From Candidatus Omnitrophota bacterium (GTDB taxonomy: Bacteria > Omnitrophota > JACPQZ01): a DNA stretch of 64,000 nt. Location of the stretch: positions 4,005 through 68,004 of the forward strand of contig JACPQZ010000038.1 of NCBI GenBank assembly GCA_016190205.1, in the 5' to 3' direction. Shown here piece by piece: positions 1 to 64,000 of this stretch. Numbering within the stretch: position 1 is the first letter of the stretch; every line of letters starts with the position of its first letter. A model generated the notes under the pieces. It saw only the letters and a program-made list of their open reading frames with translations, had not been told where the DNA came from and ran no database searches. A program made the translations under genes and the position numbers.

Positions 1-147
1 TGCGCGAGGACGTGTATGGGCAAGGCGATCCATTTTGGTGACTTGAGCGATCCGGCGAGCGAGGTGAGCCAGCTCTTGGGGCAGCGCCCATGGGTGCGGC
101 TCAAAGAGGAGCTGGGCACGAGACCATCCGTCTATTATCTGGTGTGA
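1..147 (+). CDS. C-terminal end of a 4Fe-4S ferredoxin-type subunit (PsrB/NrfC-like); the 5' part lies outside the window
   Basis: Frame 1 reads ...CMGKAIHFGDLSDPASEV...YYLV and stops at 145-147. The C-x-G-x-A-x-x-FGD motif is typical of the Fe-S subunit of complex iron-sulfur molybdoenzymes. Confidence 0.4.
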   Translation, partial: CARTCMGKAIHFGDLSDPASEVSQLLGQRPWVRLKEELGTRPSVYYLV

Positions 148-161
148 CGAAGGAGGACCTT

Positions 162-2609
162 ATGCAACTGGATCGACGTCAATTTCTGAAACTGACGGGG
201 CTGGCGGGGGCAGGCCTTCTGGGGGCTGGCGCCCTTACGCCCGCAAAGGCGCGCCTGGGCAAAGGTGCCGGGCAAGGGCCTTTTGCCGAGGGCGCGTGGC
301 TCGCCTCCTGCTGCAACATGTGCGGGGGGCAGACGGGAATCATGTGCCAGGTGGTGGATGGCCGGCTGGTGCGGATTAAACCCAACGTGCATAACCCGAA
401 CGGGTTTTCCAATATCTCGGAGGACTTTTTTGCCAACGCGGCCACGGAGGGAGCGGTCATGTGCCCGAAGGGCAATGCCGGCATCATGGCCCTGTACGAC
501 CCGGACCGTCTAAAAACGCCCTTGCGACGGACTACACCAGAGAAAGGAATTGGCGTTGATCCCGGCTGGAAGGCGATTTCGTGGGAGGAGGCGTACGGCG
601 AAATCGTCTCTCGTCTTAAGGCGCTCCGGGAATCGGGCGAGGCGCACAAGCTTTTGTGGTTCTCGGAGGATCACTCGTTCACCCACGTCCAGGCCGACTT
701 CTGCAAGCTCTACGGGACTCCGAACTACAACATGCATTCCAACCTTTGCGACGTGGGACGGAAGGCCTCCTTCAAGATCCTTATGGGAGACGAACGGCCG
801 CTCATAGACGCGATCAATGCCCGGTACATGCTGATCTTCGGCTGGAACCCCCTTTCTGCAACCAAGTGGGCGCACCTGCCGCGAATCGTGACGCGCGGTA
901 TCGAGCAGGGAGCCAAACTGGTCGTCGTGGACCCTCACCTCTCCTATACCGCCTCCAAGGCCCATGAGTGGATTCCCATCCGCCCGGGGACCGACGGGGC
1001 GCTGGCACTGGCACTGGCCCACGTCATCCTGCGCGACGGGCTCTACGACACGGCATTCGTCAATGAATGGGTCACCGGCTTCGAACCCTTCAAGGACTAC
1101 GTAAAGGATAAAACCCCGCAGTGGGCCGGTGAGATCACCACGGTCCCCGCGGAGCGAATTGAGAAACTGGCAAGAGAATTTGCCGGGACCAAACCTGCCC
1201 TGGTCGACGTATGGTCCGGCACCCACCATTCCAACGGGGTCTATGCCGGGTGGGCCATCGGAGCACTCGCGGCGATCACAGGCAATATAGAGAAGCCCGG
1301 GACTCTGGTCATGCCTGAGGCGAAGGGAGGCAAGCACATTGAAGTCGAGGCTGATGAGACCGCGAAGAATACCTTGAAACAGCCTCGCCTGGACGGCGGC
1401 AAAGACAGGTGGCCCTACTTCCACAAATCAGGCGTGTATACAGAAATTATCAACCGGCTGGGCGACGGAAACACCCCCTACCAACCCAAGATGGCCATGG
1501 TCGTGTTCCAGAACCTTCTCATGTCGGTCATGGGGACGAAGAACGTCGAGAAGGCCCTCAAGACATTGGAGTTCATCGTCGTGGTAGACACCATGATGAG
1601 CGAGACGGCCGAGTTTGCGGACATCGTCCTCCCGGGCACAACGTACCTGGAGCGCTACGACCTCAACACCCACTGGGTGACGTGGCCGGTCGTGGGCTTA
1701 CGGCAGCCGGTCGTTCAACCGCTGTTCGGTCAGCCCGCTGAGAGCGAATTCGTCTGCGAGCTTGGACGCCGGATGGGGCTCAAAGAGGCCAACGGCAACG
1801 ATCTCTTCCGGCTTGGGCGAATGTCCGGCCAAAACATCGAGGACAAGTCCCGTTGGTATGAAGAGTGGCTTAGCAAAGAACTGAAAGAGGGCGAGCCCAA
1901 GATGACGCTGGAGGAACTTAAAAACCTGCCGGGCGCTACATGGGTTAGCACGAAGGGAACGCGGTACCACAAGCATCTGGATGTGATCCCGCCGGAAAAA
2001 ATGGCTGATTCGATTGTGGAAGGCGGGCTTGTCTTCTCCAAGAAGAAAGACGGCTCCAAGGACAAGCCGCTCGGCATGGTGCGGGCCGATGGCACGGCGG
2101 TGCGAGGTTTTCTGACGCCCTCCGGGAAGGTTGAACTCTACGCCGCAAAACACGAGGGTAAGAAAAATGCGGAAGGTGAGCCGCTTAAGCTGCTTCCCGA
2201 GTATGAGCCCAGGCAATGGCAGCCGAGCGCCGAGTACCCCCTCTACTTGATCAACTGGAAAGAGGCTTCACAGACGCACTCCCGCACACAGAACAATGCG
2301 TTCCTGGCCGAGCTCAAGGTAACCGACGGATTGCGGATCAACACCAAGACCGCTGCCTCACTGGGAATCCGTTCCGGCGACTGGATCTGGGTTGAATCCC
2401 CGCATGGCAGGATCAAGATGCGGGCGGAACTTACGGAAGGGATCCATCCGGAGGTGGTCGGTACCCAGCATGGCTGGGGTCACTGGGCAATGGGACGGAC
2501 CGCCAAGGGCCGCGGGGCACATACGGGCTTCCTCGCCCCCACCCAGGCCGATCCCATCTCCGGCCAAGCGCTCAATAAAGAAATCTGCGTCCGGCTCTCC
2601 AAGGCATGA
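162..2609 (+). CDS. Molybdopterin (bis-MGD) oxidoreductase catalytic subunit, DMSO-reductase family (PsrA/PhsA/TtrA/ArrA-like), TAT-exported
   Basis: The ORF track gives 90..2609; the likely true start is the ATG at 162, preceded by a GAAGGAGG RBS. N-terminus has a twin-arginine motif (DRRQFLKLTGLAGAG...AKA). Cys-rich N-terminal FeS motif SCCNMCGG...IMC. 839 aa with MopB-like domain architecture. Confidence 0.8.
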   Translation: MQLDRRQFLKLTGLAGAGLLGAGALTPAKARLGKGAGQGPFAEGAWLASCCNMCGGQTGIMCQVVDGRLVRIKPNVHNPNGFSNISEDFFANAATEGAVMCPKGNAGIMALYDPDRLKTPLRRTTPEKGIGVDPGWKAISWEEAYGEIVSRLKALRESGEAHKLLWFSEDHSFTHVQADFCKLYGTPNYNMHSNLCDVGRKASFKILMGDERPLIDAINARYMLIFGWNPLSATKWAHLPRIVTRGIEQGAKLVVVDPHLSYTASKAHEWIPIRPGTDGALALALAHVILRDGLYDTAFVNEWVTGFEPFKDYVKDKTPQWAGEITTVPAERIEKLAREFAGTKPALVDVWSGTHHSNGVYAGWAIGALAAITGNIEKPGTLVMPEAKGGKHIEVEADETAKNTLKQPRLDGGKDRWPYFHKSGVYTEIINRLGDGNTPYQPKMAMVVFQNLLMSVMGTKNVEKALKTLEFIVVVDTMMSETAEFADIVLPGTTYLERYDLNTHWVTWPVVGLRQPVVQPLFGQPAESEFVCELGRRMGLKEANGNDLFRLGRMSGQNIEDKSRWYEEWLSKELKEGEPKMTLEELKNLPGATWVSTKGTRYHKHLDVIPPEKMADSIVEGGLVFSKKKDGSKDKPLGMVRADGTAVRGFLTPSGKVELYAAKHEGKKNAEGEPLKLLPEYEPRQWQPSAEYPLYLINWKEASQTHSRTQNNAFLAELKVTDGLRINTKTAASLGIRSGDWIWVESPHGRIKMRAELTEGIHPEVVGTQHGWGHWAMGRTAKGRGAHTGFLAPTQADPISGQALNKEICVRLSKA

Positions 2610-3223
2610 TTCAAACCACTGCCACCCGCCCATCTATCACGGCTGGAAACCTGCCGTCCCGGGCCGCGAGTTACCTCGTGTTTGCTCGGCTAATGCGGGA
2701 AGCGCCGTCCACAGATCTTTTGAAATTCATTACAGGGCAGGAGGTCCTGGAGGCTTCGGAGACAGAGAAGGTTGCCGTTCAATACGCCCGCCTTTTTCTG
2801 GTTCCGGGGGATGAGGCCGTTCGGCCCTACGAATCGGTGTACTGCGATGCATTAACCATCGACACGTCCACAGCCTGTTCGCCCTATTTCCCATCCAGCT
2901 CCCACAAGATCAGCCTGAATGGATACCTGGGTGGGCCCTCCAGCACTGCCGTCCGCGAAGTCTACCGTCAAGCCGGTTTGGACCTGGCGCCCGCCAGCCA
3001 TGAACTACCCGACCATCTCGCTATTGAGCTGGAGTTTATGGGACGGCTCTTGGAACGCCGCCAAACAGAGCAGGGCAAGATGTTCTTTCACGACCATCTT
3101 GCCCGCTGGGTGTATGATTGTTTACACCAGATCAAACAAAAGACTGATTCTGGGTTCTACCAAAGCCTTACCGAAAAGCTTGAGCAGTTTTTACTGAGCG
3201 AGCAAGCCCTCTTCTCTACCTGA
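2606..3223 (+). CDS. TorD/DmsD-family redox-enzyme maturation chaperone
   Basis: Start overlaps the upstream stop (ATGA coupling). PDHLAIELEFM and YESVY motifs are typical of the nitrate-reductase-delta/TorD family. Confidence 0.6.
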   Translation: MIQTTATRPSITAGNLPSRAASYLVFARLMREAPSTDLLKFITGQEVLEASETEKVAVQYARLFLVPGDEAVRPYESVYCDALTIDTSTACSPYFPSSSHKISLNGYLGGPSSTAVREVYRQAGLDLAPASHELPDHLAIELEFMGRLLERRQTEQGKMFFHDHLARWVYDCLHQIKQKTDSGFYQSLTEKLEQFLLSEQALFST

Positions 3224-3416
3224 CCTGTCCCCTCACCAATTCCTGCTCGGCCTCGACCCAATCCTGAAGATGGCTGTTCTGGGGTCTCCCCTTGCGCTCC
3301 CAAATTTGATAGGCCCGTTCCCTGATCCTGGCGATCTTCCAGGCAGGATCTTTGGAAGATACCGGCCGTTCCCTTCTTTTTTCCCTGTTTTCGCTGTTCC
3401 AATCCTGAATACCCAT
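3216..3416 (-). CDS. DUF2934-like small protein
   Basis: 66 aa containing IRERAYQIWERKGRPQNSHLQDWVEAEQEL, matching the characteristic RAYEIWEARGRP...DWxEAE signature of DUF2934 proteins. Confidence 0.4.
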   Translation of the reverse strand: MGIQDWNSENREKRRERPVSSKDPAWKIARIRERAYQIWERKGRPQNSHLQDWVEAEQELVRGQVR

Positions 3417-3492
3417 GTCGCACCTCCGAACCTTCAGTATAGCGCCCCGCGTCCTGTTCTTACCATGATGTAGATCATGCGTTAAGTCCGAT

Positions 3493-5136
3493 TCAGGCCC
3501 TAACCAGGCCCCTGGCCTTCAGGCCTACAACCGCTATAAAGGCGATCTCGGCCGCAAAATACGCAATGAGTAGCGGCGGCAGAGGCTTGGCATTTCCGCC
3601 CGCATAACTGTGGAGACCCACGAGATAAAAGCTTACCCCGTAATAGGTCATGAGAAGAAAAAAGAAGCCCGCGATAGTTGCGAGGGCAAAGCCCGCGCCG
3701 CGAATCCATCCGGAGAAGCGGCCGTGGAGCATCGCGATGTACCACAAGAGCGTCACGAGCGCCCACGTCTCCTTGGGGTCCCATCCCCAGTAACGCCCCC
3801 AGGAGGCATTGGCCCACACTGCGCCCAGCATGATCCCGGCCGCCAAGAGCACGATACCCACCTGAAGCGACCGGTAAACCCAAGTGTCGAGAGGCCTCAA
3901 GCCCTCATGGCCCCGGCCATGCACCAGATACATCCCCGCATAGATGTGCGCCATGATCACGCCCAGGGCCAAGGCCCCGTAGCTCGCCACGATCGTAAGG
4001 ACGTGGACCGTGAGCCACAGGTTACTGCGGAGAACCGCCACCACAGGAGAGATGCTGGGGTCAAGCGGCAGGTGATCCGCCAAGAGGAGAGTCACCGCGG
4101 CCAGGATCGATGCGCACAAACCGAAATAACGCACCCTGTAGATCGCCTCAAAAATGATGGCAAGCAAAACGGCCACAAAGGCAAGCCACAGCATGGACTC
4201 GTAAAAATTGGAAACGGGGGGACGCCCCCCCACAATGACGCGCGCGGCGATACCACCTACGTGCATGAGAAATGCGAGCCCCATCCCCAAAAAACCCGCG
4301 CCCGCCAGCCACCGCCCTCCCCACACACAGCTCACCCCCAGGGCCACGGCCGCCATGAGATACGCCCACCGAGCCCACCGGAAAGGACTCAAGCTATGAT
4401 ATAAAACCTCTAGACTTAAGCGCCAGCCGCTCGGATAGTGCGTTGGGCTGGCCGAGGCGAGCTCGGCCTTTAAGACTCGTGCTGTCAGAACGATCTCTTC
4501 ATCCGTCCCGGAGCGAACGCTGTCCACGAAACCCGTCCATGCCGACTTCATGGACTCACCCTTCTTCCACTCATACCCCGCCGGTTCGAGAATGGAAAGC
4601 CAAACGGCCTCCTGGGCGGAGGGCGGCGTAACGAGGTTAAGCTCCTGCTTGGTGAGCTGGTCAAAGGTTACGAAGCGGTTATAGAGGTCCATGGTCTCGT
4701 TTTCAAGCATGGTGAGTTTTTCATTGGCCTGCTGTTTCTCAACGATGGCGGGGAGCATGCGCATAAGCTCCCGCCCGGCCAAGAGCTCTCCAAGCGAGAC
4801 ATGAGTTTTTTTGGGATCTAAGTTCAAGGCCTCGCGCAAGGGACGAAAGGGGACCGAAAGGATTGCCTCCCCGCTCCAGTAGTCCGGGTCGGCCATCATA
4901 GAGAGCACGGCTTGAACAGGATCAAGGTGCCCCACCCGCGGGGAGCCGGTTAAAAGCTCCAGGGTCTCGCGGGCAAAACTATCCAAGGGCTTGACGCGCC
5001 CGCTGTGCTGGATGGGGATGGCTCTTAAGCTTTCGAGGGCCGCGGCAGGCAGGGGTTTGTGGTGAGAAGACCAGGCGAAGGAAGCGGCGAGAACGGTCAT
5101 TGCGAGAGCGAGTCGGAGAATCGGGACCCTCGTCAT
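3493..5136 (-). CDS. ccsA: Cytochrome c biogenesis protein CcsA/ResC (System II heme export/ligation)
   Basis: C-terminal WGRYWGWDPKETWALVTLLWY (WWD domain) and multiple TM helices. The track extends to 5334, but that N-terminal extension is translated across a palindromic repeat element, so the likely start is the ATG at 5136 or 5100. Confidence 0.8.
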   Translation of the reverse strand: MTRVPILRLALAMTVLAASFAWSSHHKPLPAAALESLRAIPIQHSGRVKPLDSFARETLELLTGSPRVGHLDPVQAVLSMMADPDYWSGEAILSVPFRPLREALNLDPKKTHVSLGELLAGRELMRMLPAIVEKQQANEKLTMLENETMDLYNRFVTFDQLTKQELNLVTPPSAQEAVWLSILEPAGYEWKKGESMKSAWTGFVDSVRSGTDEEIVLTARVLKAELASASPTHYPSGWRLSLEVLYHSLSPFRWARWAYLMAAVALGVSCVWGGRWLAGAGFLGMGLAFLMHVGGIAARVIVGGRPPVSNFYESMLWLAFVAVLLAIIFEAIYRVRYFGLCASILAAVTLLLADHLPLDPSISPVVAVLRSNLWLTVHVLTIVASYGALALGVIMAHIYAGMYLVHGRGHEGLRPLDTWVYRSLQVGIVLLAAGIMLGAVWANASWGRYWGWDPKETWALVTLLWYIAMLHGRFSGWIRGAGFALATIAGFFFLLMTYYGVSFYLVGLHSYAGGNAKPLPPLLIAYFAAEIAFIAVVGLKARGLVRA

Positions 5137-5246
5137 TGCGAGCCCCGCATAGCGGGGCGAAGCAATCTCATGAGATCGCCACGGCCGCCTTGGGCGGCCT
5201 CGCGACGCTTCGCGGATTGCTTCGTCGCTCCGCTCCTCGCAATGAC
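5096..5246. repeat. Palindromic MITE/REP-like element (about 150 bp) in the ccsB-ccsA spacer
   Basis: GTCATTGCGAG occurs at 5096 and 5132 and inverted as CTCGCAATGAC at 5236-5246. Nested hairpins CCCCGC-ata-GCGGGG, GCGAAGCAATC/GATTGCTTCG and GGCCGCC-ttg-GGCGGCC are present. Confidence 0.5.
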
Positions 5247-5260
5247 AGGCAGAACGTTTG

Positions 5261-7003
5261 CTATGCATAATTTTTGCTCCCCTTCGAAGTTCGTGCACGC
5301 CTGACAAATAAGGACACGATTCCAACCACCACAATAATAAACCCGGAGTAGACGAGCGGCGTCCCGGGATCGTTCCGGACAGAAAGCACAGTCGTCTGAA
5401 CGGGGCCGTCTATCCAGCTCGACTGAAAGAGGCTAAAGCCGCGGTACTTCAAAGGATTGTTCATGCGGATGGTGCGCTCCAAGGTGACTCCGTTGGAAGG
5501 GTCTGTGAGCGCCACGTCGCTTTCAAAACCCGCCGCCATCTGGGTGCCCGGGTAATCCAATTTTCTAAAATCCTTGAGTGCCACTAAAAAAGGAAGAGGC
5601 CGCTCGGCCTGACGGTACTCTACGAGGACCTTTTCCTGGCCGAGCGCAAGTTCCTTAGTCTCGCCCTGACCCAGCCAGGCCTCACCTCGGTTTTCCCCAT
5701 CTCTCACCATCACATGAATGGCCTCGTTCCGGACCTCATCGCCCTTGTTGGTCATGCTCTCAATAACCTGTGCCTTGGGGTAATGGGCCGCCACTTGAAA
5801 CCTGATGCCGGCCCAGGGGTGCGCATAGTCCTTGCCCGGCTCAACGGCCTCGATCATCTCACGCTCGGCCGCGGCTCCGGTCATGATGGCCGCGAGCTCC
5901 CCTTGCGGCAACTCGAAGAGCACGATGGAATTTGGAGGAAGCGAGGACCCGGCCTCATGTATGTACTCGGCATGCACGTGAATCTTGTACTCGCGCACGT
6001 GGAGCGATGCAAATTCGGGATGGAAGGCAAAAAGGATGTGGGGGTCCGTTCCCTCGGGGCCCGTCAACGTAAAAGCAACGGCCGGGTTTTGGGGTTCGTT
6101 CGAGCGGCTCACCGGACCCGACTCCGAGATCACAAAATCGGCAAAATAGTCCTGGAAGGCAATGGTATAGGGAGTCCCCTCGATAGGCTGGGCTTTTTTA
6201 AGCTCCTCCGGAACCGGCACCTCGACCGTCCGGCTTAAGTCCGGAAACTCGAGTCTCACGACTCCGCGCACATTTTGGGGAATGGCCGCGGGATGAGCCA
6301 TCCGGGCCCACTCCTCGCGTGAGGAGACTTCCATAAAAAGAACGTGCGCATCACCCCAGCCCACGCCGAAGCGCTCCGGGTGCCGGGCGAGAAGCCACAC
6401 GGCATCCTCCACGCCCTCACGTTCGATCATGAGGTGAACCGCGGGATTGGGCGCCTCGCCTCCAGCATTGATTTCCTCCGTCACTTGAGAATTCGGGTAG
6501 TAACGGTCCACCACAAGGTCCATCGTCTTCCCTTCCATTTCAAATGAAAAAAGCGTGTGGGGCTCATGCACCCAGGCCTGCGTCTCGAAGGCGACGGGAA
6601 TCACGTGGTGCGTGCCCGGATTGGGTTTGTGCACCACGATGACGGACTGGGGCACCCTTAACGTATCGTTTTTCTCCCCTTCCGGAATCACAAGCTGGCC
6701 ATCCACCGCCCAAATGCCCCCGGCGATCCCGCCCAAAAGGATAAGGATAATCCCCAGGTGGGCCAATAGAAACGGGGTGTGTGCGCGCTTCCAGGGAAGC
6801 CTCTTGAGCGCGGCGAGCATGAGGTTTACAGCCAAAAACGAGAGAATTCCCTGAAACCACCAGGACTGATAGACAAAGCGCTGCACGGCCGCGGTTCCGA
6901 AGCGGACCTCATAGATCGTGCCCCAGCCCAAGACGCACGCAATCGCGATAATGAGAAAAACCGCGATCCTAAGCGAACCCAGGAGGCTAAAGAGAGTTGT
7001 CAT
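5261..7003 (-). CDS. ccsB: Cytochrome c biogenesis protein CcsB/ResB
   Basis: 580 aa. N-terminal TM helices, a large periplasmic domain, and a C-terminal PLKYRGFSLFQSSWIDG plus final TM typical of ResB. Confidence 0.85.
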   Translation of the reverse strand: MTTLFSLLGSLRIAVFLIIAIACVLGWGTIYEVRFGTAAVQRFVYQSWWFQGILSFLAVNLMLAALKRLPWKRAHTPFLLAHLGIILILLGGIAGGIWAVDGQLVIPEGEKNDTLRVPQSVIVVHKPNPGTHHVIPVAFETQAWVHEPHTLFSFEMEGKTMDLVVDRYYPNSQVTEEINAGGEAPNPAVHLMIEREGVEDAVWLLARHPERFGVGWGDAHVLFMEVSSREEWARMAHPAAIPQNVRGVVRLEFPDLSRTVEVPVPEELKKAQPIEGTPYTIAFQDYFADFVISESGPVSRSNEPQNPAVAFTLTGPEGTDPHILFAFHPEFASLHVREYKIHVHAEYIHEAGSSLPPNSIVLFELPQGELAAIMTGAAAEREMIEAVEPGKDYAHPWAGIRFQVAAHYPKAQVIESMTNKGDEVRNEAIHVMVRDGENRGEAWLGQGETKELALGQEKVLVEYRQAERPLPFLVALKDFRKLDYPGTQMAAGFESDVALTDPSNGVTLERTIRMNNPLKYRGFSLFQSSWIDGPVQTTVLSVRNDPGTPLVYSGFIIVVVGIVSLFVRRARTSKGSKNYA

Positions 7004-7051
7004 GAAGGGATTCTCGGAAGGTTACCTTATATTATAACTCTTTAGATTCTT

Positions 7052-7246
7052 TTAATCAGCACTTTTCTTAGGTCCCAGCGCGGCCAAGATTTCCCGGCGC
7101 TCCGAATAGCGGTGATTAAGATAGAACGCGGATAGCGCCGTTCCCCCCGTCAGGTAAAATGAGCGCGCAAACGCCTCCTCCTTGAAACACGCGTCCAACA
7201 CCGTGCGATGGAGCGGGGTTAAGACTTCCGGCTTTTCGCTGTCCAA
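7052..7246 (-). pseudogene. Truncated N-terminal fragment resembling an AbiEii/DUF1814 nucleotidyltransferase toxin
   Basis: 64 aa with FYLTGGTALSAFYLNHRYSE (compare GGTAL...R.SEDIDF of AbiEii). It stops where the DxD motif would be. It overlaps the upstream 145-aa ORF in another frame. Confidence 0.3.
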
Positions 7247-7656
7247 AGGTCCACCGCCTCCTGCCAGTGACGTTTGACCTTGGGGTCCATCCTAAGTTCA
7301 GGAAGCGCCCTTTTAATTTCGCTTACGCTCAGATAGCTGAAAATCTCTGGCGGCCCAAGCCGGTCCAGGATACGGGCAATCAGCCACTTGCGCTCCTCAA
7401 AGGGAGAGTGCCGAAGGATCTCACGCACCTGGGCCTCGGTAAGATCGTAATCCCAAAGGAAAGAAGGCCTTTCTTTTTCCTTAAACCCGCCCTGGGGAAA
7501 AAGCGCCACCTCCCTCCTCGTGTGAATAAATTCCATAGTCGCCGCGCGCCCCAGGCTGGAGATGGACGTAAAAAGGGGGTTCTTTCGCAAGTAAGATTGA
7601 ATCTCCTTGAGCTCTTGCGGCAAAAACCGCATGGTTACGAGCTTGTTCTTAGTCAC
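7219..7656 (-). CDS. Hypothetical protein (possible partner or remnant of the adjacent truncated toxin-like gene)
   Basis: 145-aa ORF with no recognisable motifs. Confidence 0.25.
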   Translation of the reverse strand: MTKNKLVTMRFLPQELKEIQSYLRKNPLFTSISSLGRAATMEFIHTRREVALFPQGGFKEKERPSFLWDYDLTEAQVREILRHSPFEERKWLIARILDRLGPPEIFSYLSVSEIKRALPELRMDPKVKRHWQEAVDLWTAKSRKS

Positions 7657-7687
7657 ATATATATTGTATTCGATTCGAATACAAAAG

Positions 7688-9553
7688 TCAACCCTTTCCT
7701 CGGCCCGTAATCCATGACCACTTCATGGGATATTCGTCGGGGTCGAACATGACGAAATACAAATGCCATACGAGGATGGCAAGACAAGCCAGGATGGCCT
7801 CGTAGTAATGGACCGCCGTCACGGCGTCAAAGAACCACTTGGGAAAGACGTTTAAGGTCCAGCTTTCACGAAGCATAAGGGCCCCGGTAGCGGTCATGAT
7901 GACGGAACCCCACACGAGGGCCCAATACTCAAGTTTCTCAATGTAGCTGTACTTTGCAAAGACAGGCTTTTGCCGGCGAAATCCCAAGTTAAAGGCAAGC
8001 AGCTGAAAAGGCTGTATCCAATCCACTCGCCGCGGCCAAAGTTCATTAAGCTCACGCCGGCCGCGCCGCGTCAAGAGCATAAAGATGAGATGATAAGCCG
8101 CAAGTGCCGTGAATAGAACGGCAGCCCAGCGGTGACCCCCGCTGCGCCAATCCACCCTCCCCATGAAGGGACTCGCCCACCAGGCCTGTGGAACCTTAAG
8201 CGCGAAACCGGTATATGCGAGCACCGTAAACGATAGGATTAAGAAGAGGTGCTGTACCCTCTCATTGACCCCCATGCGCTCGGCCGCACCGGCGGCCGCA
8301 GCCGAGCGGCGGTAATGCTCGGCAAGCTTTTTCCTGTAATCCAGCACATTGTGCAAGAGCATGCCTCCAATCACAGAAAAGATGAGCGCGAGATAAAACG
8401 TCCGCACCCAGGACACCGCGCGGTGCTCAAGACCCGGCTGTGTCCCGGAGTGAATAGCGCCACGGGCCACCTGGCTGCTCACGCCCGGGTGGCAGGCGCC
8501 GCAGGTCTGAGCCAGATTCTCGGGGTGTACGGACGAACGCGGGTCGCCCGAAGAGAGGATGTCGTGCGCCCCGTGACAGGAGGCGCAGTGCGCGGCAGTG
8601 ACAGACCCTAGCTGTACCGCCAGCCCGTGAAAACTCTCCATGTAGGTCTTAACCACGTGCGATGGCATCCGGAACTTCGTCACAATGCGCTCCGCTCCGT
8701 GGCACTGGCCGCAGGTCTCCGGAATGTGCGACGGAAAAACCTTGGAGGTGGCGAGCCGCACGGCCTCGATCGTGTGCTCCCCGTGGCAATCCGTGCACAC
8801 CGGGGCTTCACGCTTTCCGGCCGCGGCCGCCCGGCCGTGCACACTGCGGGAAAAGACGCTGCGAATATTTTCGTGGCAGCGCCCGCAGGTCGAAGGGATG
8901 TTCCGCCAGTTGAGCTTCGATTCGGGGTGGGTCGCCCGGTGAAGGTCGTGCGAGCCGTGGCAATCGGTGCAAACGGCGGAAGCCGCTAGCCCCTTCTTAA
9001 GAAGCGCCAACCCGTGCACGCTTTCCGCGTAACTTGCCACAGGCGTCTCCTCGGAGAGATGAAACTTCTTCATCTCATCCACCTGCTCGTGGCACTGGGC
9101 GCAGGTCGACGGGATATTCAGCCTGTAGACTGGCGAGTCGGGATGCCGCGAGGGAACCAGGACATGGGGATCCCCGTGGCAGTCCCGGCAGGAGGCCGCC
9201 TCCGCAATGCCGGCCTTAAGCGCCCGGCCATGGTCGCTTTTCAGATACACTTCACTTTCGATCATATGGCATGTGGAACAGCTTACCGCTGGGAGGGGAA
9301 CTGCGTGCGGTACAGCCTGAATTCCGCTGTGGCAGCTCGTGCACAAGTGTCCGCCATGAACAGAACTCTGGAATTTTTCCTGCTCCACGCGGGCGGGGCC
9401 GTCCGGGACGCCGTGGCAGGCAAAACAGGTTTCGTTATCTATGCCTTCCGCCCGGGCGGACGCCCCGGGCACAGCAATGCACATGACTCCGGCCGCAAGA
9501 AAACCAAGGCGCCACGCTACAAACCGCTTGTTCCTTGATGACACTGGCTGCAC
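7688..9553 (-). CDS. Multiheme cytochrome c (11 CxxCH) fused to a C-terminal dihaem b-type cytochrome membrane domain (CbcL-like)
   Basis: Signal peptide. 11 CxxCH motifs (CFACH, CTSCH, CSTCH, CRDCH, CAQCH, CTDCH, CGRCH, CTDCH, CGQCH, CASCH, CGACH). C-terminal approximately 230 aa contain four or more TM helices with conserved His, resembling a FdnI/HydC-type cytochrome b. Confidence 0.75.
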   Translation of the reverse strand: MQPVSSRNKRFVAWRLGFLAAGVMCIAVPGASARAEGIDNETCFACHGVPDGPARVEQEKFQSSVHGGHLCTSCHSGIQAVPHAVPLPAVSCSTCHMIESEVYLKSDHGRALKAGIAEAASCRDCHGDPHVLVPSRHPDSPVYRLNIPSTCAQCHEQVDEMKKFHLSEETPVASYAESVHGLALLKKGLAASAVCTDCHGSHDLHRATHPESKLNWRNIPSTCGRCHENIRSVFSRSVHGRAAAAGKREAPVCTDCHGEHTIEAVRLATSKVFPSHIPETCGQCHGAERIVTKFRMPSHVVKTYMESFHGLAVQLGSVTAAHCASCHGAHDILSSGDPRSSVHPENLAQTCGACHPGVSSQVARGAIHSGTQPGLEHRAVSWVRTFYLALIFSVIGGMLLHNVLDYRKKLAEHYRRSAAAAGAAERMGVNERVQHLFLILSFTVLAYTGFALKVPQAWWASPFMGRVDWRSGGHRWAAVLFTALAAYHLIFMLLTRRGRRELNELWPRRVDWIQPFQLLAFNLGFRRQKPVFAKYSYIEKLEYWALVWGSVIMTATGALMLRESWTLNVFPKWFFDAVTAVHYYEAILACLAILVWHLYFVMFDPDEYPMKWSWITGRGKG

Positions 9554-11088
9554 TTAAACTCCGTGACGTCCATCCCCAAATCGACCGGGTGTCTAAAGGG
9601 CTGGGACACGAGGCTGGCCGCCGCAACTTCCTGCGGGGGCCCCTGGGCCAAAATGGTGTGGCAGGCATTGCAGTCTTTGGTAATGGTATGGCCCTCGCCT
9701 GAGCGGTGCAGGCCGTCGTGACAGCGGAAACAGCCCTCGGAATTCAAGTGCCCGATGTGATCGGGGTAGGCCCTCCAGTCGGCCTTCATCTCGGGAAAGA
9801 AATTGCGCGCGTAAATCTTCCCAAGCTCCTCGGCGGACCGGCGGATTTCCAGGGCTTTTTCGCGTGCCAGATCAGGGAAACTCCTCTCGTAATACGCGGC
9901 AAGACCCTTTTGGATTTTGCTCACAGCCTCATCCTCCGAGAGGTACGGCTCTGCTAAAATTCTAATCGCCTCGCGCTTTAAGTAGGGAAGGGTGGGGTCC
10001 AGCCGTTCTGTTTCAAAAGCCCGTTCCACGGCGCGGTCGGGGGGATGGAAATGATGGCTGGGCCTGTTGTGGCAGTCCATGCAGTCCATGCGGCGCACTT
10101 CACGGGACGCGAGCTCCCCGGCCGTCAGGGGGTTTTCCGTCGAGACGTATTCCGTGGCGTGCCCCCCGCGGTCCACGACCTTGATCCAGGGAATCTCCTC
10201 CCGGCCTTCGTCACGGGCCGCATAGTAGATTTCCTTATTGATATTCATATGCCAGTGGATGCCGGCCGGGGTTCCGCGCTCCGGATCACCGCCTCCCACC
10301 TTAATCAGCATCTGGATCTGCCAGGGAGAGTTTGTCTCATCGGCCAGGTAGTGCTGAAAAACTTTTTGTTTCGCCCCGAAAAACTTCTCCGGCCAATGGC
10401 ACTGTTCGCACGTCTCCTGGGCGGGTCTTAAGTCCTCGATGGGAGTGGGAATTGGGCGGGGGTACTTTTTGAGCGACACGGCATAGACCTGATAGGCCCC
10501 CGTGATTTTGGAGCGCACAAACCAGCTTGCGCCGGGCCCCACGTGGCACGACGCACAGGCCACGCGCGCGTGGGGGGAGTGCTGATACGCCGTAAACTCG
10601 GGCTTCATGACCTGGTGGCACACGAGCCCGCAGAATTCGACCGACTCCGTGAAGTGATACGCGCGGTAACCCGTAAGCGAGAGGAGCATCACCCCGGTCA
10701 TCGCGACGAGAAATGCGCCCAACAAAAAGGCCCTGTGAGAGGGCCGGTTGAGATCGAGGCTGGGGAGCCTCGTCTGCCCCAGCTCGGGCCTCCTCTTCCT
10801 GCGCCTGCGCTCCCAAAGGAGACCCAAGAGAATGAGGATTACCCCCGCGGTCGCCCCCATGGGGCATACGAGGTAAATGACGACGCCCAGGTAGGCGTTC
10901 GTGTGGCGGCTGAAAAAATCCGTCACCATGAGGGGAAGACCAACCGCGGTATTTAAGCAAGCGATACCTATCCCAAATAAACTTACCGGGTTACGTATGA
11001 GGCCTACGGGTCTTAAAGGACGTTTATCCACTATGAGTGGGTCCCTTTTTGTCCATACTGCGGATCTTCGCAATGAGGGCAAGGACAA
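9517..11088 (-). CDS. NapC/NirT/NrfH-family membrane-anchored multiheme cytochrome c (7 CxxCH)
   Basis: Three N-terminal TM helices followed by ESVEFCGLVCHQVMKPEF...SPHARVACASCHV, the hallmark first-heme region of NapC/CymA. Seven CxxCH motifs in total. Confidence 0.7.
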   Translation of the reverse strand: MSLPSLRRSAVWTKRDPLIVDKRPLRPVGLIRNPVSLFGIGIACLNTAVGLPLMVTDFFSRHTNAYLGVVIYLVCPMGATAGVILILLGLLWERRRRKRRPELGQTRLPSLDLNRPSHRAFLLGAFLVAMTGVMLLSLTGYRAYHFTESVEFCGLVCHQVMKPEFTAYQHSPHARVACASCHVGPGASWFVRSKITGAYQVYAVSLKKYPRPIPTPIEDLRPAQETCEQCHWPEKFFGAKQKVFQHYLADETNSPWQIQMLIKVGGGDPERGTPAGIHWHMNINKEIYYAARDEGREEIPWIKVVDRGGHATEYVSTENPLTAGELASREVRRMDCMDCHNRPSHHFHPPDRAVERAFETERLDPTLPYLKREAIRILAEPYLSEDEAVSKIQKGLAAYYERSFPDLAREKALEIRRSAEELGKIYARNFFPEMKADWRAYPDHIGHLNSEGCFRCHDGLHRSGEGHTITKDCNACHTILAQGPPQEVAAASLVSQPFRHPVDLGMDVTEFKCSQCHQGTSGL

Positions 11089-12373
11089 AGATTCCCAGGA
11101 GGGCCACGGTAACCCAGAGACCCTTGCGGCGGAAGTAGACCTCTTCGACCGCCTTTTCTCCCGCCTTCCGGGCCTCGTCTGCGTGGGCCAGGCCCTCGCC
11201 GGCCACCGATTTCACTTTCTCGATCGAAAAGGAATGCACATAGGCCCGGGTCTGCGTGAGCCGTGAAGAAGCCTCATGGAGCGTATACTCGGCGTCCTCC
11301 ATGTCCATGCCAAAATGATGGGCGCGCTGGATACTTTCCTCGGCCCCCTGGATGCGGGCCTTCAAATCCTCAACTGCCGCGCGCATCGCCTGCGCCGTTT
11401 CAAATCCTTTTGAGCCCGGCTCATGACAGCGCGCGCAGAAAGACTCCGGCCCCGTGCCCAGCATCTCATCGGAGGTCTTTTGAATGGCGTGGTTTCCGTG
11501 GCACACCTCGCATTCCGGAAGCCCCAGGGCCTCGTGGACCATCTTGTGCGGGCTGGCCGCGAAAAGGTCGCGCGAGAGGCTGTGGCACTGGGCGCAGACA
11601 TTCCCTACCGCAATCGCCCCTGGCTTGGAGGCCTCGTGAGAACCGTGGCAGCTCGCGCAATGCGGCGCCCCCCGGTCACCGGCCACAAGAAGAGCCTGTC
11701 CATGCACGCTGTGGGCGTAGTCCCAGTGCTGGTTCACGGGCAGCCCGTGACGCTTCATGAGATCCGCATCCGTGTGGCAGACGGCGCAGGTCCCGGGGAT
11801 ATTCGTGGCGTAAACGGGAGAGAGCGGGTCCTTGGCTGAACGGATGCCGTGCACTCCATGACAGCTCGTGCAGACCGCTACATCTTCATCCCCGGCGGCG
11901 TTTGCCTTGCCGTGCTGGCTCGTCAGATACTTCGCATACTGATCGGTGGGAAGATTAGGATTAAAGCGCCGCATAAAGGCGGGATCCGCGTGACAGCGCG
12001 CGCAGAAGCCGGGGATATCCTGGCGGGCGGGACGGCCCACGAATCCCTTTTCAAGGGCCATAGAAAGAGTCGGATCCTGTGCAGCAGGGTCACCCCCATG
12101 GCAGTCGGCGCAGGTTAAGCCCCGCTTAGAATGCACATCAACTTGAAAAAGAGCGGCGGGGCCGCGGGTTTGGCCCTCCAGCATCTCGTGGCATTCGGCG
12201 CACGTGTTTAAAGGCGCGGCCCAGGCTGACACCGCCGGCCACATGGCGAGGCTTAAGCCTGCAAGAGAAAAAATAAGACGCCGTATCAATGCCGAGCTAT
12301 GAACCATTTGGCGTATACCGTCATCCCTATCATGTAGAAAACTGTCAGAAACCCCGCGAGCCAGGCGAGCCAA
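11024..12373 (-). CDS. Nonaheme cytochrome c with a C-terminal TM anchor
   Basis: Signal peptide. Nine CxxCH motifs (CAECH, CADCH, CARCH, CTSCH, CAVCH, CASCH, CAQCH, CEVCH, CARCH). C-terminal hydrophobic helix GLWVTVALLGIFVLALIA. Confidence 0.75.
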   Translation of the reverse strand: MARLARGVSDSFLHDRDDGIRQMVHSSALIRRLIFSLAGLSLAMWPAVSAWAAPLNTCAECHEMLEGQTRGPAALFQVDVHSKRGLTCADCHGGDPAAQDPTLSMALEKGFVGRPARQDIPGFCARCHADPAFMRRFNPNLPTDQYAKYLTSQHGKANAAGDEDVAVCTSCHGVHGIRSAKDPLSPVYATNIPGTCAVCHTDADLMKRHGLPVNQHWDYAHSVHGQALLVAGDRGAPHCASCHGSHEASKPGAIAVGNVCAQCHSLSRDLFAASPHKMVHEALGLPECEVCHGNHAIQKTSDEMLGTGPESFCARCHEPGSKGFETAQAMRAAVEDLKARIQGAEESIQRAHHFGMDMEDAEYTLHEASSRLTQTRAYVHSFSIEKVKSVAGEGLAHADEARKAGEKAVEEVYFRRKGLWVTVALLGIFVLALIAKIRSMDKKGPTHSG

Positions 12374-13416
12374 TGCGCTTGGCCCCGGGCCGCCGGCCGG
12401 TCGAGCCAGGGGACTAAGATCAAGACCAGCCCCGCAAGACCCATGGCGACAATCGCCACAAGCTCCCCCTCAAGCCCCAGGATGTGCCCCGGGAAAAACT
12501 TGAGCGTCTGAAACATCCACAAAAAGTACCACTCCGGCTCGATTCCGGCCGGTGTCGGGGCAAAGGGATCCGCCTTCTCGCCCACCGTGGCCGGATAATA
12601 GGCGCTCAAGGCAAGCACTATCCCGAGCATGACCGACCAGGCGGCCAGATCCCGCAGGAGAAAATTTGGGATAAAGGGCATGGCGCGCTCCGACCGCACG
12701 GATAAAGGCCGGCTCATCCCCTGAAGCTGAACCATCATAAGATGCGCGCCCAATAGGAAGAAAAGGCAGACGGGGAGCGCCGCGATATGGAACCAAAAGA
12801 AGCGGGAAAGTGTCGCGTCCCCCACATCCGCCCCGCCGCGCAGGAAAGTGCTCAACACCTTTCCGATCACAGGGACGCTTGAGGCGATCTCCGTCCCCAC
12901 TTTTGTGGCGAAAAAGGAGAGCGTGTTCCAGGGAAGGAGGTACCCGGTGAAACCAAAGCCCATAAGGAGAAAAAAAAGGAGACAGCCCGTGACCCAGGTG
13001 AGCTCCCGGGGCGGCCGGTAGGCCTTCAGGAAAAACGCGCTCGCCATGTGGATGAAGGCCGAGAGGATAGCCATGTTCGCCGCCCAGGCGTGCACCGAAC
13101 GCACGAGCCACCCAAACTCGACCTTCGTCATGATAAGGCGCACCGACTCGTGCGCCTCGCCCACAGAGGGCCTGTAGTACAAAAGGAGGAGGAGCCCGCT
13201 CAAGATCTGCACCGCGACCAAGACAAGCGTCGTTCCGCCCAGATAGTACCAAAGAGAGTGGCCGTGGACCGGCACAGTCTTGTGCGTGACAAGCTCGCCC
13301 AAGCCCCCCAAGTTGTAGCGGGCTTGAAAAAAAGACTTGAGCCTCTCGCGGGCGCCCATGGGTGAACCCATCGCGTTATCCGGTCTTGGTGACCACGACG
13401 TCTTCCCCGCGCACAT
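12286..13416 (-). CDS. Cytochrome b of a bc1/b6f-type complex (cyt b fused to a subunit-IV-like region)
   Basis: 376 aa. HSLWYYLGG...QILSGLLLLLYY...VRSVHAWAANM...HMASAFFLKAYRPP are conserved cyt b/b6 haem-ligand helices. Confidence 0.85.
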   Translation of the reverse strand: MCAGKTSWSPRPDNAMGSPMGARERLKSFFQARYNLGGLGELVTHKTVPVHGHSLWYYLGGTTLVLVAVQILSGLLLLLYYRPSVGEAHESVRLIMTKVEFGWLVRSVHAWAANMAILSAFIHMASAFFLKAYRPPRELTWVTGCLLFFLLMGFGFTGYLLPWNTLSFFATKVGTEIASSVPVIGKVLSTFLRGGADVGDATLSRFFWFHIAALPVCLFFLLGAHLMMVQLQGMSRPLSVRSERAMPFIPNFLLRDLAAWSVMLGIVLALSAYYPATVGEKADPFAPTPAGIEPEWYFLWMFQTLKFFPGHILGLEGELVAIVAMGLAGLVLILVPWLDRPAARGQAHWLAWLAGFLTVFYMIGMTVYAKWFIARH

Positions 13417-13837
13417 TCACCTCGTAGTTTTCCAGGGGACGCGGGGGCGGGCCGGAAATGACTTGTCCTTTGAGATCGAATCTCCCGTTGTGGCAGGCGC
13501 ACCAGATGGAGCGGGAGGCATCGTCGTACTGAACCGTGCAGTTTAAGTGGGTACAGACGGCGGAGTAAGCTTTGAGTTCCCCCTCAAGGGTGTGCACCAA
13601 AAGCCCCGGCCGGTTCCCGAAGCGGAAGATCTTGGCCGAATTGGGTTTTAAGTCGCCTATCTTGGCCGCGACGACGCTGGATTGTGCGGCCTCAACGCCT
13701 GGAGGGGGCTTGAGATAACGCAGGATGGGATAGAAGGCGGCGGCCAGAATGGCAAGGAGCGAGCCGTTTAAGGCGGATTGACAGAAAGACCTTCGTGTGA
13801 TGAAAAACCCGCGTGCTCCCGGGCGATCTGCCCTCAT
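13376..13837 (-). CDS. Rieske [2Fe-2S] iron-sulfur protein, TAT-exported
   Basis: RRSFCQSAL twin-arginine signal. Rieske boxes CTHLNC and CACHNGRF. Confidence 0.85.
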   Translation of the reverse strand: MRADRPGARGFFITRRSFCQSALNGSLLAILAAAFYPILRYLKPPPGVEAAQSSVVAAKIGDLKPNSAKIFRFGNRPGLLVHTLEGELKAYSAVCTHLNCTVQYDDASRSIWCACHNGRFDLKGQVISGPPPRPLENYEVNVRGEDVVVTKTG

Positions 13838-13865
13838 GTGACTTTACCCCCACCCAGAGATCGTA

Positions 13866-15923
13866 TCAGAAGGTCTTGGAGACCGCAAGTGAGACGAGAT
13901 GCGCCTTGTACTTTCCTATTTCAGCCTGCGAGCCGGGCTGGTAGTGGTAATACCCGTACTCGGCCCTGACCGAGGTGTCTTGAGCAAGCTCACAGCGGAG
14001 GCCGCAGGTGAGATCAATTTGACCAAAGTCCGCACCCAGCGGAAGCCCGGTCGACGTAAAATCGTTGAAATTGTCGGCCTCGGAATACTGCGCAGAGGCG
14101 TCGAGCGTAAGATTGGGTCTCATCATATAATCGGCCCCGACAAGCCAGGTATTGACGTCCGCGTTAAACACCGGGACCTGCCCGCTTGCGGCAAGCCTCG
14201 CCGGGGTCACGGTGGCCGCCGTCTGATGCGAGAATGAGCCCATCAGCATGAGCTCCCTAAGCACGTGGATGGTCAGGTCATAAGTATAGGTGTGTGAGGT
14301 AAACTCGCTTTTCCTCCTGGGCTCGCTTTCCGCGCGTGTCAGGTAATCTTTGTCCTGAAGCTGATAACGAAATGAGGTGCGGACCTTGCGGACGGGACGA
14401 AGGCTCACGCGCGCCATGATCTCATCCGTATCGATACTCATCCCGTCCATAAAGGCTGAACGGGCCGCGGTCGAACCGGGATCGGTCTCAAAGAGATCGT
14501 CATAGTCCTGGTTGTCCCGGCGGTGCCGGTAGTGGGTGGTGAGATCGACATAATGCACCGGGGTCACCCTGCCTCCCACGGTCACAGTCCCCCGATCGGC
14601 ATCCGTAATCGTGTCGCGCTCGAAGCTGACAGCGCCGGTGGCGTAGCTCACAGACTGCTCTTCCAGCTTGATCCTGGACTGCTCAAGCTCTAGTTCCGAG
14701 TAGAGCGCCGTATAGGGGATCCCGGTGTAATGGATGTTGAGCCCCTCCCCCCACCTCACGGCTGTCGAGTCATTGGTGCTGATTTCGGCCTCTTCAACAA
14801 ATCCGTCAGGCGTGCTGCCGCCCGAACTATTGGGATTACTATCCTCCGGATACCTGGAATTGCTGTCCCGGCTCACCAGTTCTGACTTAAGTTTAAGTCC
14901 CACTGCCACGTCCTCCCACTCATAGAGCACGGCATTTCCCACCCACGTATGGGTAAAATAATCATTATCAGCGGTGGCATCCCGCTTTTGCTTGGGGTTA
15001 CTGAAATTGGTGATCACCCCGTTCTCATTCGTTTCAAAGATGTCTTCCAGTTCCGTAAAATTGAGATACGCGAACTGGTAACCCCCCGACGTAAAGAGTT
15101 TCCGGTCCCAAAACCACCTTTCTGCACCTAAGAAAGTTGTGTACAAATCGCTCTCCGGGCTTTGGAGTTGCCGCCGGATCTTTTTGTCGGAAGCTGTCGT
15201 GGTCGTGGAGAGGCTCTTTTCTACGCGGGTCGATTCGGTCCGGACGAATTCCACGTGCTGTTTCCCCGTGAGCCGCGCGCCGCGAAAGTCATCTGCGACT
15301 TCGAGCTCCAGCATATCCACCCGCTCATCAAAGTCCTGCCACGAGGGCCCGATAAAACGCGTGGTGCTCCCTTCCTTCACTCCCGCCCAGGTCAAACGGG
15401 ATTTCGCCCCATCCTTAAACTCACGCTCATACGTAAAGGTGATTTCCGGCACGTCTTCCTTGCGGAGCCCGGTCTTAAAACCGAAGTGGCCGATCTCAAG
15501 TTCAAGATCTTTATCCGCATCCTGGCCGGACAAGGTGCCGAAGCGGTAGTACACGCCTCCGGTATTGTCAAAGTACTTGCTGAACTCATTGTAGTCAAAC
15601 GTTAGAAAACCCAGACCTTCTTTTTTTAGCGTAATCTCCCCTCCCAGATCGTTCTGATCTATGAGGGCATGCGCCTCGGAGGAGAGCTGGGTGCCATCCG
15701 CGAGTCCATAATTAAACTCGAAGTCCTCCACGCCAAACACGTAACGATCGCGCATCCACTGGTGTTCCCGAAACTTAGGCCTGTCTCCATCCACAGAGAT
15801 ATATCGCAGCGGGAGAACAGAAATCCCAACCTCGGGATCCCCGGCCTGCGCCGGGCCGCCCCATGAGAGCAGAACCCACATCGCTCCGGCCGATAATAAC
15901 CCGATGATCTTGGCGCGCATCAT
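13866..15923 (-). CDS. Outer-membrane beta-barrel protein (685 aa); candidate porin of a porin-cytochrome conduit
   Basis: N-terminal signal peptide. C-terminal ...LAVSKTF with an aromatic last residue. Amphipathic alternating pattern throughout. Size is comparable to MtrB/PioB-class porins. It lies between two multiheme cytochrome genes. Confidence 0.5.
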   Translation of the reverse strand: MMRAKIIGLLSAGAMWVLLSWGGPAQAGDPEVGISVLPLRYISVDGDRPKFREHQWMRDRYVFGVEDFEFNYGLADGTQLSSEAHALIDQNDLGGEITLKKEGLGFLTFDYNEFSKYFDNTGGVYYRFGTLSGQDADKDLELEIGHFGFKTGLRKEDVPEITFTYEREFKDGAKSRLTWAGVKEGSTTRFIGPSWQDFDERVDMLELEVADDFRGARLTGKQHVEFVRTESTRVEKSLSTTTTASDKKIRRQLQSPESDLYTTFLGAERWFWDRKLFTSGGYQFAYLNFTELEDIFETNENGVITNFSNPKQKRDATADNDYFTHTWVGNAVLYEWEDVAVGLKLKSELVSRDSNSRYPEDSNPNSSGGSTPDGFVEEAEISTNDSTAVRWGEGLNIHYTGIPYTALYSELELEQSRIKLEEQSVSYATGAVSFERDTITDADRGTVTVGGRVTPVHYVDLTTHYRHRRDNQDYDDLFETDPGSTAARSAFMDGMSIDTDEIMARVSLRPVRKVRTSFRYQLQDKDYLTRAESEPRRKSEFTSHTYTYDLTIHVLRELMLMGSFSHQTAATVTPARLAASGQVPVFNADVNTWLVGADYMMRPNLTLDASAQYSEADNFNDFTSTGLPLGADFGQIDLTCGLRCELAQDTSVRAEYGYYHYQPGSQAEIGKYKAHLVSLAVSKTF

Positions 15924-15937
15924 GCCCCCCTTAGCTT

Positions 15938-16714
15938 TTAATAGCGCAAATGGTCATCAAAATTCGAGCCGTGCGGTGCCGTGTGGCACCCGGCGCTAAA
16001 ACATGTCCCTTGCGCAAGATTGGCCGTATGGCTTCTCTTGCCAATGGTCGGAAAATTAACCTGGGTATGGCACCGCAGACACAGGGTGCTGTCACGCGCG
16101 ATCAGCATCTTCGCATGCATGGAACCATGCACCTTGTGGCAGGTCGTGCAGCCCTCGCGCAGGGCCTCATGCTCCCACACGAAGGGCCCCCTCTGCTCCT
16201 TATGGCATTTGTAGCAGGCCTCGTTGATGTCCTGAAGGGTCGTGGCTGACCAGGGCCTGACCTCGGTCCCGTGGGGGCTGTGGCAGTCGGCACAGCTCAT
16301 CTTGCCCTCTAAGACAGGGTGATGAAAGGAAAGCTTAAATTCCATTTTCTTGTCCAGGTGACATTCAAAACAGGTGCTGGGGTCCTTCCGGGGATTTACA
16401 ATCCCTCCCACACCCTTCCCGCCCCCCGCCGCCACGTGGAGGCTCCCCGGGCCATGGCACATCTCGCAACCCTGCCGTTCAAGACCCTCTCCCTTCACAT
16501 TGATACGCGCATGGGTGGAAAGCTTAAATTCCTGGTGCTCCTTGTCGTGACACATGGCACACGTCTCGGTACCAACGAATGTCGCTTCTTCGGACTCCTC
16601 TCCTTGAGGCTCACCCTCATCGGCCCACACCGATGTGGCACCCAATAGACACACGGCAACGAAAGCAATCCCCCATCCCGCCTGTTTCATCAAACCTCTT
16701 CGTGAGCCGCGCAT
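15938..16714 (-). CDS. Periplasmic multiheme cytochrome c (7 canonical CxxCH plus one CX4CH)
   Basis: Signal peptide. CAMCH, CEMCH, CFECH, CADCH, CYKCH, CTTCH, CLRCH and a non-canonical CFSAGCH. Confidence 0.75.
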   Translation of the reverse strand: MRGSRRGLMKQAGWGIAFVAVCLLGATSVWADEGEPQGEESEEATFVGTETCAMCHDKEHQEFKLSTHARINVKGEGLERQGCEMCHGPGSLHVAAGGGKGVGGIVNPRKDPSTCFECHLDKKMEFKLSFHHPVLEGKMSCADCHSPHGTEVRPWSATTLQDINEACYKCHKEQRGPFVWEHEALREGCTTCHKVHGSMHAKMLIARDSTLCLRCHTQVNFPTIGKRSHTANLAQGTCFSAGCHTAPHGSNFDDHLRY

Positions 16715-16731
16715 ATTTGTGCCTCCTTGGG

Positions 16732-17151
16732 CTATTCAGATTGTGCGGGAGTGCCCGCCGTATCCGTGCCCGCCGCACCACCCGCAGCCGGAGGGGTCAC
16801 CCCCTCGGGATGCGACGCGGGATCCGCAAGATCGGTGCCCTGTTCCCATTCCATAAGATTGGCGGCTCCGTCCTGGTCGGCATCTTCCTGATCCAGGAGG
16901 TGGAAGTCCGCCTCCGCCAGGATCTTGGCCGCCCCTCCGGGCTTCGTGGCCTTGAGACTCAACCCATAGACATTGAGGTCATCCGCCTTTCCCATGGCCC
17001 CCTGGTGGCAGACCTTGCAGGAATAGGCCTTCGCGTCCTTCCCCGGATAGGCTTTTTTGAAGGTCATCAGGTTCTGAACCGTCGCCTCTGCGCCCGGGCA
17101 AACGGAAAAAAGAATAAAACTTGAGACGATTAAGAGACCTGCACGGGACAT
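16732..17151 (-). CDS. Monoheme cytochrome c with an acidic Pro/Ala/Gly-rich C-terminal tail
   Basis: Likely start is MSRAGLLIVSS (signal peptide). A single CKVCH motif. Low-complexity tail PAAGGAAGTDTAGTPAQSE. The start overlaps the end of hemA. Confidence 0.5.
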   Translation of the reverse strand: MSRAGLLIVSSFILFSVCPGAEATVQNLMTFKKAYPGKDAKAYSCKVCHQGAMGKADDLNVYGLSLKATKPGGAAKILAEADFHLLDQEDADQDGAANLMEWEQGTDLADPASHPEGVTPPAAGGAAGTDTAGTPAQSE

Positions 17152-18203
17152 GTGACTTCCTCCTTTAAAGGACCACGGTTTAACCATTCCATAAAATGCT
17201 CTACCTGATCATGCAAGATAAGTTCACACGCCGGGAGGTGCCTTCCCCGTTCCTTGAGCGCGGCTTGGGACGCGGCGGTAAGATCATCGATATTCTTAAG
17301 GTGCACGCCGCGCACCTCGCCCGCCGCGGGGTCCACGTTGCGGGGGACGGCGAGATCCAATAGATAAACGGGTCTCCCGCTGCGGCGGGTCATGACGGCG
17401 AGCATGTCCTCGCGGCTTAATACATAATGGGGTGCCTGGGTTGAGAGTACGGCGAGATCCACCTCTTCCAAATATCTCATCCCCTCTTCCCACGAAGCCC
17501 ATCCTGCCCGGCAAATCTCCGCCAGGTCCTGGGCCCTGGAGAGGGTGCGATTGACGACCCAGAGCCGGCCCAATCCAGCCTGGGTGAGATTCCGGGCCGT
17601 AGACTCCGAGGCCTTGCCCGCCCCCCAAACGAGCGCGCTTCTACATTCAAGATCCTGTCCCAAGGACTCGCGCGCCCAGCGCACGACCATGGATCCTATG
17701 GAGGTCTGCCCCTTTGCGATATCGGTTCGCGAACGCACGAGGTGCGCGCAGTGAAATGCCTTCTGAAAAAGCCGGTTTAAAATGGAATCCGCGGCCCCCG
17801 CGCTTACGGCCGCGCCATAGGCGTGCTTGACCTGGGCCGTGATCTCGGTTTCTCCCAAAATCATGGAATCCAGACCTGCCGTCACGCGAAAGAGGTGGTG
17901 CGCCGCCTCCCGCCTTTCCATCCAGTACAAGTGTGCCTCGAATTCGGAAGGCTCCAGATGACTTAAGCCCGCTAAAAGCTCCACTCCTTGAGCGCGCGCT
18001 TCGTGGAGATTACCACTTACCGCGTAAAGCTCCGTCCGGTTACAGGTAGACAAAATAACCGCTTCCTGAATGGAAGCGGTTAAGAGTCCTGGGAGGGCCT
18101 TTGGTAAATCCCGTGACGGGATGGAAAGCCGCTCGCGCAGATGGATGGGCGCGGTGCGGTGATTCATTCCTAAGACGGATAGGGACATGACCCTCCCAAA
18201 CAA
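17130..18203 (-). CDS. hemA: Glutamyl-tRNA reductase
   Basis: GMNHRTAPIHLRERLSI, VILSTCNRTELYAV and a Rossmann GAGK motif. It lies upstream of, and in the same orientation as, the cytochrome genes. Confidence 0.8.
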   Translation of the reverse strand: MFGRVMSLSVLGMNHRTAPIHLRERLSIPSRDLPKALPGLLTASIQEAVILSTCNRTELYAVSGNLHEARAQGVELLAGLSHLEPSEFEAHLYWMERREAAHHLFRVTAGLDSMILGETEITAQVKHAYGAAVSAGAADSILNRLFQKAFHCAHLVRSRTDIAKGQTSIGSMVVRWARESLGQDLECRSALVWGAGKASESTARNLTQAGLGRLWVVNRTLSRAQDLAEICRAGWASWEEGMRYLEEVDLAVLSTQAPHYVLSREDMLAVMTRRSGRPVYLLDLAVPRNVDPAAGEVRGVHLKNIDDLTAASQAALKERGRHLPACELILHDQVEHFMEWLNRGPLKEEVTCPVQVS

Positions 18204-18246
18204 ACGCTGTTTGAGCCCCCATGATAAGACAGGTCCGGGGAGACTA

Positions 18247-18264
18247 CTATGATACAGGTCATAG
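18247..18264. promoter_or_regulatory. Perfect inverted repeat CTATGA-N6-TCATAG (Crp/Fnr-type operator geometry) upstream of hemA
   Basis: Read directly from the sequence. The 5-6 bp half-sites with a 6-bp spacer resemble TGTGA-N6-TCACA. About 45-60 bp upstream of the hemA start, next to two Crp/Fnr regulator genes. Confidence 0.3.
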
Positions 18265-18349
18265 AGCCAACGATCATAAATTAACCCCTAGTATAAGTTA
18301 CAAGAAGGGGTCAGGTGAAGAACGAATATTAATACTATAGGCTGGGCGC

Positions 18350-19042
18350 TTAATTGCAGTTTCGCAGGATACCCTTAAGCTGCCGGGGGGCTAATATCGT
18401 AATCCAGCCCCTGCCGGACGAAACCCATCCCTTTTGCTTGAGGTGCGCCAGCGTGCGGATGGAGGTCTCCCAGCGCGTGCCCACCATACGCGCGAGCTCC
18501 TGGTGCGTAATGGGAACGGTCCGGCCGAAGGAATTTCGGAGTTTTAAGAGGACGTGCACGAGCCTCTGCTCCACGCTGGCCTGGGAGAGGCTGATCATCT
18601 CCGCCATGTGGCGCATGCGGTCGCAGCAGCTTAAGAGGACCCGGGATGCGAACTTGGGGTAGCGGCTTAACAGTTTAAGAAACGCGGCCCTCGGTATGCG
18701 GAGAAAGCTCGCATCCGTAGCCGCCACGGCGCGTGTGGAGTAGACGCCCCCCCCATCCAGGGCGGAGATCCCGCACAGGGCCTCGTCGGGCGTCAGGATA
18801 AAAATGGTGGCGTACCCCCCGTTTAAGGTGTGTTTAATAAGATACACCCAGCCGCTTTCGATGATCCAGACAAACTCGGCCGGGTCCCCTTCATCGAAGA
18901 TGACCTTGCCCTTCTTAAATTTAAGGAATTCCAGCTCCCGGGATAGGCCCCTCCGCGCCGAGCTCGGCATGGAGCAGAAATAGGAGATCCGGTCCAGGGA
19001 ATCGAGGGTAATCATGGCGGTACCAAGATACCCCCTCGGCAC
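18350..19042 (-). CDS. Crp/Fnr-family transcriptional regulator
   Basis: cNMP-binding domain plus C-terminal HTH (ELARMVGTRWETSIRTLAHLKQKGWV). Confidence 0.8.
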   Translation of the reverse strand: MPRGYLGTAMITLDSLDRISYFCSMPSSARRGLSRELEFLKFKKGKVIFDEGDPAEFVWIIESGWVYLIKHTLNGGYATIFILTPDEALCGISALDGGGVYSTRAVAATDASFLRIPRAAFLKLLSRYPKFASRVLLSCCDRMRHMAEMISLSQASVEQRLVHVLLKLRNSFGRTVPITHQELARMVGTRWETSIRTLAHLKQKGWVSSGRGWITILAPRQLKGILRNCN

Positions 19043-19062
19043 GAAGTCTTCTATGATTAAGA

Positions 19063-19743
19063 TCAGGGTTTGGGAGAGTGATTGAGGAAAGCCGCCAGGC
19101 CTTCGGAATTGGTGATCGTGGTCTTGCCGCGTGAAGATTGAATCAAGCCCTGCTGCTTGAAACGGCTCAAGATCCGGATGGCCGTCTCATGGGTGGTGCC
19201 GGCGATCTCGGCAAACTCCTGGCGGGTCAACGGGATGGTACCTGAAAATTTCTTGCCCAATACGAGCAGGGTATGGGCGAGCCTAAGTTCCGCCGGTTCG
19301 TACAGCCGGCAGCCGGCCCGTTCCACGATCCTCAAGCGCTCGCAGAAAAGGCACATGACGTCTTGCGTGAAATCAAAAGACCGCCTCATGATGCCGTGCA
19401 TGGCCTGAATGGGAATGCGCATGACGGTCGTGGGCTCCGCCGCCACGGCATCCGCAGGGTAGGGCTTGCGGTCTAAGGAAGGAAGACAGCAAAACACCTC
19501 GCCGCGGGTCATGACACAAGTCGTACTCACCTTGCCGTCGGCCAGGACTTTTAAAAGATGCACGCGCCCGCTCTTGACGAGCCAAACGGCATCGGAGGGC
19601 TGGCCCTCATAAAAGATGACCTCTCCTTTGGCAAAATGCTTTTCGGACGAGGCCTCCGCCAGACGGTGCTGGTCTTCCCGGCTTAAACGGCGGAAGGGAT
19701 CTGTCTTTTGAAGGAGCGCGCCATTTTCGGTCATACCGCGCAC
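19063..19743 (-). CDS. Crp/Fnr-family transcriptional regulator (paralogue of the adjacent gene)
   Basis: cNMP-binding domain plus HTH (EFAEIAGTTHETAIRILSRFKQQGLIQS). Confidence 0.8.
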   Translation of the reverse strand: MRGMTENGALLQKTDPFRRLSREDQHRLAEASSEKHFAKGEVIFYEGQPSDAVWLVKSGRVHLLKVLADGKVSTTCVMTRGEVFCCLPSLDRKPYPADAVAAEPTTVMRIPIQAMHGIMRRSFDFTQDVMCLFCERLRIVERAGCRLYEPAELRLAHTLLVLGKKFSGTIPLTRQEFAEIAGTTHETAIRILSRFKQQGLIQSSRGKTTITNSEGLAAFLNHSPKP

Positions 19744-21521
19744 TCTCCCTGACCCACGGTGAGCTTAAATTCCTCTTTTTGATCCCAGTCCACGTACACG
19801 CCGCGGTTCGTGTCGTACTCCTCAACTTGGGCGAGGTCCTTCAAGGCCTCACGCGCGGCCTCGCGGTCGAGGCGTCTTAAGTACGCTGCGATCGATTCAC
19901 CCGGGGCGCGTTCCTTGCGATAGAGCGCAATAATACGCTCAACCGCCTCGGGCACCTTTTTGGTAGGGAGCTTCATGATGGCGCGTCCTATCTGGCAGAC
20001 TTCCTGGTCCATGCCGCCCCCGAAGAACATCTGCACATGGGGAACCTCACGGCCGTTACGAGTTCCCACCGCCCCGTGAAAGCCTAAGGCCGCGACGTGG
20101 TGCTGGCCGCAGGAATTGGGGCAGCCGCTGATTTTGATGGTCAAGTCCTTGACGTCCTCGTACTTCCCATTGCCCTGGGCAAACATCTCGTTCAAGGCCC
20201 GCGCAAGTCCTTTCGAGGACGTGATCCCGAGATTACAGGTATCCGCCCCGGGGCAGGCCAGGACATCGTAGACCTGTCCTGCCCCCGCCTTGGGAAAACC
20301 CAATTTTTGAAGCTCCACATAAAGAGCCAGGACATGTTCGTCACGGACCCAGCGGATGAGCACGTTCTGGGTAATGGAAAGCCGCACCTTGCCGTCGGCA
20401 AAACGGGTTGATAGTTCAGCCATGCCCCTCATCTGGGCGGGGGTCATATCCCCAATAGGAATGAGGACCTCGACCGTGGAGTAACCCTTGTGCTTCTGGG
20501 GGAAGACGTTGGCCGCCTTCCAATGATTGAACTCGGGGCTCGTGAGCATCACCTTTGGCGGCGGGTTTTTAGGAGAGGGGGGAGGGGCCTCCTCCCACTT
20601 GGCTTTATATTCCTCGATATCCGGGTACCTGACGCCCTGGGCCTTCAAGGCTTCGGCCTCTTGCAAAACGCGCTTTTTAAATTCTTCAAAACCAATTTTT
20701 CTTACCAGAAACTTCATACGGGCTTGGTTTTTGTTGACGCGGTCTCCGCATCGGTCTTGAATCCTGACGATCGCGTGCATGAGCCGGAGAAAATCCTTTT
20801 CCTGGACAAAGTCGGACAGGAGCTGGCCCACCATCGGGGCTGCCCCCAAGCCCCCGCCCGCATACATCTTAAATCCGCACACGGGTTTTCCGTTTACAGC
20901 CTTTATCTTGGGGACCAGGCCAATTTCGTTAAACGTCACCTGCCCCTCATTCTTATGCGAGGAGGCGAAATTGATCTTAAACTTGCGCGGGAGCTTCTGG
21001 CTGTCGGGGTGCCTTAAGAAATACGCGGAGGTCATGCGCGCATAGGGGGTGACGTCAAAAGGCTCTTCTGAACTCACCCCCGCCATGGGATCGGCCACCA
21101 CGTTTCGGATGGAGTTGCCGCAGGCCTCCCGCGTTGTCAGGCCCGCCTCGTACAGAAGGCGCAATACGGTGGGCGTATCCGGGGTCTGGACGAAGTGTAT
21201 CTGGATGTCCTGCCGGGTCGTGATGTGGCCCAGTTTGTGCGCGGTGTAGTTATCGATAATATCGGCGATACGCACGAGCTGATCGCGGGTTAAGATCCCC
21301 GAGGGGATCTTGATCCGGATCATGTGGTTCGTGCCGCCCTGCCTCTGGCCGTAGACCCCCCTCATCAGGCGAAAGGGCCTGAACGTATCGTCAAAAATCT
21401 CCCGCCTCAAGTAGCGGCTGACCATCTCGCTAAAATCAGAAAGATCCTTCTCAACTTCCACTGGAAGGGGTATCCCGGAAGGTTTGAGGGCCCGCGAGGT
21501 TAGTGCGCTGTTCGTTTCCAT
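19731..21521 (-). CDS. Siroheme/[4Fe-4S] ferredoxin-dependent nitrite/sulfite reductase (NirA/Sir family)
   Basis: 596 aa. Cys cluster CPGADTCNLG...CPNSCGQHH is characteristic of siroheme-FeS reductases. Duplicated NIR_SIR ferredoxin-like halves. Confidence 0.75.
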   Translation of the reverse strand: METNSALTSRALKPSGIPLPVEVEKDLSDFSEMVSRYLRREIFDDTFRPFRLMRGVYGQRQGGTNHMIRIKIPSGILTRDQLVRIADIIDNYTAHKLGHITTRQDIQIHFVQTPDTPTVLRLLYEAGLTTREACGNSIRNVVADPMAGVSSEEPFDVTPYARMTSAYFLRHPDSQKLPRKFKINFASSHKNEGQVTFNEIGLVPKIKAVNGKPVCGFKMYAGGGLGAAPMVGQLLSDFVQEKDFLRLMHAIVRIQDRCGDRVNKNQARMKFLVRKIGFEEFKKRVLQEAEALKAQGVRYPDIEEYKAKWEEAPPPSPKNPPPKVMLTSPEFNHWKAANVFPQKHKGYSTVEVLIPIGDMTPAQMRGMAELSTRFADGKVRLSITQNVLIRWVRDEHVLALYVELQKLGFPKAGAGQVYDVLACPGADTCNLGITSSKGLARALNEMFAQGNGKYEDVKDLTIKISGCPNSCGQHHVAALGFHGAVGTRNGREVPHVQMFFGGGMDQEVCQIGRAIMKLPTKKVPEAVERIIALYRKERAPGESIAAYLRRLDREAAREALKDLAQVEEYDTNRGVYVDWDQKEEFKLTVGQGECAV

Positions 21522-21627
21522 AACTAGTTCCTTTTAAAGGGCTTATAGATTTAATAAGGCGGGGTGCGTCACTGCTCGGTGATGTACGTCACCTAGCGTA
21601 CCACAAGGGCGGCTGCCCGGTCAAATG

Positions 21628-21670
21628 CCAGACACGCTGTCGTGTCTGCCAGACACGACAGCGTGTCTGG
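21628..21670. repeat. Interlocking perfect palindromes CCAGACACG-CTGT-CGTGTCTG-C-CAGACACG-ACAG-CGTGTCTGG
   Basis: Read directly: three overlapping hairpins/cruciforms (8-11 bp arms) between the phoU stop and the upstream region of nirA/sir. No T-tract follows. Confidence 0.5.
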
Positions 21671-21671
21671 G

Positions 21672-22349
21672 TCACGGGGGGGGTGCTACCAAATCCTTGG
21701 TGTGGTGCTTAATAGACTTTCCCTGAACGAGATAGATCACATCCTCCGCAATATTGGTGGCATGATCGGCCACCCGCTCCACCTGGCGGCTCACGAGGAT
21801 GAGGCTCAAGGACCGTGTGATCGTCTTGGAATCTTCCAGCATATAGGTCAAAAGGGCGCGGAAAATCTGATGATCGAGTTCGTCCACTTCCCGGTCCCTT
21901 AGGCAGACTTGACGCGCGAGCCCCGCGTCCTTCCGGACAAAGGCATCCAGGCTATCCTTAAACATCCCCTGCGCGAGATCAGCCATGCGGGTGAGATTGA
22001 CCAGGGGTTTTAAGGGGGGCTCCTTGATAAGGTCCAGAACCCGCTCGGCAATATTGACCGCGAGGTCCCCCACGCGCTCGAGGTCGTTATTGAGCTTAAA
22101 GGCCATTGCAATGAACCTCAAATCGACCGCCTCCGGCTGGTAGAGCGCCAAGAGCTTTAGGCACCTCTCATCGATCGCGATCTCAAGCTGATCGATTGAT
22201 TTGTCCGCCTGGATCACGCCCTCCGCAAGTTTCGGATCCCGCGCGACCAAAGACTTCACGGCCTTACCGATGGCCTCCTCTGCAAGGCCAGCCATCGTCA
22301 ACAGATCCTGCCTTAACCCTTTAAGTTCCGCCTCGATGCGCTCACGCAT
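21672..22349 (-). CDS. phoU: Phosphate signalling complex protein PhoU
   Basis: 225 aa with two PhoU repeats; motifs DLRFIAMAFKLNNDLERVGDLAVNIAE. Confidence 0.85.
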   Translation of the reverse strand: MRERIEAELKGLRQDLLTMAGLAEEAIGKAVKSLVARDPKLAEGVIQADKSIDQLEIAIDERCLKLLALYQPEAVDLRFIAMAFKLNNDLERVGDLAVNIAERVLDLIKEPPLKPLVNLTRMADLAQGMFKDSLDAFVRKDAGLARQVCLRDREVDELDHQIFRALLTYMLEDSKTITRSLSLILVSRQVERVADHATNIAEDVIYLVQGKSIKHHTKDLVAPPP

Positions 22350-22361
22350 GGCCTGCCCCTC

Positions 22362-23138
22362 TCATCCAAAACGACCTGTGATATATGCCTCGGTCCTTTT
22401 ATCCGTTGGGTTCGTAAACATAGTCTCCGTCTGGTCAAATTCCACGAGTTCTCCCATCAGCAAAAACCCAGCCACATCTGAAACCCGCGCCGCCTGCTGC
22501 ATGTTGTGCGTGACGATGACAATAGTATAGCGCGCCTTCAGGGTATACAACAGCTCCTCAATCTTGCCCGTAGCGATGGGGTCCAGGGCCGAACAGGGCT
22601 CGTCGAGGAGCAAGACCTCCGGACCCACGGCCAGGGTGCGCGCAATGCAGAGGCGCTGCTGCTGCCCTCCGGAAAGCCCCAGGGCGTTTTTGTGGAGGCG
22701 GTCCCGGACCTCGTCCCAGAGGGCCGCCTGCTTGAGACTGCGCTCCACCACTTCATCGATCACCCTGCGGCTCCTCTCTCCGTTCACGCGCAGCCCATAG
22801 GCGACATTTTCATAGACCGATTTGGGGAAGGGATTGGGCTTTTGAAAGACCATCCCAACCCGCTTGCGGAGCGCACTCACGTCCAAGTTGGGGTCGTAGA
22901 GATCCTGTCCGTACAAACACATGCGGCCTTCTATGCGCGCGCCGTCAATGAGATCGTTTAAGCGATTCAAACAGCGTATGAGCGTGGACTTCCCGCAGCC
23001 GGAAGGCCCGATGAGGGCCGTCACCTGATGCTCACGAAACGGCATGGTAACGTTCGAGATAGCGTGCGCGGTCCCATACCACACGTTGAGGTCTTGTATT
23101 TCCATCGCTGCCTCTTGAGCTCTTACCGCCTCCTCCAT
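22362..23138 (-). CDS. pstB: Phosphate ABC transporter ATP-binding protein PstB
   Basis: Walker [10 protein letters not shown], signature LSGGQQQR and Walker B LLLDEP. It is followed by phoU. Confidence 0.9.
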
Positions 23139-23160
23139 CTTCTCTCCTCCCTCCTCCTTC

Positions 23161-24783
23161 CTAAATCTGCGCGCCCTGAAAGCGCGTCCTAAGCCTTGCC
23201 CGTATCACGATCGCGGCCCAGTTGAGCATGAGCACGATCCCCACAAGAAGAAGGGCCGTCATAAACACCATGGGCTTGGAGGCCTCGACATTGGGCGATT
23301 GAAAACCCACGTCGTAGATATGAAACCCGAGATGCATGAAGCGCCTTTCCAGGTGAAAAAAGGGGAAGTTAAGATCGAAGGGAAGCTCGGGCGCAAGCTT
23401 CACCACCCCTGTGATCATGAGGGGCGCCACCTCCCCCGCCCCCCGCGCCATCGCGAGGATCATGCCCGTCAAAATGCCCGGAAGGGCGGAAGGCAGGACG
23501 ACGCGCCAGATGGTCTGAAACCGGGTAGCCCCGCAGGCTAAAGACGCCTCACGGTAGGAACGCGGAACCGCCACCAGCGCCTCTTCTGTCGCGACGATAA
23601 CCACAGGAACAGTCAAGAGGGCAAGCGTAAAAGATGCCCACAAAATTCCCCCTCCTCCAAAGGTCGGCGTAGGAAGCCGCTCCGCGAACAGCAAGCGGTC
23701 TAGTGTTCCCCCCACGAGGTAGCAGAAGAACCCCAGCCCAAAAACCCCGAAGACGATCGAAGGGACCCCGGCCAGGTTATTGACCGCAATGCGGACCGCC
23801 GAAACCAGGGGACCTTTGTGCGCGTACTCATTGAGATAAAGCGCCGTCAAGACCCCGAAGGGCACAACGGCCACCGCCATCATGAGGGTCATGAGCACCG
23901 TACCGAAGATCGCAGGGGCCACCCCGCCTTCCGAGTTGGCCTCGCGCGGCTCATCGAAAATGAATTCCTTGAGGCGCGACGCGTACACACCCAGCCGCCC
24001 GAACCAAGAGAGGCTGTTGGGGGCGTGCACCCGCACGATGGAAGAAATCGGAAGCTCCTTCTTAAAGCCCTCCACCGTGGCCAAGGTCACGCGGTAGGCC
24101 TCATCCTGGGAGCGCAGAACCGTAAGTTCCTCCGCGATTTTTCCGTACCGCTCTTCAAGCCGGCGCATGGCCTCCTCGTGCGCGGCCCGCACACGCTCCA
24201 TCCCCTGGGCACCCAGTCCGTATCTTAGCTCGTTACGGCGCAGGGCCAAACGCTCCCGCTCCATCGCGTCATTGAGTTTGCCGATCACATGCCGTTCGAT
24301 GTGACGGATTTTTTTTGCCCGGGCCCGGGCCGCGCGCATTTCTTCATGAAGCTGCGGCAAAAGTCTGTTCTCGTCCGAAATTTTTGCTTCGGGCGTTTCG
24401 ATCCCCCGGATAAACCCAAAAAACGGGCCCCATTCGAGCCTTTCGACGACCACCGCGTCCTTTGGCTTCGTGCGCCTGATAACCTCATGGTCATTAAGCC
24501 ACACGAAGTCCGTTCCATAAAACTCCCTGTCGGCGATCCGGTAGAAGGTTCTCGTGAAGCCGCTCCCCACGTCCCACGTCCCACGTCCCACGTCCCTCAT
24601 ATATTCCCTGCCTTGCACCACCCCCAAATAAACCTTCCCAGTACCGTCCTCAACCTGCCAGAGCGGCCTTGGCCAGAAGGCCCCCAGCCCCATGTAGAGG
24701 ATGAAACCCAAAAGGGACGCAATCATGATGAGCGAAAGTCCCAGCATCATGCCGGAAAGCCAGGTGTAGAGGCGGTCTTTCAT
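23161..24783 (-). CDS. pstA: Phosphate ABC transporter permease PstA (long form with an approximately 250-aa N-terminal extension)
   Basis: C-terminal core has the typical ABC permease EAA-like region ...[43 protein letters not shown]. Confidence 0.8.
24568..24595. repeat. Heptanucleotide tandem repeat (CCACGTC)x4 inside the pstA coding sequence
   Basis: Read directly on the plus strand; encodes ...[12 protein letters not shown]... near residue 68 of PstA. The unit length is not a multiple of 3. Confidence 0.6.
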
Positions 24784-27005
24784 AATCCCGCAAGCCTCGC
24801 GCGCAGTTTAAGCCGGACGATCTCCGCCGCCGTATTCACCACAAACGAGATGCCAAAAAGAATAAGGGCGGCCACGAAAAGCACCCGGTAGTGACTGCTT
24901 CCAAAAGGCGCCTCCGGAATCTCCACGGCGATGTTTGCGGAGAGCGCCCGGAAACCGTTAAAGATCGACCAGTCCATGATGGGGGTATTGCCCGTCGCCA
25001 TGAGGACGATCATGGTCTCCCCCACCGCCCGCCCAAAGCCCACCATGACGCCCGAAAAAACCCCGGATCCGGCGGCCGGGAGAACCACCCGCGTGGCCGT
25101 CTGCCAGGCCGTCGCCCCGCAGGCTAAAGACGCCGAAACCAGATGCCTCGGCACCGAGCTAAAGGCATCCTCGCAAATGGTAAATATGATAGGAATAATG
25201 GCAAACCCCATCGCCCAGCCCACGACGATTGAGTTGCGCTGATCATAGCGAATCCCGGCCGCTTGGTTCATCCAGAGGTCAAACCGTCCGCCAAACAGCA
25301 CACGCTCGAGCCAGGGTCCCAATAGTGCCGCCGCCCAGAGCCCGGCCGCGATCCAAACACAAAGGAGCCAGAGCTCACGGCTTGAGGAAAAGGTGCCGGA
25401 TGGCGCACGCCCCTTTGCGCACAGGAGCATCCCCAAGAAGACCACTCCGGGAACTACGAGGGGGACGATGAGGACCGACACGATGTGGCGCTCAACCAAA
25501 GGGGCGAGTACCAGACCCGCCACAAATCCCAGGACCACGCTCGGAAGAGATGCCATGAGTTCAATCACCGACTTACACGGGCCGCGCAGCTTCTTGTCCA
25601 GAAATTGCGAGGTATAGAGAGCCCCAAAAAGCGCGAGCGGCACGGAAAAGAGCATGGCATAAAGAGTCCCCTTAAGCGTCCCAAACACAAGCGGCACGAG
25701 CCCGAACTTGGGCTCAAAGTCATCCGTCGCGCCGTGGGACTGCCAGGTGTGCTTGGGCTCATCATGGCCCTCATACCAGACCTTGCGAAAGAGGGTCTTG
25801 AGACTCACGTCTGGATGGGGATTCGCAATAAACCAGTGCTCGAGCCGGCCCGGACCATCTGTAAACACAGCCCCGTCCGCCTTGGGGGCAAAAGCCACAG
25901 CTTCTGGGACGAACCCTAAAGCCCGCTCCGCGAGCGCCCGTTCGGTGGTCATGTGCATGAGGCGCGCCTTTCCATCCTCGAACACAGCCACAAAGCTCTT
26001 GTCGCGCGGAGAAGGAATGAGTGTCCGGACCGGAGAAGAGTGCAACTGGAAGGGATGGATAAGGGTGAGCTTTTTCCCGTCACGACTTACTGGATCCCCC
26101 ACCAGTGACCAGGTAGACACGCTCCCGTCGCTGCCACCTACTACAAAAGACCGGCCGCCCAAAAGCGGGGTCAGGCCCGTCACCGCACCTTCCGAAACAG
26201 CTCGGACTATCTCCGCGAGCTCGGGCTCCCCCTCCCGTCTGAATTTGAACCGCGCGACTTCCCCCGCCCGCGTCCCTACCAGTAGCCCCGCGCCGTCCTC
26301 CAGAACAAGGACTGTGGTTGGAGCGCCGACATCCTCATACGAAAGGATATCGCTTTTTGTCTCCAAGACGGGCTCCCCAACTAAAGGCCTCTGTATCGCT
26401 ATTCGGCTTAAGACAAGTCTCTGCTCATCCAGGATACATGCGATGACGCCATAGTCCGCGCTCCACGCATGGGAAAGAGCCGAGATAGGGTGCCCAGGCT
26501 CGATCTCGACCACCGCCTCGCGCTCAACGCGCGGTACGGTCTTTGGTTCCGTCCCCTCAAAACCCGTGTCAAGCGCGAGCTCGCCCACCCACACCGCCCC
26601 AGTATCCGTCCCCAGCGCAACGGTTGAGCCGTCGCCGGAGCGGGACGCGGCTTGAACGACCGCTCCATCCAGCCCCGCGAGCTCGACCTCCTGAAGCAGC
26701 CTGCCATCTTTGAGTGAATGCACAAACGCCTTTGGGGCACCGGCAATGATAAGCGCCTCTTCGCGGCGCTCGTCCACGAGCACAAGTCTTGGCTCTTCCC
26801 CGGCCCCCGCGAGTCGAAGCGCGGACACGCGCTCCATGCGCGCCCCGGACAAGAGCGGCAGGGCCTCAAAAAACAAAAAGGCCCCAATCCCCAATATGGC
26901 CGCTATGACCAAGGCCGCATTGGCCGCTATAAAAATGCCCGCCAGACGGTCCTCTATCCTGGCGCGCCGCCTGAAGGGTAATTCTCTTTCGGTTTGCGTT
27001 CTCAA
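24780..27005 (-). CDS. pstC: Phosphate ABC transporter permease PstC (long form with an approximately 400-aa periplasmic insertion)
   Basis: C-terminal ...[50 protein letters not shown] is typical PstC. A large soluble domain follows TM1. Confidence 0.8.
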
Positions 27006-27991
27006 TGAAGCTTCGCCCGCTCTGCCTCTGCTATTTCCTTCGCCAGAGGGACATAACCATCCTTCACCACGACCTCCTGCCCCTCGATGCTCAAGACATA
27101 CTCCAGAAACTGTTCGACCAACGGATCCAGAGGCCGCCCCGGCGCCTTATTGACATATACATAAAGGTAACGGCTCAAAGGGTACGAGCCCGCGTACACA
27201 TGGTCCGGAGTGGCCTCGTACACGCTCACGCTCCCAGGCGCCTGTAGCGGGACGGCGCGTACCCCGGCAGTCCGGTAACCCAGGCCGCTGTAACCAATGC
27301 CCGCCCGGTCGTTCGTGATGCCCTCCACCACAGCGGCAGAACCCGGCTGTTCCTTGACCGAATTTTTAAAATCCCCTTTGCTCAAGGCATGCTCTTTGAA
27401 ATATCCATAAGTTCCCGAGGCAGAGTTCCGACCGTACAAACTGATCGGTAAAGACTCCCACTCGCCTGCAAGACCCTGTTCGCCCCATGTCGTAATGTCC
27501 CGGGGGGCCCCGCTCAAGCGCGTGCTCGAGAATATGGCATCCACTTCTTGAAGGGTAAGCCGTTCGATCGGGTTATCCTTGTTGACATAGACGGCCAGGG
27601 CATCCAGGGCCACGCCCACGGCCGTGGGCTTATAGCCAAACTTTTTCTCGAAGGCGTCTATCTCACTTGACTTCATCGGCCGCGACATGGGCCCGAGCTG
27701 GGCCACTCTGGAAATCAAGGCCGGAGGCGCCGTGGTGGAACCCTTTCCTTCGATCTGAATCCTGACGTTAGGATACTTCTTGCGGAAGCCCTCGGCCCAA
27801 AGGGTCATGAGGTTATTTAAAGTGTCCGACCCCACGCTCGAAAGATTTCCGGAAATTCCCCCCACCGTCTGATAGGGGGGTAGCCCAGGATCTACGGCCA
27901 AGACGCCCTCCCCTGTGCCCGCCCGCGCAAGATGCGCGCCGGCCGCTAGAGCCACGACCGCAGCCACCAGTCCGAATCGTTTCATCGTCAC
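27002..27991 (-). CDS. pstS: Phosphate-binding periplasmic protein PstS
   Basis: Signal peptide. PBP2 fold motifs (GSTTAPP...; SGTYGYF). First gene of the pstSCAB block. Confidence 0.8.
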
Positions 27992-28002
27992 ACCGCGTGT
28001 GT

Positions 28003-29247
28003 TTAAAACTTGGTCACCCAGTCCATTTGAACGGTGTCAAAATGATTCTTGGACCCGGTGACCTCCTTCGTATCAAAATATTTCACTCCAAACGTTGAAT
28101 TTTCGAGGACCGCTAGTTTCACCCAAAATACGTTCCCCTTGTGGTTGGTTCCTCCACCGCCAAAGTCGGAGTCCACAAAACCGTCGAATGCCGCATCGGG
28201 TTCAAGGCGTTGAATGAAATAGCCCGCCTCCCAGCCTTCCACAAGATCCCAGGGCCTCTTGGCCTTTCCCAGCTTAAGGCCCACATGGTAGCCGTTTTCA
28301 TCCGACTCCACCGAGGCGTTGTGGACCCAGTCACCGAAGGCCGAGACAGGAAGGGCGCCCACCTTCGAGGAGATCTCGACCGAGGGGTTGAGTTCATTGA
28401 AATCATCCACGGCGGCACTGTTTCCGCTCGGGGTGTTGACGAGCGCATTCTTCGCAGAATTCTTATAGTCGTAGTAGGCAAAGGCCCCCTTAACCTTAAG
28501 CTGATTTAAGAACGGGGTGTCGGAGCTCTCGAAAGGCTTCAGGGCGAGCCCCGCCTGTCCCCCCCACAGGCTGGGGTTGTCCGTCCCAAATCCGTCGGAA
28601 TCGATCGGAAAGGCACCCGCGTTTAAAAAGGCTCTCACCGGTCCCAAATCCTTCTCAAGCTGGCCGGAAGCCCCCGCAAATCCCAGCTCTTCGTCCCACA
28701 CCAACGGGCTCGCAGTCCAGAAAGGATTCTCGAAAATCCCCCCTTTAAGCCTTAATGATTCCACGACCGCCACGCTCGGGGCGTATTCTACGTACGCCAA
28801 GTCCAGATTGAAGGTCTTCTTCGAGAAAGTATCGTCAAAAGTCTGATTGGTGGATACCGGGTCCGTGAGACTCCCGGTTGCCAAGCGCGCTTCGACTTTC
28901 AGTTCATCCGTGACCCTGCCTTCCATGCCGAGGCGGAGACGGATGCGCTGACGGTGGAAATCTGCATTCGCGGTGCGGTCGCGGTATTCGTCCCGCAGGC
29001 GAAGCTCACCCTTTAATCTCCAGTTCCGGCTCCACTCGGGGACGATGTCCTGGGCGATTTCCTGATCCCGTTCCTCTTTCGTTTCCTTTATTTCCTGGCG
29101 GATCAAACCCGCCTCCACACTGGAGAGCACCCCCTTGTCCACCAATTTGTCCAAGAGGATATCCATCTCGCTTAAGGCCTGGGCCTGCGCATGGCACAAG
29201 AAAACGCCTAAGCAAGACAAGACAAAACCACGCACCACTCGTGACAT
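28003..29247 (-). CDS. Outer-membrane porin, probably phosphate-selective (OprO/OprP-like), leading the pst operon
   Basis: Signal peptide, an N-terminal coiled region, beta-barrel character and a C-terminal ...DWVTKF. Located 11 bp upstream of pstS. Confidence 0.5.
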
Positions 29248-29308
29248 AAGTTTCTCCTTTTCATGACACGACTACACTACAAGACGAGTGTTAGGAATAA
29301 ATAGAGGA

Positions 29309-29326
29309 GATGTAATACCTGTGTAA
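29309..29326 (-). promoter_or_regulatory. Candidate PhoB/PhoP box: direct repeats TTACAC-N5-TTACAT upstream of the porin-pst operon
   Basis: Minus strand reads CTTACACAGGTATTACATCTCC, 62-79 bp upstream of the porin start. Geometry resembles Bacillus-type PhoP boxes (TT(A/T/C)ACA direct repeats), not the E. coli CTGTCAT box. Confidence 0.3.
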
Positions 29327-29328
29327 GG

Positions 29329-31431
29329 TTATCGGTGAGGAGAGGCCGCAAGCTTAAGTTCCGTTTTAAACGTGAGGGTGACCCGGACGCCGCCTTCCTC
29401 GCGGTTTTGTACCTGGATCACTCCCCCGTGAAGCTCCACGAAGGTCTTGGAGATCGCAAGCCCGAGGCCCGTCCCTTGCTCAATCGGTTTGGTTGTGAAG
29501 AAGGGATCAAAGATTTTGGGAAGGTCCGCTTCGGAGATGCCTGGCCCCGTATCCTCAACGCTTACACTGACTACGGAGTCCCCTAAAACAAAGGGACGGG
29601 TTTTTCCGCCGCCAGGAAAGCTGTCCAAGTCTCGGATCCTATCGACCCGGGTCTCGATGCGCAGTATGCCGCTCACGGGCATGGCATCTATGGCATTCGA
29701 GATGAGGTTCACCAAAACCTGCATGATCTTCTGTCTGTCCAACATGAGCGGGGGAAGCCCGGGTGTAAGCCCCATGATCGGATTGATACACGAACCTCTC
29801 AATTTGTGTGTGACCTGAAGAAACGCCTCCTCAACCAGTGCATTTAAGTCCGTGGGCTCTGGCTCGATGCGAACCGGGGCTGAATACTTGAGCAGTCCCT
29901 TGATAATTCTGTCCGCACCCTCCACCGCATAGACCATATCGTCCAGCACACCTTTTAAGTCGTCCTCCGTCATACGGTCGAGGTCCTTCGTAATGCGTTC
30001 CACGCCCAGCCGCAACAGCGTGAGAGGTGTCTTGACCTCATGCACGATCGAGGCCGCCAGGCGGCCAATGGATTCGAGCTTCTCTGCCTGGATGAGCCGG
30101 GCATGCTTTTCTTTAAGCTCCGCCGTGCGCTGTTCCACCCTTCGCTCGAGCTCCTCATAAGCCCACCGCACGGCTTTCTCCCCCCTCTTACGCTCGCTGA
30201 TGTCAATGATGGCGGCCAGGATAAAGGCGCCCTCCGATGTCCGGATGGGATTTAAGCCGATCTCCACGGGAATCTCCGTGCCGTCCTTGTGGCGGGCGTA
30301 GAGATCGCGGCCTTGCCCCATGGGGCGTGCAGTTGGAGCGTGAAAGAACTCCTTGCGGTGCCTCTCGTGCGCGCCTTGAACACGGCTGGGGATAAGGAGT
30401 TCCACCGGCCGCCCGACGAGTTCACTCCGGGCGTATCCAAAGGTGGACTCGGCCTGGGCATTGGCAAGCACGATGCGCCCTTCGCCATCCACGACGAGCA
30501 TCGCGTACGGCGCCCCCTCCACCGTCAGGCGGAACTGTTCCTCCGCCTCCTGCCGCTCGAAGAAAATCGCCGCCACGAGGAGCCCTGAAACGGTAATAAA
30601 GCCCATAAAAATCTGCGTGAAGAGAAACGACTCCGGGGGGGACTGCGTCGAAAACGGCCCCAGGCCCGTGCCTGCTCCCTTGACCGCGAGATACGCCATC
30701 GCCATGATTGAGAGCATCACCCCGCTCGATCCGAAGCGAACCCCTGCCCAGATAATGAAGGGAAGCACCGCCCAAGCGAGGGGATATTTGTTGACGGCAA
30801 AGGCAGAGTGGCTGCCGAAGATGAACTCGCTCACCGCAACCCAGGCGCACACGAAAGCGATCGCTTCACCCCAACGCCTGGGAGTCCAGTCGAGCCTGGA
30901 AAACTGTCCCCAGGTGATGATCAGCGGGGTTACGATGCAAACACCGATGAGATCCCCCAGCCACCACGTGAGCCACGTTTGGGCGAACGCCGCCGAACCC
31001 ACAAATCTGCCGAGCCACAGACCTGCGACGCCGCATGTAGACGCGATGAGGCACGCCACTATTCCAATTCCCAGAAACATGACCATGTCACGGGAGCGGT
31101 TGAACGGGTTCTGTGTCCCGACCCAGTTCCGGATAAGAAACGCCCCTGCCAGGGCCTGGAGAGTTGACCCCGTGGCGATCGCGCATGAGACCAAAAGTCC
31201 CGCCATACCCGCCGTCGGCATGTGGATAAAAAATATGAGGTTGGCCAGGAAGGAACCCATCCAAATACCGGGCCAAATGCGGGGGCCGCGAAGCAAGGTG
31301 CCTGCAAGCGCTAACCCCGAGGGCGGCCACAGGATGGTGACGTTACCCGGCGGGATAGCAAAAAGAAAGCCGAATAACGCGGTCGTCAGGTATGCGACGG
31401 CCATGATGCCGATCTCTAAAAGTTTTTTCAT
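29329..31431 (-). CDS. Sensor histidine kinase with N-terminal MASE1-like 7TM domain, PAS domain, HisKA and HATPase_c
   Basis: NVTILWPPSGLALAG (MASE1 signature). PAS region. H-box IVHEVKTPLT. C-terminal G1/G2 boxes. Confidence 0.75.
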   Translation of the reverse strand: MKKLLEIGIMAVAYLTTALFGFLFAIPPGNVTILWPPSGLALAGTLLRGPRIWPGIWMGSFLANLIFFIHMPTAGMAGLLVSCAIATGSTLQALAGAFLIRNWVGTQNPFNRSRDMVMFLGIGIVACLIASTCGVAGLWLGRFVGSAAFAQTWLTWWLGDLIGVCIVTPLIITWGQFSRLDWTPRRWGEAIAFVCAWVAVSEFIFGSHSAFAVNKYPLAWAVLPFIIWAGVRFGSSGVMLSIMAMAYLAVKGAGTGLGPFSTQSPPESFLFTQIFMGFITVSGLLVAAIFFERQEAEEQFRLTVEGAPYAMLVVDGEGRIVLANAQAESTFGYARSELVGRPVELLIPSRVQGAHERHRKEFFHAPTARPMGQGRDLYARHKDGTEIPVEIGLNPIRTSEGAFILAAIIDISERKRGEKAVRWAYEELERRVEQRTAELKEKHARLIQAEKLESIGRLAASIVHEVKTPLTLLRLGVERITKDLDRMTEDDLKGVLDDMVYAVEGADRIIKGLLKYSAPVRIEPEPTDLNALVEEAFLQVTHKLRGSCINPIMGLTPGLPPLMLDRQKIMQVLVNLISNAIDAMPVSGILRIETRVDRIRDLDSFPGGGKTRPFVLGDSVVSVSVEDTGPGISEADLPKIFDPFFTTKPIEQGTGLGLAISKTFVELHGGVIQVQNREEGGVRVTLTFKTELKLAASPHR

Positions 31432-32792
31432 AGCGGGAGTGTAAACATAAATGCGGAGCCTTGATCGGGCCTGCTGGTAACCCAGACCCGGCCCTGGTGC
31501 GCCTCTACAATATGCTTGACGATGGCAAGTCCTAAGCCGGTGCCGCCCAGACTGCGGGAGCGGGCCTCGTCAACGCGGTAAAAACGCTCGAAGATCCTGG
31601 GAAGATCTTTCTCCGGAATCCCGATGCCGGTATCTTCAACGGCAATCTCCACATGATGGTCCCGGCTGCGCGCCGATATGGACACGGACCCGCCGTCGCG
31701 GTTGTAACTTACTGCATTACCGATCAAGTTCATAAAGACCTGGCGGATCCTCTCGGGATCCGCCTGAATGCGCGGCGCGTTTTCAAAATCCGTCTTCACA
31801 GTCAGACGTCTCTTTTCAATGGGCTGTTTGAGCAGTGAGAGGACCTCGTCCACAATGGGCTTAAGCTCTATCGCCTTAACCCGGGGAGGTGATTCCTTGA
31901 GTTCCAACTGGGCCAGCTGCAGGAGATCATCCACGAGGCGGGTAAGCCTTGCCGCTTCCTGGTCAATGAGCTCCACGAACCTCCTGTTATTCGCCGGATC
32001 ATTGATAGCACCGTCTTTCAACGTTTCCGCGAGACTCCTGATGCCGGTTAACGGGCTCTTGAGCTCGTGCGAAACATTGGCAACAAAGGCCTTTCTCAAA
32101 CGTTCATACCTGTAAACTTCTGTGAGGTCCTCAAACACCATGACGACCGAAGGACGCGCACTACCCAGGGCCCGTCCCAAAACCGCCGTCGCACGAAGCG
32201 TCCTCTCCGTAGGCTGGTAGATGGTAAACTCTCGGTTTGCCGTGAGCCCCTGGGCGCGAACTTCCTCAACCAGTTCATTTACCTCGCGCAATCTTACCAC
32301 CTCGAGAAGCGGCTTACCCGGCGCTTGGGCCAAATCCGTGCCGAAAAGAGACGCCGCAGAGGGGTTCAAGATGGCGATGCGGTCCTCCGCATCCAGTGCC
32401 AGGACACCCTCTGCCATACTCTCCAAAACCGCCTGGGCCTGATTCTTTTCGGTGGAGAGAGTATGCATCTCATTCTTAAGCAGACGCGCCACGGCATGCA
32501 AGGCTCGCCCTAACTCATTGATCTCTGGGATATTTGATCTCGGTGCCGGACCACCCCACCCTCCCTGCGCTATGGATCTTGCCTGATCCGTAAACCCTGT
32601 AAGCGGACGCACAACCTTGCGGGAAAACACGAGACGTAAAAGCAGGGCGAGCACAAGGCTCGCACCCAGGCCTGCTGAAAGGGCACGTGCAATATCGTCC
32701 CCCACCGGCATGACCGCCCCCGTGAACGCAAGCGCTGCGATCACACAAGCCATGATGCTAAGGAGAAAAATTTGGTGGAGGGAAATTTTCAT
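31428..32792 (-). CDS. phoR: Phosphate regulon sensor kinase PhoR-like (TM, PAS, HisKA, HATPase_c)
   Basis: H-box VSHELKSPLTGIRSLAETL and ATPase boxes. Adjacent to phoB. Confidence 0.7.
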   Translation of the reverse strand: MKISLHQIFLLSIMACVIAALAFTGAVMPVGDDIARALSAGLGASLVLALLLRLVFSRKVVRPLTGFTDQARSIAQGGWGGPAPRSNIPEINELGRALHAVARLLKNEMHTLSTEKNQAQAVLESMAEGVLALDAEDRIAILNPSAASLFGTDLAQAPGKPLLEVVRLREVNELVEEVRAQGLTANREFTIYQPTERTLRATAVLGRALGSARPSVVMVFEDLTEVYRYERLRKAFVANVSHELKSPLTGIRSLAETLKDGAINDPANNRRFVELIDQEAARLTRLVDDLLQLAQLELKESPPRVKAIELKPIVDEVLSLLKQPIEKRRLTVKTDFENAPRIQADPERIRQVFMNLIGNAVSYNRDGGSVSISARSRDHHVEIAVEDTGIGIPEKDLPRIFERFYRVDEARSRSLGGTGLGLAIVKHIVEAHQGRVWVTSRPDQGSAFMFTLPL

Positions 32793-32810
32793 GAATGTAT
32801 TTTTTAAGAG

Positions 32811-33497
32811 TTACCTATCGATCAGAAACCGGTACCCCACATTTTTGATAGTGAGAATGCGCTTTCCGGCAGCCCCAAGCTTTCGGCGGAGCTGGCTTAC
32901 ATGAAGATCCACCGTCCTAGACTCTATGTCCAGCGAGCGCTCATAGCCCCAGACCCGGCTTAAGAGGACGTCCCGGGAAAGGACCTTTCCCCCGGCCTGG
33001 GCCAGGGCTTTGAGGAGCTCGAATTCCTTGGACGTGAGCTCTATCCCTTTTCCCTTGACCGTCACGAGGTGTCTGGCCCAGTCCGCCTTGAGCTCACCCA
33101 GGGAGAAAATCTCCTCATCACCTTGATCCCGGTAGCGGCGCAGAACCGCCTTGATGCGCGCAACGAGCTCCCGGGGGCTGAAGGGCTTGGTCATATAGTC
33201 ATCCGCCCCGAGCTCAAGGCCCACTACCTTATCCGTCTCGTCGGATTTTACAGTGAGCATAATGACCGGTATATGCGCAGTTCTTGTGTCCCGCTTGATT
33301 GAGCGGCAGACCTCAAGGCCATCCATCTTGGGGAGCATGAGATCCAGGACCACGAGATCCGGAAGCTCCCTTTGGCACATCCCAAGGCCATCGTCTCCAT
33401 CGGCGGCGGTGAGCACGTTAAAACCGGCCGTCTTTAGCCCGTAGGTTACGGCCTCCCGAATACTCGTCTCATCATCCACAACAAGGATCTTTTCCAT
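32811..33497 (-). CDS. phoB: OmpR/PhoB-family response regulator
   Basis: Receiver domain (VVDDETSIRE...D...LDLMLP) plus a winged-helix C-terminus. Upstream of phoR in the pst locus. Confidence 0.85.
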   Translation of the reverse strand: MEKILVVDDETSIREAVTYGLKTAGFNVLTAADGDDGLGMCQRELPDLVVLDLMLPKMDGLEVCRSIKRDTRTAHIPVIMLTVKSDETDKVVGLELGADDYMTKPFSPRELVARIKAVLRRYRDQGDEEIFSLGELKADWARHLVTVKGKGIELTSKEFELLKALAQAGGKVLSRDVLLSRVWGYERSLDIESRTVDLHVSQLRRKLGAAGKRILTIKNVGYRFLIDR

Positions 33498-33550
33498 ACA
33501 GCTAGAATTTTACCACGCGAGGTAAGCGCATTTATATAGAAGCAACTGGG

Positions 33551-33565
33551 TGTGCCAATTGTGCA
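33551..33565. promoter_or_regulatory. Shared motif TGTGCCAATTGTGCA (copy 1), in the phoB / metalloprotease divergent promoter region
   Basis: Same 12-15 nt motif as at 43681. Chance expectation for an exact 12-mer repeat in 64 kb is below 0.01. Confidence 0.3.
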
Positions 33566-33654
33566 ATTTACAAATTTTATAACTAAATATTAGGAAACAG
33601 GATGCGGAACCTCATGGTATATTTGTCAGGTATTTACTTTTACTATACAAAACT

Positions 33655-35604
33655 ATGCATAGCCAAGGAGACCGCCCCATGCACTTCGCTCACCGAAGCT
33701 CCTTCTTACTAGGCCTGTTCGTTTTCATAGCGTTCCTGTCCACAATTTTTGCTCCAGCCACCTTCGCTGACCCTCCCTCTGCAAAACTCATCCGGAAGGC
33801 CGCTCCTTTTCAACGCACGGCCCCCGAACTGGGCGAGGTCCGCTCCCGTGCCGTGGAGCTTAACCTGGACGCCCTTCCTGGGGACATCCCGGAGTCGCAC
33901 CCAGTGCATGGATACATTCGAAAGGTCGAAATCACACTCTTTGAAGATGTCGTGCTCACCCTTTTACTATACCCTTCGGAGAGAAAGGGCCCCGACCATA
34001 TCGCGTGGCAGGGTTATGTGGAGTCAGATCCCACCAGCACCGTCTTCATTGTGAGAAACAAGGCAAGCGTCACGGGAATCATTTCCACGGTGGGCACGAG
34101 CTACGAAATCCGGTTTTTGGGTAACGGCCTCCACAGAATTCTGGAGGTGAACTACTCGGCCCTTCCGCCCGAAGCTAAGCCGCACACCCACGACGAGGGC
34201 GACGCGTCCGGGGGCGAAGCTCCTACGGGCGAAACCGCAAGCGCTGATTCCGGCGGGGTGACCGATCTCCTGGTGGTCTATACGCCGGCGGCGCGGGCGA
34301 CATTGGGCGGGACGGACGCCATGAATTCTCGCATTTCGCTCTTCGTGACGCAGACCAACACGGCCCTCGCCAACAGTCAGGTCACGACCCGCATGAATCT
34401 CGTGCACACCGCGGAGGTGAGTTACGTCGAGAGCGGAAGCTTTTCAACAGACCTCTCCCGGTTGCGCGGTTCCACGGACGGTTACATGGATACTGTGCAC
34501 GAGATGCGCAACCTTTACGGAGCGGATCTCGTGTCCCTCATCTTAAACAGCGGGGATTACTGCGGCACGGGATACCTTCCCAAAAGCCTTTCGACCGGCA
34601 ATAGCTCCCTGGGCTTCAGCGTGGTGCTGCGCAACTGCACCGATTACACCTTCGCACACGAGCTGGGCCACAACATGGGCTCGCATCATGATCGCGCAAA
34701 TGCGGGCGGCACCCCCCTCTTTCCTTACGCCTACGGCTGGCGATTTTACGGAAATAGCGGCACCCTGTTCCGCACGGTCATGGCCTACAGCCCCGGGAGG
34801 CGCATCCCGTATTTTTCTAACCCCAACCTCCTCTACGACGGAACGCCCACGGGCGTCCCTGATTCCGAGGACAATGCCCGGAGCCTGAATCAATTCGTTC
34901 CCTACTTCTCCAACTACCGCACGAGCACCACCCCGGTGCTTGAACCGGTCCTCTCCTTTTCGCCGGTCGATTTACAGTTCGGAAATCTGGCTATCGGAGG
35001 AAGCAAGCGCCTTATCCTCACCCTGTCCAATAAAGGAGGTGCTGACTTAACCGTCACGAACATCCAGCTTGCGCACACGGAGTTCGCTCTGGCGAACCCT
35101 GAAAACTGCATCAAGACCCTGGCGCCCTTTGAGTCTTGTTCTCTCTCCGTCGACTACCTGCCGTTTGACTCGGGTTCAGACACCGGCGTCATCACCTTCA
35201 CCTCGAACGACCCCACGGGCCCGCACGGATATTACCTCTTCGGGACGGGTGTTGCTGCGGAACCGGATATCATGCTGAGCGCGACTGGAATAAGTTTCGG
35301 AAACGTGAAGGCGGGTTCCTCACAAACGAGGAGCCTCTCCATTTCAAATACCGGCAGCGTGGACCTCCTCTTAAACCGTCTGGAGATCGTAAATAACGCC
35401 ACAGGCGCCTTTCAAATCGCCTCGGATGGCTGCTCGTCCCGCGTGATCGCCCCGGCAGGCTCGTGCACAGTCTCCATCCGCTTTTCGCCACTCGCCAGCA
35501 CGAGCTACTCGGCGGACCTTGTGATCGAATCCAACGATCCTGATGAGAGTTCGCTTGCGGTCCCGTTGTCCGGGCAAGTGAGAGGGGCCCGTGGAAAGAA
35601 GTAG
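33655..35604 (+). CDS. Secreted metzincin-like zinc metalloprotease with C-terminal repeated beta-sandwich (choice-of-anchor-D-like) domains
   Basis: Signal peptide. HELGHNMGSHHD (HExxHxxGxxH). Two C-terminal repeats of about 100 aa (LTLSNKGGADLTVTNIQL... / LSISNTGSVDLLLNRLEI...). Confidence 0.6.
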   Translation: MHSQGDRPMHFAHRSSFLLGLFVFIAFLSTIFAPATFADPPSAKLIRKAAPFQRTAPELGEVRSRAVELNLDALPGDIPESHPVHGYIRKVEITLFEDVVLTLLLYPSERKGPDHIAWQGYVESDPTSTVFIVRNKASVTGIISTVGTSYEIRFLGNGLHRILEVNYSALPPEAKPHTHDEGDASGGEAPTGETASADSGGVTDLLVVYTPAARATLGGTDAMNSRISLFVTQTNTALANSQVTTRMNLVHTAEVSYVESGSFSTDLSRLRGSTDGYMDTVHEMRNLYGADLVSLILNSGDYCGTGYLPKSLSTGNSSLGFSVVLRNCTDYTFAHELGHNMGSHHDRANAGGTPLFPYAYGWRFYGNSGTLFRTVMAYSPGRRIPYFSNPNLLYDGTPTGVPDSEDNARSLNQFVPYFSNYRTSTTPVLEPVLSFSPVDLQFGNLAIGGSKRLILTLSNKGGADLTVTNIQLAHTEFALANPENCIKTLAPFESCSLSVDYLPFDSGSDTGVITFTSNDPTGPHGYYLFGTGVAAEPDIMLSATGISFGNVKAGSSQTRSLSISNTGSVDLLLNRLEIVNNATGAFQIASDGCSSRVIAPAGSCTVSIRFSPLASTSYSADLVIESNDPDESSLAVPLSGQVRGARGKK

Positions 35605-35606
35605 TG

Positions 35607-36917
35607 TCAGGTCTTGAAAATAAGCGTCGCCCGAACCCCGCCGCCTCTTCTGTTGGAGATATTTAATTCGCCTCCGTGCATGTCCATAATATTTTTGGCG
35701 ATGGAAAGCCCAAGCCCCGTTCCCTGGCCGGTCTTCTTGGTGGTGAAGAAGGGGTCGAAGATCTTGCTTAAGTGCTCCTCCGGGATCCCGGGCCCGGTAT
35801 CGTCGATTTCCAAAACGGCCAGGGTTTCGCCGGCCTTAAAGCGATCGCCCTCCCTCCTGCCTTTCCCCGCACCCGCGTTTCCAATCTTCTGGGTGTAGGC
35901 CCGGACGGTGAGCGTTCCTCCCACACCCATGGCGTGCGACGCGTTTAAAATAAGGTTAACCAGAACGTGCTGAACACGATTTCGATCCATGAGGGCCAGC
36001 AGGGGCTCTTTCGCAATATTCCTGACCACCTTGACGCGCAGCCGCTCGAGCTCGTGTCTCACAAGAGAAATAGAAGCCTCGAGCACCGCATGAAGATCAT
36101 CCTGCTTTAAGCTCACGGCGCTTAAAGACGAGAAATCGAGTATTCCCCTGATCACGGTATCAGCCTTGCGAACCGCATCCGAGATGTCTTCTATCACCTG
36201 TCTTGCATCCGGGTCGCCCTCGCCGATTCTTTTGGCAAGGAAATCCGCCCCCATCCGGATAACGCTTAGGGGGTTCTTCACCTCGTGCGCCACGCCTGCG
36301 GCGAGGCGCCCGACCGACTGGAGCTTTTCGGCCTGAACGAGCATCGCCATGGTTTCCTGTAGCTTTTTCTCGCGCGTCTCAATCTCTTTATGGCGCAGCT
36401 CCAGGTCCTCCATGACATTGAGCGCGGCCAGTTGAGCGCGTTCGAGCTCCGCCAACCGCTTCTGCTCGCTTAGGGCAGCGCTTTGAGCAAGCTCCCTCTC
36501 CCTTTCAAGAGAGCGCGCGCGTTCGGTCACATCCTGTACCAAAAGAATGGCGGCCTCTTCGCGTTCGCTCAAGTGAAACCGGGACCCTTCGATCTCGAGC
36601 GACAAGACCTCATCCCCTCTCTTGAGCTGGTATGCCTCCCGCTCCATCACGCCCGTTGTCATGATGAGGCGCAAGGGATGCGCCTCCGGCGGAACCAAAC
36701 GACCGTCCCGGCTCAGTGGCAAGAACCCTTCCAGGCCGATCCCCAGGATCTCAATATGGGCGCGGCCGGTGATCCTGTCAAACCCCCTGTTGCACCACTG
36801 GACCCTGCCTTTGGAGTCCGTCCAGACGACACCCGTATCAATGGACCCTAAGGCCACCTCGAGCTTGCCTAAAATGGACCGGAGCTCCGCGATGAGAGCC
36901 GCTAAGTCTGCTACCAC
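35607..36917 (-). CDS. PAS-domain sensor histidine kinase
   Basis: PAS region, coiled coil, H-box VAHEVKNPLSVI and HATPase_c (DDTGPGIPEE...GTGLGLS). Confidence 0.75.
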   Translation of the reverse strand: MVADLAALIAELRSILGKLEVALGSIDTGVVWTDSKGRVQWCNRGFDRITGRAHIEILGIGLEGFLPLSRDGRLVPPEAHPLRLIMTTGVMEREAYQLKRGDEVLSLEIEGSRFHLSEREEAAILLVQDVTERARSLERERELAQSAALSEQKRLAELERAQLAALNVMEDLELRHKEIETREKKLQETMAMLVQAEKLQSVGRLAAGVAHEVKNPLSVIRMGADFLAKRIGEGDPDARQVIEDISDAVRKADTVIRGILDFSSLSAVSLKQDDLHAVLEASISLVRHELERLRVKVVRNIAKEPLLALMDRNRVQHVLVNLILNASHAMGVGGTLTVRAYTQKIGNAGAGKGRREGDRFKAGETLAVLEIDDTGPGIPEEHLSKIFDPFFTTKKTGQGTGLGLSIAKNIMDMHGGELNISNRRGGGVRATLIFKT

Positions 36918-36951
36918 AGGGGCTTGATCGCCTTATGCTTCACTGAAGGCC

Positions 36952-37299
36952 TCACTCCAAAGGAGTAAGGGTCGCCCCAAAAACCCACTTGCCATCCTGT
37001 TTTTCCGCAATGATCAGGTGCTCGCAGTCAGTTTCCTTCCCTGCCTTGGTTACCGCTTTAAGTTTGAGCGGCTTATTGAGCAGGGTACCCTGCTCCGTGA
37101 GAAGAAAGCGGGAGAATCCCAGGTGGTGGGCATCATGCAGGTTTTTGGGAATGAGAACGGTGAGCGGTCTTCCCATTATTTCCTTCGATTTCCAACCGAA
37201 AAAGGATTCGAACGAAGCATTCACCCAGCTGATGAGTCCGTCCCGGTCCGAGATGACGGCCGGAACTGCGGTTACTTTCTTGAGTTCCTCAAGGGTCAT
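36952..37299 (-). CDS. Single PAS-domain protein
   Basis: 115 aa with a PAS-like fold (ISDRDGLISWVNASFESFFGWKSKEIMGRPL). Confidence 0.45.
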   Translation of the reverse strand: MTLEELKKVTAVPAVISDRDGLISWVNASFESFFGWKSKEIMGRPLTVLIPKNLHDAHHLGFSRFLLTEQGTLLNKPLKLKAVTKAGKETDCEHLIIAEKQDGKWVFGATLTPLE

Positions 37300-37928
37300 G
37301 CCCCATCCTCCATTTTGAGCCGGAGGGTGCCCCCGGCAGCTGAAACCTTGTCGGGAACCTCATACCTTCTAGGTTGTCCCAACTGACCGGCCAGCGTATT
37401 TATCTCCATTTTGAGCTTGATCATCTCCATCTCCCGGTCTACGGTCACGCGGAAAAACCGCTCCAGCCTCTTTTGTTTCTCTTCTAAATCGGAATATGCC
37501 GTATCGAGCTCTTCGGCCCGCTCCTTTTCTTCCTGCGCGCCCTGTAACGCCTTTTGGGTCAAGGCCTTTTCTCTTTCCAGAAGACCCTTAAGATCGGCCG
37601 CCATTTTGTTAAATGACATGGCGAGCTGCCCCACCTCATCACGCGAGACGACCACAATCCTCGTGTTGAGATCTCCCCTCCCGACCGCCTGCGCGGCATC
37701 CCGAAGTCTCCTGATGGAAGATGTCAGTGACCGCGCCAGAAAGTCTCCGACCGAAATGACTATGGCAAAAACTATGGTTGCATAGCCGATCATAACCGTC
37801 AGTTTATAGGGGAGTTCTGTGATCCGGATGACGATGGCAATTCCCAGCACCGCCAGGCCTATAATGAGCGCGGAAAGCAATACAAAGACTGCGGCGAGCC
37901 TCGATCTGATGCTCCGGAACATGCCCAT
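37296..37928 (-). CDS. Membrane HAMP-domain protein with a coiled coil and no output domain
   Basis: Two TM helices followed by a HAMP signature (AQAVGRGDLNTRIVVVSRDEVGQLAMSFNKMAADL). Confidence 0.5.
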   Translation of the reverse strand: MGMFRSIRSRLAAVFVLLSALIIGLAVLGIAIVIRITELPYKLTVMIGYATIVFAIVISVGDFLARSLTSSIRRLRDAAQAVGRGDLNTRIVVVSRDEVGQLAMSFNKMAADLKGLLEREKALTQKALQGAQEEKERAEELDTAYSDLEEKQKRLERFFRVTVDREMEMIKLKMEINTLAGQLGQPRRYEVPDKVSAAGGTLRLKMEDGA

Positions 37929-38151
37929 TACTTTAGCACGGGGAGAGGCTCCTTACAACCACCGGCGCCCTGAGGTCGGCACAGGCAAATAAAAAGCGAT
38001 GGGGGCCTTCGAACGGCCCCCATCGCCTGCCCCTTGCGCCGCCAGATCTCTTGGTTTTTACGGCTTCTCCGGGACAGTATCTTTTTCTATGGTAATGGTC
38101 TCGGTGATGTTCTTGCCGTCTTCCTTGCGGTACCAGATCGTTTGCTTTTGA

Positions 38152-38475
38152 TCAATAATATTTCCAAAAATTATTGGCTTCCTGGTTCCCACGGCCTCCT
38201 TCCTCAAACACGCGGGGGTTAAGCTGCGATTCGCCCGGCTCTTTCCCGTACGCTCCCTCCGAAGCAAATTGCGCTCGATAAAATTCGAGTCTCTTGTTCG
38301 TCAACTGCACGTCGGGAAGATCAAAAAGACGCTCGCTCGTATGATCAATGGAGTAGGCCTCTTGAGCAGATCCATTTGCATTCTTCACAACGACACCGAT
38401 CGGCCAGCACAAAACGGCCGCCAGCGCACACAACAAAAGACAAACCGCCCTTATTCCAAACACTTTTTCGGTCAT
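38152..38475 (-). CDS. Small secreted/periplasmic hypothetical protein
   Basis: Signal-peptide-like N-terminus MTEKVFGIRAVCLLLCALAAVLC. Located between the HAMP protein and the next sensor kinase. Confidence 0.3.
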   Translation of the reverse strand: MTEKVFGIRAVCLLLCALAAVLCWPIGVVVKNANGSAQEAYSIDHTSERLFDLPDVQLTNKRLEFYRAQFASEGAYGKEPGESQLNPRVFEEGGRGNQEANNFWKYY

Positions 38476-38589
38476 GGACATCACCTCCATGACTGAAGAG
38501 TAGCAAAATCACCATGACAGGAACATGAACTTAAAATTACAATTTGTCCATGGAGTGTCTGGGGGGTTTGGATCTTACGAGGGACGTTT

Positions 38590-40110
38590 TTAAGAGCGGT
38601 CCAGACGTGGAAGCCAAACGGTACAGAGGGTCCCCTGGCCGGCGTGGCTCGTCACATCCATACGGCCGCGGTGAACTTCGGTAATCCACCTGCACAGCCC
38701 AAGTCCAATGCCCGTCGCATCTTTGGGCGCATCGCTGCGCGGGCTTGTGATGCCGTTGAAGATGTGCGCCAGCTTTGACTCTGGAATACCCGGTCCGCTG
38801 TCTTGAACGCGGAGCGAGACAATATCTTCTTGTGCCTCTACCTTGATCGTGATGGTTCCATGAGGAGGTGTGTACCTTACAGCATTATCGACAAGATTAG
38901 ATATCAGACGGTTCAAGAGCTTCGCATCGCCCTCTACCCACGCCGCCCCGTCCGTCTCGACCTCCATTTGGACCTTCGCCTTGCGGGCGATGGGCATCCA
39001 GCGCTCCTTAAGCCGCTCCATCATGGTGGTAAGCTCGACGGGCTCCGTCCTCATCACCCCCTCGCTTCCATCTGTGCGCGCCAGGGTCAATAGCTCTCCC
39101 ACCACCTCCGTCATCTCCTCCACCGTGCCGAGCTGCAGGCGCAAAAGGTCCTGGTATTCCTTGGGGCTTCGCGGCGAGCGCAGGGCGAGCTCCACCTCGC
39201 CCCTCATGACCGTGAGCGGGGTCCTTAGCTCATGAGAGGCGGCGGCGCTGAACCGCCTTATTCTCTCAAAGGAATTTTCAATGCGCGAAAGAAGGCCGTT
39301 GAAGGTCACGGCGAGCCGCTCCAATTCGTCCCCGGTCTTCGGCACATCAATGCGGTCAAAAAGACTCTCCGCGCTGATGCGTTGGGCCTGCCGGATCATG
39401 CGGTTTATGGGATGAAGGGCGGTTGAGGCCACGAGCCACCCCACGAGAACAGCGATGGCAAGCGCAGGCGGCACGAGCAGAAAGAGCCAGAGACGTAATT
39501 CCCTGCGCGCAGCATCCACCCGATTGAGCAAGCCGCCCGTTTGTATGTAATAAAGCCCCTCGCCGTCTTCTACCGCCGGATGGGTTAGAAACCGAATGCG
39601 GCTCTCTGCTGTCTTGTGCGTACGGTGAACCGGGTGACGTGAGGCCTCATCCGCCGTCACGAGTTCCGGAGTAAGCGACTCAAGTCCCTCAAATCCCCAG
39701 GACGCCGCCAGGACATTACCCCCATGGTCCAGAATGCGGAAGGGGCGTGCCGTTTCAAGCATGCGCGTCGCTTGCGCCCAGGCCGCGATTACTTCGGAGA
39801 GCTTCCCCTCGCGGACGGCAGCCTTGAGCGGCTGTTGGGGCGACTCCATCCAGTTCCCCAACTCGCTCTCGCCTCTCCAGTAAGCGCTGATTGCGCTTTC
39901 GACTCCCTCGGCATGCGATCTAAGTGTCTGGTCGAGCTGCCGCCCCATCCCCGTAGACAATATGGAATAGAGAATGACGGTAAAGATAGCCAGGACACAA
40001 GCCCAGACGCCCACGTACCACAAGGTGAGAGAAAGCCGTATGGAGGTTTTGTGGCGCCTGAACTTCCCCAGCCGGCTCCTATGGGGCGCCTGGGCGGTCG
40101 ACATGCTCAT
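38590..40110 (-). CDS. Sensor histidine kinase (periplasmic sensor, HAMP, HisKA, HATPase_c)
   Basis: Two TM helices flank a periplasmic domain. H-box AAASHELRTPLTVM. Overlaps the downstream response regulator. Confidence 0.8.
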   Translation of the reverse strand: MSMSTAQAPHRSRLGKFRRHKTSIRLSLTLWYVGVWACVLAIFTVILYSILSTGMGRQLDQTLRSHAEGVESAISAYWRGESELGNWMESPQQPLKAAVREGKLSEVIAAWAQATRMLETARPFRILDHGGNVLAASWGFEGLESLTPELVTADEASRHPVHRTHKTAESRIRFLTHPAVEDGEGLYYIQTGGLLNRVDAARRELRLWLFLLVPPALAIAVLVGWLVASTALHPINRMIRQAQRISAESLFDRIDVPKTGDELERLAVTFNGLLSRIENSFERIRRFSAAASHELRTPLTVMRGEVELALRSPRSPKEYQDLLRLQLGTVEEMTEVVGELLTLARTDGSEGVMRTEPVELTTMMERLKERWMPIARKAKVQMEVETDGAAWVEGDAKLLNRLISNLVDNAVRYTPPHGTITIKVEAQEDIVSLRVQDSGPGIPESKLAHIFNGITSPRSDAPKDATGIGLGLCRWITEVHRGRMDVTSHAGQGTLCTVWLPRLDRS

Positions 40111-40810
40111 CCGTACCTTCTAAAATGTAACCACTCCCTCTCACCGTCCGGATCAGGCCGTCCCCGGAATCACCTCCCAGCTTCTTCCGAAGCCGGGCGA
40201 TCAAGACGTCGATCACGTTTGACATGGAATCAAAGTCATGCTCCCAGACGTGCTCAGACAGCATCGTCCTCGTTACAACTTTCCCCTGGTTACGGACGAG
40301 AAACTCGAGCACCGAGTACTCTCGTGTCGTCAACTGGACCATCTGCCCGGCGTGCGTGACGCTGTGCTTTGAGGTGTCCATTTCCAAACCCCCCGCCCGG
40401 AGGACCAAGGGGTACAACTCACCCTGTCTCCGCAAAAGCGCCCGCAGGCGCGCGAGGAGCTCTTCGAATTTAAACGGTTTGACTAAATAATCATCTGCCC
40501 CTTTATTGAGCGCTTCCACCTTGTCCTTTAGATCATCCTTTGCGGTCAGGACCAAGACAGGCACCTTATTTTGATGAGCACGGAGGTGTGTCAAGACCTC
40601 GATCCCATCCCGCTTGGGCAGGCGCAGGTCCAAGACCATGGCGTCGTATTCCCCGGTCTCCGCCATAAACAGGGCCTCTTCGCCGTCCTGGGCCACATCC
40701 ACGGTAAATTGCTCCTCCCGCAGGCCCCGGCGTACAAACTGCGCTACTCGCGGTTCATCTTCGACCAAGAGAACACGCACCGTCAAACCCTCCACACGCT
40801 CGTCTTTCAA
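40079..40810 (-). CDS. OmpR-family response regulator
   Basis: Receiver domain (VLLVEDEPRV...D...LDLRLP) plus winged-helix DNA-binding domain. Confidence 0.85.
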   Translation of the reverse strand: MKDERVEGLTVRVLLVEDEPRVAQFVRRGLREEQFTVDVAQDGEEALFMAETGEYDAMVLDLRLPKRDGIEVLTHLRAHQNKVPVLVLTAKDDLKDKVEALNKGADDYLVKPFKFEELLARLRALLRRQGELYPLVLRAGGLEMDTSKHSVTHAGQMVQLTTREYSVLEFLVRNQGKVVTRTMLSEHVWEHDFDSMSNVIDVLIARLRKKLGGDSGDGLIRTVRGSGYILEGTDEHVDRPGAP

Positions 40811-40993
40811 GTATTATATTCCTCAAGCCGCCCCAAAAAAAGGGCCGTTGAAGCACCCACTTCAACGGCCCCTTCAGCGTCCTTACGGGGGGGAGACCCC
40901 GCTTTTTAATCCCCGGGCCGACCTGCCCCACGAGGTCCTGCGCCGGGGAATCTTTTTTCTCCGGTTTCCCCTTAAGGAGACGCCTTAATAACG

Positions 40994-41563
40994 TCAAAAC
41001 CGGAGGCCGACCGACACCCCCGGCATTACATCTGCATCCGCCCCGCGCCCATTTTTAAGGTCTGTAAAATTCACCGTGAGCCGCGTATCCAGGCTTGTGT
41101 TCGGTGAGATGGCATGATCATATCCGAACCCGACCGGAATAAGCCATGAGGTATCGGAATCACGGAAGTCGGAATGGACAAACCCGGCGCCCGCATGGAG
41201 GTACACCCTCCCGACCCCTTCCGTCTCGGGGAGATCCATCCAATATTTTCCCTGGCCCGAGAGCCCGAAGAGCGCCATGTCATCTGAAAAGCCCAGCTGT
41301 GCCATGGGGCCGAATGACACCCGATCGCTCACGAAACGGTCCAGAGAGGCATTGAGCGTAAAGGCCGTGTCATCGGGTGTGCTGGCAAGAAATCCGGGCC
41401 CAAAGCCGAAGGACCATTCGTTTTCTGATGGAGCGTGTACCTGTGTTACAGCACCTTCGTTGTACGCCGAGGTGGCCGTCGCCCCCTGCGCCCAAGAGGG
41501 TTGCGGTACGAAACAGATGGCTGCAAATCCCCACACGAACCACTGGTGCAACTGTCTCATCAT
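40994..41563 (-). CDS. Small outer-membrane beta-barrel protein (OmpW/OmpA-TM-like)
   Basis: Likely start is MMRQLHQWFVWGFAAICF (signal peptide). Ends ...GVSVGLRF. Alternating hydrophobic strands. Confidence 0.45.
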   Translation of the reverse strand: MMRQLHQWFVWGFAAICFVPQPSWAQGATATSAYNEGAVTQVHAPSENEWSFGFGPGFLASTPDDTAFTLNASLDRFVSDRVSFGPMAQLGFSDDMALFGLSGQGKYWMDLPETEGVGRVYLHAGAGFVHSDFRDSDTSWLIPVGFGYDHAISPNTSLDTRLTVNFTDLKNGRGADADVMPGVSVGLRF

Positions 41564-41661
41564 GTGAGCTCCCTCCAGCTTTACACCCGAAAGTCTACCA
41601 CCCGGCAGGTGACACAAAGATGACAATTACATTAAAAATCTGTCATGTTTCAGGCAGGGGA

Positions 41662-42438
41662 TCAACGCTCGTGCAGTTCGAAGGCGCGCAGCGCTGTGAC
41701 GAAATTGCCGTAATGGGCGGGGTCTTTGACAAACCCGTCCGCGCCGCTCTTGAGGGACCTGACCTCATAATCAAAACCGGAATAGGAATACACGAGGACT
41801 GGAACACGTGTCGTGATCGCCCGGTCCGAAAGCGCGGTGGACAATACCTCCTTTACCCTACGGACTGCCTCCTCTCCCGGCAGTTCCTTCTGAACATATT
41901 CCATGAGGATATAGTTGGGGAGTTCTTTTCTCAGGGCCCCCTCCAGCTTGCTTATATCCTCTATCAAAACCACCTGATAACGCTCCTCTTTGAGACAGTC
42001 CATAAGCCCTTGACAGTGGGGATTGGATTTTAAGTCCAGCAAAAACACGACCTGCGCCTCGATCTGCTCCCAAATGAGCCTCATCTTGAGCAAAAGCTCA
42101 TCCATCTCGAAGGGCTTCGCGAGAAAGGCATCCGCGTCCACGTCTTGAAACGTGCGGCGCAAATCCTCCCGCGCCGTCATGATGATGACGGGGTAACGGG
42201 GCCGGGCATGCTCCGTGCAGAGTTTTGTGTAGACAGATATCCCGCTCTCTTCCGGCATGGTGAGGTCGAGCAAAATCATATCGGGCGCAATAGTATCCAC
42301 CGCCTCAAGCGCAGTTTTTCCATCATGGGCGGTGAAGACATCGTAGCCCTCAAGCTCCAGGTTTCTCTTTAAAAGAGCGACCAGATCCTTTTCGTCATCT
42401 ACCACCAGGATCTTGCGGGGACTGGCTTGAATTTTCAT
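41662..42438 (-). CDS. Response-regulator receiver protein (tandem or degenerate second receiver)
   Basis: KILVVDDEKDLVALLKRNLE...DMILLDLTMP receiver signature. Start chosen at the ATG at 42438. Confidence 0.6.
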   Translation of the reverse strand: MKIQASPRKILVVDDEKDLVALLKRNLELEGYDVFTAHDGKTALEAVDTIAPDMILLDLTMPEESGISVYTKLCTEHARPRYPVIIMTAREDLRRTFQDVDADAFLAKPFEMDELLLKMRLIWEQIEAQVVFLLDLKSNPHCQGLMDCLKEERYQVVLIEDISKLEGALRKELPNYILMEYVQKELPGEEAVRRVKEVLSTALSDRAITTRVPVLVYSYSGFDYEVRSLKSGADGFVKDPAHYGNFVTALRAFELHER

Positions 42439-43148
42439 TGCATCATCTCCTGACAATAACTGAAGGCCTTCCCGGCTAAGAAACCGATCCCAGCCGAGCC
42501 CACGGCCACCGCAAAGAACTGTAAGCCCGATAGGAAAGCGGGGCGCCTGGCTACAAGCCCCTTCCAATAGCCCACCCCGAAAAGCACGAGGGAGGAGAGG
42601 AGGCAGGAGGAAGGAAGCGCGCCCCCTCCTTCCATGAAGAGATACGGAAGAAGCGGGATGCCTCCCCCGATTACAAATGACATATACATGACTGCGGCCG
42701 CCTTGATAGGATCCCGGATCTCGGCCGTGCCCAACCCCAGCACCTTCTCCTGAAAAGTGCGCAGGAACACCCGCTTTTCGTGCGCGAGGAGTTTGACCAG
42801 ACGATAGGCCGCCTCTCTGGAAAGCCCCTCTCCGGCCAAGGCCTCCAAAAGGCCCTCCCTGGCCTCGTGAGGTTCCTCAACCGCGAAGGCCTCCTGGTCT
42901 TTAAGCTCCTTGTCGAAAATCTCCTTTTCGGCATGCGTAGACAGATAAGAGCCCGTGGCCATGGAGAGCGCTCCCGTCACGACCGCAGCAAGCCCAGTCA
43001 AAATCACCGCCGGCCGGCTCCCGGTCGCCGACTGAATGCCGGTCAAGAGTCCCACCGTGCTGATGAGACCATCCTGGATCCCGAACACGAACTCGCGTAT
43101 CCGCCCGAGCGACGCTACCCGGGCCTTTTTCTTGTCAAGTGCTTCCAT
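42435..43148 (-). CDS. VIT1/CCC1-family iron/manganese transporter
   Basis: IREFVFGIQDGLISTVGLLTGI... plus C-terminal TM helices typical of the VIT family. Confidence 0.7.
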   Translation of the reverse strand: MEALDKKKARVASLGRIREFVFGIQDGLISTVGLLTGIQSATGSRPAVILTGLAAVVTGALSMATGSYLSTHAEKEIFDKELKDQEAFAVEEPHEAREGLLEALAGEGLSREAAYRLVKLLAHEKRVFLRTFQEKVLGLGTAEIRDPIKAAAVMYMSFVIGGGIPLLPYLFMEGGGALPSSCLLSSLVLFGVGYWKGLVARRPAFLSGLQFFAVAVGSAGIGFLAGKAFSYCQEMMQ

Positions 43149-43153
43149 GGGCT

Positions 43154-43681
43154 CTAGTATTTAAACTCCGGGTCTCCCGTTTCCTCACCGGGTCTCCAGT
43201 CAGCCGGGCAGAGCCTTTGGGTCTTAAGGGCCTTCAAGACGCGCAGGGTTTCCTCCACGCTGCGGCCCACGTTCATATGGCTCATCACAGAATAGGCAAC
43301 GGTCCCCGCGGGGTCTATGACAAAGGTGGCGCGCAGGGGAAGATTTGACGCCGCATCCAAAACGCCGTAGCTTTTTGCAAGCGCGCGGTCAGGGTCGCTT
43401 AAGAGCAGGTATGAGATGCCGCCCAGCTCCTCCGCCCAGGCGGCATGGGTTTCGAGGGAATCGGCGCTCGCGCCCAAAAGGACTGCCCCCTCATTCCGGA
43501 AGGCCGCCGCCGCCTTTTCAAAGCCGATGACCTCGGTCGGGCAGATGAAAGTGAAATCCTTCGGATAAAAAAACAGAACCGCCCATTTCCCCTTCAGTTG
43601 ACTTAAAGAGACGCGTATTTTGTTCCGTTTCTCGATCGCGCCGAGAGAAAAGGGCGGGGCAGGCTGGTTGACTGACAGCAT
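43154..43681 (-). CDS. Peroxiredoxin (AhpC/TSA family, 2-Cys type)
   Basis: YPKDFTFICPTEV peroxidatic-Cys motif. Likely start is the ATG at 43681 (MLSVNQPAPPF...). Confidence 0.8.
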   Translation of the reverse strand: MLSVNQPAPPFSLGAIEKRNKIRVSLSQLKGKWAVLFFYPKDFTFICPTEVIGFEKAAAAFRNEGAVLLGASADSLETHAAWAEELGGISYLLLSDPDRALAKSYGVLDAASNLPLRATFVIDPAGTVAYSVMSHMNVGRSVEETLRVLKALKTQRLCPADWRPGEETGDPEFKY

Positions 43682-43695
43682 GTGCCAATTGTACA
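43681..43695. promoter_or_regulatory. Shared motif TGTGCCAATTGT(A/G)CA (copy 2), upstream of the peroxiredoxin / AOX-like divergent pair
   Basis: 12-nt exact match with 33551-33562 (TGTGCCAATTGT), extended by (A/G)CA. The central CAATTG is a palindrome. Confidence 0.3.
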
Positions 43696-43735
43696 CGTAA
43701 ACCCGCTTGGGCTTCCATGATAAAATAGACTTGCC

Positions 43736-44410
43736 ATGAACCCTGACGAGACTGAACCCCTCACCGGCAGCGGGGACCTAAAGCGCGAGGCGGAAAAAAC
43801 CCTGGGCTCGGCCCGGCGCCGCTATGGGCTCCTCGCCCGGATGCTCTTTGTGACCCTGGACCTCGTCTACGGCCGCAAGAGGACGCTCTCGAAATTTAAA
43901 GTCCTCGAGGTCATCGCCAGGGTCCCCTACCAGGCCTGGGAGCACGTGGCCTACATCGCCGTGACCCACACCTACCGCTGGCCGGATTTCGCCCGCCGGA
44001 TCTTTGACTTTGTCAAAGAATCCCGGGCCCAGCAGGACAATGAGCAGTGGCACCTCCTCATCCTGGAAGAGCTCGTGCAGAAGAAAGGAATCCGGGAGGG
44101 CTTCTTCCGGCACCGGCTCTTGCCACAGTTCATCGCGTTTTTCTTTTACCACACGAGCTGGCTCCTGTACGTCATCAGGCCCGCCTTAAGCTACTCTTTG
44201 AATGCGGACTTCGAAGACCACGCCGAGCACGAATACATGGAGTTTGCGAAAGAGAACCCCAGTTTTGAGCACGAACCTTTCGACAGTACATTCAGGGAAA
44301 ACTACGCCCGGCTCTCGAACCTGGCGGATTTATTCAGGCGGATAGGGCTGGATGAGCGGATGCATAAGGAGGAAAGCTTAAATCGCATTGAAAAGGCGCG
44401 GTTCTCGTAG
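43736..44410 (+). CDS. Alternative-oxidase (AOX/PTOX) family di-iron carboxylate protein
   Basis: Four motif regions align with the AOX iron-binding helices: LEVIARVPYQAW (LETVAGVP), DNEQWHLLILEEL (ENERMHLLTF), FEDHAEHEYMEF (LEEEAxHxYTxF), GLDERMHKEES (RADEAxHR). Confidence 0.5.
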   Translation: MNPDETEPLTGSGDLKREAEKTLGSARRRYGLLARMLFVTLDLVYGRKRTLSKFKVLEVIARVPYQAWEHVAYIAVTHTYRWPDFARRIFDFVKESRAQQDNEQWHLLILEELVQKKGIREGFFRHRLLPQFIAFFFYHTSWLLYVIRPALSYSLNADFEDHAEHEYMEFAKENPSFEHEPFDSTFRENYARLSNLADLFRRIGLDERMHKEESLNRIEKARFS

Positions 44411-44420
44411 CTCGTTCTCA

Positions 44421-45446
44421 ATGAAAGCCACCAGTCGGATTTACCGGCTTGCGGCGGCCGTTCTAAGTGCATTCGTCATCGCTTCACAAATTGAGGGACC
44501 GCTGGCGTCCCCGGTTGAGGAGAAAGGAAACGACATGGAGATGTACAAAGTAATCCCCGATTCGGCTTCTATCATTCTGCGCGCGACGCACATCCTCTTG
44601 GTGCGTGTTGAGGAAGTTAAGAAGGGGCCTCCCGCCCGCGAAGCTGACGCAGGTCTTGTGACGGAAAGGTTGCGCCTAAAGCTCGCGCTGGAAGAAACGC
44701 TTAAAGGAAGGACGACAGAACCCGGCGGAACTGTGTTGGATGTCGAGGTGCTTCAGCACAGTTTGCCCACAGGCCGGATCGCCGCGCTTCCAGGGGTGTG
44801 GTCGGGGTGGGACGTTAAGCCCGGCACCCGGCTCATCGCCTTTTGTGTGGGTGCGGAGCTATCGGCCGCCAAGCTACTCGCCGATCCCAATATCCAGAAG
44901 CTAAAGGGCGCCCAGGAAAGTCTCACCGGGGTGCGCCTTGCCCTTGGCGCCGAGGGCAAGAATTTAAGTCCAAACGCCCTTCTCGACGCCGCAGCCTCCG
45001 AATCCGCAGAGCTCGATGAACTCTTCGCCGACTACTTCTGGTGCCGTTTGGAAGCGCCGGCCCTCAAGGATTTCAAAACATTCGATGCCGTGGCGAATCT
45101 CATCGAGCGCCCTGACCTTTCCCCATCCTTCTGCGCCATGTTGCTCGATTCCGTCAACGCCTCGCTCGCCGCCTCGGACACGGTACCGGCGGGCCATGTC
45201 CACCGCCTGGCCGTTCTTTTCTTCCGCCTGTGCGCGCTTAAAACAGCTCGCGAAGTCCACGACGACATCGTGGGCACTTACCTACCGGCCCTCCTTCACC
45301 TGGAAGACCCCGACGAAACCCCGTTAAAGCCATCCGAAGTTTTTAAGGACTACCCCACTGACCGCCCGCGCGCCCTGAAGGCCCTGGCGGGCTACCGGGG
45401 CGATCAGGCCGACTATGCCGCACAGATAATTGATTGGCTGCGTTGA
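44421..45446 (+). CDS. Hypothetical secreted protein
   Basis: Signal-peptide-like start MKATSRIYRLAAAVLSAFVIAS; no recognisable domains. Confidence 0.3.
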   Translation: MKATSRIYRLAAAVLSAFVIASQIEGPLASPVEEKGNDMEMYKVIPDSASIILRATHILLVRVEEVKKGPPAREADAGLVTERLRLKLALEETLKGRTTEPGGTVLDVEVLQHSLPTGRIAALPGVWSGWDVKPGTRLIAFCVGAELSAAKLLADPNIQKLKGAQESLTGVRLALGAEGKNLSPNALLDAAASESAELDELFADYFWCRLEAPALKDFKTFDAVANLIERPDLSPSFCAMLLDSVNASLAASDTVPAGHVHRLAVLFFRLCALKTAREVHDDIVGTYLPALLHLEDPDETPLKPSEVFKDYPTDRPRALKALAGYRGDQADYAAQIIDWLR

Positions 45447-45510
45447 AGATAAGTACGTGCGCCCAGCCCTTCGACTTCGCTCGGGACGGGCGCCAACTCC
45501 TATAAGAACT

Positions 45511-45584
45511 TGCGCCCAGCAAGATTCGAACTTGCGGCCTTCTGATTCGTAGTCAGACGCTCTATCCAACTGAGCTATGGGCGC
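45511..45584 (-). tRNA. tRNA-Arg (anticodon ACG)
   Basis: Reverse complement GCGCCCATAGCTCAGTTGGATAGAGCGTCTGACTACGAATCAGAAGGCCGCAAGTTCGAATCTTGCTGGGCGCA folds as a cloverleaf (7-bp acceptor, anticodon loop CTACGAA, T-loop GTTCGAATC). Confidence 0.85.
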
Positions 45585-45610
45585 GGAAGGACGCTTGAGT
45601 ATAGCAAATT

Positions 45611-46282
45611 TCAATGAGTAGTTATAGATCTGCTTGCCAGATAGTTTAGGAATGATTCAAAGCCCCTCTTCTCATAATGCGCTCTGATTTCCTTCTCTAA
45701 AAGGCCCCCCAATGCAGCTTGGTAATCCCTCTTGGTGAATTGGTGAATGTGTGATATGAGGGCCTTCCTATCTTGATTCGACACCTCCGGCTTAATCCCT
45801 TTCTTAATAAGAAACTCGAGATCAAAATAGTCCCTCAGCTCGCTCCTTGTAAGAGCCGCCTCTACCTTTCGTCTGGCCATTTCTTCCAAGGATAAGGTTT
45901 TAACAAGGACTTGACGTGACCCGTATTTTGAAAAAGCGATTCTTTCTTCAATGCCCTGCTTGGCCATCTCCTTTCTGATTTCGATCTTCATCCTTCTATG
46001 ATACATGCCGGACCTGAACTCAAACAGCAGGGTAAATCGCTTGCTCTTGTGATCTGTCATTTCGTAGCGATTCGACAAAATGCGCAGCATTTTCTTGAAA
46101 AAGATGCCATACTCGAGCCTCTTTACAAACCAAAAATCTAAATCAACGGAATATCGAGGCAGCTCATGGCAGAGACGCAGCATCGTCCCGCCTCCAAAGA
46201 CAAGAGGTTTTAACGCCCCTTCGCTATGCAGGGCTTCCAAAACCTCCATCTCGAACAATTCGTGCCGGCTCAAATCTGCCAT
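45611..46282 (-). CDS. abiEii: Type IV toxin-antitoxin / abortive-infection toxin AbiEii (DUF1814 nucleotidyltransferase)
   Basis: LVFGGGTMLRLCHELPRYSVDLDFWF (GGTAL...R.S.DLDF NTase motif). C-terminal RDYFDLEFL. Confidence 0.7.
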   Translation of the reverse strand: MADLSRHELFEMEVLEALHSEGALKPLVFGGGTMLRLCHELPRYSVDLDFWFVKRLEYGIFFKKMLRILSNRYEMTDHKSKRFTLLFEFRSGMYHRRMKIEIRKEMAKQGIEERIAFSKYGSRQVLVKTLSLEEMARRKVEAALTRSELRDYFDLEFLIKKGIKPEVSNQDRKALISHIHQFTKRDYQAALGGLLEKEIRAHYEKRGFESFLNYLASRSITTH

Positions 46283-46761
46283 AGGGTTTTTAAGATCCTT
46301 CTCGTCGGCTCGGGAAAGCGTTTAGAAAAATCCTTGAGCAGCTTCACATCAAATTTCGCCTTATCTACGCTGCTGACATCCAGGCGGTACCTCCCGAGCG
46401 TCATGATATATAAGGCATCCAAAAGCGCCTTCTCCGGCCTCGCAATAAAATAGTTATTCCTCTTTACAAACCCGAAGTACAATTCCTTTGCCACCTTCGT
46501 GTACTCAAATTGCCGCGCAACGGTCACTACCTTTTTGGTTCTCTTGACAGCTATAGACTCGACAAAGTCTTGTTGAACCTGTGTCGTTGCTTCATAAAAA
46601 GCAAGGGCAGTGGTAAGAGATATGTACGAGGGGACCTGAAGTCTGTTCGCCAGCATGAACAGCTCATCATCCCTAGCGCGTTCCCACCGTCCGCTTAGGA
46701 CATAGACGTCTCTCATCGGCCGTATGAGCAGACCCTGCCGGACGTACCGCGAGCAGCTCAC
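46270..46761 (-). CDS. abiEi: AbiEi-family antitoxin/transcriptional regulator
   Basis: Overlaps abiEii by 13 nt. LIRPMRDVYVL...YISLTTALAFYEATTQ resembles AbiEi N- and C-terminal domains. Confidence 0.6.
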   Translation of the reverse strand: MSCSRYVRQGLLIRPMRDVYVLSGRWERARDDELFMLANRLQVPSYISLTTALAFYEATTQVQQDFVESIAVKRTKKVVTVARQFEYTKVAKELYFGFVKRNNYFIARPEKALLDALYIMTLGRYRLDVSSVDKAKFDVKLLKDFSKRFPEPTRRILKTLWQI

Positions 46762-46865
46762 CTTGGCCGAGGCCGCCTAAACCTCCAGGGCCCTCGCTGC
46801 GTCACGCACCGAGAAGTAAAAGGACTTTATGGCACTTAGCCGAGTTATTTTCATAGGTACAAATA

Positions 46866-46887
46866 GTTAACACTTTTGTTAACTAAT
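46866..46887. promoter_or_regulatory. Inverted repeat TAGTTAACA-cttt-TGTTAACTA upstream of abiEi (candidate autoregulatory operator)
   Basis: Read directly: perfect 9-bp arms in an AT-rich promoter region about 105 bp upstream of the abiEi start. Confidence 0.45.
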
Positions 46888-47195
46888 TATACTTAAAACC
46901 TTAAGGGGGGGTCAAGGGGACGCGTTAACTTATGGGGGTGAAAATTTTGCGTTGTTATAACCCTTATTCTTCCACGTGGTTAAATTTTTTGTATATTCTA
47001 TGTACATTTTCGTTTCCACGCTTTTTGTGTTATCCTTTGTGCATCCTGATTCTCATTCGATACTTAAGAGCCAAGTTTTAAGCGCGCTTTTCAAGGCTTA
47101 ACATTCCGTGTTAGGTTGCTCGAGCTCGCTCGGTGCGTTGCAAGACGGCTTAGGATTGAGGGTTTTTTATTCCTATAAGGAAGGGGGTGAAAGTT

Positions 47196-47339
47196 ATGTT
47201 ACCTAAGAAGAAGGGGACGGGTAAGAAAGGGGAGAAAAAAGAGGCCCAGGAAAAGCCGAAGGAAGAGACTCGCTCGGAAGGCTGCTCTTCCTGGGACTGG
47301 GATAAAAAGTCGGAGGGAAAGAGCGGGGGCTGCCACTAA
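47196..47339 (+). CDS. Small K/E-rich ORF (47 aa) with two Cys and a WDWD motif
   Basis: AAGGAAGGGGGTGA RBS 6 nt upstream of the ATG. MLPKKKGTGKKGEKKEAQEKPKEETRSEGCSSWDWDKKSEGKSGGCH. Followed by a strong intrinsic terminator. Too short to be listed in the ORF track. Confidence 0.35.
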   Translation: MLPKKKGTGKKGEKKEAQEKPKEETRSEGCSSWDWDKKSEGKSGGCH

Positions 47340-47356
47340 AATTTGTATTAACATAA

Positions 47357-47397
47357 CAAAACGGGATGCTTGAATTCAGGCGTCCCGTTTTTATTTT
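47357..47397. terminator. Bidirectional rho-independent terminator
   Basis: AAAACGGGATGC-ttgaattcag-GCGTCCCGTTTTTATTTT: a 9-bp GC-rich stem with A-run and T-run on either side. Lies between the convergent small ORF (+) and the membrane-protein gene (-). Confidence 0.6.
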
Positions 47398-47402
47398 GAG
47401 GC

Positions 47403-47714
47403 CTATTTTTCATTTAGCGTAACGTCTATTCCCCCGAACAAAGACGCGAAGATATTATAGATGAGGGCCGAGAGGGCGGAGCCCAACCCGAGAATAAGCC
47501 CATACATGACGCCCGTAATGCCCCCCAGAAAGATGACCCGCGTGGCCTTTGCCGCCCCGGCAATGAATGGCAGATTGGCCAGCACGGCGGGGACCTCCAG
47601 CCTATTCGCCGACGCGAGGAAAATCCCGCCAATGACACCGAGTAAAATCCCTGTCCCTCCGTAAAAGCGAAACACAGAAATAGGATGAACGGTTTTCACT
47701 TCGACTTTTCTCAT
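47403..47714 (-). CDS. Small hypothetical membrane protein (Gly-rich TM helices)
   Basis: 103 aa with three predicted TM segments (GILLGVIGGIFLA..., IFLGGITGVMYGLILGLGSALSALIY). Confidence 0.35.
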   Translation of the reverse strand: MRKVEVKTVHPISVFRFYGGTGILLGVIGGIFLASANRLEVPAVLANLPFIAGAAKATRVIFLGGITGVMYGLILGLGSALSALIYNIFASLFGGIDVTLNEK

Positions 47715-47768
47715 GATCGGTCTCCACAGTTTGCGTATAGCATATCGCTTCTGCCGGTTAGCGTAAAC

Positions 47769-48209
47769 TCATTCCTCATACGGAAGAATCTTGACGACGC
47801 GTTGCTCCTGCCGTCCGCTCCTAAGAAACAGGGTTTCGTCAAAAGTGGCTGCTCCGTCTTGAATCTTAAGCAGCTTTAAGATGCTCCATTGGCGCGTCGT
47901 TCCCACATTACAGCTCTCCCCGGGCCTTAGCCAAATTTCATCCGGCTGACGGCCCTTCGGAAACTCCTTCAGCTCCCCGCCCGCTGTGAAATAATGCCCC
48001 TCATCTGTAACCCCACCCTCGGGCGATCTGGAATCCAACACGTAATCGCTGGACTTTAAATAAACCTTGTCGGGACCAACAATCTGCACCTTTTTAATTT
48101 CGAATAACCTTCCCTTGTTCGTCATCACCTGGTTATCCTCTCCTCGCAAAGGGCTTGAAAACGCGAAGCAGAACGCAAGTACGAGTACGCCCATCATGCC
48201 GCGGTTCAT
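47769..48209 (-). CDS. Hypothetical secreted protein
   Basis: Start chosen at MNRGMMGVLVLAFCFAFSSPLRGE (signal peptide). The longer upstream extension runs into a tRNA-like repeat. Confidence 0.35.
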   Translation of the reverse strand: MNRGMMGVLVLAFCFAFSSPLRGEDNQVMTNKGRLFEIKKVQIVGPDKVYLKSSDYVLDSRSPEGGVTDEGHYFTAGGELKEFPKGRQPDEIWLRPGESCNVGTTRQWSILKLLKIQDGAATFDETLFLRSGRQEQRVVKILPYEE

Positions 48210-48253
48210 GTTCGAGTCACCACCCTGCTTTATATAAAAATAACTTCGGAGAG

Positions 48254-48437
48254 GGGGAGATTCGGCGGTTTGGGCTCGCGATGTTGAATGCTCCTTTATA
48301 GCGCGTTTCCTATCGCTCGCCCAAACTCGGCCCCTCGCCGCGCCAAGGATGGTGGCGCTCCCTATCCGGTCGCGCCACATTATGTTGGGGGGCGCGGCTC
48401 ACTTTCGAATCCCCCCCTCTAAGAGCGAAAATAAATC
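48254..48437. repeat. tRNA-3'-end-like repeat unit 1 (about 185 bp), immediately 3' of tRNA-Ser(CGA)
   Basis: Begins CGGAGAGGGGGAGATTCG, identical to the 18-nt 3' end of the adjacent tRNA. Ends ...GGCTCACTTTCGAATCCCCCCCTCTAAGAGCGAAAATAAATC. Paralogous to 48811-48998. Confidence 0.5.
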
Positions 48438-48525
48438 CGGAGAGGGGGAGATTCGAACTCCCGAGGCCCAAAAAGGACCTAACGGTTTTCGAGACCGCCG
48501 CATTCGTCCGCTCTGCCACCTCTCC
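48438..48525 (-). tRNA. tRNA-Ser (anticodon CGA)
   Basis: Reverse complement GGAGAGGTGGCAGAGCGGACGAATGCGGCGGTCTCGAAAACCGTTAGGTCCTTTTTGGGCCTCGGGAGTTCGAATCTCCCCCTCTCCG. 7-bp acceptor, anticodon loop CTCGAAA, long variable arm, T-loop. Confidence 0.8.
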
Positions 48526-48540
48526 CTGATCCACCTTGTC

Positions 48541-48790
48541 GGTTATCGGCGTTCGGCGATCGGTTATCGCAAGCGGCTTTAAGTTTGCGATCACCGATAA
48601 CCGATTCACGATCACCGAATCAATTGCTCGCCCAAACTCGGCCACCTGCCGCTCGAACCCTTTTTCAGGAAAAGTTTTTTGAGCAATAGAACAATAGAGC
48701 AATAGAGCATTCGACTGCAATTGAGCTTTTAATCTATTGTTCTATTTTCTATTGCTCAATTGCTCTGCCAATTTTGCCCCAGTCTAACTC
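48541..48790. repeat. Iteron-like CGATAACC/GGTTATCG repeats plus an AT-rich long imperfect hairpin (GAGCAATAGAACAATAGAGCAATAG...CTATTGTTCTATTTTCTATTGCTC)
   Basis: Read directly. Lies upstream of tRNA-Ser(CGA) and downstream of unit 2. A third copy of the GCTCGCCCAAACTCGGCC segment is present. Confidence 0.35.
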
Positions 48791-48810
48791 AGGCAAAAAT
48801 GGCGGAGAGG

Positions 48811-48998
48811 GGGGGATTCGGCGCCCTTCGCTCGCCGAGGTTGACAGCTCGGCTTCTAACTTGTTTTTGAGCCGGCTCGCTGCGGGTCGGCCACTCGCGC
48901 CGGCCGTGGAAGGCGGTGCTTCCTATTCGGTCGCACCGCATATTTTGGGGGGCCGGCGCTCACTTTCGAATCCCCCCCTCTAAGAGCGAAAATAAATC
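48811..48998. repeat. tRNA-3'-end-like repeat unit 2 (about 188 bp), immediately 3' of tRNA-Ser(GCT)
   Basis: Begins CGGAGAGGGGGGGATTCGGCG (copy of the tRNA-Ser(GCT) 3' end). Ends with the same about 60 bp as unit 1. Confidence 0.5.
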
Positions 48999-49088
48999 CG
49001 GAGAGGGGGGGATTCGAACCCCCGTGGGAGGTGTTAGCCCCCCGGCGGTTTAGCAAACCGCTGCCGTAAGCCGCTTGGCTACCTCTCC
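48999..49088 (-). tRNA. tRNA-Ser (anticodon GCU)
   Basis: Reverse complement GGAGAGGTAGCCAAGCGGCTTACGGCAGCGGTTTGCTAAACCGCCGGGGGGCTAACACCTCCCACGGGGGTTCGAATCCCCCCCTCTCCG. Anticodon loop TTGCTAA and long variable arm. Confidence 0.8.
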
Positions 49089-49130
49089 ATGATGAAAATC
49101 TAAGAAAGAACGATGCTATACGCTAACAAA

Positions 49131-49217
49131 CGGAGGAGGTAGGATTCGAACCCACGGTGCCCCGAAGGGCACAACGGTTTTCAAGACCGCCGCATTCGTC
49201 CGCTCTGCCACTCCTCC
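49131..49217 (-). tRNA. tRNA-Ser (anticodon UGA)
   Basis: Reverse complement GGAGGAGTGGCAGAGCGGACGAATGCGGCGGTCTTGAAAACCGTTGTGCCCTTCGGGGCACCGTGGGTTCGAATCCTACCTCCTCCG. Anticodon loop CTTGAAA and long variable arm. Confidence 0.8.
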
Positions 49218-49928
49218 CTAGAAAAAAAGCTGTTTAAAGATCGACTGGTAGGCCTGACGTATCCTAAGTGCGGACTCCCAAACGTACGCTTTAAACTCAA
49301 GCTGCGGCACGGCAACTGACAGCACGCCTGCCAACATCACGATGTTCACCAGGGCAATCACGACCAAGGAAAAGAGCTGTCCTGTGCGAATGATATCGGG
49401 CTGGTCCATGCGGATGAATTTGACCGTCATCACGAGATGCATGGCCCACGTAAACCCAATGGCCGCAAGAAATGGTTTAACAAAATAGGCCGCATGACCC
49501 GTCATGCGCAGCACAAGAAACGCGACCATAAAGATGAGGGTATAAAACGGCACAAGATACGGCCCCAAGGAGATCAGGAAATTGGACTTGGAGAGGGTAG
49601 TCGTCCCCCCGGCGGCCGAGATCTCCACGCGGGACACCTTCGCTCGGAAGAGAAGCCCGAAAAAGGCGTGGGTAAGCTCGTGCCCCAGAACGTAAAACCA
49701 CGTGGGCTCCCAAACGAGTGTATGCAAGACAAAATAGCAAAACACCCCTCCGGCAAAATAGGCCCCGCCCCCGCTAAAAAACGGAGCCGACTCTACGCTC
49801 CTCCACAGGACCGCCCCCGCCACATAAGCGGCCGGGACAAAAAGGACTCCGATCAAAAACTTGCTGCCCTTTTCCAGAATGGCGATCATTTGAGGATGAG
49901 ATCCCCGCCGAGGTAAGGGGCAAGACAC
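49218..49928 (-). CDS. Membrane protein with an HExxH motif (putative zinc metallopeptidase, DUF3267-like)
   Basis: 236 aa with several TM helices and LGHELTHAFFGLLF. Its stop codon abuts the 5' end of tRNA-Ser(UGA). Confidence 0.4.
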   Translation of the reverse strand: MSCPLPRRGSHPQMIAILEKGSKFLIGVLFVPAAYVAGAVLWRSVESAPFFSGGGAYFAGGVFCYFVLHTLVWEPTWFYVLGHELTHAFFGLLFRAKVSRVEISAAGGTTTLSKSNFLISLGPYLVPFYTLIFMVAFLVLRMTGHAAYFVKPFLAAIGFTWAMHLVMTVKFIRMDQPDIIRTGQLFSLVVIALVNIVMLAGVLSVAVPQLEFKAYVWESALRIRQAYQSIFKQLFF

Positions 49929-51157
49929 TCCGGCAGGCGCACGGTTCCATTTTCCTCTTGTCCACTTTCGAGAAGTGCCGCAACGGTTCTGGCCAGGGCC
50001 ACCCCTGATCCGTTCAGCGTATGAACAAACTCGAGTCCCTTGCCGGTCTTAGGCCGATAACGAATGCCGATACGGCGCGCCTGGAAATCCTCAAAATTGC
50101 TGCAACTTGAAACCTCGAGCCACTTTTCCACCCCAGGCGCCCAGACCTCCAGGTCGTAGCACTTCGTTGAGGCAAAACTCAAGTCTCCGCGGCAGAGCTC
50201 CATCGTTCGAAAGGTTAGCCCAAGCGCCTTGAGCACCTCTTCGGCGTTCCCCACCAGCTTTTCCAGCTCTTCATACGAGGTCTCCGGCCGCACAAACTTC
50301 ACAAGCTCCACCTTGTCGAACTGATGCACCCTCAAGAGTCCTTTCGTGTCCTTCCCGTAGGATCCTGCCTCCCGCCTGAAGCAGGGGGTGTAGGCCGTGT
50401 AATAAATCGGAAGGGCGTCCTCACCTAACACTTCACCCTGCAGGAGATTGGTAACAGGTACCTCCGCCGTAGGGATCAGAAAGTAATCCTCGTCTCTTAA
50501 GCGGTACATATCCTCTTCCAGATTGGGGAGCTGACCTGTCCCCGTCATAGACTTTCGGTTGACCAGTGCGGGAGGCCATACCTCCACGTAGCCATGCTTG
50601 GAGGTGTGAAGGTCCAGCATAAAATTGACAAGCGCCCTCACCAAGCGGGCCCCTTTACCCATAAAAAGGGCAAACCCGCTTCCCGCAATTTTACTTGCCC
50701 TTTTAAAATCTAAAATTCCCAACTTCTCACCAATCTCTAAGTGAGTTTTGCACTTATAATTAAAGCGTTTCTCATTACCATGCTGACGCACCTTCTTATT
50801 GTGTGAACTATCAGACCCTTGTGGTGTAGAAATATGAGGGAAATTTGGGACCTTATATATCAAAACATCTAGTTTTTTATCTATATCCTCCACATCAGTC
50901 AGAACTGAAGAGGCGCTTTCTGATGTTTTACTCAACTCTTTTATCTTCGCACTAAAATCCTTGTTTTCTCTCTGCAAAACGCCGATTTCTTTATTGGCTA
51001 CGTTCTGCCTCGCGCGCAGGCTTTCCAGCTCAACCAAAAGCTCGCGCCTTCGCTCATCGAGCTTGAGCAGCTCATCGAGGTTAAACGAGTATCCTCTATC
51101 GCGCAATGCTTCCCGCACCCTTTGGGGATTTGACCGAATCATTTTTATATCGAGCAT
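49886..51157 (-). CDS. serS: Seryl-tRNA synthetase
   Basis: 423 aa with an N-terminal coiled-coil arm and class II motifs (FRREAGSYGKDTKGLLRVHQFDKVE; GSGVALARTVAALLE). Contains an internal AT-rich segment of about 300 bp (about 50700-51000). Confidence 0.9.
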   Translation of the reverse strand: MLDIKMIRSNPQRVREALRDRGYSFNLDELLKLDERRRELLVELESLRARQNVANKEIGVLQRENKDFSAKIKELSKTSESASSVLTDVEDIDKKLDVLIYKVPNFPHISTPQGSDSSHNKKVRQHGNEKRFNYKCKTHLEIGEKLGILDFKRASKIAGSGFALFMGKGARLVRALVNFMLDLHTSKHGYVEVWPPALVNRKSMTGTGQLPNLEEDMYRLRDEDYFLIPTAEVPVTNLLQGEVLGEDALPIYYTAYTPCFRREAGSYGKDTKGLLRVHQFDKVELVKFVRPETSYEELEKLVGNAEEVLKALGLTFRTMELCRGDLSFASTKCYDLEVWAPGVEKWLEVSSCSNFEDFQARRIGIRYRPKTGKGLEFVHTLNGSGVALARTVAALLESGQEENGTVRLPECLAPYLGGDLILK

Positions 51158-51160
51158 GGG

Positions 51161-52615
51161 TTACCCTTTAATGACTCCGAGCGGCTTTAAGCGCGCCACC
51201 GGCCGCGCAATCCCCGCCCTTTCAACGACTGAAACCACGCTATTGACATCCTTGTAAGCCTGCGGCTGTTCCTCATCCAGACCATGGCGATCCCGCGCCA
51301 TGGCAACTACACCAGCATCTTCGAGCTCGCGGGCGATGTCCCTCCCCTTCGAAGCTCGGATGGCGGCCTTCCTCGACATCTGCCTTCCCGCCCCGTGGCA
51401 GCAGGTACCGAAGGTCTCTTGCATAGCCTGCTCCGTGCCAACCAAGACATAGGAGGCCCGCCCCATGTCTCCAGGGATGATGACGGGTTGACCGACTGCG
51501 CGGTATTCCTCCGCAAGTTCAGGGTGCCCGGGGCCAAAGGCCCGGGTGGCCCCCTTACGGTGTATGCAGAGCTCTTTTTCCTTGCCGTTTACGCGATAGC
51601 GTTCGAACTTGGCGATATTATGCGCCACGTCGTAGACCAAATCCATACCCAAATCGCGCGGGCCCATTTTAAAAAAGCGCTCAAACGTGTGGCGCGCGAG
51701 GTGTAGTAGGCACTGGCGGTTGGCCCAGGCAAAGTTCGCGGCCGAGCGCATGGCGCCTAAATAACTCTGCCCCTCGCGCGAGTGGATGGGAACACAGCAC
51801 AGTTGCGGGTCCGGCATCTGGATCCCATATCTCCCCATTGCCGCGGTCATAACCCTCAAGGTATCCTCACACACCTGGTAGCCCAATCCTCGAGACCCCG
51901 AGTGAATCATGACCGTGACTTGGCCCTCATGCAAATGAAGTACTTGAGCTGCCTCTGGAAAGAATATCTTCTCGACCTTCTGCACCTCCAGAAAGTGGTT
52001 CCCGGAACCCAAGCTCCCCAGCTGGCGCTTGCCCCTTTCATACGCCCGCTCGCTCACCTCGTCGGGCCTGGCCTCCTCGAGACAGCCCTCGGCCTCCGTT
52101 GCCTTTAAATCCTCTGGACGCGCAAATCCTTTATCCAGCGCCCAGTGAGACCCTTCTTCCAAAACACCCCTAAGCTCACTCCGGCCGAGCTGAATCTCGC
52201 CCTTGACCCCCAGCCCCGTCGGGATCTCGTTAAAAAGTGTCGCGATGAGACTCTTAAGCCTCGGCCGCACCTTTTCTTCTTCCAAATTCGTCCGCACGAG
52301 CCGGACCCCGCAATTGATGTCGAAACCGATCCCGCCAGGTGTAACGACACCCCCCTCATCCGGGTCCGTGGCCGCCACCCCGCCGATGGGAAACCCATAA
52401 CCCCAGTGAATATCGGGCATGGCCAGGGAGTAGCGCACGATACCAGGTAGATGCGCCACATTTACCACCTGCTCGAGGGCCTTGTCCTTTCGGATTCCTT
52501 CCAAAAGTGTTTCATCCGCAAGAATAAGTCCCGGAACCCGCATGCCCGGATCAAACGACTTTGGGATACGCCAGCGGCAGTCGTCGATCTTTTCGAGAGG
52601 AATTCCCGAAGTCAT
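51161..52615 (-). CDS. rtcB: RNA ligase RtcB (3'-phosphate/5'-OH RNA repair/splicing ligase)
   Basis: Motifs GGIGFDINCGVRL, LGSGNHFLEVQ, HSGSRGLG, DVAHNIAKFE and CCHGAGR. The track ORF extends upstream across the archease gene; the ATG at 52615 (or 52630) is the likely start. Confidence 0.85.
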   Translation of the reverse strand: MTSGIPLEKIDDCRWRIPKSFDPGMRVPGLILADETLLEGIRKDKALEQVVNVAHLPGIVRYSLAMPDIHWGYGFPIGGVAATDPDEGGVVTPGGIGFDINCGVRLVRTNLEEEKVRPRLKSLIATLFNEIPTGLGVKGEIQLGRSELRGVLEEGSHWALDKGFARPEDLKATEAEGCLEEARPDEVSERAYERGKRQLGSLGSGNHFLEVQKVEKIFFPEAAQVLHLHEGQVTVMIHSGSRGLGYQVCEDTLRVMTAAMGRYGIQMPDPQLCCVPIHSREGQSYLGAMRSAANFAWANRQCLLHLARHTFERFFKMGPRDLGMDLVYDVAHNIAKFERYRVNGKEKELCIHRKGATRAFGPGHPELAEEYRAVGQPVIIPGDMGRASYVLVGTEQAMQETFGTCCHGAGRQMSRKAAIRASKGRDIARELEDAGVVAMARDRHGLDEEQPQAYKDVNSVVSVVERAGIARPVARLKPLGVIKG

Positions 52616-52622
52616 GGAGAGA

Positions 52623-53021
52623 CTAGACATCAAAAATGACCTCCGCGACCCATTTCCCCTTCTTCTCTTCGACCCGCAGCCCATGCCGGGTGACTGCCTT
52701 GACTTCCTTCTTGAGTACATGCGCCTTCTGATCCAGCCCTTCGCCCCCGACTTCTGCGACAAGACCTATGGAGCCCTTCCAGCGCACATTAAACTTTGAA
52801 AAAAGGCTCTCCCCAACTTCCGCGCGGTACAAAAGCTCGCTCAACCATTCAACGAAAAGCCCTTCGACGCTCGAGGATTTTAGCTCAAGGTGAAGAGCCT
52901 TCCTGGGTTTGACGCGCCTAAGATCCGTCATAAGAGAAAAAAGCCCCGCCGCGGCGTTTTCAAAAAGCTCTTCGCGGGAGGCGCCAAACACCCTTAAGGC
53001 CGCATCGGCCGTATGCTCAAT
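52623..53021 (-). CDS. Archease (RtcB activator)
   Basis: In-frame upstream translation ...[18 protein letters not shown]... gives the archease N-terminal EHTAD motif; C-terminal ...[11 protein letters not shown].... The track starts at a GTG at 52991, but the true start is probably nearer 53019 and is unresolved. Confidence 0.6.
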
Positions 53022-56000
53022 CGTTTCGTACCGCTTCGTTGCCCAAGGCCTCCGCCTGTTCTTCTCCCTCCTCCGGCTGGATCCGCGCCACCCCTGCCAC
53101 TTTATCCCCGGCCTTAAGCGAGATTAGTTTCACCCCCTGCGTCCCGCGCCCCATGACCCGGATATCGCGCACGGCAACCCGCACCACCATACCCTGCGAC
53201 GACATGATCATGAGCTCATCTTCATCCCGCACCATCTTGGCGTCTACCGCGTCTCCATTTTTGGCGCCGGTCAAGATGTTGCGAACCCCCTTGCCGCCGC
53301 GATTGGTCTTCCGGTAGTCCTCAAACTTGCTGCGTTTTCCCCGCCCCTTGGCCGTTACGGTAAGAAGTGTAGCGTGCTTCTGCGAAACGCACATGCCGAT
53401 CACCCGGTCTCCTTTGGCGAGGCGCACGCCTTTGACCCCGCGGGCGCCGCGCCCCATCGCCCGCACCTTCGCCTCGTCAAACCGGCACGCCTGACCCTTC
53501 GCCGTAGCAAGAAGAATCTCCTGCTTTCCATCTGTCTCGCTGGCCTCGATCAGCCGGTCTCCCTTATCCAGAGTGATGGCGATGATGCCGCCCCGGCGTG
53601 GATGACTAAAGTGGGAAAGGGAACACTTTTTGATGACCCCCTGCTCCGTCGCCAAGACCAGAAAGTGGTCCTCGGCAAACTCCTTGACGGGCATGTGGCT
53701 CGTGATCTGTTCGCCCTGGGCGAGCTCCAGGAGGTTTACGATCGCCTTCCCCTTGGCCTGCCGCGAGGCCTGCGGAATCTCAAACACCTTGACCCAGTGC
53801 ACACGGCCCTTATCCGTAAAAAAGAGCATGTAATCATGGGTGGAGGCCACGAAGAGATGCTCGACAAAATCCTCCTCCTTCATCTTTCCACCCGTCACCC
53901 CCTTGCCGCCGCGCCTCTGCTTGCGGTATACAGACACCGGCAGGCGCTTGACATAGCCGGCGTGACTCACCGTGATGACCACGTCCTCTTTGGCAATCAG
54001 GTCCTCGATCTCAAAATCCTCGGCCTGGGCCAGGATCTCGGTCCTGCGCTCATCGTTATACTTCTTCTTGATCTCCTCGGTTTCCTCCTGAATAAGCTTT
54101 AAGACCTTGGTGCGAGATTTTAAGATCGACTGGTAGAGCTCTATCCTTTTGATGACGTCCAGATACTCCTCCTCGATCTTGTGCCGCTCAAGCTGCGTGA
54201 TCCGCTGAAGCTGGAGTTCAAGGATCGCCTTCGCCTGTATCTCGGAAAGCTTGAAGTCCTTCATAAGGCCGGCCTTCGCCTCCTCGGGCCCCTTGGATCC
54301 CCGGATGAGCTTCACGATCTTGTCAATATTGGCCTGGGCAATCTTTAAACCCTCCAGGATATGCGCCCGCTGCTCCGCCTGGTCCAGAAGGAACCGTGTC
54401 CGGCGTGTGATCACCTCTTCGCGGTGTTTGATGAAGTACTCGATCATCTGCTTAAGCGACAAAACCCGAGGTCTGTTGTCCACCAGGGCCAGCATGATGA
54501 CGCCGAAGGTCTCCTGCATCTGCGTGTGCTTATAGAGCTGATTGAGGACCACCTGGGCATTGGCATCTCGCTTGATCTCGATCACGATACGCATCCCTTC
54601 CCGATCCGACTCGTCTCGGATATCGCTGATGCCCTCCAAGCGCTTACCGGTCACGAGATCCGCAATGGCACTGATCAAGGTCGCCTTATTCACCTGATAC
54701 GGGATTTCGGTCACGATAATAGCCTCCCGGTTGCCGCGAAGCTCTTCGATCGAGGCCCGGGCCCTGACCAAGACACGCCCCCGGCCCGTTTCATAGGCGC
54801 TCCGGATGCCGTCCCGCCCAAAAATGATCCCGCCCGTCGGAAAATCAGGACCTTTTACGGTCTTGAGAAGCTCCTTCGTACCGAGCTCTGGATTCGCGAT
54901 CACGGCCTGAATCCCTTCGCAGATCTCGCCCAGGTTGTGCGGCGGGATATTGGTGGCCATGCCTACGGCGATGCCATTTGAGCCGTTCACCAAAAGGTTG
55001 GGTATCCTCGCCGGAAGAACGGTCGGCTCTTGAAGGCTCTCATCGAAATTCGGCATGAAATCCACGGTCTTTTTGTCCAGGTCCTCCAAAAGCTCGTTTG
55101 TGATGCGGTCAAGCCGCGCCTCCGTGTACCGCATCGCTGCCGCCGCATCACCATCTACCGAATTGTGGACAAAAACTCCGGCATCGAGCAGGAAGTTGTG
55201 GTGCTCGTCAACCGTGATGTCGTAAACATCTGCTGTTTCCTCAACAGGCCGGACACTGATTATTCGGTGATTTCGACCTCCCGTGGCACCAGAAAGTTCT
55301 TCCGGGCTCTTAAAATAGGTTACCGCTATTCTATAATGCGGCACCCAAGCCCCAGGTCTATTCTCGTCGAATAACTCTTCTGTGACAGGCGCATCACCCA
55401 CGCGCTCCCTAAGCCGTGTCAAATATCTTTCTATTCTGGAGCGCATAACGCGCTTCCGGTACTCATCACTTTTCCATCGCTCCCTAAGACTCTTGGCTGC
55501 AAGCCGAGAGAGCCGCTCCATCATTTTAGAATCTTCCTGAATTCTTGCCCTGTTGCTTTTCTGTACCCCGGCCCTCTGGGCTTCTCGAAATTGAGCTTCC
55601 TGCCATTGTCTTGCGATTTTTTCACGGTGCTTCAAAACTGTGTCGGGAGCCGACCACAAGATCCTGGCCATGCGCCTATGGTGATCCGTCTTGTACTTAG
55701 CCCTATAAGAAGCATCCAACCACAATGCCTTGGAATTTTCAGATATCTTTTCCCTCACAAGAGGATTGCTCAACGCCTTCTGGATGGCCTCGCGAAGCAA
55801 TTCCCTCTTGCTGGGATCTCTCCACATGGCAAAATTTTTCTTCGAAACAATTGCAGAAACACGCCTTCTTGTTTCATCATCCAGCGGCTTCTTTGTCAAA
55901 CCTGTTAAAACGCGCGCCATCTTCTCCCGAAAAGAAGGCTCGCTCCACCGCAGCTTTGCGCCGCGGGCCATCCTCACACGAAACTCTGGATGCTCCTTAT

Positions 56001-57150
56001 AAAACCGTTTCACCGAGGCGACGCGTTTTTGCTCACTTTTCGGAGTCCTATAGACGTTTTTCTGGTTGGCAGCACGAATGCGCATACGCCTTTCTTCTCT
56101 CGCAAGCGGGTTGGCATCGTAGTAGCCTTTCACTCCGGCACGTTGAGCTGCACGGAATTCCTCGTCTTGCCAAAGGGCCTTGGCATGCTGACCGTGCTTT
56201 TCATTATGCTCACGGAAAGAGAGTCGCTCAATGTTATCCGGAGAATTATTGAAACGGTTGAAATCCTTGTGATGTCGAATTCGTCCCGCGCTCCGAAGGT
56301 ACTTGCCCTCATTGATATTAAACTCGTCGGCTAGCCCGTGTACGAACGACCGACTTCCGTCCACTTGCTGGATTCTTAAATAATCGTTCGAGCGCCTCTC
56401 ACGAACAGGAGCAAAATCAAAGTACCCAGCCATCAAACTGTCCTGAGGGGTGAGGTCCACTGCCTGCTTGTAAGCACCGTTTCGCAAAAGAAACAAATGG
56501 TCCGGCGTGCACCGTATGATCTCTCCGTTGTCCAGCAAAACCTGAACGAGTTTTGCCTGCCTGCGGGTCACGCGCGCGTTCCGGGCTCTGCCAATGACAA
56601 TACGGTTGCTTTTATCGACAGAGTAAACATAAAAGTTTGTTCCCTCCGGGAGCCCGGCCAGTTGCTCAAAGGTTTTCACGGAGCCATCGGTCAGTTTTAT
56701 TTTTGTATCACCCGTAAAACAACCAAAATTCCCCTGCCCATCCACCAAGGGATAGCGCAGGCTAAAATCCTGTACCATGCGCACCAGCGCGTCGTACACC
56801 GCCGTGTCCCCATGCGGGTGGTATTTTCCAAGGGTCTCGCCTACGATGCGCGCGCTCTTCTTATACGGCCTGTTAAAATGGAGGCCCAGGTCATCCATGG
56901 CATAGATGATGCGGCGGTGCACAGGCTTCAAGCCATCGCGCACATCCGGGAGGGCCCGCCCGATGATCACGCTCATGGCATAATCAATATAGCTCGTCTT
57001 AACCTCTTCCCCAATGTCACGGTCGACGACCTTTTCATTCAAGGCGTAGGGATTCCTAGGGGCCGCCTTGTCGGGAGCCGCCTGCTCTTCCGGGGGATTC
57101 GGTGGGGTGCCTTTTTCCCCGTCACCGCCCTTGCTCTTCTTACGCGCCAT
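53017..57150 (-). CDS. gyrA: DNA gyrase subunit A, interrupted by a 520-aa intein (mature GyrA about 857 aa)
   Basis: N-extein ...[11 protein letters not shown]...VDGQGNFG, then the intein, then C-extein [17 protein letters not shown]... with conserved GyrA topo-IV domains and C-terminal beta-pinwheel repeats. Confidence 0.9.
55162..56721 (-). mobile_element. Intein in gyrA (Cys1 ... His-Asn / Ser+1) carrying an HNH-type endonuclease core and NUMOD-like repeats
   Basis: Block [14 protein letters not shown]. Block [12 protein letters not shown]. Blocks [24 protein letters not shown] followed by S. Central [29 protein letters not shown] (HNH-like). Seven or more degenerate R/K/E-rich repeats (..ALWQDEEFR.., [28 protein letters not shown]...). 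Confidence 0.8.
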
Positions 57151-57172
57151 GCCTTAGAACCGCCTCTTCCAT

Positions 57173-59656
<2,484 letters not shown>

Positions 59657-59768
59657 CTATCCGAAAGGATTAACTGGCTAGAATGCATCGGATCGGTTGG
59701 CTCCCGGCAGATAGCCACAACCGACTGAGCCCACACCCAAACGCGCAACGAGGCCTTGAAATAGCCCG

Positions 59769-60077
59769 TCATACCCTGCCCAGCCTGAAATGAACAGCGG
59801 TCACCGCTCCCCGGCCCAATGCCCGGGACAATTTCTCCAACAGCGCGACCTTTATCCTTTGGTTGAGATCGTAAAGCCAGGTGGGATGATCCACGTATAC
59901 CAAAAGCTGGCCGTCTTTAATCCGAACCGGCCTACTGTGCCGTGCGGCCCTCCCACCTACCCAGCGCGGCCACTCTCTGAAAACAGAGCTTTCTTTCGAT
60001 TGCCCCTTGACTTCTATTTGCTCGAATACCTTGCCTAATACGTTCCCCAGTCTTGCGGTATCGGCGCTTCGGGTCAT
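59769..60077 (-). CDS. DUF721/DciA-like protein (candidate DnaC/DnaI-independent helicase loader)
   Basis: 102 aa lying between dnaN and gyrB, overlapping the dnaN stop (ATGA). ...VRIKDGQLLVYVDHPTWLYDLNQ... resembles the DUF721 signature. Confidence 0.5.
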   Translation of the reverse strand: MTRSADTARLGNVLGKVFEQIEVKGQSKESSVFREWPRWVGGRAARHSRPVRIKDGQLLVYVDHPTWLYDLNQRIKVALLEKLSRALGRGAVTAVHFRLGRV

Positions 60078-61165
60078 GAGAGTTGCATGGGCATTACAAC
60101 GTAAAGATAGTCATCCCCCGTTCGTATGACGCCGGGCTTCTCGGCATCTTCCAGTTCTAGAGAGATCTCCTCCAGAGCGATATTCTTAAGCGCGTCCATC
60201 AGGAAACCGGGATTAAAGCCCGCGACTACGGCATCCCCTGAATAATGGGCATCCACCTCCTCGCGCGCTTCTCCTACCTCGCCCGACTGCGCCGAAGTCG
60301 TGAGCCGGTTTTTCCCGAGCTCGAGACGAACCGGCTGCGATGAGCCTGCCAGCAAGCTCACACGCTTCACCGCGCTCAAAAAATCTTCCCTTCTGATCTT
60401 TATCTCTTTACCCTTATGCTTCGGGATGACCTGCTCGTAGTTTGGAAACTGCCCCTCGATCAACCGGGAGTATAGTTTTGTCCGGTCGAAGTCGAACCGT
60501 ATCTGGTTTTCCCCGAAGTGCACAACCACGTTTCCGCCCCCGCCCATGTTGCGGTTCAGCTCATGCACCGTTTTTGCCGGGATGATCACTTCTTTCTCCA
60601 GCGCCTCTGGAGAAATCCCTTTTCTCTTAACAACCGATAAACGCCTCCCGTCCGTTGCTACAACCTTTACTTCCCCGCCACAAACTACCATGAGCACACC
60701 GTTCAGGACGTAGCGCGTCTCATCGTGAGAGACAGCAAAGCTCGTGATCGCGAAAAACTCTTTGAGCACTTCTTGAGGAAGCGTTAATATCTCCTGTGTA
60801 TTAAGTTCCGGGGGTTTGGGGAAGTCATCGCTTGGGGTGCCCATAATTTTGAAATAGGCCTTCCCGCATTCTATCTCGACGGTGTTGTTCTTTCTCACAG
60901 TTATCTCTATCTCGCCGTCGGACAACTCCTTTATGATGTCGTAAAACTTGCGGCCCGGAACCGTAATAGACCCTGTCTCCCCCACCTCTGCGTCCATTTC
61001 GGTCTGTATCGCTATCTCAAGGTCTGTCCCGGACCAGTATAATTTTGATTTGTGGGCTTCCAGGTGAATGTTCGAGAGAATGGGAAGGGTGCTCTTGGTA
61101 GCTGTTGCATTAACCACACTCTGCGCGCAACGGATCAGTTCTTGTTTTGGTGCCTTGATTTGCAT
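60074..61165 (-). CDS. dnaN: DNA polymerase III beta sliding clamp
   Basis: 363 aa with a three-domain beta-clamp pattern; N-terminus MQIKAPKQELIRCAQSVVNATATKSTLPILSNIHLEA. Confidence 0.85.
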   Translation of the reverse strand: MQIKAPKQELIRCAQSVVNATATKSTLPILSNIHLEAHKSKLYWSGTDLEIAIQTEMDAEVGETGSITVPGRKFYDIIKELSDGEIEITVRKNNTVEIECGKAYFKIMGTPSDDFPKPPELNTQEILTLPQEVLKEFFAITSFAVSHDETRYVLNGVLMVVCGGEVKVVATDGRRLSVVKRKGISPEALEKEVIIPAKTVHELNRNMGGGGNVVVHFGENQIRFDFDRTKLYSRLIEGQFPNYEQVIPKHKGKEIKIRREDFLSAVKRVSLLAGSSQPVRLELGKNRLTTSAQSGEVGEAREEVDAHYSGDAVVAGFNPGFLMDALKNIALEEISLELEDAEKPGVIRTGDDYLYVVMPMQLS

Positions 61166-61315
61166 TTCACCCTCTTTTACTATTACTTGGTTATTTTACA
61201 GTATAACAGTCTCAGCTAATAGGATTATTTTTAATGTTGATAAGCACATAACTGTTTGGAAACACGATAGATAGGTTGTGTAGAAAATGTGGATAAGTCG
61301 GCGATTTTCCAATAG
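61166..61315. promoter_or_regulatory. Candidate oriC / DnaA-box cluster in the dnaA-dnaN spacer
   Basis: A perfect DnaA box TTATCCACA (as TGTGGATAA at about 61290) plus the AT-rich stretch GGATTATTTTTAATGTTGATAAGCACATAA. Further TTATTCACA and TTTTCCACA boxes lie upstream of dnaA at 62780-62810. Confidence 0.35.
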
Positions 61316-62662
61316 TTATGAGTAGGAATTTACCCCGCGTATTAATGTTGTTAGCCGTGTTACTAACTCGCGCATATTCGGCTTTGTTTTAACCTCGTTG
61401 TTAATTTTGGCGTATGCGTGTAGCACCGTGGCGTGGTCTCTCCCGCCGAAATGCTCCCCAATGGAAGGTAAGGAATGATCTGTCAACTCCCTGGATAAAA
61501 ACATAGCCACCTGGCGCGGATAAGCAATGGAGCGGACGCGCCTTTTGGATACCATATCTTGGAAGCGGACCCCAAAGTAATCAGCAACCCTATGCTGAAT
61601 AAGATCTATGGTCAACTTAGAATCTTCTTCCCTAAACGTGTCCTTGAGTAATTCCTTGGTAAGATCGATTGTGACGGGTGTACTTGTGAGTTCCGCAAAA
61701 GCGGCAACACGTATTAGTGCACCTTCAAGTTCTCTTATATTAGTTTTAATGCGTTGCGCAATATAAGCGGTAACTTCGTGCGGTACAAAAACTTTTCCAC
61801 ACTCACACTTTTTCCTCAAAATAGCCATTCTAGTTTCATAGTCAGGCTGTTGTATATCAGTAATTAAGCCCCACTCAAAGCGCGATACCAAACGTTCTTC
61901 CATAGTTGCAATGTCCTTTGGGGATCTGTCGGAAGACACTACAATCTGCTTGTGCGCGTCATAGAGGGCGTTGAAGGTATGAAAGAATTCCTCCTGGGTA
62001 CTTTCTTTGCCTGCGATAAATTGAATATCGTCGACAAGCAGGACGTCCACCTCCCGGTATTTTTTACGGAACGAGGCCGTGCTTCTTGTTTGGATGGCGC
62101 CGATGAGCTGGTTGGTGAACTGCTCGCTCGAGGTATACACAATGTGGGCTTCCGGGTTCTGCACAGCCACCCTGTGGGCGATGGCCTGCATGAGATGGGT
62201 TTTGCCCAGACCAACCCGTCCATGTATAAAAAGCGGATTGTAGGCCCTTGCCGGAGAGTCAGTGACTGCTACGGCGGCCGCATGTGCAAAGCGGTTATTA
62301 TTTCCGACCACAAAACTGTCAAAAGTATACCTGGGATTGAGCCCGGAGGAGTGAAACGCTTTCTCGTGGATCGGCTTGGGCCGCGGGATGAAAGGGCGTT
62401 GAACCTGCTCGGGGCGCGACTGGTATTCCACCTGGACCGGGGATCCGACCAGTTCGCCTAGGGCGTGCTCGATCGTCTTCTGGTAATGCCCCTTAAGCCA
62501 GTCGGCAAAGAACCGGTTGGGCACGAGCACGGTAGCCTTGTCTTTGTCTATTTCCGAAAGGTGTGTGGGCGTGAACCAGGTTTGGTAGGCTTGCTCATTG
62601 ACAGAGTTGTGGATAAGATCTAGGGCGTCTGACCACAACTTCTCACAAGAAAGCACAGGCAT
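61316..62662 (-). CDS. dnaA: Chromosomal replication initiator DnaA
   Basis: 448 aa with AAA+ Walker A GRVGLGKTHL, sensor motifs and the C-terminal DnaA-box-binding domain (...ELTDHSLPSIGEHFGGRDHATVLHA). Confidence 0.9.
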   Translation of the reverse strand: MPVLSCEKLWSDALDLIHNSVNEQAYQTWFTPTHLSEIDKDKATVLVPNRFFADWLKGHYQKTIEHALGELVGSPVQVEYQSRPEQVQRPFIPRPKPIHEKAFHSSGLNPRYTFDSFVVGNNNRFAHAAAVAVTDSPARAYNPLFIHGRVGLGKTHLMQAIAHRVAVQNPEAHIVYTSSEQFTNQLIGAIQTRSTASFRKKYREVDVLLVDDIQFIAGKESTQEEFFHTFNALYDAHKQIVVSSDRSPKDIATMEERLVSRFEWGLITDIQQPDYETRMAILRKKCECGKVFVPHEVTAYIAQRIKTNIRELEGALIRVAAFAELTSTPVTIDLTKELLKDTFREEDSKLTIDLIQHRVADYFGVRFQDMVSKRRVRSIAYPRQVAMFLSRELTDHSLPSIGEHFGGRDHATVLHAYAKINNEVKTKPNMRELVTRLTTLIRGVNSYS

Positions 62663-62949
62663 GATGCAGGATGAATTACGTTTAAATTACTTATGAACAG
62701 GACGGGTAGGGGATATGAAAAACCAAAAGTTACGTAACGTGTAGTTGTGGCGTAGATTACAGCTCGATAGAGAGCCTAAGAGTGTTCCGCGAAAAGTTTT
62801 CCACATGTTATTCACAAACCAGAACCGAGATCGCCTTCAGTAAGGCTGTATTATATGCAGGCTTGCGCGCGGTGCGCAAGCCTTTTTTACTTTCTGCTCT
62901 AGGTGCGTGTGTTATAATGTGTGCCCACTCGTGTTAAGAGGAAAATTAT

Positions 62950-63096
62950 TTGAAGCGAACCTACCAACCATCCAAAGTAAGGCGGCGAAGAACCCACGGT
63001 TTCCGCAGGCGTATGAGGACTAAGGGCGGGCGGCGGGTCTTGAAATTAAGAAGACGCAAGGGCCGTCAACGACTCACACCTATCTCAAACCTGTGA
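62950..63096 (+). CDS. rpmH: 50S ribosomal protein L34
   Basis: TTG start; translation [48 protein letters not shown] (48 aa). The TATAAT-like -10 at about 62916 precedes it. Too short to be listed in the ORF track. Confidence 0.8.
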
Positions 63097-63110
63097 AATC
63101 TGTTTTCAAA

Positions 63111-63338
63111 ATGGGCGTAAACAAAGCCTTCCTAGTTTATCGTAACCTATTCTCGCGTTTTATGTTACCGTGTTGCCGATTTGAACCGACCTGTTCGGAA
63201 TACGCGCGAGAAGCCCTCCTTGCGCTTGGGTTTTGGAAGGGGAGCTGGCTTGCCATGCGCCGCATCCTGCGGTGCCAGCCCTTGGCTCGGGCTGGGTATG
63301 ATCCGGTCCCGGTCACCGTTCATAAGGAAAGGCGCTAG
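63111..63338 (+). CDS. yidD: Membrane protein insertion efficiency factor YidD
   Basis: PCCRFEPTCSEYAREAL...RRILRCQPLARAGYDPVP is the YidD signature. The track ORF starts at a GTG at 63093 overlapping the rpmH stop; the ATG at 63111 is more likely. Confidence 0.75.
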   Translation: MGVNKAFLVYRNLFSRFMLPCCRFEPTCSEYAREALLALGFWKGSWLAMRRILRCQPLARAGYDPVPVTVHKERR

Positions 63339-64000
63339 TGGATCAAAAACGACTTTTTCTCGCCGCCTCTCTATCGCTCCTTGTCCTTTTTACCTACTAC
63401 AGCTGGTTTGGACAGCGTTCGAAATACAGTCTGAGCGATGCTCCTCACTTGGACGAGCAGGTCGTTAGGCGCCAAGAGACTCGCGCCCCCATGACGGGGG
63501 CACAGGTCGAATGGACACAGCTGGAGCGCGAGGAATTCAACCTCATTTCCCGGGAGACAAAGTTTTTACACATGGTCTTTAGCCCCTCCACAGCGGATCT
63601 TAAAGCAATTGCCCTTCGTGACTATATTGAAACGGATGCGGACCGTATGGAGCATCTAACCGACCGTGCAGGAAGCCCTGTGGGGACGTTCACGCTTATT
63701 TCTGCGGATGAAGAAGGGGAGCACGAGTGGTCAGGATTCGAGTATCGTCCCAGCGAGGGTGAGGTTATTTTTAGCGGGATGAGGGGGGATCTTAAGGTCA
63801 TTAAGACCTTCGAGTACCACCCGGAGAGCCGTCTCATCTGGGCGACTTTTCGCTTCGAAAATTCCGGAGCGGTGCCGGAAACCCTGGATTACGAAACGAC
63901 CGTTTCTCTAACCGCAGATTTTAGGAACGGTTATGATAAAAAATTTATAGAGGGGACATGGCTTTCTCAAGACCAAGTCAAACATAAGGGGCTGGGCAAT
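63338..64000 (+). CDS. yidC: Membrane protein insertase YidC (N-terminal part; continues beyond the window)
   Basis: GTG start overlapping the yidD stop. N-terminal TM (LFLAASLSLLVLFTYYSWF) then a periplasmic beta-sandwich domain. Not listed in the track because it runs off the end. Confidence 0.55.
   Translation, partial: MDQKRLFLAASLSLLVLFTYYSWFGQRSKYSLSDAPHLDEQVVRRQETRAPMTGAQVEWTQLEREEFNLISRETKFLHMVFSPSTADLKAIALRDYIETDADRMEHLTDRAGSPVGTFTLISADEEGEHEWSGFEYRPSEGEVIFSGMRGDLKVIKTFEYHPESRLIWATFRFENSGAVPETLDYETTVSLTADFRNGYDKKFIEGTWLSQDQVKHKGLGN

Follow-up and report, generated by a model that had tools for sequence, protein, structure and literature searches.

Nine consecutive genes on the minus strand of an Omnitrophota genome (7688-18203) probably constitute a dedicated gene cluster for extracellular electron transfer (EET), an assignment that concerns the identity of the system and not its direction; the latter, as the initial annotation also held, cannot be read from the sequence. 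A single string of genes would combine what is likely an electron conduit at the cell surface with three membrane enzymes of the quinone pool and a haem supply of its own. The kinds of components are all known, but neither this specific combination nor the MtrB-like nature of this barrel family was found in the searchable literature. The source bacterium is uncultured and known from a MAG alone; in its wider group, metal-reducing cytochromes have been flagged in 10 of 23 Omnitrophia species (Seymour et al., PMC10066038).

Gene content and layout

The window, i.e., the whole 64-kb stretch of DNA that was analysed, contains the cluster and its neighbours as follows, with domains checked against Pfam and NCBIfam models:

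90..2609, plus strand: PhsA/PsrA/ArrA-like molybdopterin oxidoreductase (Pfam Molybdopterin, Molydop_binding)
2606..3223, plus strand: TorD/NarJ-type chaperone (Pfam Nitrate_red_del)
3493..5334, minus strand: CcsA (ResC), System II haem-handling protein (PF01578, E=6.5e-35; TIGR03144, 168.7 bits)
5261..7003, minus strand: ResB (CcsB), System II cytochrome c maturation (PF05140, E=3.8e-31)
7219..7656, minus strand: 145-aa ORF, outside the conserved cluster
7688..9553, minus strand: CbcL/MtoC-type cytochrome, an 11-haem periplasmic domain fused to a HydC/FdnI-like dihaem-b (Ni_hydr_CYTB) domain
9517..11031 (maximal ORF to 11088), minus strand: ImcH-type inner-membrane 7-haem cytochrome, NapC/NirT-related (PF03264, E=2.7e-8)
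11024..12373, minus strand: nine-haem cytochrome c (9 CxxCH, signal peptide, C-terminal transmembrane segment at residues 416-441)
12286..13416, minus strand: cytochrome b, with b6-like and subunit-IV-like parts fused (PF00033, E=6.4e-50; PF00032, E=7.6e-12)
13376..13837, minus strand: Rieske 2Fe-2S subunit (boxes CTHLNC and CACHNG; PF00355, E=2.8e-14)
13866..15923, minus strand: MtrB-like outer-membrane beta-barrel, 685 aa, of a family missed by sequence models
15938..16714, minus strand: MtrA/DmsE-type periplasmic multihaem cytochrome, 258 aa, 8 haem sites (7 CxxCH and 1 Cx4CH)
16732..17187, minus strand: periplasmic monohaem cytochrome c (CKVCH) with signal peptide and TSP3-like Ca-binding motif
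17130..18188 (maximal ORF to 18203), minus strand: short glutamyl-tRNA reductase (GluTR) hemA, about 352 aa (TIGR01035, 306.6 bits, cut-off 209.55)
18350..19042, minus strand: Crp/Fnr-family regulator, hemA-proximal copy (cNMP_binding, HTH_Crp_2)
19063..19743, minus strand: Crp/Fnr-family regulator, upstream copy (cNMP_binding, HTH_Crp_2)

All genes between 7688 and 18203 lie where the initial annotation had placed them, although it spoke of ten and there are nine, as in its own list. The spacing it described, 0-30 bp or overlapping, agrees with gaps of -88 to +28 nt between the maximal ORFs inside the interval (+31 nt to the next ORF). The overlaps suggest translational coupling; since scans for promoter-like and terminator-like signals neither supported nor excluded internal ones, co-transcription is something that we can only infer. 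The five cytochromes sum to 36 haem-c motifs (1+8+9+7+11), in line with the at least 35 claimed earlier, and no other ORF of at least 80 aa in the window bears CxxCH.

Conservation and extent of the cluster

Independent Omnitrophota MAGs contain near-identical strings of these genes, with protein identities of 45-76%, so the arrangement is more than chance. The cluster is not unique to the source genome but characteristic of a lineage that makes up part of the Omnitrophota. In 12 loci, the Rieske/cytochrome b genes lie at most 10 kb from the MtrA-like/barrel pair, in differing gene orders: the order of the window (pair plus Rieske/cytochrome b) is found in L005, L006, L010, L012, L022 and L025, an insert of 7 kb splits the two parts in L008 and L014, a multihaem gene precedes the Rieske gene and the conduits are duplicated in L020, and ResB/CcsA sit between the barrel and bc genes in L023. 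Despite this reordering, the pair stays linked to Rieske/cytochrome b, ImcH, short hemA and ResB/CcsA even at barrel identities of 28-53%.

The conserved unit is wider than 7688-18203: it takes in ResB/CcsA on its downstream side (3493-7003) and both Crp/Fnr genes on its upstream side (18350-19743). The hemA, Crp/Fnr and System II genes, which the initial annotation described as leading or flanking the cluster, are all conserved parts of it. ResB orthologues (54-59% identity) come after the cluster in L005, L006, L007, L010 and L013, and the true start of CcsA is probably downstream of that of the maximal ORF, as tblastn ortholog alignments begin at residues 31-100. At the other end, orthologues of the upstream Crp/Fnr protein (51-62% identity) precede hemA in L006, L012 and L016, the hemA-proximal copy adjoins the first one in L012 too, and paired Crp genes occur in L022 and L025. 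A scan of the window for FNR boxes gave matches not above chance and none upstream of hemA. The hemA gene starts at ATG 18188, behind the Shine-Dalgarno sequence GGGAGGG; its product matches positions 2-335 of the 416 of TIGR01035, with GlutR_N and Shikimate_DH as the only domains found and the C-terminal dimerisation domain absent, and equally short hemA genes head the cluster in eight loci (L005, L006, L010, L012, L014, L020, L022, L025). The 145-aa ORF, whose N-terminus may be a ribbon-helix-helix motif, has neither a Pfam/NCBIfam match nor a tblastn match in the relatives' loci searched.

The outer-membrane pair and its monohaem cytochrome

The 258-aa cytochrome is, by sequence comparison, an MtrA homologue: it matches the MtrA chain 6r2q_A at E=2.2e-31 (phmmer), and its top NCBIfam matches are the DmsE-family and GSU2203-family models, with 164 bits on TIGR03508 (under the 192.2 cut-off). 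The 8-haem pattern is kept in nearly all orthologues. Both the number of haems (8, not 10) and the score below the DmsE-family cut-off speak against conduit identity. In 22 of the 22 independent loci having upstream sequence, the gene for this cytochrome immediately precedes that for the barrel. The 685-aa barrel protein itself matches MtrB globally, with about 26 strands, and has no detectable sequence similarity to MtrB or PioB, for which reason common descent with them is unproven. A plug-less TonB-dependent receptor, envisaged earlier as another identity for this protein, was rejected in favour of an MtrB-like barrel. The cluster is a strong EET candidate, in line with the initial proposal.

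The monohaem cytochrome belongs to an orphan family (Pfam and PDB searches gave no match), and its functional link to the conduit is indicated by fusions in relatives: the monohaem domain and the MtrA-like cytochrome share a single stop-free frame in L005, L006, L010, L012, L014, L016 and L025, read directly in L006 and L012 and called as a single 398-aa gene in L025/L026. In another clade, the barrel is fused to a different monohaem domain (PSCyt1-type, without the Cyc2 motif).

Inner-membrane quinone modules

Three quinol-interacting modules had been recognised initially, and domain models (PF01292, PF03264, PF00355 and PF00033/PF00032 all matched), the layout of transmembrane segments and haem motifs, and ImcH and CbcL homologues show them to be real. 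The Rieske subunit has b6f-type Rieske models as its top NCBIfam matches, and in its second box (CACHNGRF) Gly and Phe replace the Ser and Tyr of high-potential Rieske proteins, which suggests a low-potential, menaquinol-type cluster. Cytochrome b, with a PEWY motif and two His pairs in helices B and D, reaches 228 bits on NCBIfam cytochrome b6 and 207 bits on ExtP (under the cut-off of 290). The nine-haem cytochrome, which probably starts at Met22 (near 12310), is presumed to be the c-type subunit of this complex; its gene follows cytochrome b in L005, L006, L008, L010, L012, L014 and L022, with 9 CxxCH wherever the ORF is complete (the L008 contig ends inside the gene), and its haem domain and that of the CbcL-like protein are paralogues (34% identity, E=1e-30).

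The ImcH-type protein (504 aa in its database version, P0244) consists of three N-terminal transmembrane helices followed by one Cx3CH and six CxxCH, and its only PDB match is NrfH 2j7a_C. It is 68% identical to P0255 (505 aa), whose nr name carries a locus tag A3I71_03...; tag and length match OGX46065.1 (A3I71_03655), so the 68% match is a published ImcH homologue, listed as such with the same haem spacing (PMC6295460). That survey reports no mtrAB/mtoAB adjoining imcH. The CbcL-like protein has 11 CxxCH and at least four hydrophobic segments in its C-terminal half (PF01292, E=5.5e-14; TIGR01583, E=1.3e-11), with orthologues in L006 and L010, and Omnitrophica proteins of this multihaem/dihaem-b architecture have been listed as CbcL/MtoC homologues (PMC6295460).

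Comparison with known systems

As in MtoAB (Sideroxydans/Gallionella), PioAB (Rhodopseudomonas) and MtrAB (Shewanella, PDB 6R2Q), an MtrA/DmsE-type gene stands directly upstream of an MtrB-shaped barrel gene and, as in the first two, the cluster includes no surface cytochrome; a monohaem gene (cf. MtoD) and a CbcL-type gene (cf. MtoC) accompany the pair as in Mto clusters. Unlike those systems, it belongs to the phylum Omnitrophota, has 8 haems against 10 in the MtrA-like cytochrome, and carries Rieske/cytochrome b, ImcH, hemA and ResB/CcsA in the same string. By architecture, the ImcH-type protein resembles ImcH of Geobacter sulfurreducens (GSU3259; three helices, Cx3CH plus six CxxCH, NapC/NirT-like core) and the CbcL-like one resembles CbcL (GSU0274; N-terminal multihaem part and HydC/FdnI-like dihaem-b domain), albeit with 11 haems instead of 9; however, imcH and cbcL are dispersed in Geobacter and adjoin no outer-membrane conduit, whereas here they adjoin each other and the MtrAB-like pair.

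Rieske/cytochrome b complexes with multihaem c subunits exist in anammox Planctomycetota (R/b complexes) and in Geobacter (ExtMNOPQ). We take the Omnitrophota complex to be like those, with a b6-like cytochrome b, a Rieske protein and a multihaem c subunit in place of cytochrome c1 or f, and the source organism to be a member of the PVC superphylum. It differs from them in that its genes have those of an outer-membrane conduit on one side and those of two further quinol modules on the other, and in that its 9-haem subunit and the haem domain of CbcL are paralogues. The joining of a bc complex to a porin and cytochromes, which the initial annotation considered undescribed, is already known from Geobacter extHIJKLMNOPQS (PMC5877670), and it is the exact combination and the MtrB-like nature of the barrel for which the searchable literature gave no counterpart. 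With ext, the cluster shares a barrel, several multihaem cytochromes and Rieske/cytochrome b. Nevertheless, the rhodanese (ExtH) and the selenocysteine multihaem enzyme (ExtKL) of ext are missing here, the cytochrome b of ext is split (ExtP/ExtQ) and not fused, and ext lacks an MtrA homologue, ImcH, CbcL, hemA and Ccs genes. Cyc2, the fused cytochrome-porin iron oxidase (PMC8406198), rests on a similar concept, that of anchoring a monohaem cytochrome to a barrel in the outer membrane, but its barrel has 16 strands against about 26 here, where the barrel would work with a separate 8-haem partner, and the cytochrome-fused relatives of the Omnitrophota barrel have a PSCyt1-type domain.

Proposed electron path and alternative readings

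What the sequences show is the gene content, the homologies, the barrel fold and a linkage that is conserved though reshuffled; where the proteins reside, their assembly into complexes, co-transcription and the route of the electrons are inferred. The 8-haem MtrA homologue would sit inside the MtrB-like barrel as a two-component conduit of the MtoAB/PioAB kind, without a dedicated surface cytochrome, and the periplasmic monohaem cytochrome would feed or drain it. Three parallel inner-membrane modules would connect the (mena)quinone pool with the haem chain of the periplasm: the Rieske/cytochrome b complex with its membrane-anchored 9-haem subunit, the ImcH-type cytochrome, and the CbcL/MtoC-type fusion. 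The short GluTR and ResB/CcsA may supply and attach the 36 c-haems, and the two Crp/Fnr regulators probably govern expression.

As to direction, outward flow is slightly favoured. The module fitting the potential of the acceptor would oxidise quinol, as ImcH and CbcL do in Geobacter, with the Q-cycle bc complex used for acceptors of the highest potential. Outside the cell, soluble or chelated Fe(III), Mn(IV) or humic acceptors would receive the electrons; the 64-kb window has no gene for a surface-exposed cytochrome, which would limit reactivity with solid minerals. Inward flow through the same machinery (lithotrophic Fe(II)/Mn(II) oxidation or electron uptake) is possible rather than probable. 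The pair would then oxidise an extracellular donor, as MtoAB and PioAB do, and the monohaem cytochrome would distribute the electrons: uphill through a Rieske/cytochrome b complex reversed by proton-motive force, reducing quinone for NAD(P)H formation, through CbcL/MtoC and ImcH acting as quinone reductases for low-potential donors, and downhill to a terminal oxidase, or to a reductase of the periplasm, whose gene lies elsewhere. In iron oxidisers, e.g., Acidithiobacillus, the uphill route is accepted to run through bc complexes. The lack of an MtrC-type surface cytochrome recalls MtoAB/PioAB, and mtoAB clusters of iron oxidisers carry the CbcL homologue MtoC (PMC6295460); however, all finds of ImcH to date are from Fe(III) reducers, where quinol oxidation is the one role in which it is implicated (PMC6295460). 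Cyc2-motif genes in L014 and L022 argue for inward flow: standing between two monohaem genes of the orthologous clusters, they encode a 409-431-aa protein that ends in Phe and has the Cyc2-defining motif, AxPxFARKY...CxxCH....PxL (PMC8406198), while the window has neither a Cyc2 gene nor a terminal oxidase. The apparent groundwater habitat (judged from the names of related MAGs), a multicopper oxidase upstream in L001, and two periplasmic molybdoenzymes flanking the pair in L011, one of them with a small, weakly NapB-like cytochrome encoded after it, also fit electron uptake. Conversely, the clusters of L022 and L025 run on into NHL-propeller/multihaem modules, putatively of the reductive type that FeGenie calls 'metal-reducing', and three quinone modules are explained more easily as potential-graded quinol oxidases.

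Could the chain be confined to the periplasm? In that unlikely case, the barrel would take up a substrate, as ExtI does selenite in Geobacter, and electrons from the three quinol dehydrogenases would pass over the multihaem cytochromes to reductases in the periplasm. One of these could be the PhsA/Psr-like molybdoenzyme, with polysulfide, thiosulfate, arsenate or selenium compounds as substrates. The nearest described composite, ext, does combine a porin-like protein, multihaem cytochromes and Rieske/cytochrome b, with ExtI reported as a selenite uptake porin and ExtKL as a periplasmic multihaem selenoenzyme essential for elemental sulfur respiration (PMC13510729), and the 207 bits of the window's cytochrome b on the ExtP model point the same way. 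The molybdoenzyme (best NCBIfam match PhsA, 392.6 bits, under the 694 cut-off) and its chaperone, convergent with the cluster and possibly associated with it, recur directly upstream of the pair in L011 (80% identity for the molybdoenzyme), and in L008 and L014 the space from the barrel gene to the Rieske gene holds more distant molybdoenzyme relatives (27-30% identity), so the cytochromes could also serve periplasmic reductases. Yet ExtI is smaller, is reported to be weakly similar to phosphate-selective porins and is not MtrB-like, whereas the window's barrel matches MtrB globally; an MtrA homologue always precedes the barrel, equivalents of ExtH, ExtKL and ExtI are absent, the ExtP and ExtQ models stay below their cut-offs, and in many loci no molybdoenzyme accompanies the pair. 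Less probable still is that the pair, bc complex, ImcH, CbcL and hemA are mere neighbours, transcribed independently and adjacent by chance. The uninformative promoter and terminator scans leave room for this, as does the pair alone, without the rest of the cluster, in six or seven related loci (L001, L003, L009, L019, L024), and in other bacteria hemA adjoins cytochrome-maturation genes for general reasons. Against it, the linkage survives both divergence and several rearrangements, the genes overlap, and fused domains connect the monohaem protein with the conduit.

Gene organisation, haem content and haem supply

ORF listing, translation and searches against Pfam and NCBIfam confirm a gene cluster at 7688-18203, composed of nine co-directional minus-strand genes and not of the ten that the initial annotation had counted, with the maximal ORFs of neighbouring genes overlapping or lying at most 28 nt apart. 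The domain assignments derived from Pfam and NCBIfam, together with the flanking genes, which correspond to those described in that annotation, are the following:

18350-19743: two Crp/Fnr regulator genes, upstream of the cluster
17130-18188 (-): gene 1, glutamyl-tRNA reductase (hemA)
Gene 2 (-): monohaem cytochrome without family match
15938-16714 (-): gene 3, DmsE/MtrA-like multihaem cytochrome, 258 aa, seven CxxCH and one Cx4CH
13866-15923 (-): gene 4, 685-aa protein whose sole match is a weak C-terminal OMP_b-brl
Gene 5 (-): Rieske protein
Gene 6 (-): b6-like cytochrome b with a fused subunit-IV part
Gene 7 (-): 9-haem cytochrome with a C-terminal transmembrane helix
Gene 8 (-): NapC/NirT-related cytochrome with three transmembrane helices, one Cx3CH and six CxxCH
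Gene 9 (-): 11-haem cytochrome fused to a Ni_hydr_CYTB/FdnI-like membrane domain
7219-7656: 145-aa ORF between the cluster and the ResB gene, non-conserved
5261-7003: ResB, downstream
3493-5334: CcsA, downstream

The haem-c motifs of the cluster total 36, and no CxxCH is found outside it in the other ORFs of at least 80 aa of the 64-kb window. The 145-aa ORF was dropped as a cluster component, given that it has no orthologue. Scans for FNR boxes, sigma-70 promoters and terminators returned matches at chance level only; the strongest terminator-like match of the region, at 18056-18082 (minus strand) within the 5' portion of the hemA reading frame, consists of a perfectly paired 11-bp stem, a 5-nt loop (TAACCGCTTCC-ATTCA-GGAAGCGGTTA) and a subsequent T-run, and may be either a chance feature or an attenuator-like element.

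HemA scores 306.6 bits on TIGR01035 (cut-off 209.55) and contains the STCNRTE catalytic motif and a Shikimate_DH domain, and it lacks the C-terminal dimerisation domain of about 80 residues, as do all its cluster-linked orthologues. These cluster-linked hemA genes are always short (about 350-370 aa) and retain the catalytic Cys motif (window 17130-18188 and, among the 26 related genome loci that were fetched and numbered L001 to L026, L005, L006, L010, L012, L014, L020, L022 and L025). The downstream genes show the System II arrangement for cytochrome c maturation, that is, a ResB-family protein (PF05140, E=3.8e-31) adjoining one of the CcsA/ResC family (PF01578, E=6.5e-35; 168.7 bits on TIGR03144, slightly under the cut-off of 187.6). 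On the upstream side, at a distance of a few kb, the window and several relatives have a gene for a NirA-family sirohaem nitrite/sulfite reductase-like protein (window 19731-21521, minus strand; L010 1698-3380; L014 1-267; L023 2678-4369), perhaps owing to a common need for tetrapyrroles, perhaps only as part of a conserved neighbourhood.

The predicted outer-membrane pair

Among solved structures, the Mtr complex contains a homologue of the 258-aa cytochrome, its MtrA chain (6r2q_A, E=2.2e-31); the window protein has eight haem sites instead of ten. In MtrAB, MtoAB and PioAB the partner of the barrel is a decahaem cytochrome of the DmsE/MtrA family scoring above the family cut-off, whereas the window protein reaches 164 bits on TIGR03508, the curated DmsE family, below the cut-off of 192.2. 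It is a shortened relative and no canonical member. As in those three systems, the genes of the cytochrome and the barrel are neighbours and are conserved together: in the window, and in each of the 21 other independent loci for which upstream sequence is available, the barrel gene is immediately preceded by the cytochrome gene, with gaps or overlaps below about 100 nt.

The barrel, identical to MBI2870651.1 (HYY14_02945) of a "Candidatus Omnitrophica bacterium" MAG, stands apart in sequence. Neither it nor any of 34 relatives matches the Pfam MtrB_PioB family, even at E<=1, so that it falls outside the MtrB/PioB sequence family of the MtrAB, MtoAB and PioAB conduits, and a profile of its own family finds no PDB chain by sequence at E<=10. 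Its fold is another matter. An AlphaFold2 model built on a 35-sequence alignment (pLDDT 89.8, pTM 0.80, i.e., confident) consists entirely of beta structure between residue 31 and the C-terminal Phe, with some 26-28 strands and no plug, and thus predicts a large barrel of the plug-less, 26-strand MtrB fold that characterises those conduits. The family is large, since an exhaustive profile search retrieved 909 representatives (clusters at 50% identity) at E<=1e-3, 397 of them at E<=1e-30. All the homologues with names obtained in a word-indexed search come from Omnitrophota, and of the 14 genome loci recovered, 13 are from MAGs labelled Omnitrophota or simply "bacterium" and one is labelled Planctomycetales.

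A separate clade of the family, of about 770-915 aa, carries one or two N-terminal monohaem domains of the PSCyt1 type (CLRCH and similar), as in the homologues P0096, P0180, P0184, P0193 and P0204, about 23 other representatives and the barrel of L019 (9195-12424). Its sequences look like a large-barrel version of a "fused cytochrome-porin", the PSCyt1 domain suggests a source in Planctomycetota or Verrucomicrobiota, and the clade keeps a gene for an MtrA-like cytochrome (264 aa) directly upstream.

The monohaem protein encoded before the pair has no meaningful match in PDB or Pfam, and a hint of PccH for its counterpart in L020 (E=0.14) was discarded. In seven loci the monohaem and 8-haem MtrA-like domains share one stop-free frame (L005 989-2275; L006 8618-9916; L010 8723-9979; L012 8761-9957; L014 8737-9987; L016 4903-6075; L025 3734-4930). 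The fusion was read directly in L006 and L012, where a low-complexity Pro/Glu/Ser/Ala linker joins both parts (with no second signal peptide in L006), and in L025 it is called as a single gene; in the window and in L022 the two genes are separate, each with its own signal peptide. Together with the PSCyt1/barrel fusion, this one provides a further argument for a single functional system.

Predicted inner-membrane modules

The Rieske and cytochrome b proteins match PF00355, PF00033 and PF00032, and conform to the bc1/b6f type in having both cluster boxes (CTHLNC and CACHNG), the two His pairs (HAWAANMAILSAFIH and HIAALPVCLFFLLGAH) and the PEWY motif of the Qo site, all readable in the translations. 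The second Rieske box reads CACHNGRF, which suggests to us a cluster of the low-potential, menaquinol type. The bc1 and b6f complexes have a canonical c1 or f subunit; here no cytochrome c1 or f family appears among the Pfam and NCBIfam matches, and the c-type protein encoded next to cytochrome b is the 9-haem, C-terminally anchored cytochrome, whose gene comes after that of cytochrome b in every locus of the window type. The haem domains of this cytochrome and of the 11-haem protein are paralogues (34% identity, E=1e-30), indicating one haem module placed on two different membrane partners.

According to its sequence, the NapC/NirT-related protein has the whole architecture described for ImcH, namely three N-terminal transmembrane helices, a Cx3CH beside the third, six CxxCH and NapC/NirT similarity in the region of the third helix and of the first haems (PMC6295460). 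The ORF spans 523 aa (504 aa in the annotated version, P0244), with hydrophobic segments at residues 35-56, 65-93 and 118-141, CGLVCH at 153 followed by the six CxxCH, PF03264 over residues 118-207 and NrfH (2j7a_C) as its sole PDB match. Its haem spacing is that of the Omnitrophica ImcH homologues in the supplement of PMC6295460, with an offset of 18-19 residues, and it is 68% identical to P0255, a relative that we equate, through its locus-tag prefix and 505-aa length, with A3I71_03655/OGX46065.1, which Zhong & Shi place among the ImcH homologues (PMC6295460). No Geobacter sequence appears among its 120 best matches.

The third module, of 621 aa, fits the plan of CbcL, MtoC and MtrH, in which an N-terminal, periplasmic multihaem c domain (3-23 CxxCH) precedes a C-terminal HydC/FdnI-like dihaem-b domain of about six helices. 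It has 11 CxxCH within residues 43-355 and matches PF01292 (E=5.5e-14, residues 430-603) and TIGR01583 (E=1.3e-11), although a simple hydropathy scan gives 4-5 helices (hydrophobic segments at about 382-404, 436-455, 476-496 and 577-605) and not a clean six.

Conservation of the gene string

The window proteins were compared by tblastn with the 26 fetched loci, and precomputed gene tables were used alongside. The full string (hemA, monohaem, MtrA-like, barrel, Rieske, cytochrome b, 9-haem, ImcH, sometimes CbcL, ResB and CcsA) is present in L005, L006, L010 and L012; in L022 and L025 it reaches ImcH, ResB and CcsA being absent from the retrieved region, and in L008 and L014 a 7-kb insert splits it into halves, the one in L014 encoding a Band-7 protein, a c3-like cytochrome and a molybdopterin/FeS/NrfD complex. 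Other loci are re-ordered. L023 reads FeoBA, LysR, MtrA-like, barrel, ResB, CcsA, multihaem, Rieske, cytochrome b and ImcH, while L020, whose barrel is only 28% identical to that of the window, reads short hemA, monohaem, two MtrA-like/barrel pairs, multihaem, Rieske, cytochrome b, monohaem, multihaem, FeS and NrfD. The pair occurs without the rest of the string in L001, L003, L009, L019 and L024, with a small monohaem cytochrome downstream in L001, L003 and L024 and a PF27139 membrane protein upstream in L001 and L003. Hence, the linkage between the conduit (the MtrA-like/barrel pair) and Rieske/cytochrome b survives deep divergence and several re-orderings, and the extra quinone module is exchangeable between loci (ImcH/CbcL or NrfCD-type). 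This conserved linkage is the main argument for these genes forming one functional system.

Several further genes were observed around the conduit clusters, among them metal-related neighbours in L001, L003 and L023. Beside or inside the clusters, a molybdopterin oxidoreductase resembling PhsA/PsrA/ArrA occurs repeatedly, accompanied by a chaperone of the TorD type; the enzyme in L011 is 80% identical to that of the window and lies directly upstream of the MtrA-like gene, and after the barrel the same locus encodes a second molybdoenzyme and a small cytochrome with a weak NapB-like match. The positions are:

Window 90-3223 (+): molybdoenzyme and chaperone
L011 4578-8476: molybdoenzyme and chaperone
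L008 4680-6950: molybdoenzyme and chaperone
L014 13247-18240: molybdoenzyme and chaperone
L014 6727-8022 and L022 6809-8038: proteins of 409-431 aa with a Cyc2 motif (AIPAFARKYGVSCNVCH....PRL) and a C-terminal Phe, each encoded between two monohaem genes inside clusters orthologous to that of the window
L022 16725-22070 and L025 12898-21518: module 3' of ImcH with NHL-repeat beta-propellers, several multihaem/c7-type cytochromes and a 672-764-aa protein without Pfam match
L001 4313-9210: P-type ATPase, two-domain multicopper oxidase, CarboxypepD_reg protein and PF27139 (Aq_1264_TM) membrane protein
L003 8727-9242: PF27139
L023 5649-8131: FeoB/FeoA, upstream of the pair

The NHL/multihaem module of L022 and L025 is a putative second conduit module, and its 672-764-aa protein is possibly another barrel. 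This module may be what FeGenie scored as similar to Desulfovibrio ferrophilus in Seymour et al. 2023, where matches to D. ferrophilus-type periplasmic cytochromes were reported in 10 of 23 Omnitrophia species (PMC10066038).

Proposed mechanism and direction of electron flow

The extracellular electron transfer proposed in the initial annotation gains support from these results, and the homology to MtrA and the MtrB fold give it a more precise form. In the reading with the best support, the electron path would link the quinone pool and the cell exterior, with three parallel modules at the membrane side (Rieske/cytochrome b plus its 9-haem subunit, ImcH and CbcL), a periplasmic monohaem cytochrome that would connect them to the 8-haem MtrA-like protein, and the latter presumably lodged inside the MtrB-like barrel; the hemA and System II genes of the cluster would provide the 36 haems. 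As the window encodes no surface cytochrome, substrates would have to reach the outermost haem in soluble or chelated form, which has also been proposed for MtoAB and PioAB.

That the sequence does not decide the direction of flow was already stated in the initial annotation, and we agree, giving a slight preference to outward flow. This direction is favoured by the NHL-propeller/multihaem modules that follow the cluster in L022 and L025, and by ImcH having been found so far only in reducers (PMC6295460); the presence of three parallel modules also fits, by analogy, the Geobacter logic of potential-graded quinol oxidases. Only a little less probable is that electrons run inward through the same machinery: the pair has the two-component format of MtoAB, Cyc2-motif genes lie inside the clusters of L014 and L022, the bc complex could work in reverse, and in L011 periplasmic molybdoenzymes flank the pair, one of them before the weakly NapB-like cytochrome. 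A minor possibility is a purely periplasmic role, the barrel acting as an import porin and the cytochromes serving the PhsA/Psr-like molybdoenzyme, whose recurrence near the cluster speaks for it; reading the barrel as an uptake porin of the ExtI type was considered less likely. A catalytic nitrite or hydroxylamine module was rejected, since the Pfam and NCBIfam matches include no NrfA or HAO, but only NrfB/NrfH-like electron-transfer domains.

Relation to known systems

The kinds of components present in the cluster are all known, and the claim of novelty in the initial annotation has to be narrowed in this respect, as the union of a bc complex with a porin has a partial precedent in Geobacter extHIJKLMNOPQS, where a porin, multihaem cytochromes and Rieske/cytochrome b share one cluster (PMC5877670). 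In that system ExtKL is reported to be a periplasmic selenoenzyme essential for sulfur respiration and ExtI a selenite uptake porin (PMC13510729). The window cluster differs from it, scoring 207.4 bits on ExtP (cut-off 290) and 21.4 on ExtQ (cut-off 150), and the window encodes no rhodanese (ExtH), ExtI-type porin or extra cytochrome such as ExtKL. Neither is there in the window any ORF of the Cyc2 type, defined by AxPxFAR[Q/K][T/Y] before CxxCH, PxL after it, at least 365 aa and a porin domain (PMC8406198).

What appears new is the specific combination and the barrel family. Seymour et al. 2023 do not describe the cluster, and their supplements contain no MtrA, porin, ImcH or Rieske (PMC10066038); a survey of ferrous iron oxidation does not mention Omnitrophota (PMC10654088); and the searchable literature on multihaem cytochromes, porin-cytochrome systems, extracellular electron transfer and Mto/Mtr/Cyc2 in Omnitrophota or Omnitrophica did not yield this system. 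In that literature we found neither an MtrB-shaped but sequence-orphan barrel family with an obligatory 8-haem partner, nor its conserved wiring to Rieske/cytochrome b together with ImcH, CbcL, a short hemA and the Ccs genes.

Three ImcH and three CbcL homologues were recorded in Omnitrophica by Zhong & Shi 2018, with no mtrAB or mtoAB next to imcH (PMC6295460). Nevertheless, at the locus of P0255 imcH is preceded, four genes upstream, by an MtrA-like/barrel pair. The barrel probably escaped notice for want of a sequence model that recognises it: surveys for extracellular electron transfer depend on such models (MtrB/PioB, MtrA, Cyc2 and similar), to which this family is invisible, and neighbouring ImcH genes were therefore recorded without an outer-membrane partner.

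Possible significance

Omnitrophota are regarded mainly as ultra-small predators or parasites, mostly host-dependent nanobacteria. It is possible, and we advance it only tentatively, that they, and probably other PVC phyla, hold an ancient conduit family not recognised by sequence (an MtrB-shaped barrel plus an 8-haem cytochrome, often with a tethered monohaem domain), which in one lineage became hard-wired to Rieske/cytochrome b. If so, this would be the first instance of a Q-cycle complex serving a porin-cytochrome conduit as its dedicated partner in the inner membrane, implying either an extracellular respiration with a higher proton yield than the known ImcH, CbcL and CymA routes or, together with the Cyc2 genes of the sister clusters, chemolithotrophic Fe/Mn oxidation by Omnitrophota. 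The outlay of 15 kb on 36 c-haems is an argument that this lineage lives autonomously by respiration. Recognising the pair would make many Omnitrophota of groundwater and sediment, and the clade of cytochrome-fused barrels, candidates for redox exchange with metals or electrodes. Furthermore, Rieske/cytochrome b beside ImcH and CbcL offers a compact natural test case for quinol oxidation routes matched to acceptor potential, and the cluster could show whether the Q cycle drives, or is driven by, extracellular electron exchange.

Other features of the window

At the far end of the window lie dnaA, dnaN, gyrB and gyrA, the last of them with an intein, so that the cluster is about 45-55 kb away from the replication origin. 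Four tRNA genes, unrelated to the finding, were also located:

53017-57150 (-): gyrA, 1377 aa, with an Intein_splicing domain between residues 153 and 663
57173-62662: remainder of the dnaA-dnaN-gyrB-gyrA origin-type region, with a sign change of the GC skew near 62 kb
45511-49217 (-): four tRNA genes (Rfam), three of them grouped at 48.4-49.2 kb

Follow-up and report, generated by a model that had tools for sequence, protein, structure and literature searches.

Several systems that carry electrons across the outer membrane pair a cytochrome with a beta-barrel. Cyc2 is a fused cytochrome-porin whose small barrel, of about 16 strands, works alone. The Geobacter porin-cytochrome complex (Pcc; OmaB/OmbB/OmcB) combines an eight-haem periplasmic cytochrome with OmbB, a porin-like barrel of about 20 predicted strands, and requires an outer lipoprotein cytochrome with 12 haems. 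Two-component outer-membrane modules without a surface cytochrome are known from Sideroxydans and Gallionella (MtoD-MtoA-MtoB-MtoC/ImoA) and from Rhodopseudomonas (PioAB); in these, MtoA and PioA are DmsE-family decahaems and MtoB and PioB are MtrB_PioB proteins. In Shewanella MtrCAB, MtrB has 26 strands, and the N-terminus of MtrA is periplasmic with its C-terminal haem directed toward MtrC (PMC12076491). Among the inner-membrane partners, ImcH is recognised by three transmembrane (TM) segments, a CX3CH and six CXXCH motifs; its homologues have been reported from Fe(III) reducers only, and imcH was reported never to adjoin mtrAB or mtoAB genes (PMC6295460).

We analysed a 64,000-nucleotide stretch of DNA (the window) from an uncultured groundwater bacterium of the Omnitrophota. 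The window contains an octahaem cytochrome gene directly followed by the gene of a large barrel; by their architecture, the two products very likely form an electron conduit across the outer membrane, of the MtrAB/MtoAB/PioAB type.

Results

Outer-membrane barrel and octahaem cytochrome

A preliminary description had reported barrel, octahaem and monohaem cytochrome open reading frames and proposed a porin-cytochrome module. The coordinates and translations bore out the three frames, all on the minus strand, their haem motifs and their order. The module proper consists of the following features.

13866..15923, minus strand: outer-membrane beta-barrel of 685 aa, with about 26 strands, no plug and an MtrB-like fold predicted from an AF2 model and Foldseek
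15938..16714, minus strand: octahaem c-type cytochrome of 258 aa, homologous to MtrA but lacking two of its haems
15983..16003, minus strand: CFSAGCH (CX4CH; residues 238-244, translation confirmed), predicted to bind the eighth, outermost haem

The barrel had a signal peptide and a C-terminal Phe, and its only cysteines were C640 and C644; thus, as already described, it lacked an N-terminal CXXC. Counted on the DSSP string, the AF2 model (pLDDT 91, pTM 0.82) had about 26 long strands whose topology was consistent in parity, short connections alternating with long ones. The first strand began at residue 30 and no loop exceeded 23 residues, which indicated that there was no plug. Fewer than 16 strands with a plug had been named beforehand as the outcome that would speak against the module; the model did not show this outcome. 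The best Foldseek match was MtrB (6r2q_B; E 4e-13, TM 0.64/0.67), whereas 22-strand TonB-dependent transporters gave a TM of about 0.4. The predicted fold therefore had the 26 strands, open lumen and absence of a plug by which MtrB, PioB and MtoB are recognised. The barrel belonged to a family of 904 representatives. Pfam MtrB_PioB (PF11854) did not match the window barrel at E<=0.01, a scan of 59 family members at E<=1 likewise gave no match, and the family profile matched no PDB sequence at E<=10. Because these profile searches were empty, membership of MtrB_PioB at the sequence level was rejected.

The octahaem gene was preceded by the Shine-Dalgarno sequence AAGGAGG, and its product had a signal peptide, exactly seven CXXCH motifs (residues 52, 83, 115, 141, 167, 189 and 212) and one CX4CH. 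Eight haem motifs within 258 aa, conserved across 120 homologues, are far beyond chance. The eight proximal His residues were invariant in these homologues (one at >=90%), as were eight further His residues that are candidate distal ligands, which together would suffice for eight bis-His haems. The closest solved relative was the barrel-inserted MtrA (6r2q_A; phmmer E 2.1e-31, in two stretches within query residues 46-251), with haems 1-2 aligned to MtrA haems 1-2 and haems 3-8 aligned to MtrA haems 5-10. Against NCBIfam TIGR03508 (DmsE family) the protein scored 164 bits, below the cut-off of 192.2; with this score and eight haem sites instead of ten, it was rejected as a member of that decahaem family.

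The CX4CH motif, noted earlier as non-canonical, was confirmed and proved to be widely kept. CFSAGCH aligned with the haem-10 region of MtrA (CLNCH...HGSN), which holds the last, cell-surface haem, and CX4CH occupied the same position in 117 of the 120 homologues, with both Cys residues and the His invariant. The octahaem homologue of the distant locus L033, whose partner barrel was only 25% identical, had CWSAGCH at this site. Judged from its sequence conservation, the site presumably binds haem.

Of 32 related loci, 30 had the octahaem gene directly upstream of the barrel gene and one had it downstream; in the last, no upstream sequence was available. The adjacency was also present at L033, and it was kept across barrels of only 25-52% identity and in four different genomic contexts. 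The octahaem-then-barrel order in about 30 of the 32 loci ruled out chance adjacency, and a multihaem gene next to a barrel gene across genomes is the arrangement that defines porin-cytochrome modules. Nearly all related loci were from Omnitrophota or PVC-labelled MAGs, and every relative was a MAG. Frequent companions were hemA, Rieske/cytochrome b, ImcH-like and CbcL-like quinol dehydrogenases, and ResB/CcsA. The MtrB-like fold, the MtrA homology and this synteny supported the proposed porin-cytochrome module.

Monohaem cytochrome and hemA

Upstream of the octahaem gene, the window contains the following features.

16732..17151, minus strand: monohaem cytochrome c of 139 aa, from an ATG preceded by a Shine-Dalgarno sequence, carrying an acidic loop that resembles TSP3 and a tail of the Ala/Pro/Gly/Thr type
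16834..16884, minus strand: putative degenerate TSP3/EF-hand-like calcium-binding loop DADQDGAANLMEWEQGT (translation confirmed)
17130..18203, minus strand: hemA, a short glutamyl-tRNA reductase of 357 aa, with Pfam GlutR_N and Shikimate_DH only
18350..19743, minus strand: two Crp/Fnr-type regulators upstream of hemA (Pfam cNMP_binding and HTH_Crp_2)

The longest monohaem frame spanned 16732-17187, and its product ended in ...PAAGGAAGTDTAGTPAQSE. Initiation at the ATG at 17151, which follows AAAGGAGGAAG, gives the 139-aa form that is also annotated by NCBI, and is likelier than a start at 17187. The protein had a single haem motif, CKVCH (nt 17005-17019), and showed no Pfam match even at E<=10 and no PDB fold match. 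Its tail had been described as acidic and of low complexity; a tail is indeed present, and is better described as a probable degenerate TSP3-type loop plus a linker remnant. Residues D90, D92, D94, G95, E101, G105 and T106 of the loop (DxDxDG...E...GT) were at least 90% conserved. At the homologous position, TSP3_bac (PF18884; cut-off 25) matched the relatives P0101 (26.8 bits) and P0130 (26.1 bits), and did not match the window protein.

The hemA product lacked the dimerisation domain, and TIGR01035 aligned at model positions 2-335 of 416. The hemA stop at 17130 resulted in an overlap with the monohaem gene of 58 nt for the longest frame, or 22 nt for the ATG at 17151. In L003, L005, L006, L018 and L026 the two genes likewise overlapped, by 22-40 nt and with GGAGG internally, giving six genomes including the window, and the same Crp/Fnr pair was present in L003, L005 and L018. 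The overlap claimed by the preliminary description was thus observed repeatedly; its recurrence with an internal Shine-Dalgarno sequence in five further genomes makes the accompanying claim, translational coupling of the two genes, plausible.

The monohaem and octahaem proteins are encoded by separate genes in this window and were fused in 59 of the 120 octahaem relatives, through linkers of 34-111 aa (median, 73 aa) rich in Ala, Pro, Glu and Ser. In a distant barrel subfamily of about 800 aa (P0096, P0299, P0305 and P0312), a PSCyt1 monohaem domain, unrelated to the window's monohaem protein, was fused to the barrel N-terminus; for P0096, the one such context examined, an octahaem gene was directly upstream. 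The two kinds of fusion argue for a three-part complex, which the monohaem, octahaem and barrel proteins may form.

Inner-membrane modules and neighbouring genes

Downstream of the barrel, the following features were assigned.

13376..13837, minus strand: Rieske iron-sulphur protein (Pfam Rieske, E 2.8e-14)
12286..13416, minus strand: cytochrome b of the fused b6 plus subunit-IV type, with about 7 TM segments (Pfam Cytochrome_B and Cytochrom_B_C; TM scan)
11024..12373, minus strand: nonahaem cytochrome of 449 aa, with 9 CXXCH and a C-terminal membrane anchor (TM 419-437)
9517..11088, minus strand: ImcH-like inner-membrane quinol dehydrogenase of 523 aa, with the ImcH signature
7688..9553, minus strand: CbcL/MtoC-like protein of 621 aa, with 11 c-haems (11 CXXCH) and a b-type membrane domain (Ni_hydr_CYTB)
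3493..7003, minus strand: ResB (5261-7003) and CcsA (3493-5334), system II cytochrome c maturation (Pfam ResB and Cytochrom_C_asm)
90-3223, opposite strand to the module: PhsA/PsrA-like molybdopterin oxidoreductase with a TAT signal, and a TorD/DmsD-like chaperone

The inner-membrane module genes were transcribed in the same direction as the octahaem-barrel pair, without terminators between genes. Twelve related loci had a Rieske gene downstream of the barrel, and the nonahaem cytochrome, syntenic in 9 loci, probably serves the Rieske/b complex as its c subunit. Cytochrome b matched the NCBIfam cytochrome b6 and ExtP-like models, both under the cut-off. The ImcH-like protein had TM segments at residues 37-55, 69-87 and 120-138, a CX3CH (CGLVCH) at residue 153 and then six CXXCH, and was assigned by the signature of three N-terminal TM segments, CX3CH and about six CXXCH described in PMC6295460. 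Among the inner-membrane partners its gene recurred most often, being present in 15 related loci; in seven of these it directly followed the barrel gene, in contrast to the reported placement of imcH (PMC6295460). In the CbcL/MtoC-like protein, Ni_hydr_CYTB matched residues 430-603, and a simple hydropathy scan showed at least four C-terminal TM segments; a match to NCBIfam formate dehydrogenase gamma (44.9 bits) was below the threshold of 115.85. An N-terminal multihaem c region joined to a HydC/FdnI-like dihaem b domain gives it the architecture of CbcL/MtoC/MtrH (cf. PMC6295460). ResB/CcsA genes were near the module in eight related loci.

No MtrC/OmcA-type surface decahaem was found among the operon products, in which the only matches were weak and below the cut-off: 29 bits for an MtrC/MtrF domain in the octahaem protein itself (cut-off 30) and 16 bits for the OmcA/MtrC family in the ImcH-like protein (cut-off 209). 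Terminal oxidase and carbon-fixation genes were not seen within the window. In L011, napA overlapped the 3' end of the barrel gene and was followed by a weakly NapB-like cytochrome gene. In L008, and apparently also in L026, a Qrc-like quinone-reductase cassette (QrcB-like protein, FeS subunit, NrfD and c3-type cytochrome) separated the barrel gene from the Rieske gene, and multicopper-oxidase-like, VIT1 and hemerythrin genes were near the octahaem-barrel pair in L001 and L005.

Discussion

With Shewanella MtrCAB (6R2Q) the locus shares an MtrA homologue, a predicted 26-strand plug-free fold and the cytochrome-then-barrel order. It differs in having eight haems rather than ten, the equivalents of MtrA haems 3-4 being missing; in its last haem site, CX4CH instead of CXXCH; in a barrel without an N-terminal CXXC or detectable sequence similarity to MtrB; and in its quinol dehydrogenases, ImcH-like and CbcL-like where Shewanella has CymA. 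An MtrC-like surface decahaem was likewise not found here. Identity with Shewanella-type MtrCAB was rejected on the barrel N-terminus and on the MtrC/OmcA-type decahaem, which was not identified.

The Mto and Pio systems resemble the locus in their two-component outer-membrane module without a surface cytochrome, the monohaem gene directly upstream and the CbcL/MtoC-type or NapC-type inner-membrane cytochrome in the cluster. Unlike MtoA/PioA and MtoB/PioB, the window proteins reached neither the DmsE-family nor the MtrB_PioB threshold; moreover, the monohaem protein could not be related to any solved cytochrome and in many relatives is fused to the multihaem protein, and the Rieske/b complex, hemA and CcsBA are within the same gene string. 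Geobacter Pcc, compared by description only, likewise has an eight-haem periplasmic cytochrome with a porin-like barrel, and Geobacter has inner-membrane partners with the ImcH signature and the CbcL architecture, but the 12-haem outer lipoprotein cytochrome is absent here. The three adjacent quinol modules recall the potential-tuned set of Geobacter, ImcH, CbcL and CbcBA. The barrel subfamily with an N-terminal monohaem domain is reminiscent of Cyc2; however, the barrel is MtrB-sized, P0096 still adjoins an octahaem gene, and the window barrel is unfused. As a functional analogy only, a monohaem domain on a long Ala/Pro-rich tether could shuttle electrons as does the membrane-tethered cytochrome c_y of Rhodobacter, to which it has no homology; the tether is on an outer-membrane cytochrome rather than an inner-membrane anchor, and is severed in this window.

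From the observed homology, fold, motif conservation, synteny and fusions, we infer that the octahaem and barrel proteins would form a physical complex in the outer membrane. The barrel would be a 26-strand, plug-free sheath with the elongated octahaem protein threaded through it, the N-terminus of the latter in the periplasm and its C-terminal CX4CH haem, equivalent to MtrA haem 10, at the cell surface. Because an MtrC-like surface cytochrome was not found in the operon, this haem would touch the extracellular substrate directly. The missing sequence link between the barrel and MtrB/PioB counts against such a conduit, as do the eight haems of the octahaem protein and its score under the DmsE-family cut-off. 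The monohaem protein, free here and tethered to the octahaem protein by a flexible linker in half of the relatives, would act as a third, periplasmic component that passes electrons between the inner-membrane modules and octahaem haem 1. On the inner-membrane side, the likely participants would be Rieske/cytochrome b with the membrane-anchored nonahaem protein, the ImcH-like protein and the CbcL-like quinol dehydrogenase, whereby hemA, upstream, would supply haem and ResB/CcsA, downstream, would attach it.

The barrel could also be an ordinary large solute channel or structural outer-membrane protein, adjacent to the octahaem gene through co-regulation, with the octahaem protein as a soluble periplasmic carrier for the Rieske/b, ImcH-like and CbcL-like complexes. 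The lack of sequence similarity to any characterised porin-cytochrome barrel agrees with this explanation, but the adjacency persists at 25-52% barrel identity in four genomic contexts, the top structural match is specifically MtrB and not porins or TonB-dependent transporters, one subfamily fuses a cytochrome domain to the barrel, and the closest solved relative of the octahaem protein is inserted in a barrel; we consider it highly improbable. It is also improbable, if slightly less so, that the pair feeds a surface-exported molybdoenzyme and not minerals directly, for which Shewanella DmsEFAB (PMC9732548) is a precedent. The molybdopterin oxidoreductase and chaperone genes at 90-3223 fit this arrangement, as do close homologues of the enzyme (80-83% identity) a few kb from the pair in L011 and L014. 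However, the molybdoenzyme gene is on the opposite strand beyond ResB/CcsA, its surface export has no support, a close homologue is near the pair only in the window and 2 of 32 loci, and in most loci no molybdoenzyme accompanies the pair.

For the conduit itself, we regard it as an even call that electrons run mainly outward, leaving the quinol pool for Fe(III), Mn(IV) or humic acceptors outside the cell. Inward flow through the same conduit, by MtoAB/PioAB-like uptake from extracellular Fe(II), minerals or a partner cell, is possible but doubtful; the monohaem shuttle, as an MtoD analogue, would then serve periplasmic reductases such as NapAB, or electrons would pass uphill via Rieske/b into the quinone pool. 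Two features suit inward flow: the system has two components, no MtrC-like surface cytochrome having been found in the operon, and the barrel is without an N-terminal CXXC, which MtoB and PioB are not known to have either. Together with the monohaem partner, these are traits of the Mto/Pio systems, which oxidise Fe(II), and count against outward flow. So do napA and the NapB-like gene in L011 and the Qrc-like cassette in L008 and apparently L026, which favour uptake, although such adjacency occurs in few loci and could be a mere clustering of anaerobic respiratory genes. The multicopper-oxidase-like, VIT1 and hemerythrin genes of L001 and L005 also point inward. According to two published accounts (PMC6295460; PMC4412085), a monohaem gene similarly stands ahead of the multihaem and barrel genes in mtoD-mtoA-mtoB-mtoC, and CbcL/MtoC-type proteins also occur in Fe(II) oxidisers. 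Against uptake, the window showed no terminal oxidase or carbon-fixation genes, and of the inner-membrane partners the ImcH-like protein is the best conserved. Outward flow is proposed because this commonest partner carries the signature of ImcH, reported from Fe(III) reducers only (PMC6295460). The three adjacent quinol modules, with their parallel in Geobacter, also speak for it.

In either direction of flow, the octahaem cytochrome and its barrel look like a lineage-specific new version of the "wire in a sheath" of metal-respiring bacteria.

A minus-strand gene string around the porin-cytochrome pair

The window derives from a Candidatus Omnitrophica MAG, and the NCBI entries HYY14_02945, HYY14_02950 and HYY14_02955 match its barrel, octahaem and monohaem proteins, respectively, with full identity. 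The minus-strand genes run unbroken from 3.5 to 19.7 kb with short gaps or overlaps, the exception being a 145-aa ORF near 7.2–7.7 kb.

Genes of the string, from its start to its end
Start of the string, ahead of hemA, minus strand: two Crp/Fnr regulators
17130–18203, minus strand: hemA
16732–17151 (longest ORF to 17187), minus strand: monohaem cytochrome c
15938–16714, minus strand: octahaem cytochrome, 258 aa
13866–15923, minus strand: outer-membrane barrel, 685 aa
After the barrel gene, minus strand: Rieske protein, then cytochrome b
After the cytochrome b gene, minus strand: 449-aa nonahaem cytochrome with a C-terminal anchor
9517–11088, minus strand: 523-aa membrane multihaem protein
7688–9553, minus strand: 621-aa membrane multihaem protein
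End of the string, minus strand: ResB and CcsA

A promoter and terminator scan of positions 3300–19900 found no intergenic terminators inside the cluster, with counts at the level of shuffled sequence; the scan is compatible with one operon and otherwise uninformative. The 145-aa ORF (7219–7656, minus strand), which lies between the gene for the 621-aa protein and resB, had no Pfam match and no tblastn match in the related loci. Elsewhere in the window, an intein (Pfam Intein_splicing, residues 153–663) interrupts the 1377-aa product of gyrA (53017–57150, minus strand). The genes gyrB and dnaA lie together at 57173–62662, the GC skew switches sign near 62 kb, and the window probably adjoins the replication origin.

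The octahaem cytochrome is related to MtrA

Translation bore out the seven CXXCH motifs and the CFSAGCH that the preliminary description had read in the 258-aa protein. Its closest solved relative was chain A of 6R2Q, the Mtr complex (E 2.1e-31); this chain is MtrA, judged by its length and position, and the stored molecule name is wrong. Octahaem motifs 1–2 paired with MtrA motifs 1–2, and motifs 3–8 with MtrA motifs 5–10, so that on this alignment the octahaem protein is an MtrA that lacks one dihaem unit. The CX4CH motif paired with the final MtrA motif (CFSAGCH...HGSN versus CLNCH...HGSN), the second cysteine and the histidine being in register and the first cysteine lying two residues further upstream. 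Since the N-terminus of MtrA is on the periplasmic side in MtrCAB and its C-terminal haem A10 lies toward MtrC and the cell surface (PMC12076491), the CX4CH haem is predicted by homology to be the outermost one.

Across 120 close homologues, all sixteen haem cysteines and seven of the proximal histidines were invariant, and the eighth histidine was at least 90% conserved. Eight further histidines were also invariant, which is the number required for eight bis-His haems, and we infer that the sites are occupied by haem. The CX4CH pattern was present in 117 of these homologues, and a homologue paired with a barrel of just 25% identity has it as CWSAGCH. CX4CH is already a recognised minor haem-binding motif (PMC11492766), and its novelty in itself was therefore rejected; what stands out here is that its position is conserved, and not that it exists. 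Against TIGR03508, the DmsE decahaem family, the octahaem protein scored 164 bits, under the cut-off of 192.2.

The barrel has an MtrB-like fold without sequence kinship

The barrel lacks an N-terminal CXXC, as first described, and its sole cysteines are C640 and C644. The preliminary description had set it to fail at fewer than 16 strands with a plug; the AlphaFold2 model, built from a 59-sequence alignment (pLDDT 91, pTM 0.82), shows no plug and 26 long strands, a count taken from the DSSP string only. The first strand begins three residues past the site at which the signal peptide is predicted to be cleaved, and the connections reach 23 residues at most, so that there is no plug. Counting back from the C-terminal strand (671–683, with a Phe end), turns of 2–6 residues alternate with longer loops, a pattern that fits 12 turns and both termini in the periplasm and 13 loops outside the cell. 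In a Foldseek search of the PDB only, MtrB (6r2q_B) was the top match (E 4e-13, TM 0.64/0.67), and 22-strand TonB-dependent transporters ranked behind it. Identity as a TonB-dependent transporter was rejected because the barrel has no plug and the TM score was only about 0.4, and identity as LptD or an usher because neither was among the top 50 matches.

The barrel has about 96 full-length homologues, none of them annotated, and a profile search of 1.84 billion representatives returned 904 family members at E≤1e-3, each of them a cluster representative at 50% identity. Pfam MtrB_PioB was absent in 59 of 59 homologues, which gave only weak generic matches to OMP_b-brl and DUF2490, and the family profile found nothing among PDB sequences at E≤10. 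Membership of the MtrB/PioB family at the sequence level was therefore rejected. Given an MtrB-like fold and no sequence match, we liken the barrel to MtrB by its modelled fold, as a protein that would work like MtrB, and leave it out of the MtrB family.

Some homologues (P0096, P0299, P0305, P0312 and P0252) form a subfamily with N-terminal extensions; that of P0252 is 260 aa long, low-complexity and rich in Lys, Ser and Glu. A PSCyt1 monohaem domain stands at the N-terminus of an about 800-aa barrel subfamily, in two copies in P0312. These fusions recall the fused cytochrome-porin Cyc2 but are built on an MtrB-sized barrel. At the locus of P0096 (L033), the sole fused barrel whose context was examined, the octahaem gene lies directly upstream.

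The monohaem protein is often fused to the octahaem protein and its gene overlaps hemA

In agreement with the earlier reading, hemA overlaps the monohaem ORF, whose product closes with PAAGGAAGTDTAGTPAQSE. The likeliest start codon is an ATG at 17151, which lies seven bases past AAAGGAGG and gives an overlap of 22 nt, versus 58 nt from the longest ORF. The tail had been called acidic and of low complexity, but it is more than low complexity: the acidic motif DADQDGAANLMEWEQGT (nt 16834–16884) stands where the family keeps DxDxDG...E...GT at 90% conservation or more, and where two of the homologues exceed the Pfam cut-off for the bacterial TSP3 repeat. By its sequence, the motif looks like a loop of the calcium-binding type.

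Of the 120 octahaem homologues, 59 begin with an extra domain, a homologue of the window's monohaem protein, and so carry nine haems on chains of 313–425 aa. The linkers between the acidic loop and the first octahaem motif are 34–111 residues long (median 73) and rich in Ala, Pro, Glu and Ser, and the PAAGG... tail of the window protein reads as the stump of such a linker. An assembly frameshift in a fused gene was considered and rejected, as the octahaem gene has its own Shine-Dalgarno site, ATG and signal peptide and 61 of 120 homologues are likewise separate; the split is thus genuine. In the fusions of either kind, a monohaem domain sits at the periplasmic end of the wire or of the barrel, which argues for docking of a monohaem cytochrome where the complex opens to the periplasm.

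The monohaem domain had no Pfam match at E≤10 and only chance-level matches to PDB sequences, a Foldseek search of the PDB with its AlphaFold2 model (pLDDT 82) gave no match, and no conserved Met or His distal ligand was evident. A conserved amphipathic segment, AYLxxxxxPxAWA, was seen in the fusion linkers just before the octahaem domain (e.g. P0100, residues about 130–150); it occupies the position of the signal peptide in split versions and may be a relic or a functional docking helix. Two related loci carry the monohaem gene in two copies (L003, 6372–9191; L026, 4334–7168), which in L003 are separated by three ORFs of 409, 213 and 158 aa.

The monohaem gene directly follows hemA in five other genomes, where its ATG lies 6–8 nt past GGAGG and the overlaps with the hemA 3' end are 22, 34, 34, 34 and 40 nt; the C-terminal sequences of hemA differ. 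This arrangement fits the proposed translational coupling of the two genes. In more distant loci, hemA is still upstream, without overlap. The hemA product of the window (357 aa) contains the GlutR_N and NADPH-binding domains only, with TIGR01035 covering model positions 2–335 of 416. The C-terminal dimerisation domain is missing here and from hemA of L003 (372 aa) and L005 (354 aa), and because those genes are equally short, the reduced length of hemA belongs to the lineage and was not brought about by overlap with the cytochrome gene.

The octahaem-barrel core is conserved and its neighbours vary

The module is widespread: a scan of one genome per GTDB species yielded 27 module loci, mostly in groundwater Omnitrophota. 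Nearly all were labelled Omnitrophota or generic uncultured Planctomycetales/Planctomycetia, many coming from groundwater; the module is restricted to Omnitrophota and PVC-labelled MAGs. Neighbours were counted by tblastn of the window proteins against 32 loci, and all relatives are metagenomic.

Neighbours of the barrel gene in 32 loci
Octahaem gene directly upstream: 30/32 (downstream in 1; 1 without upstream sequence)
hemA upstream: 13/32
Rieske and cytochrome b genes: 12/32
Nonahaem gene: 9/32
Gene for the 523-aa protein: 15/32 (directly after the barrel gene in 7)
ResB/CcsA genes nearby: 8/32

On these counts, octahaem and barrel are the invariant core, with varying inner-membrane partners. 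A second type of context consists of a PF27139 membrane protein, the octahaem protein, the barrel and a small protein. The PF27139 (Aq_1264_TM) gene is directly upstream of the pair, and a gene for a protein of about 112–126 aa directly downstream, in L001 (6945–9210) and L004 (8727–9242); a multicopper-oxidase-like gene and a P-type ATPase also lie near the pair in L001.

Inner-membrane partners and the direction of electron flow

The octahaem protein and the barrel very probably form a conduit, and we infer the localisation of its parts. The 523-aa protein has three N-terminal transmembrane segments, a CX3CH motif (CGLVCH, residue 153) right behind them and six CXXCH motifs; judged by these features, this is exactly the ImcH signature of PMC6295460. 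In that survey, ImcH homologues occurred only in Fe(III) reducers and never beside mtrAB/mtoAB genes (PMC6295460), whereas the ImcH-signature protein here shares a gene string with an MtrAB-like pair. The 621-aa protein is CbcL/MtoC-like, joining 11 c-type haem motifs to a membrane domain of a b-type cytochrome; L010 was the only related locus to have it. Together with the Rieske/b-nonahaem genes, three quinol-interacting modules are thus present, which favours outward respiration, and we give outward flow an even chance.

Inward flow is favoured by a resemblance to the Fe(II)-oxidising Mto/Pio systems in three respects: there are two components, the barrel lacks CXXC, and a monohaem protein accompanies them. 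In L011 (7920–12858), the 3' end of the barrel gene runs into a napA gene (994 bits, over the NapA cut-off), with a weakly NapB-like small cytochrome encoded next, an arrangement that may link the conduit directly to periplasmic nitrate reduction. A Qrc-like cassette also stands between the barrel and Rieske genes in L008 and apparently in L026: that of L008 (2939–9650) comprises Band-7, c3/c7-type cytochrome, QrcB-like molybdopterin-like, 4Fe-4S and NrfD subunits (Qrc/ACIII-like), and in L026 (10289–16761) a similar ORF layout with a molybdopterin-protein homologue in the same place makes a cassette probable. We consider inward flow less likely than outward flow. A DmsEF-like role, in which the pair would feed a molybdoenzyme, has a PhsA/PsrA-like enzyme nearby in its favour: the window encodes at 90–3223 (plus strand) a TAT-signal molybdopterin oxidoreductase, nearest the PhsA/PsrA/ArrA models and under all cut-offs, with a TorD/DmsD-like chaperone, and homologues of 80–83% identity lie near the pair in L011 and L014. 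This role and the absence of any conduit are improbable even taken together, and little is left for other readings.

Discussion

By function, the module is of the MtrAB/MtoAB/PioAB type. It differs from those systems in having eight haems and not ten, a conserved CX4CH as terminal haem motif, a barrel family that its sequence does not reveal, a frequently fused monohaem partner, an adjoining ImcH-like gene, a link to hemA and system II cytochrome c maturation, and a restriction to Omnitrophota and PVC-labelled MAGs. Our literature searches on Omnitrophota/Omnitrophica together with multihaem cytochromes, porins, MtrA, MtoA or extracellular electron transfer turned up no description of it; the only link was a count of three ImcH and three CbcL homologues in Ca. 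Omnitrophica (PMC6295460).

We tentatively propose a third, PVC/Omnitrophota-specific porin-cytochrome lineage, an obligate three-part machine of 26-strand barrel, octahaem wire and monohaem protein. In such a machine, the CX4CH surface haem of the wire would contact the substrate without any MtrC. The calcium-binding monohaem domain would act as a "fishing-line" on a tether of median 73 aa (34–111 aa), swinging across the periplasm between the inner-membrane quinol complexes and the wire. This part would have been fused and split repeatedly, joining the wire in one clade and the barrel in another, and its synthesis would be coupled to the first haem-biosynthesis enzyme through the conserved gene overlap.

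Porin-cytochrome conduits are, to our knowledge, the only well-understood Gram-negative route for electron exchange with minerals, electrodes and partner cells. Surveys detect them mostly by MtrA/MtrB-type profiles; since neither curated profile recognises the module, it would escape them despite its MtrA homology and MtrB fold. For structure-function work, the octahaem protein provides a wire that nature has reduced to eight haems, the terminal one being distinctive, and the natural fusions reveal which proteins work together, evidence that normally needs biochemistry. The conserved hemA overlap gives one of the rare hints of a direct tie between the supply of haem and the making of a machine rich in it. 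Through the module, a candidate phylum of which little is understood would join the organisms capable of extracellular electron transfer. If the proposal is true, many of the Omnitrophota in groundwater would have an overlooked role in the extracellular redox cycling of iron, manganese or humic substances or, alternatively, in direct electron exchange with partner cells.
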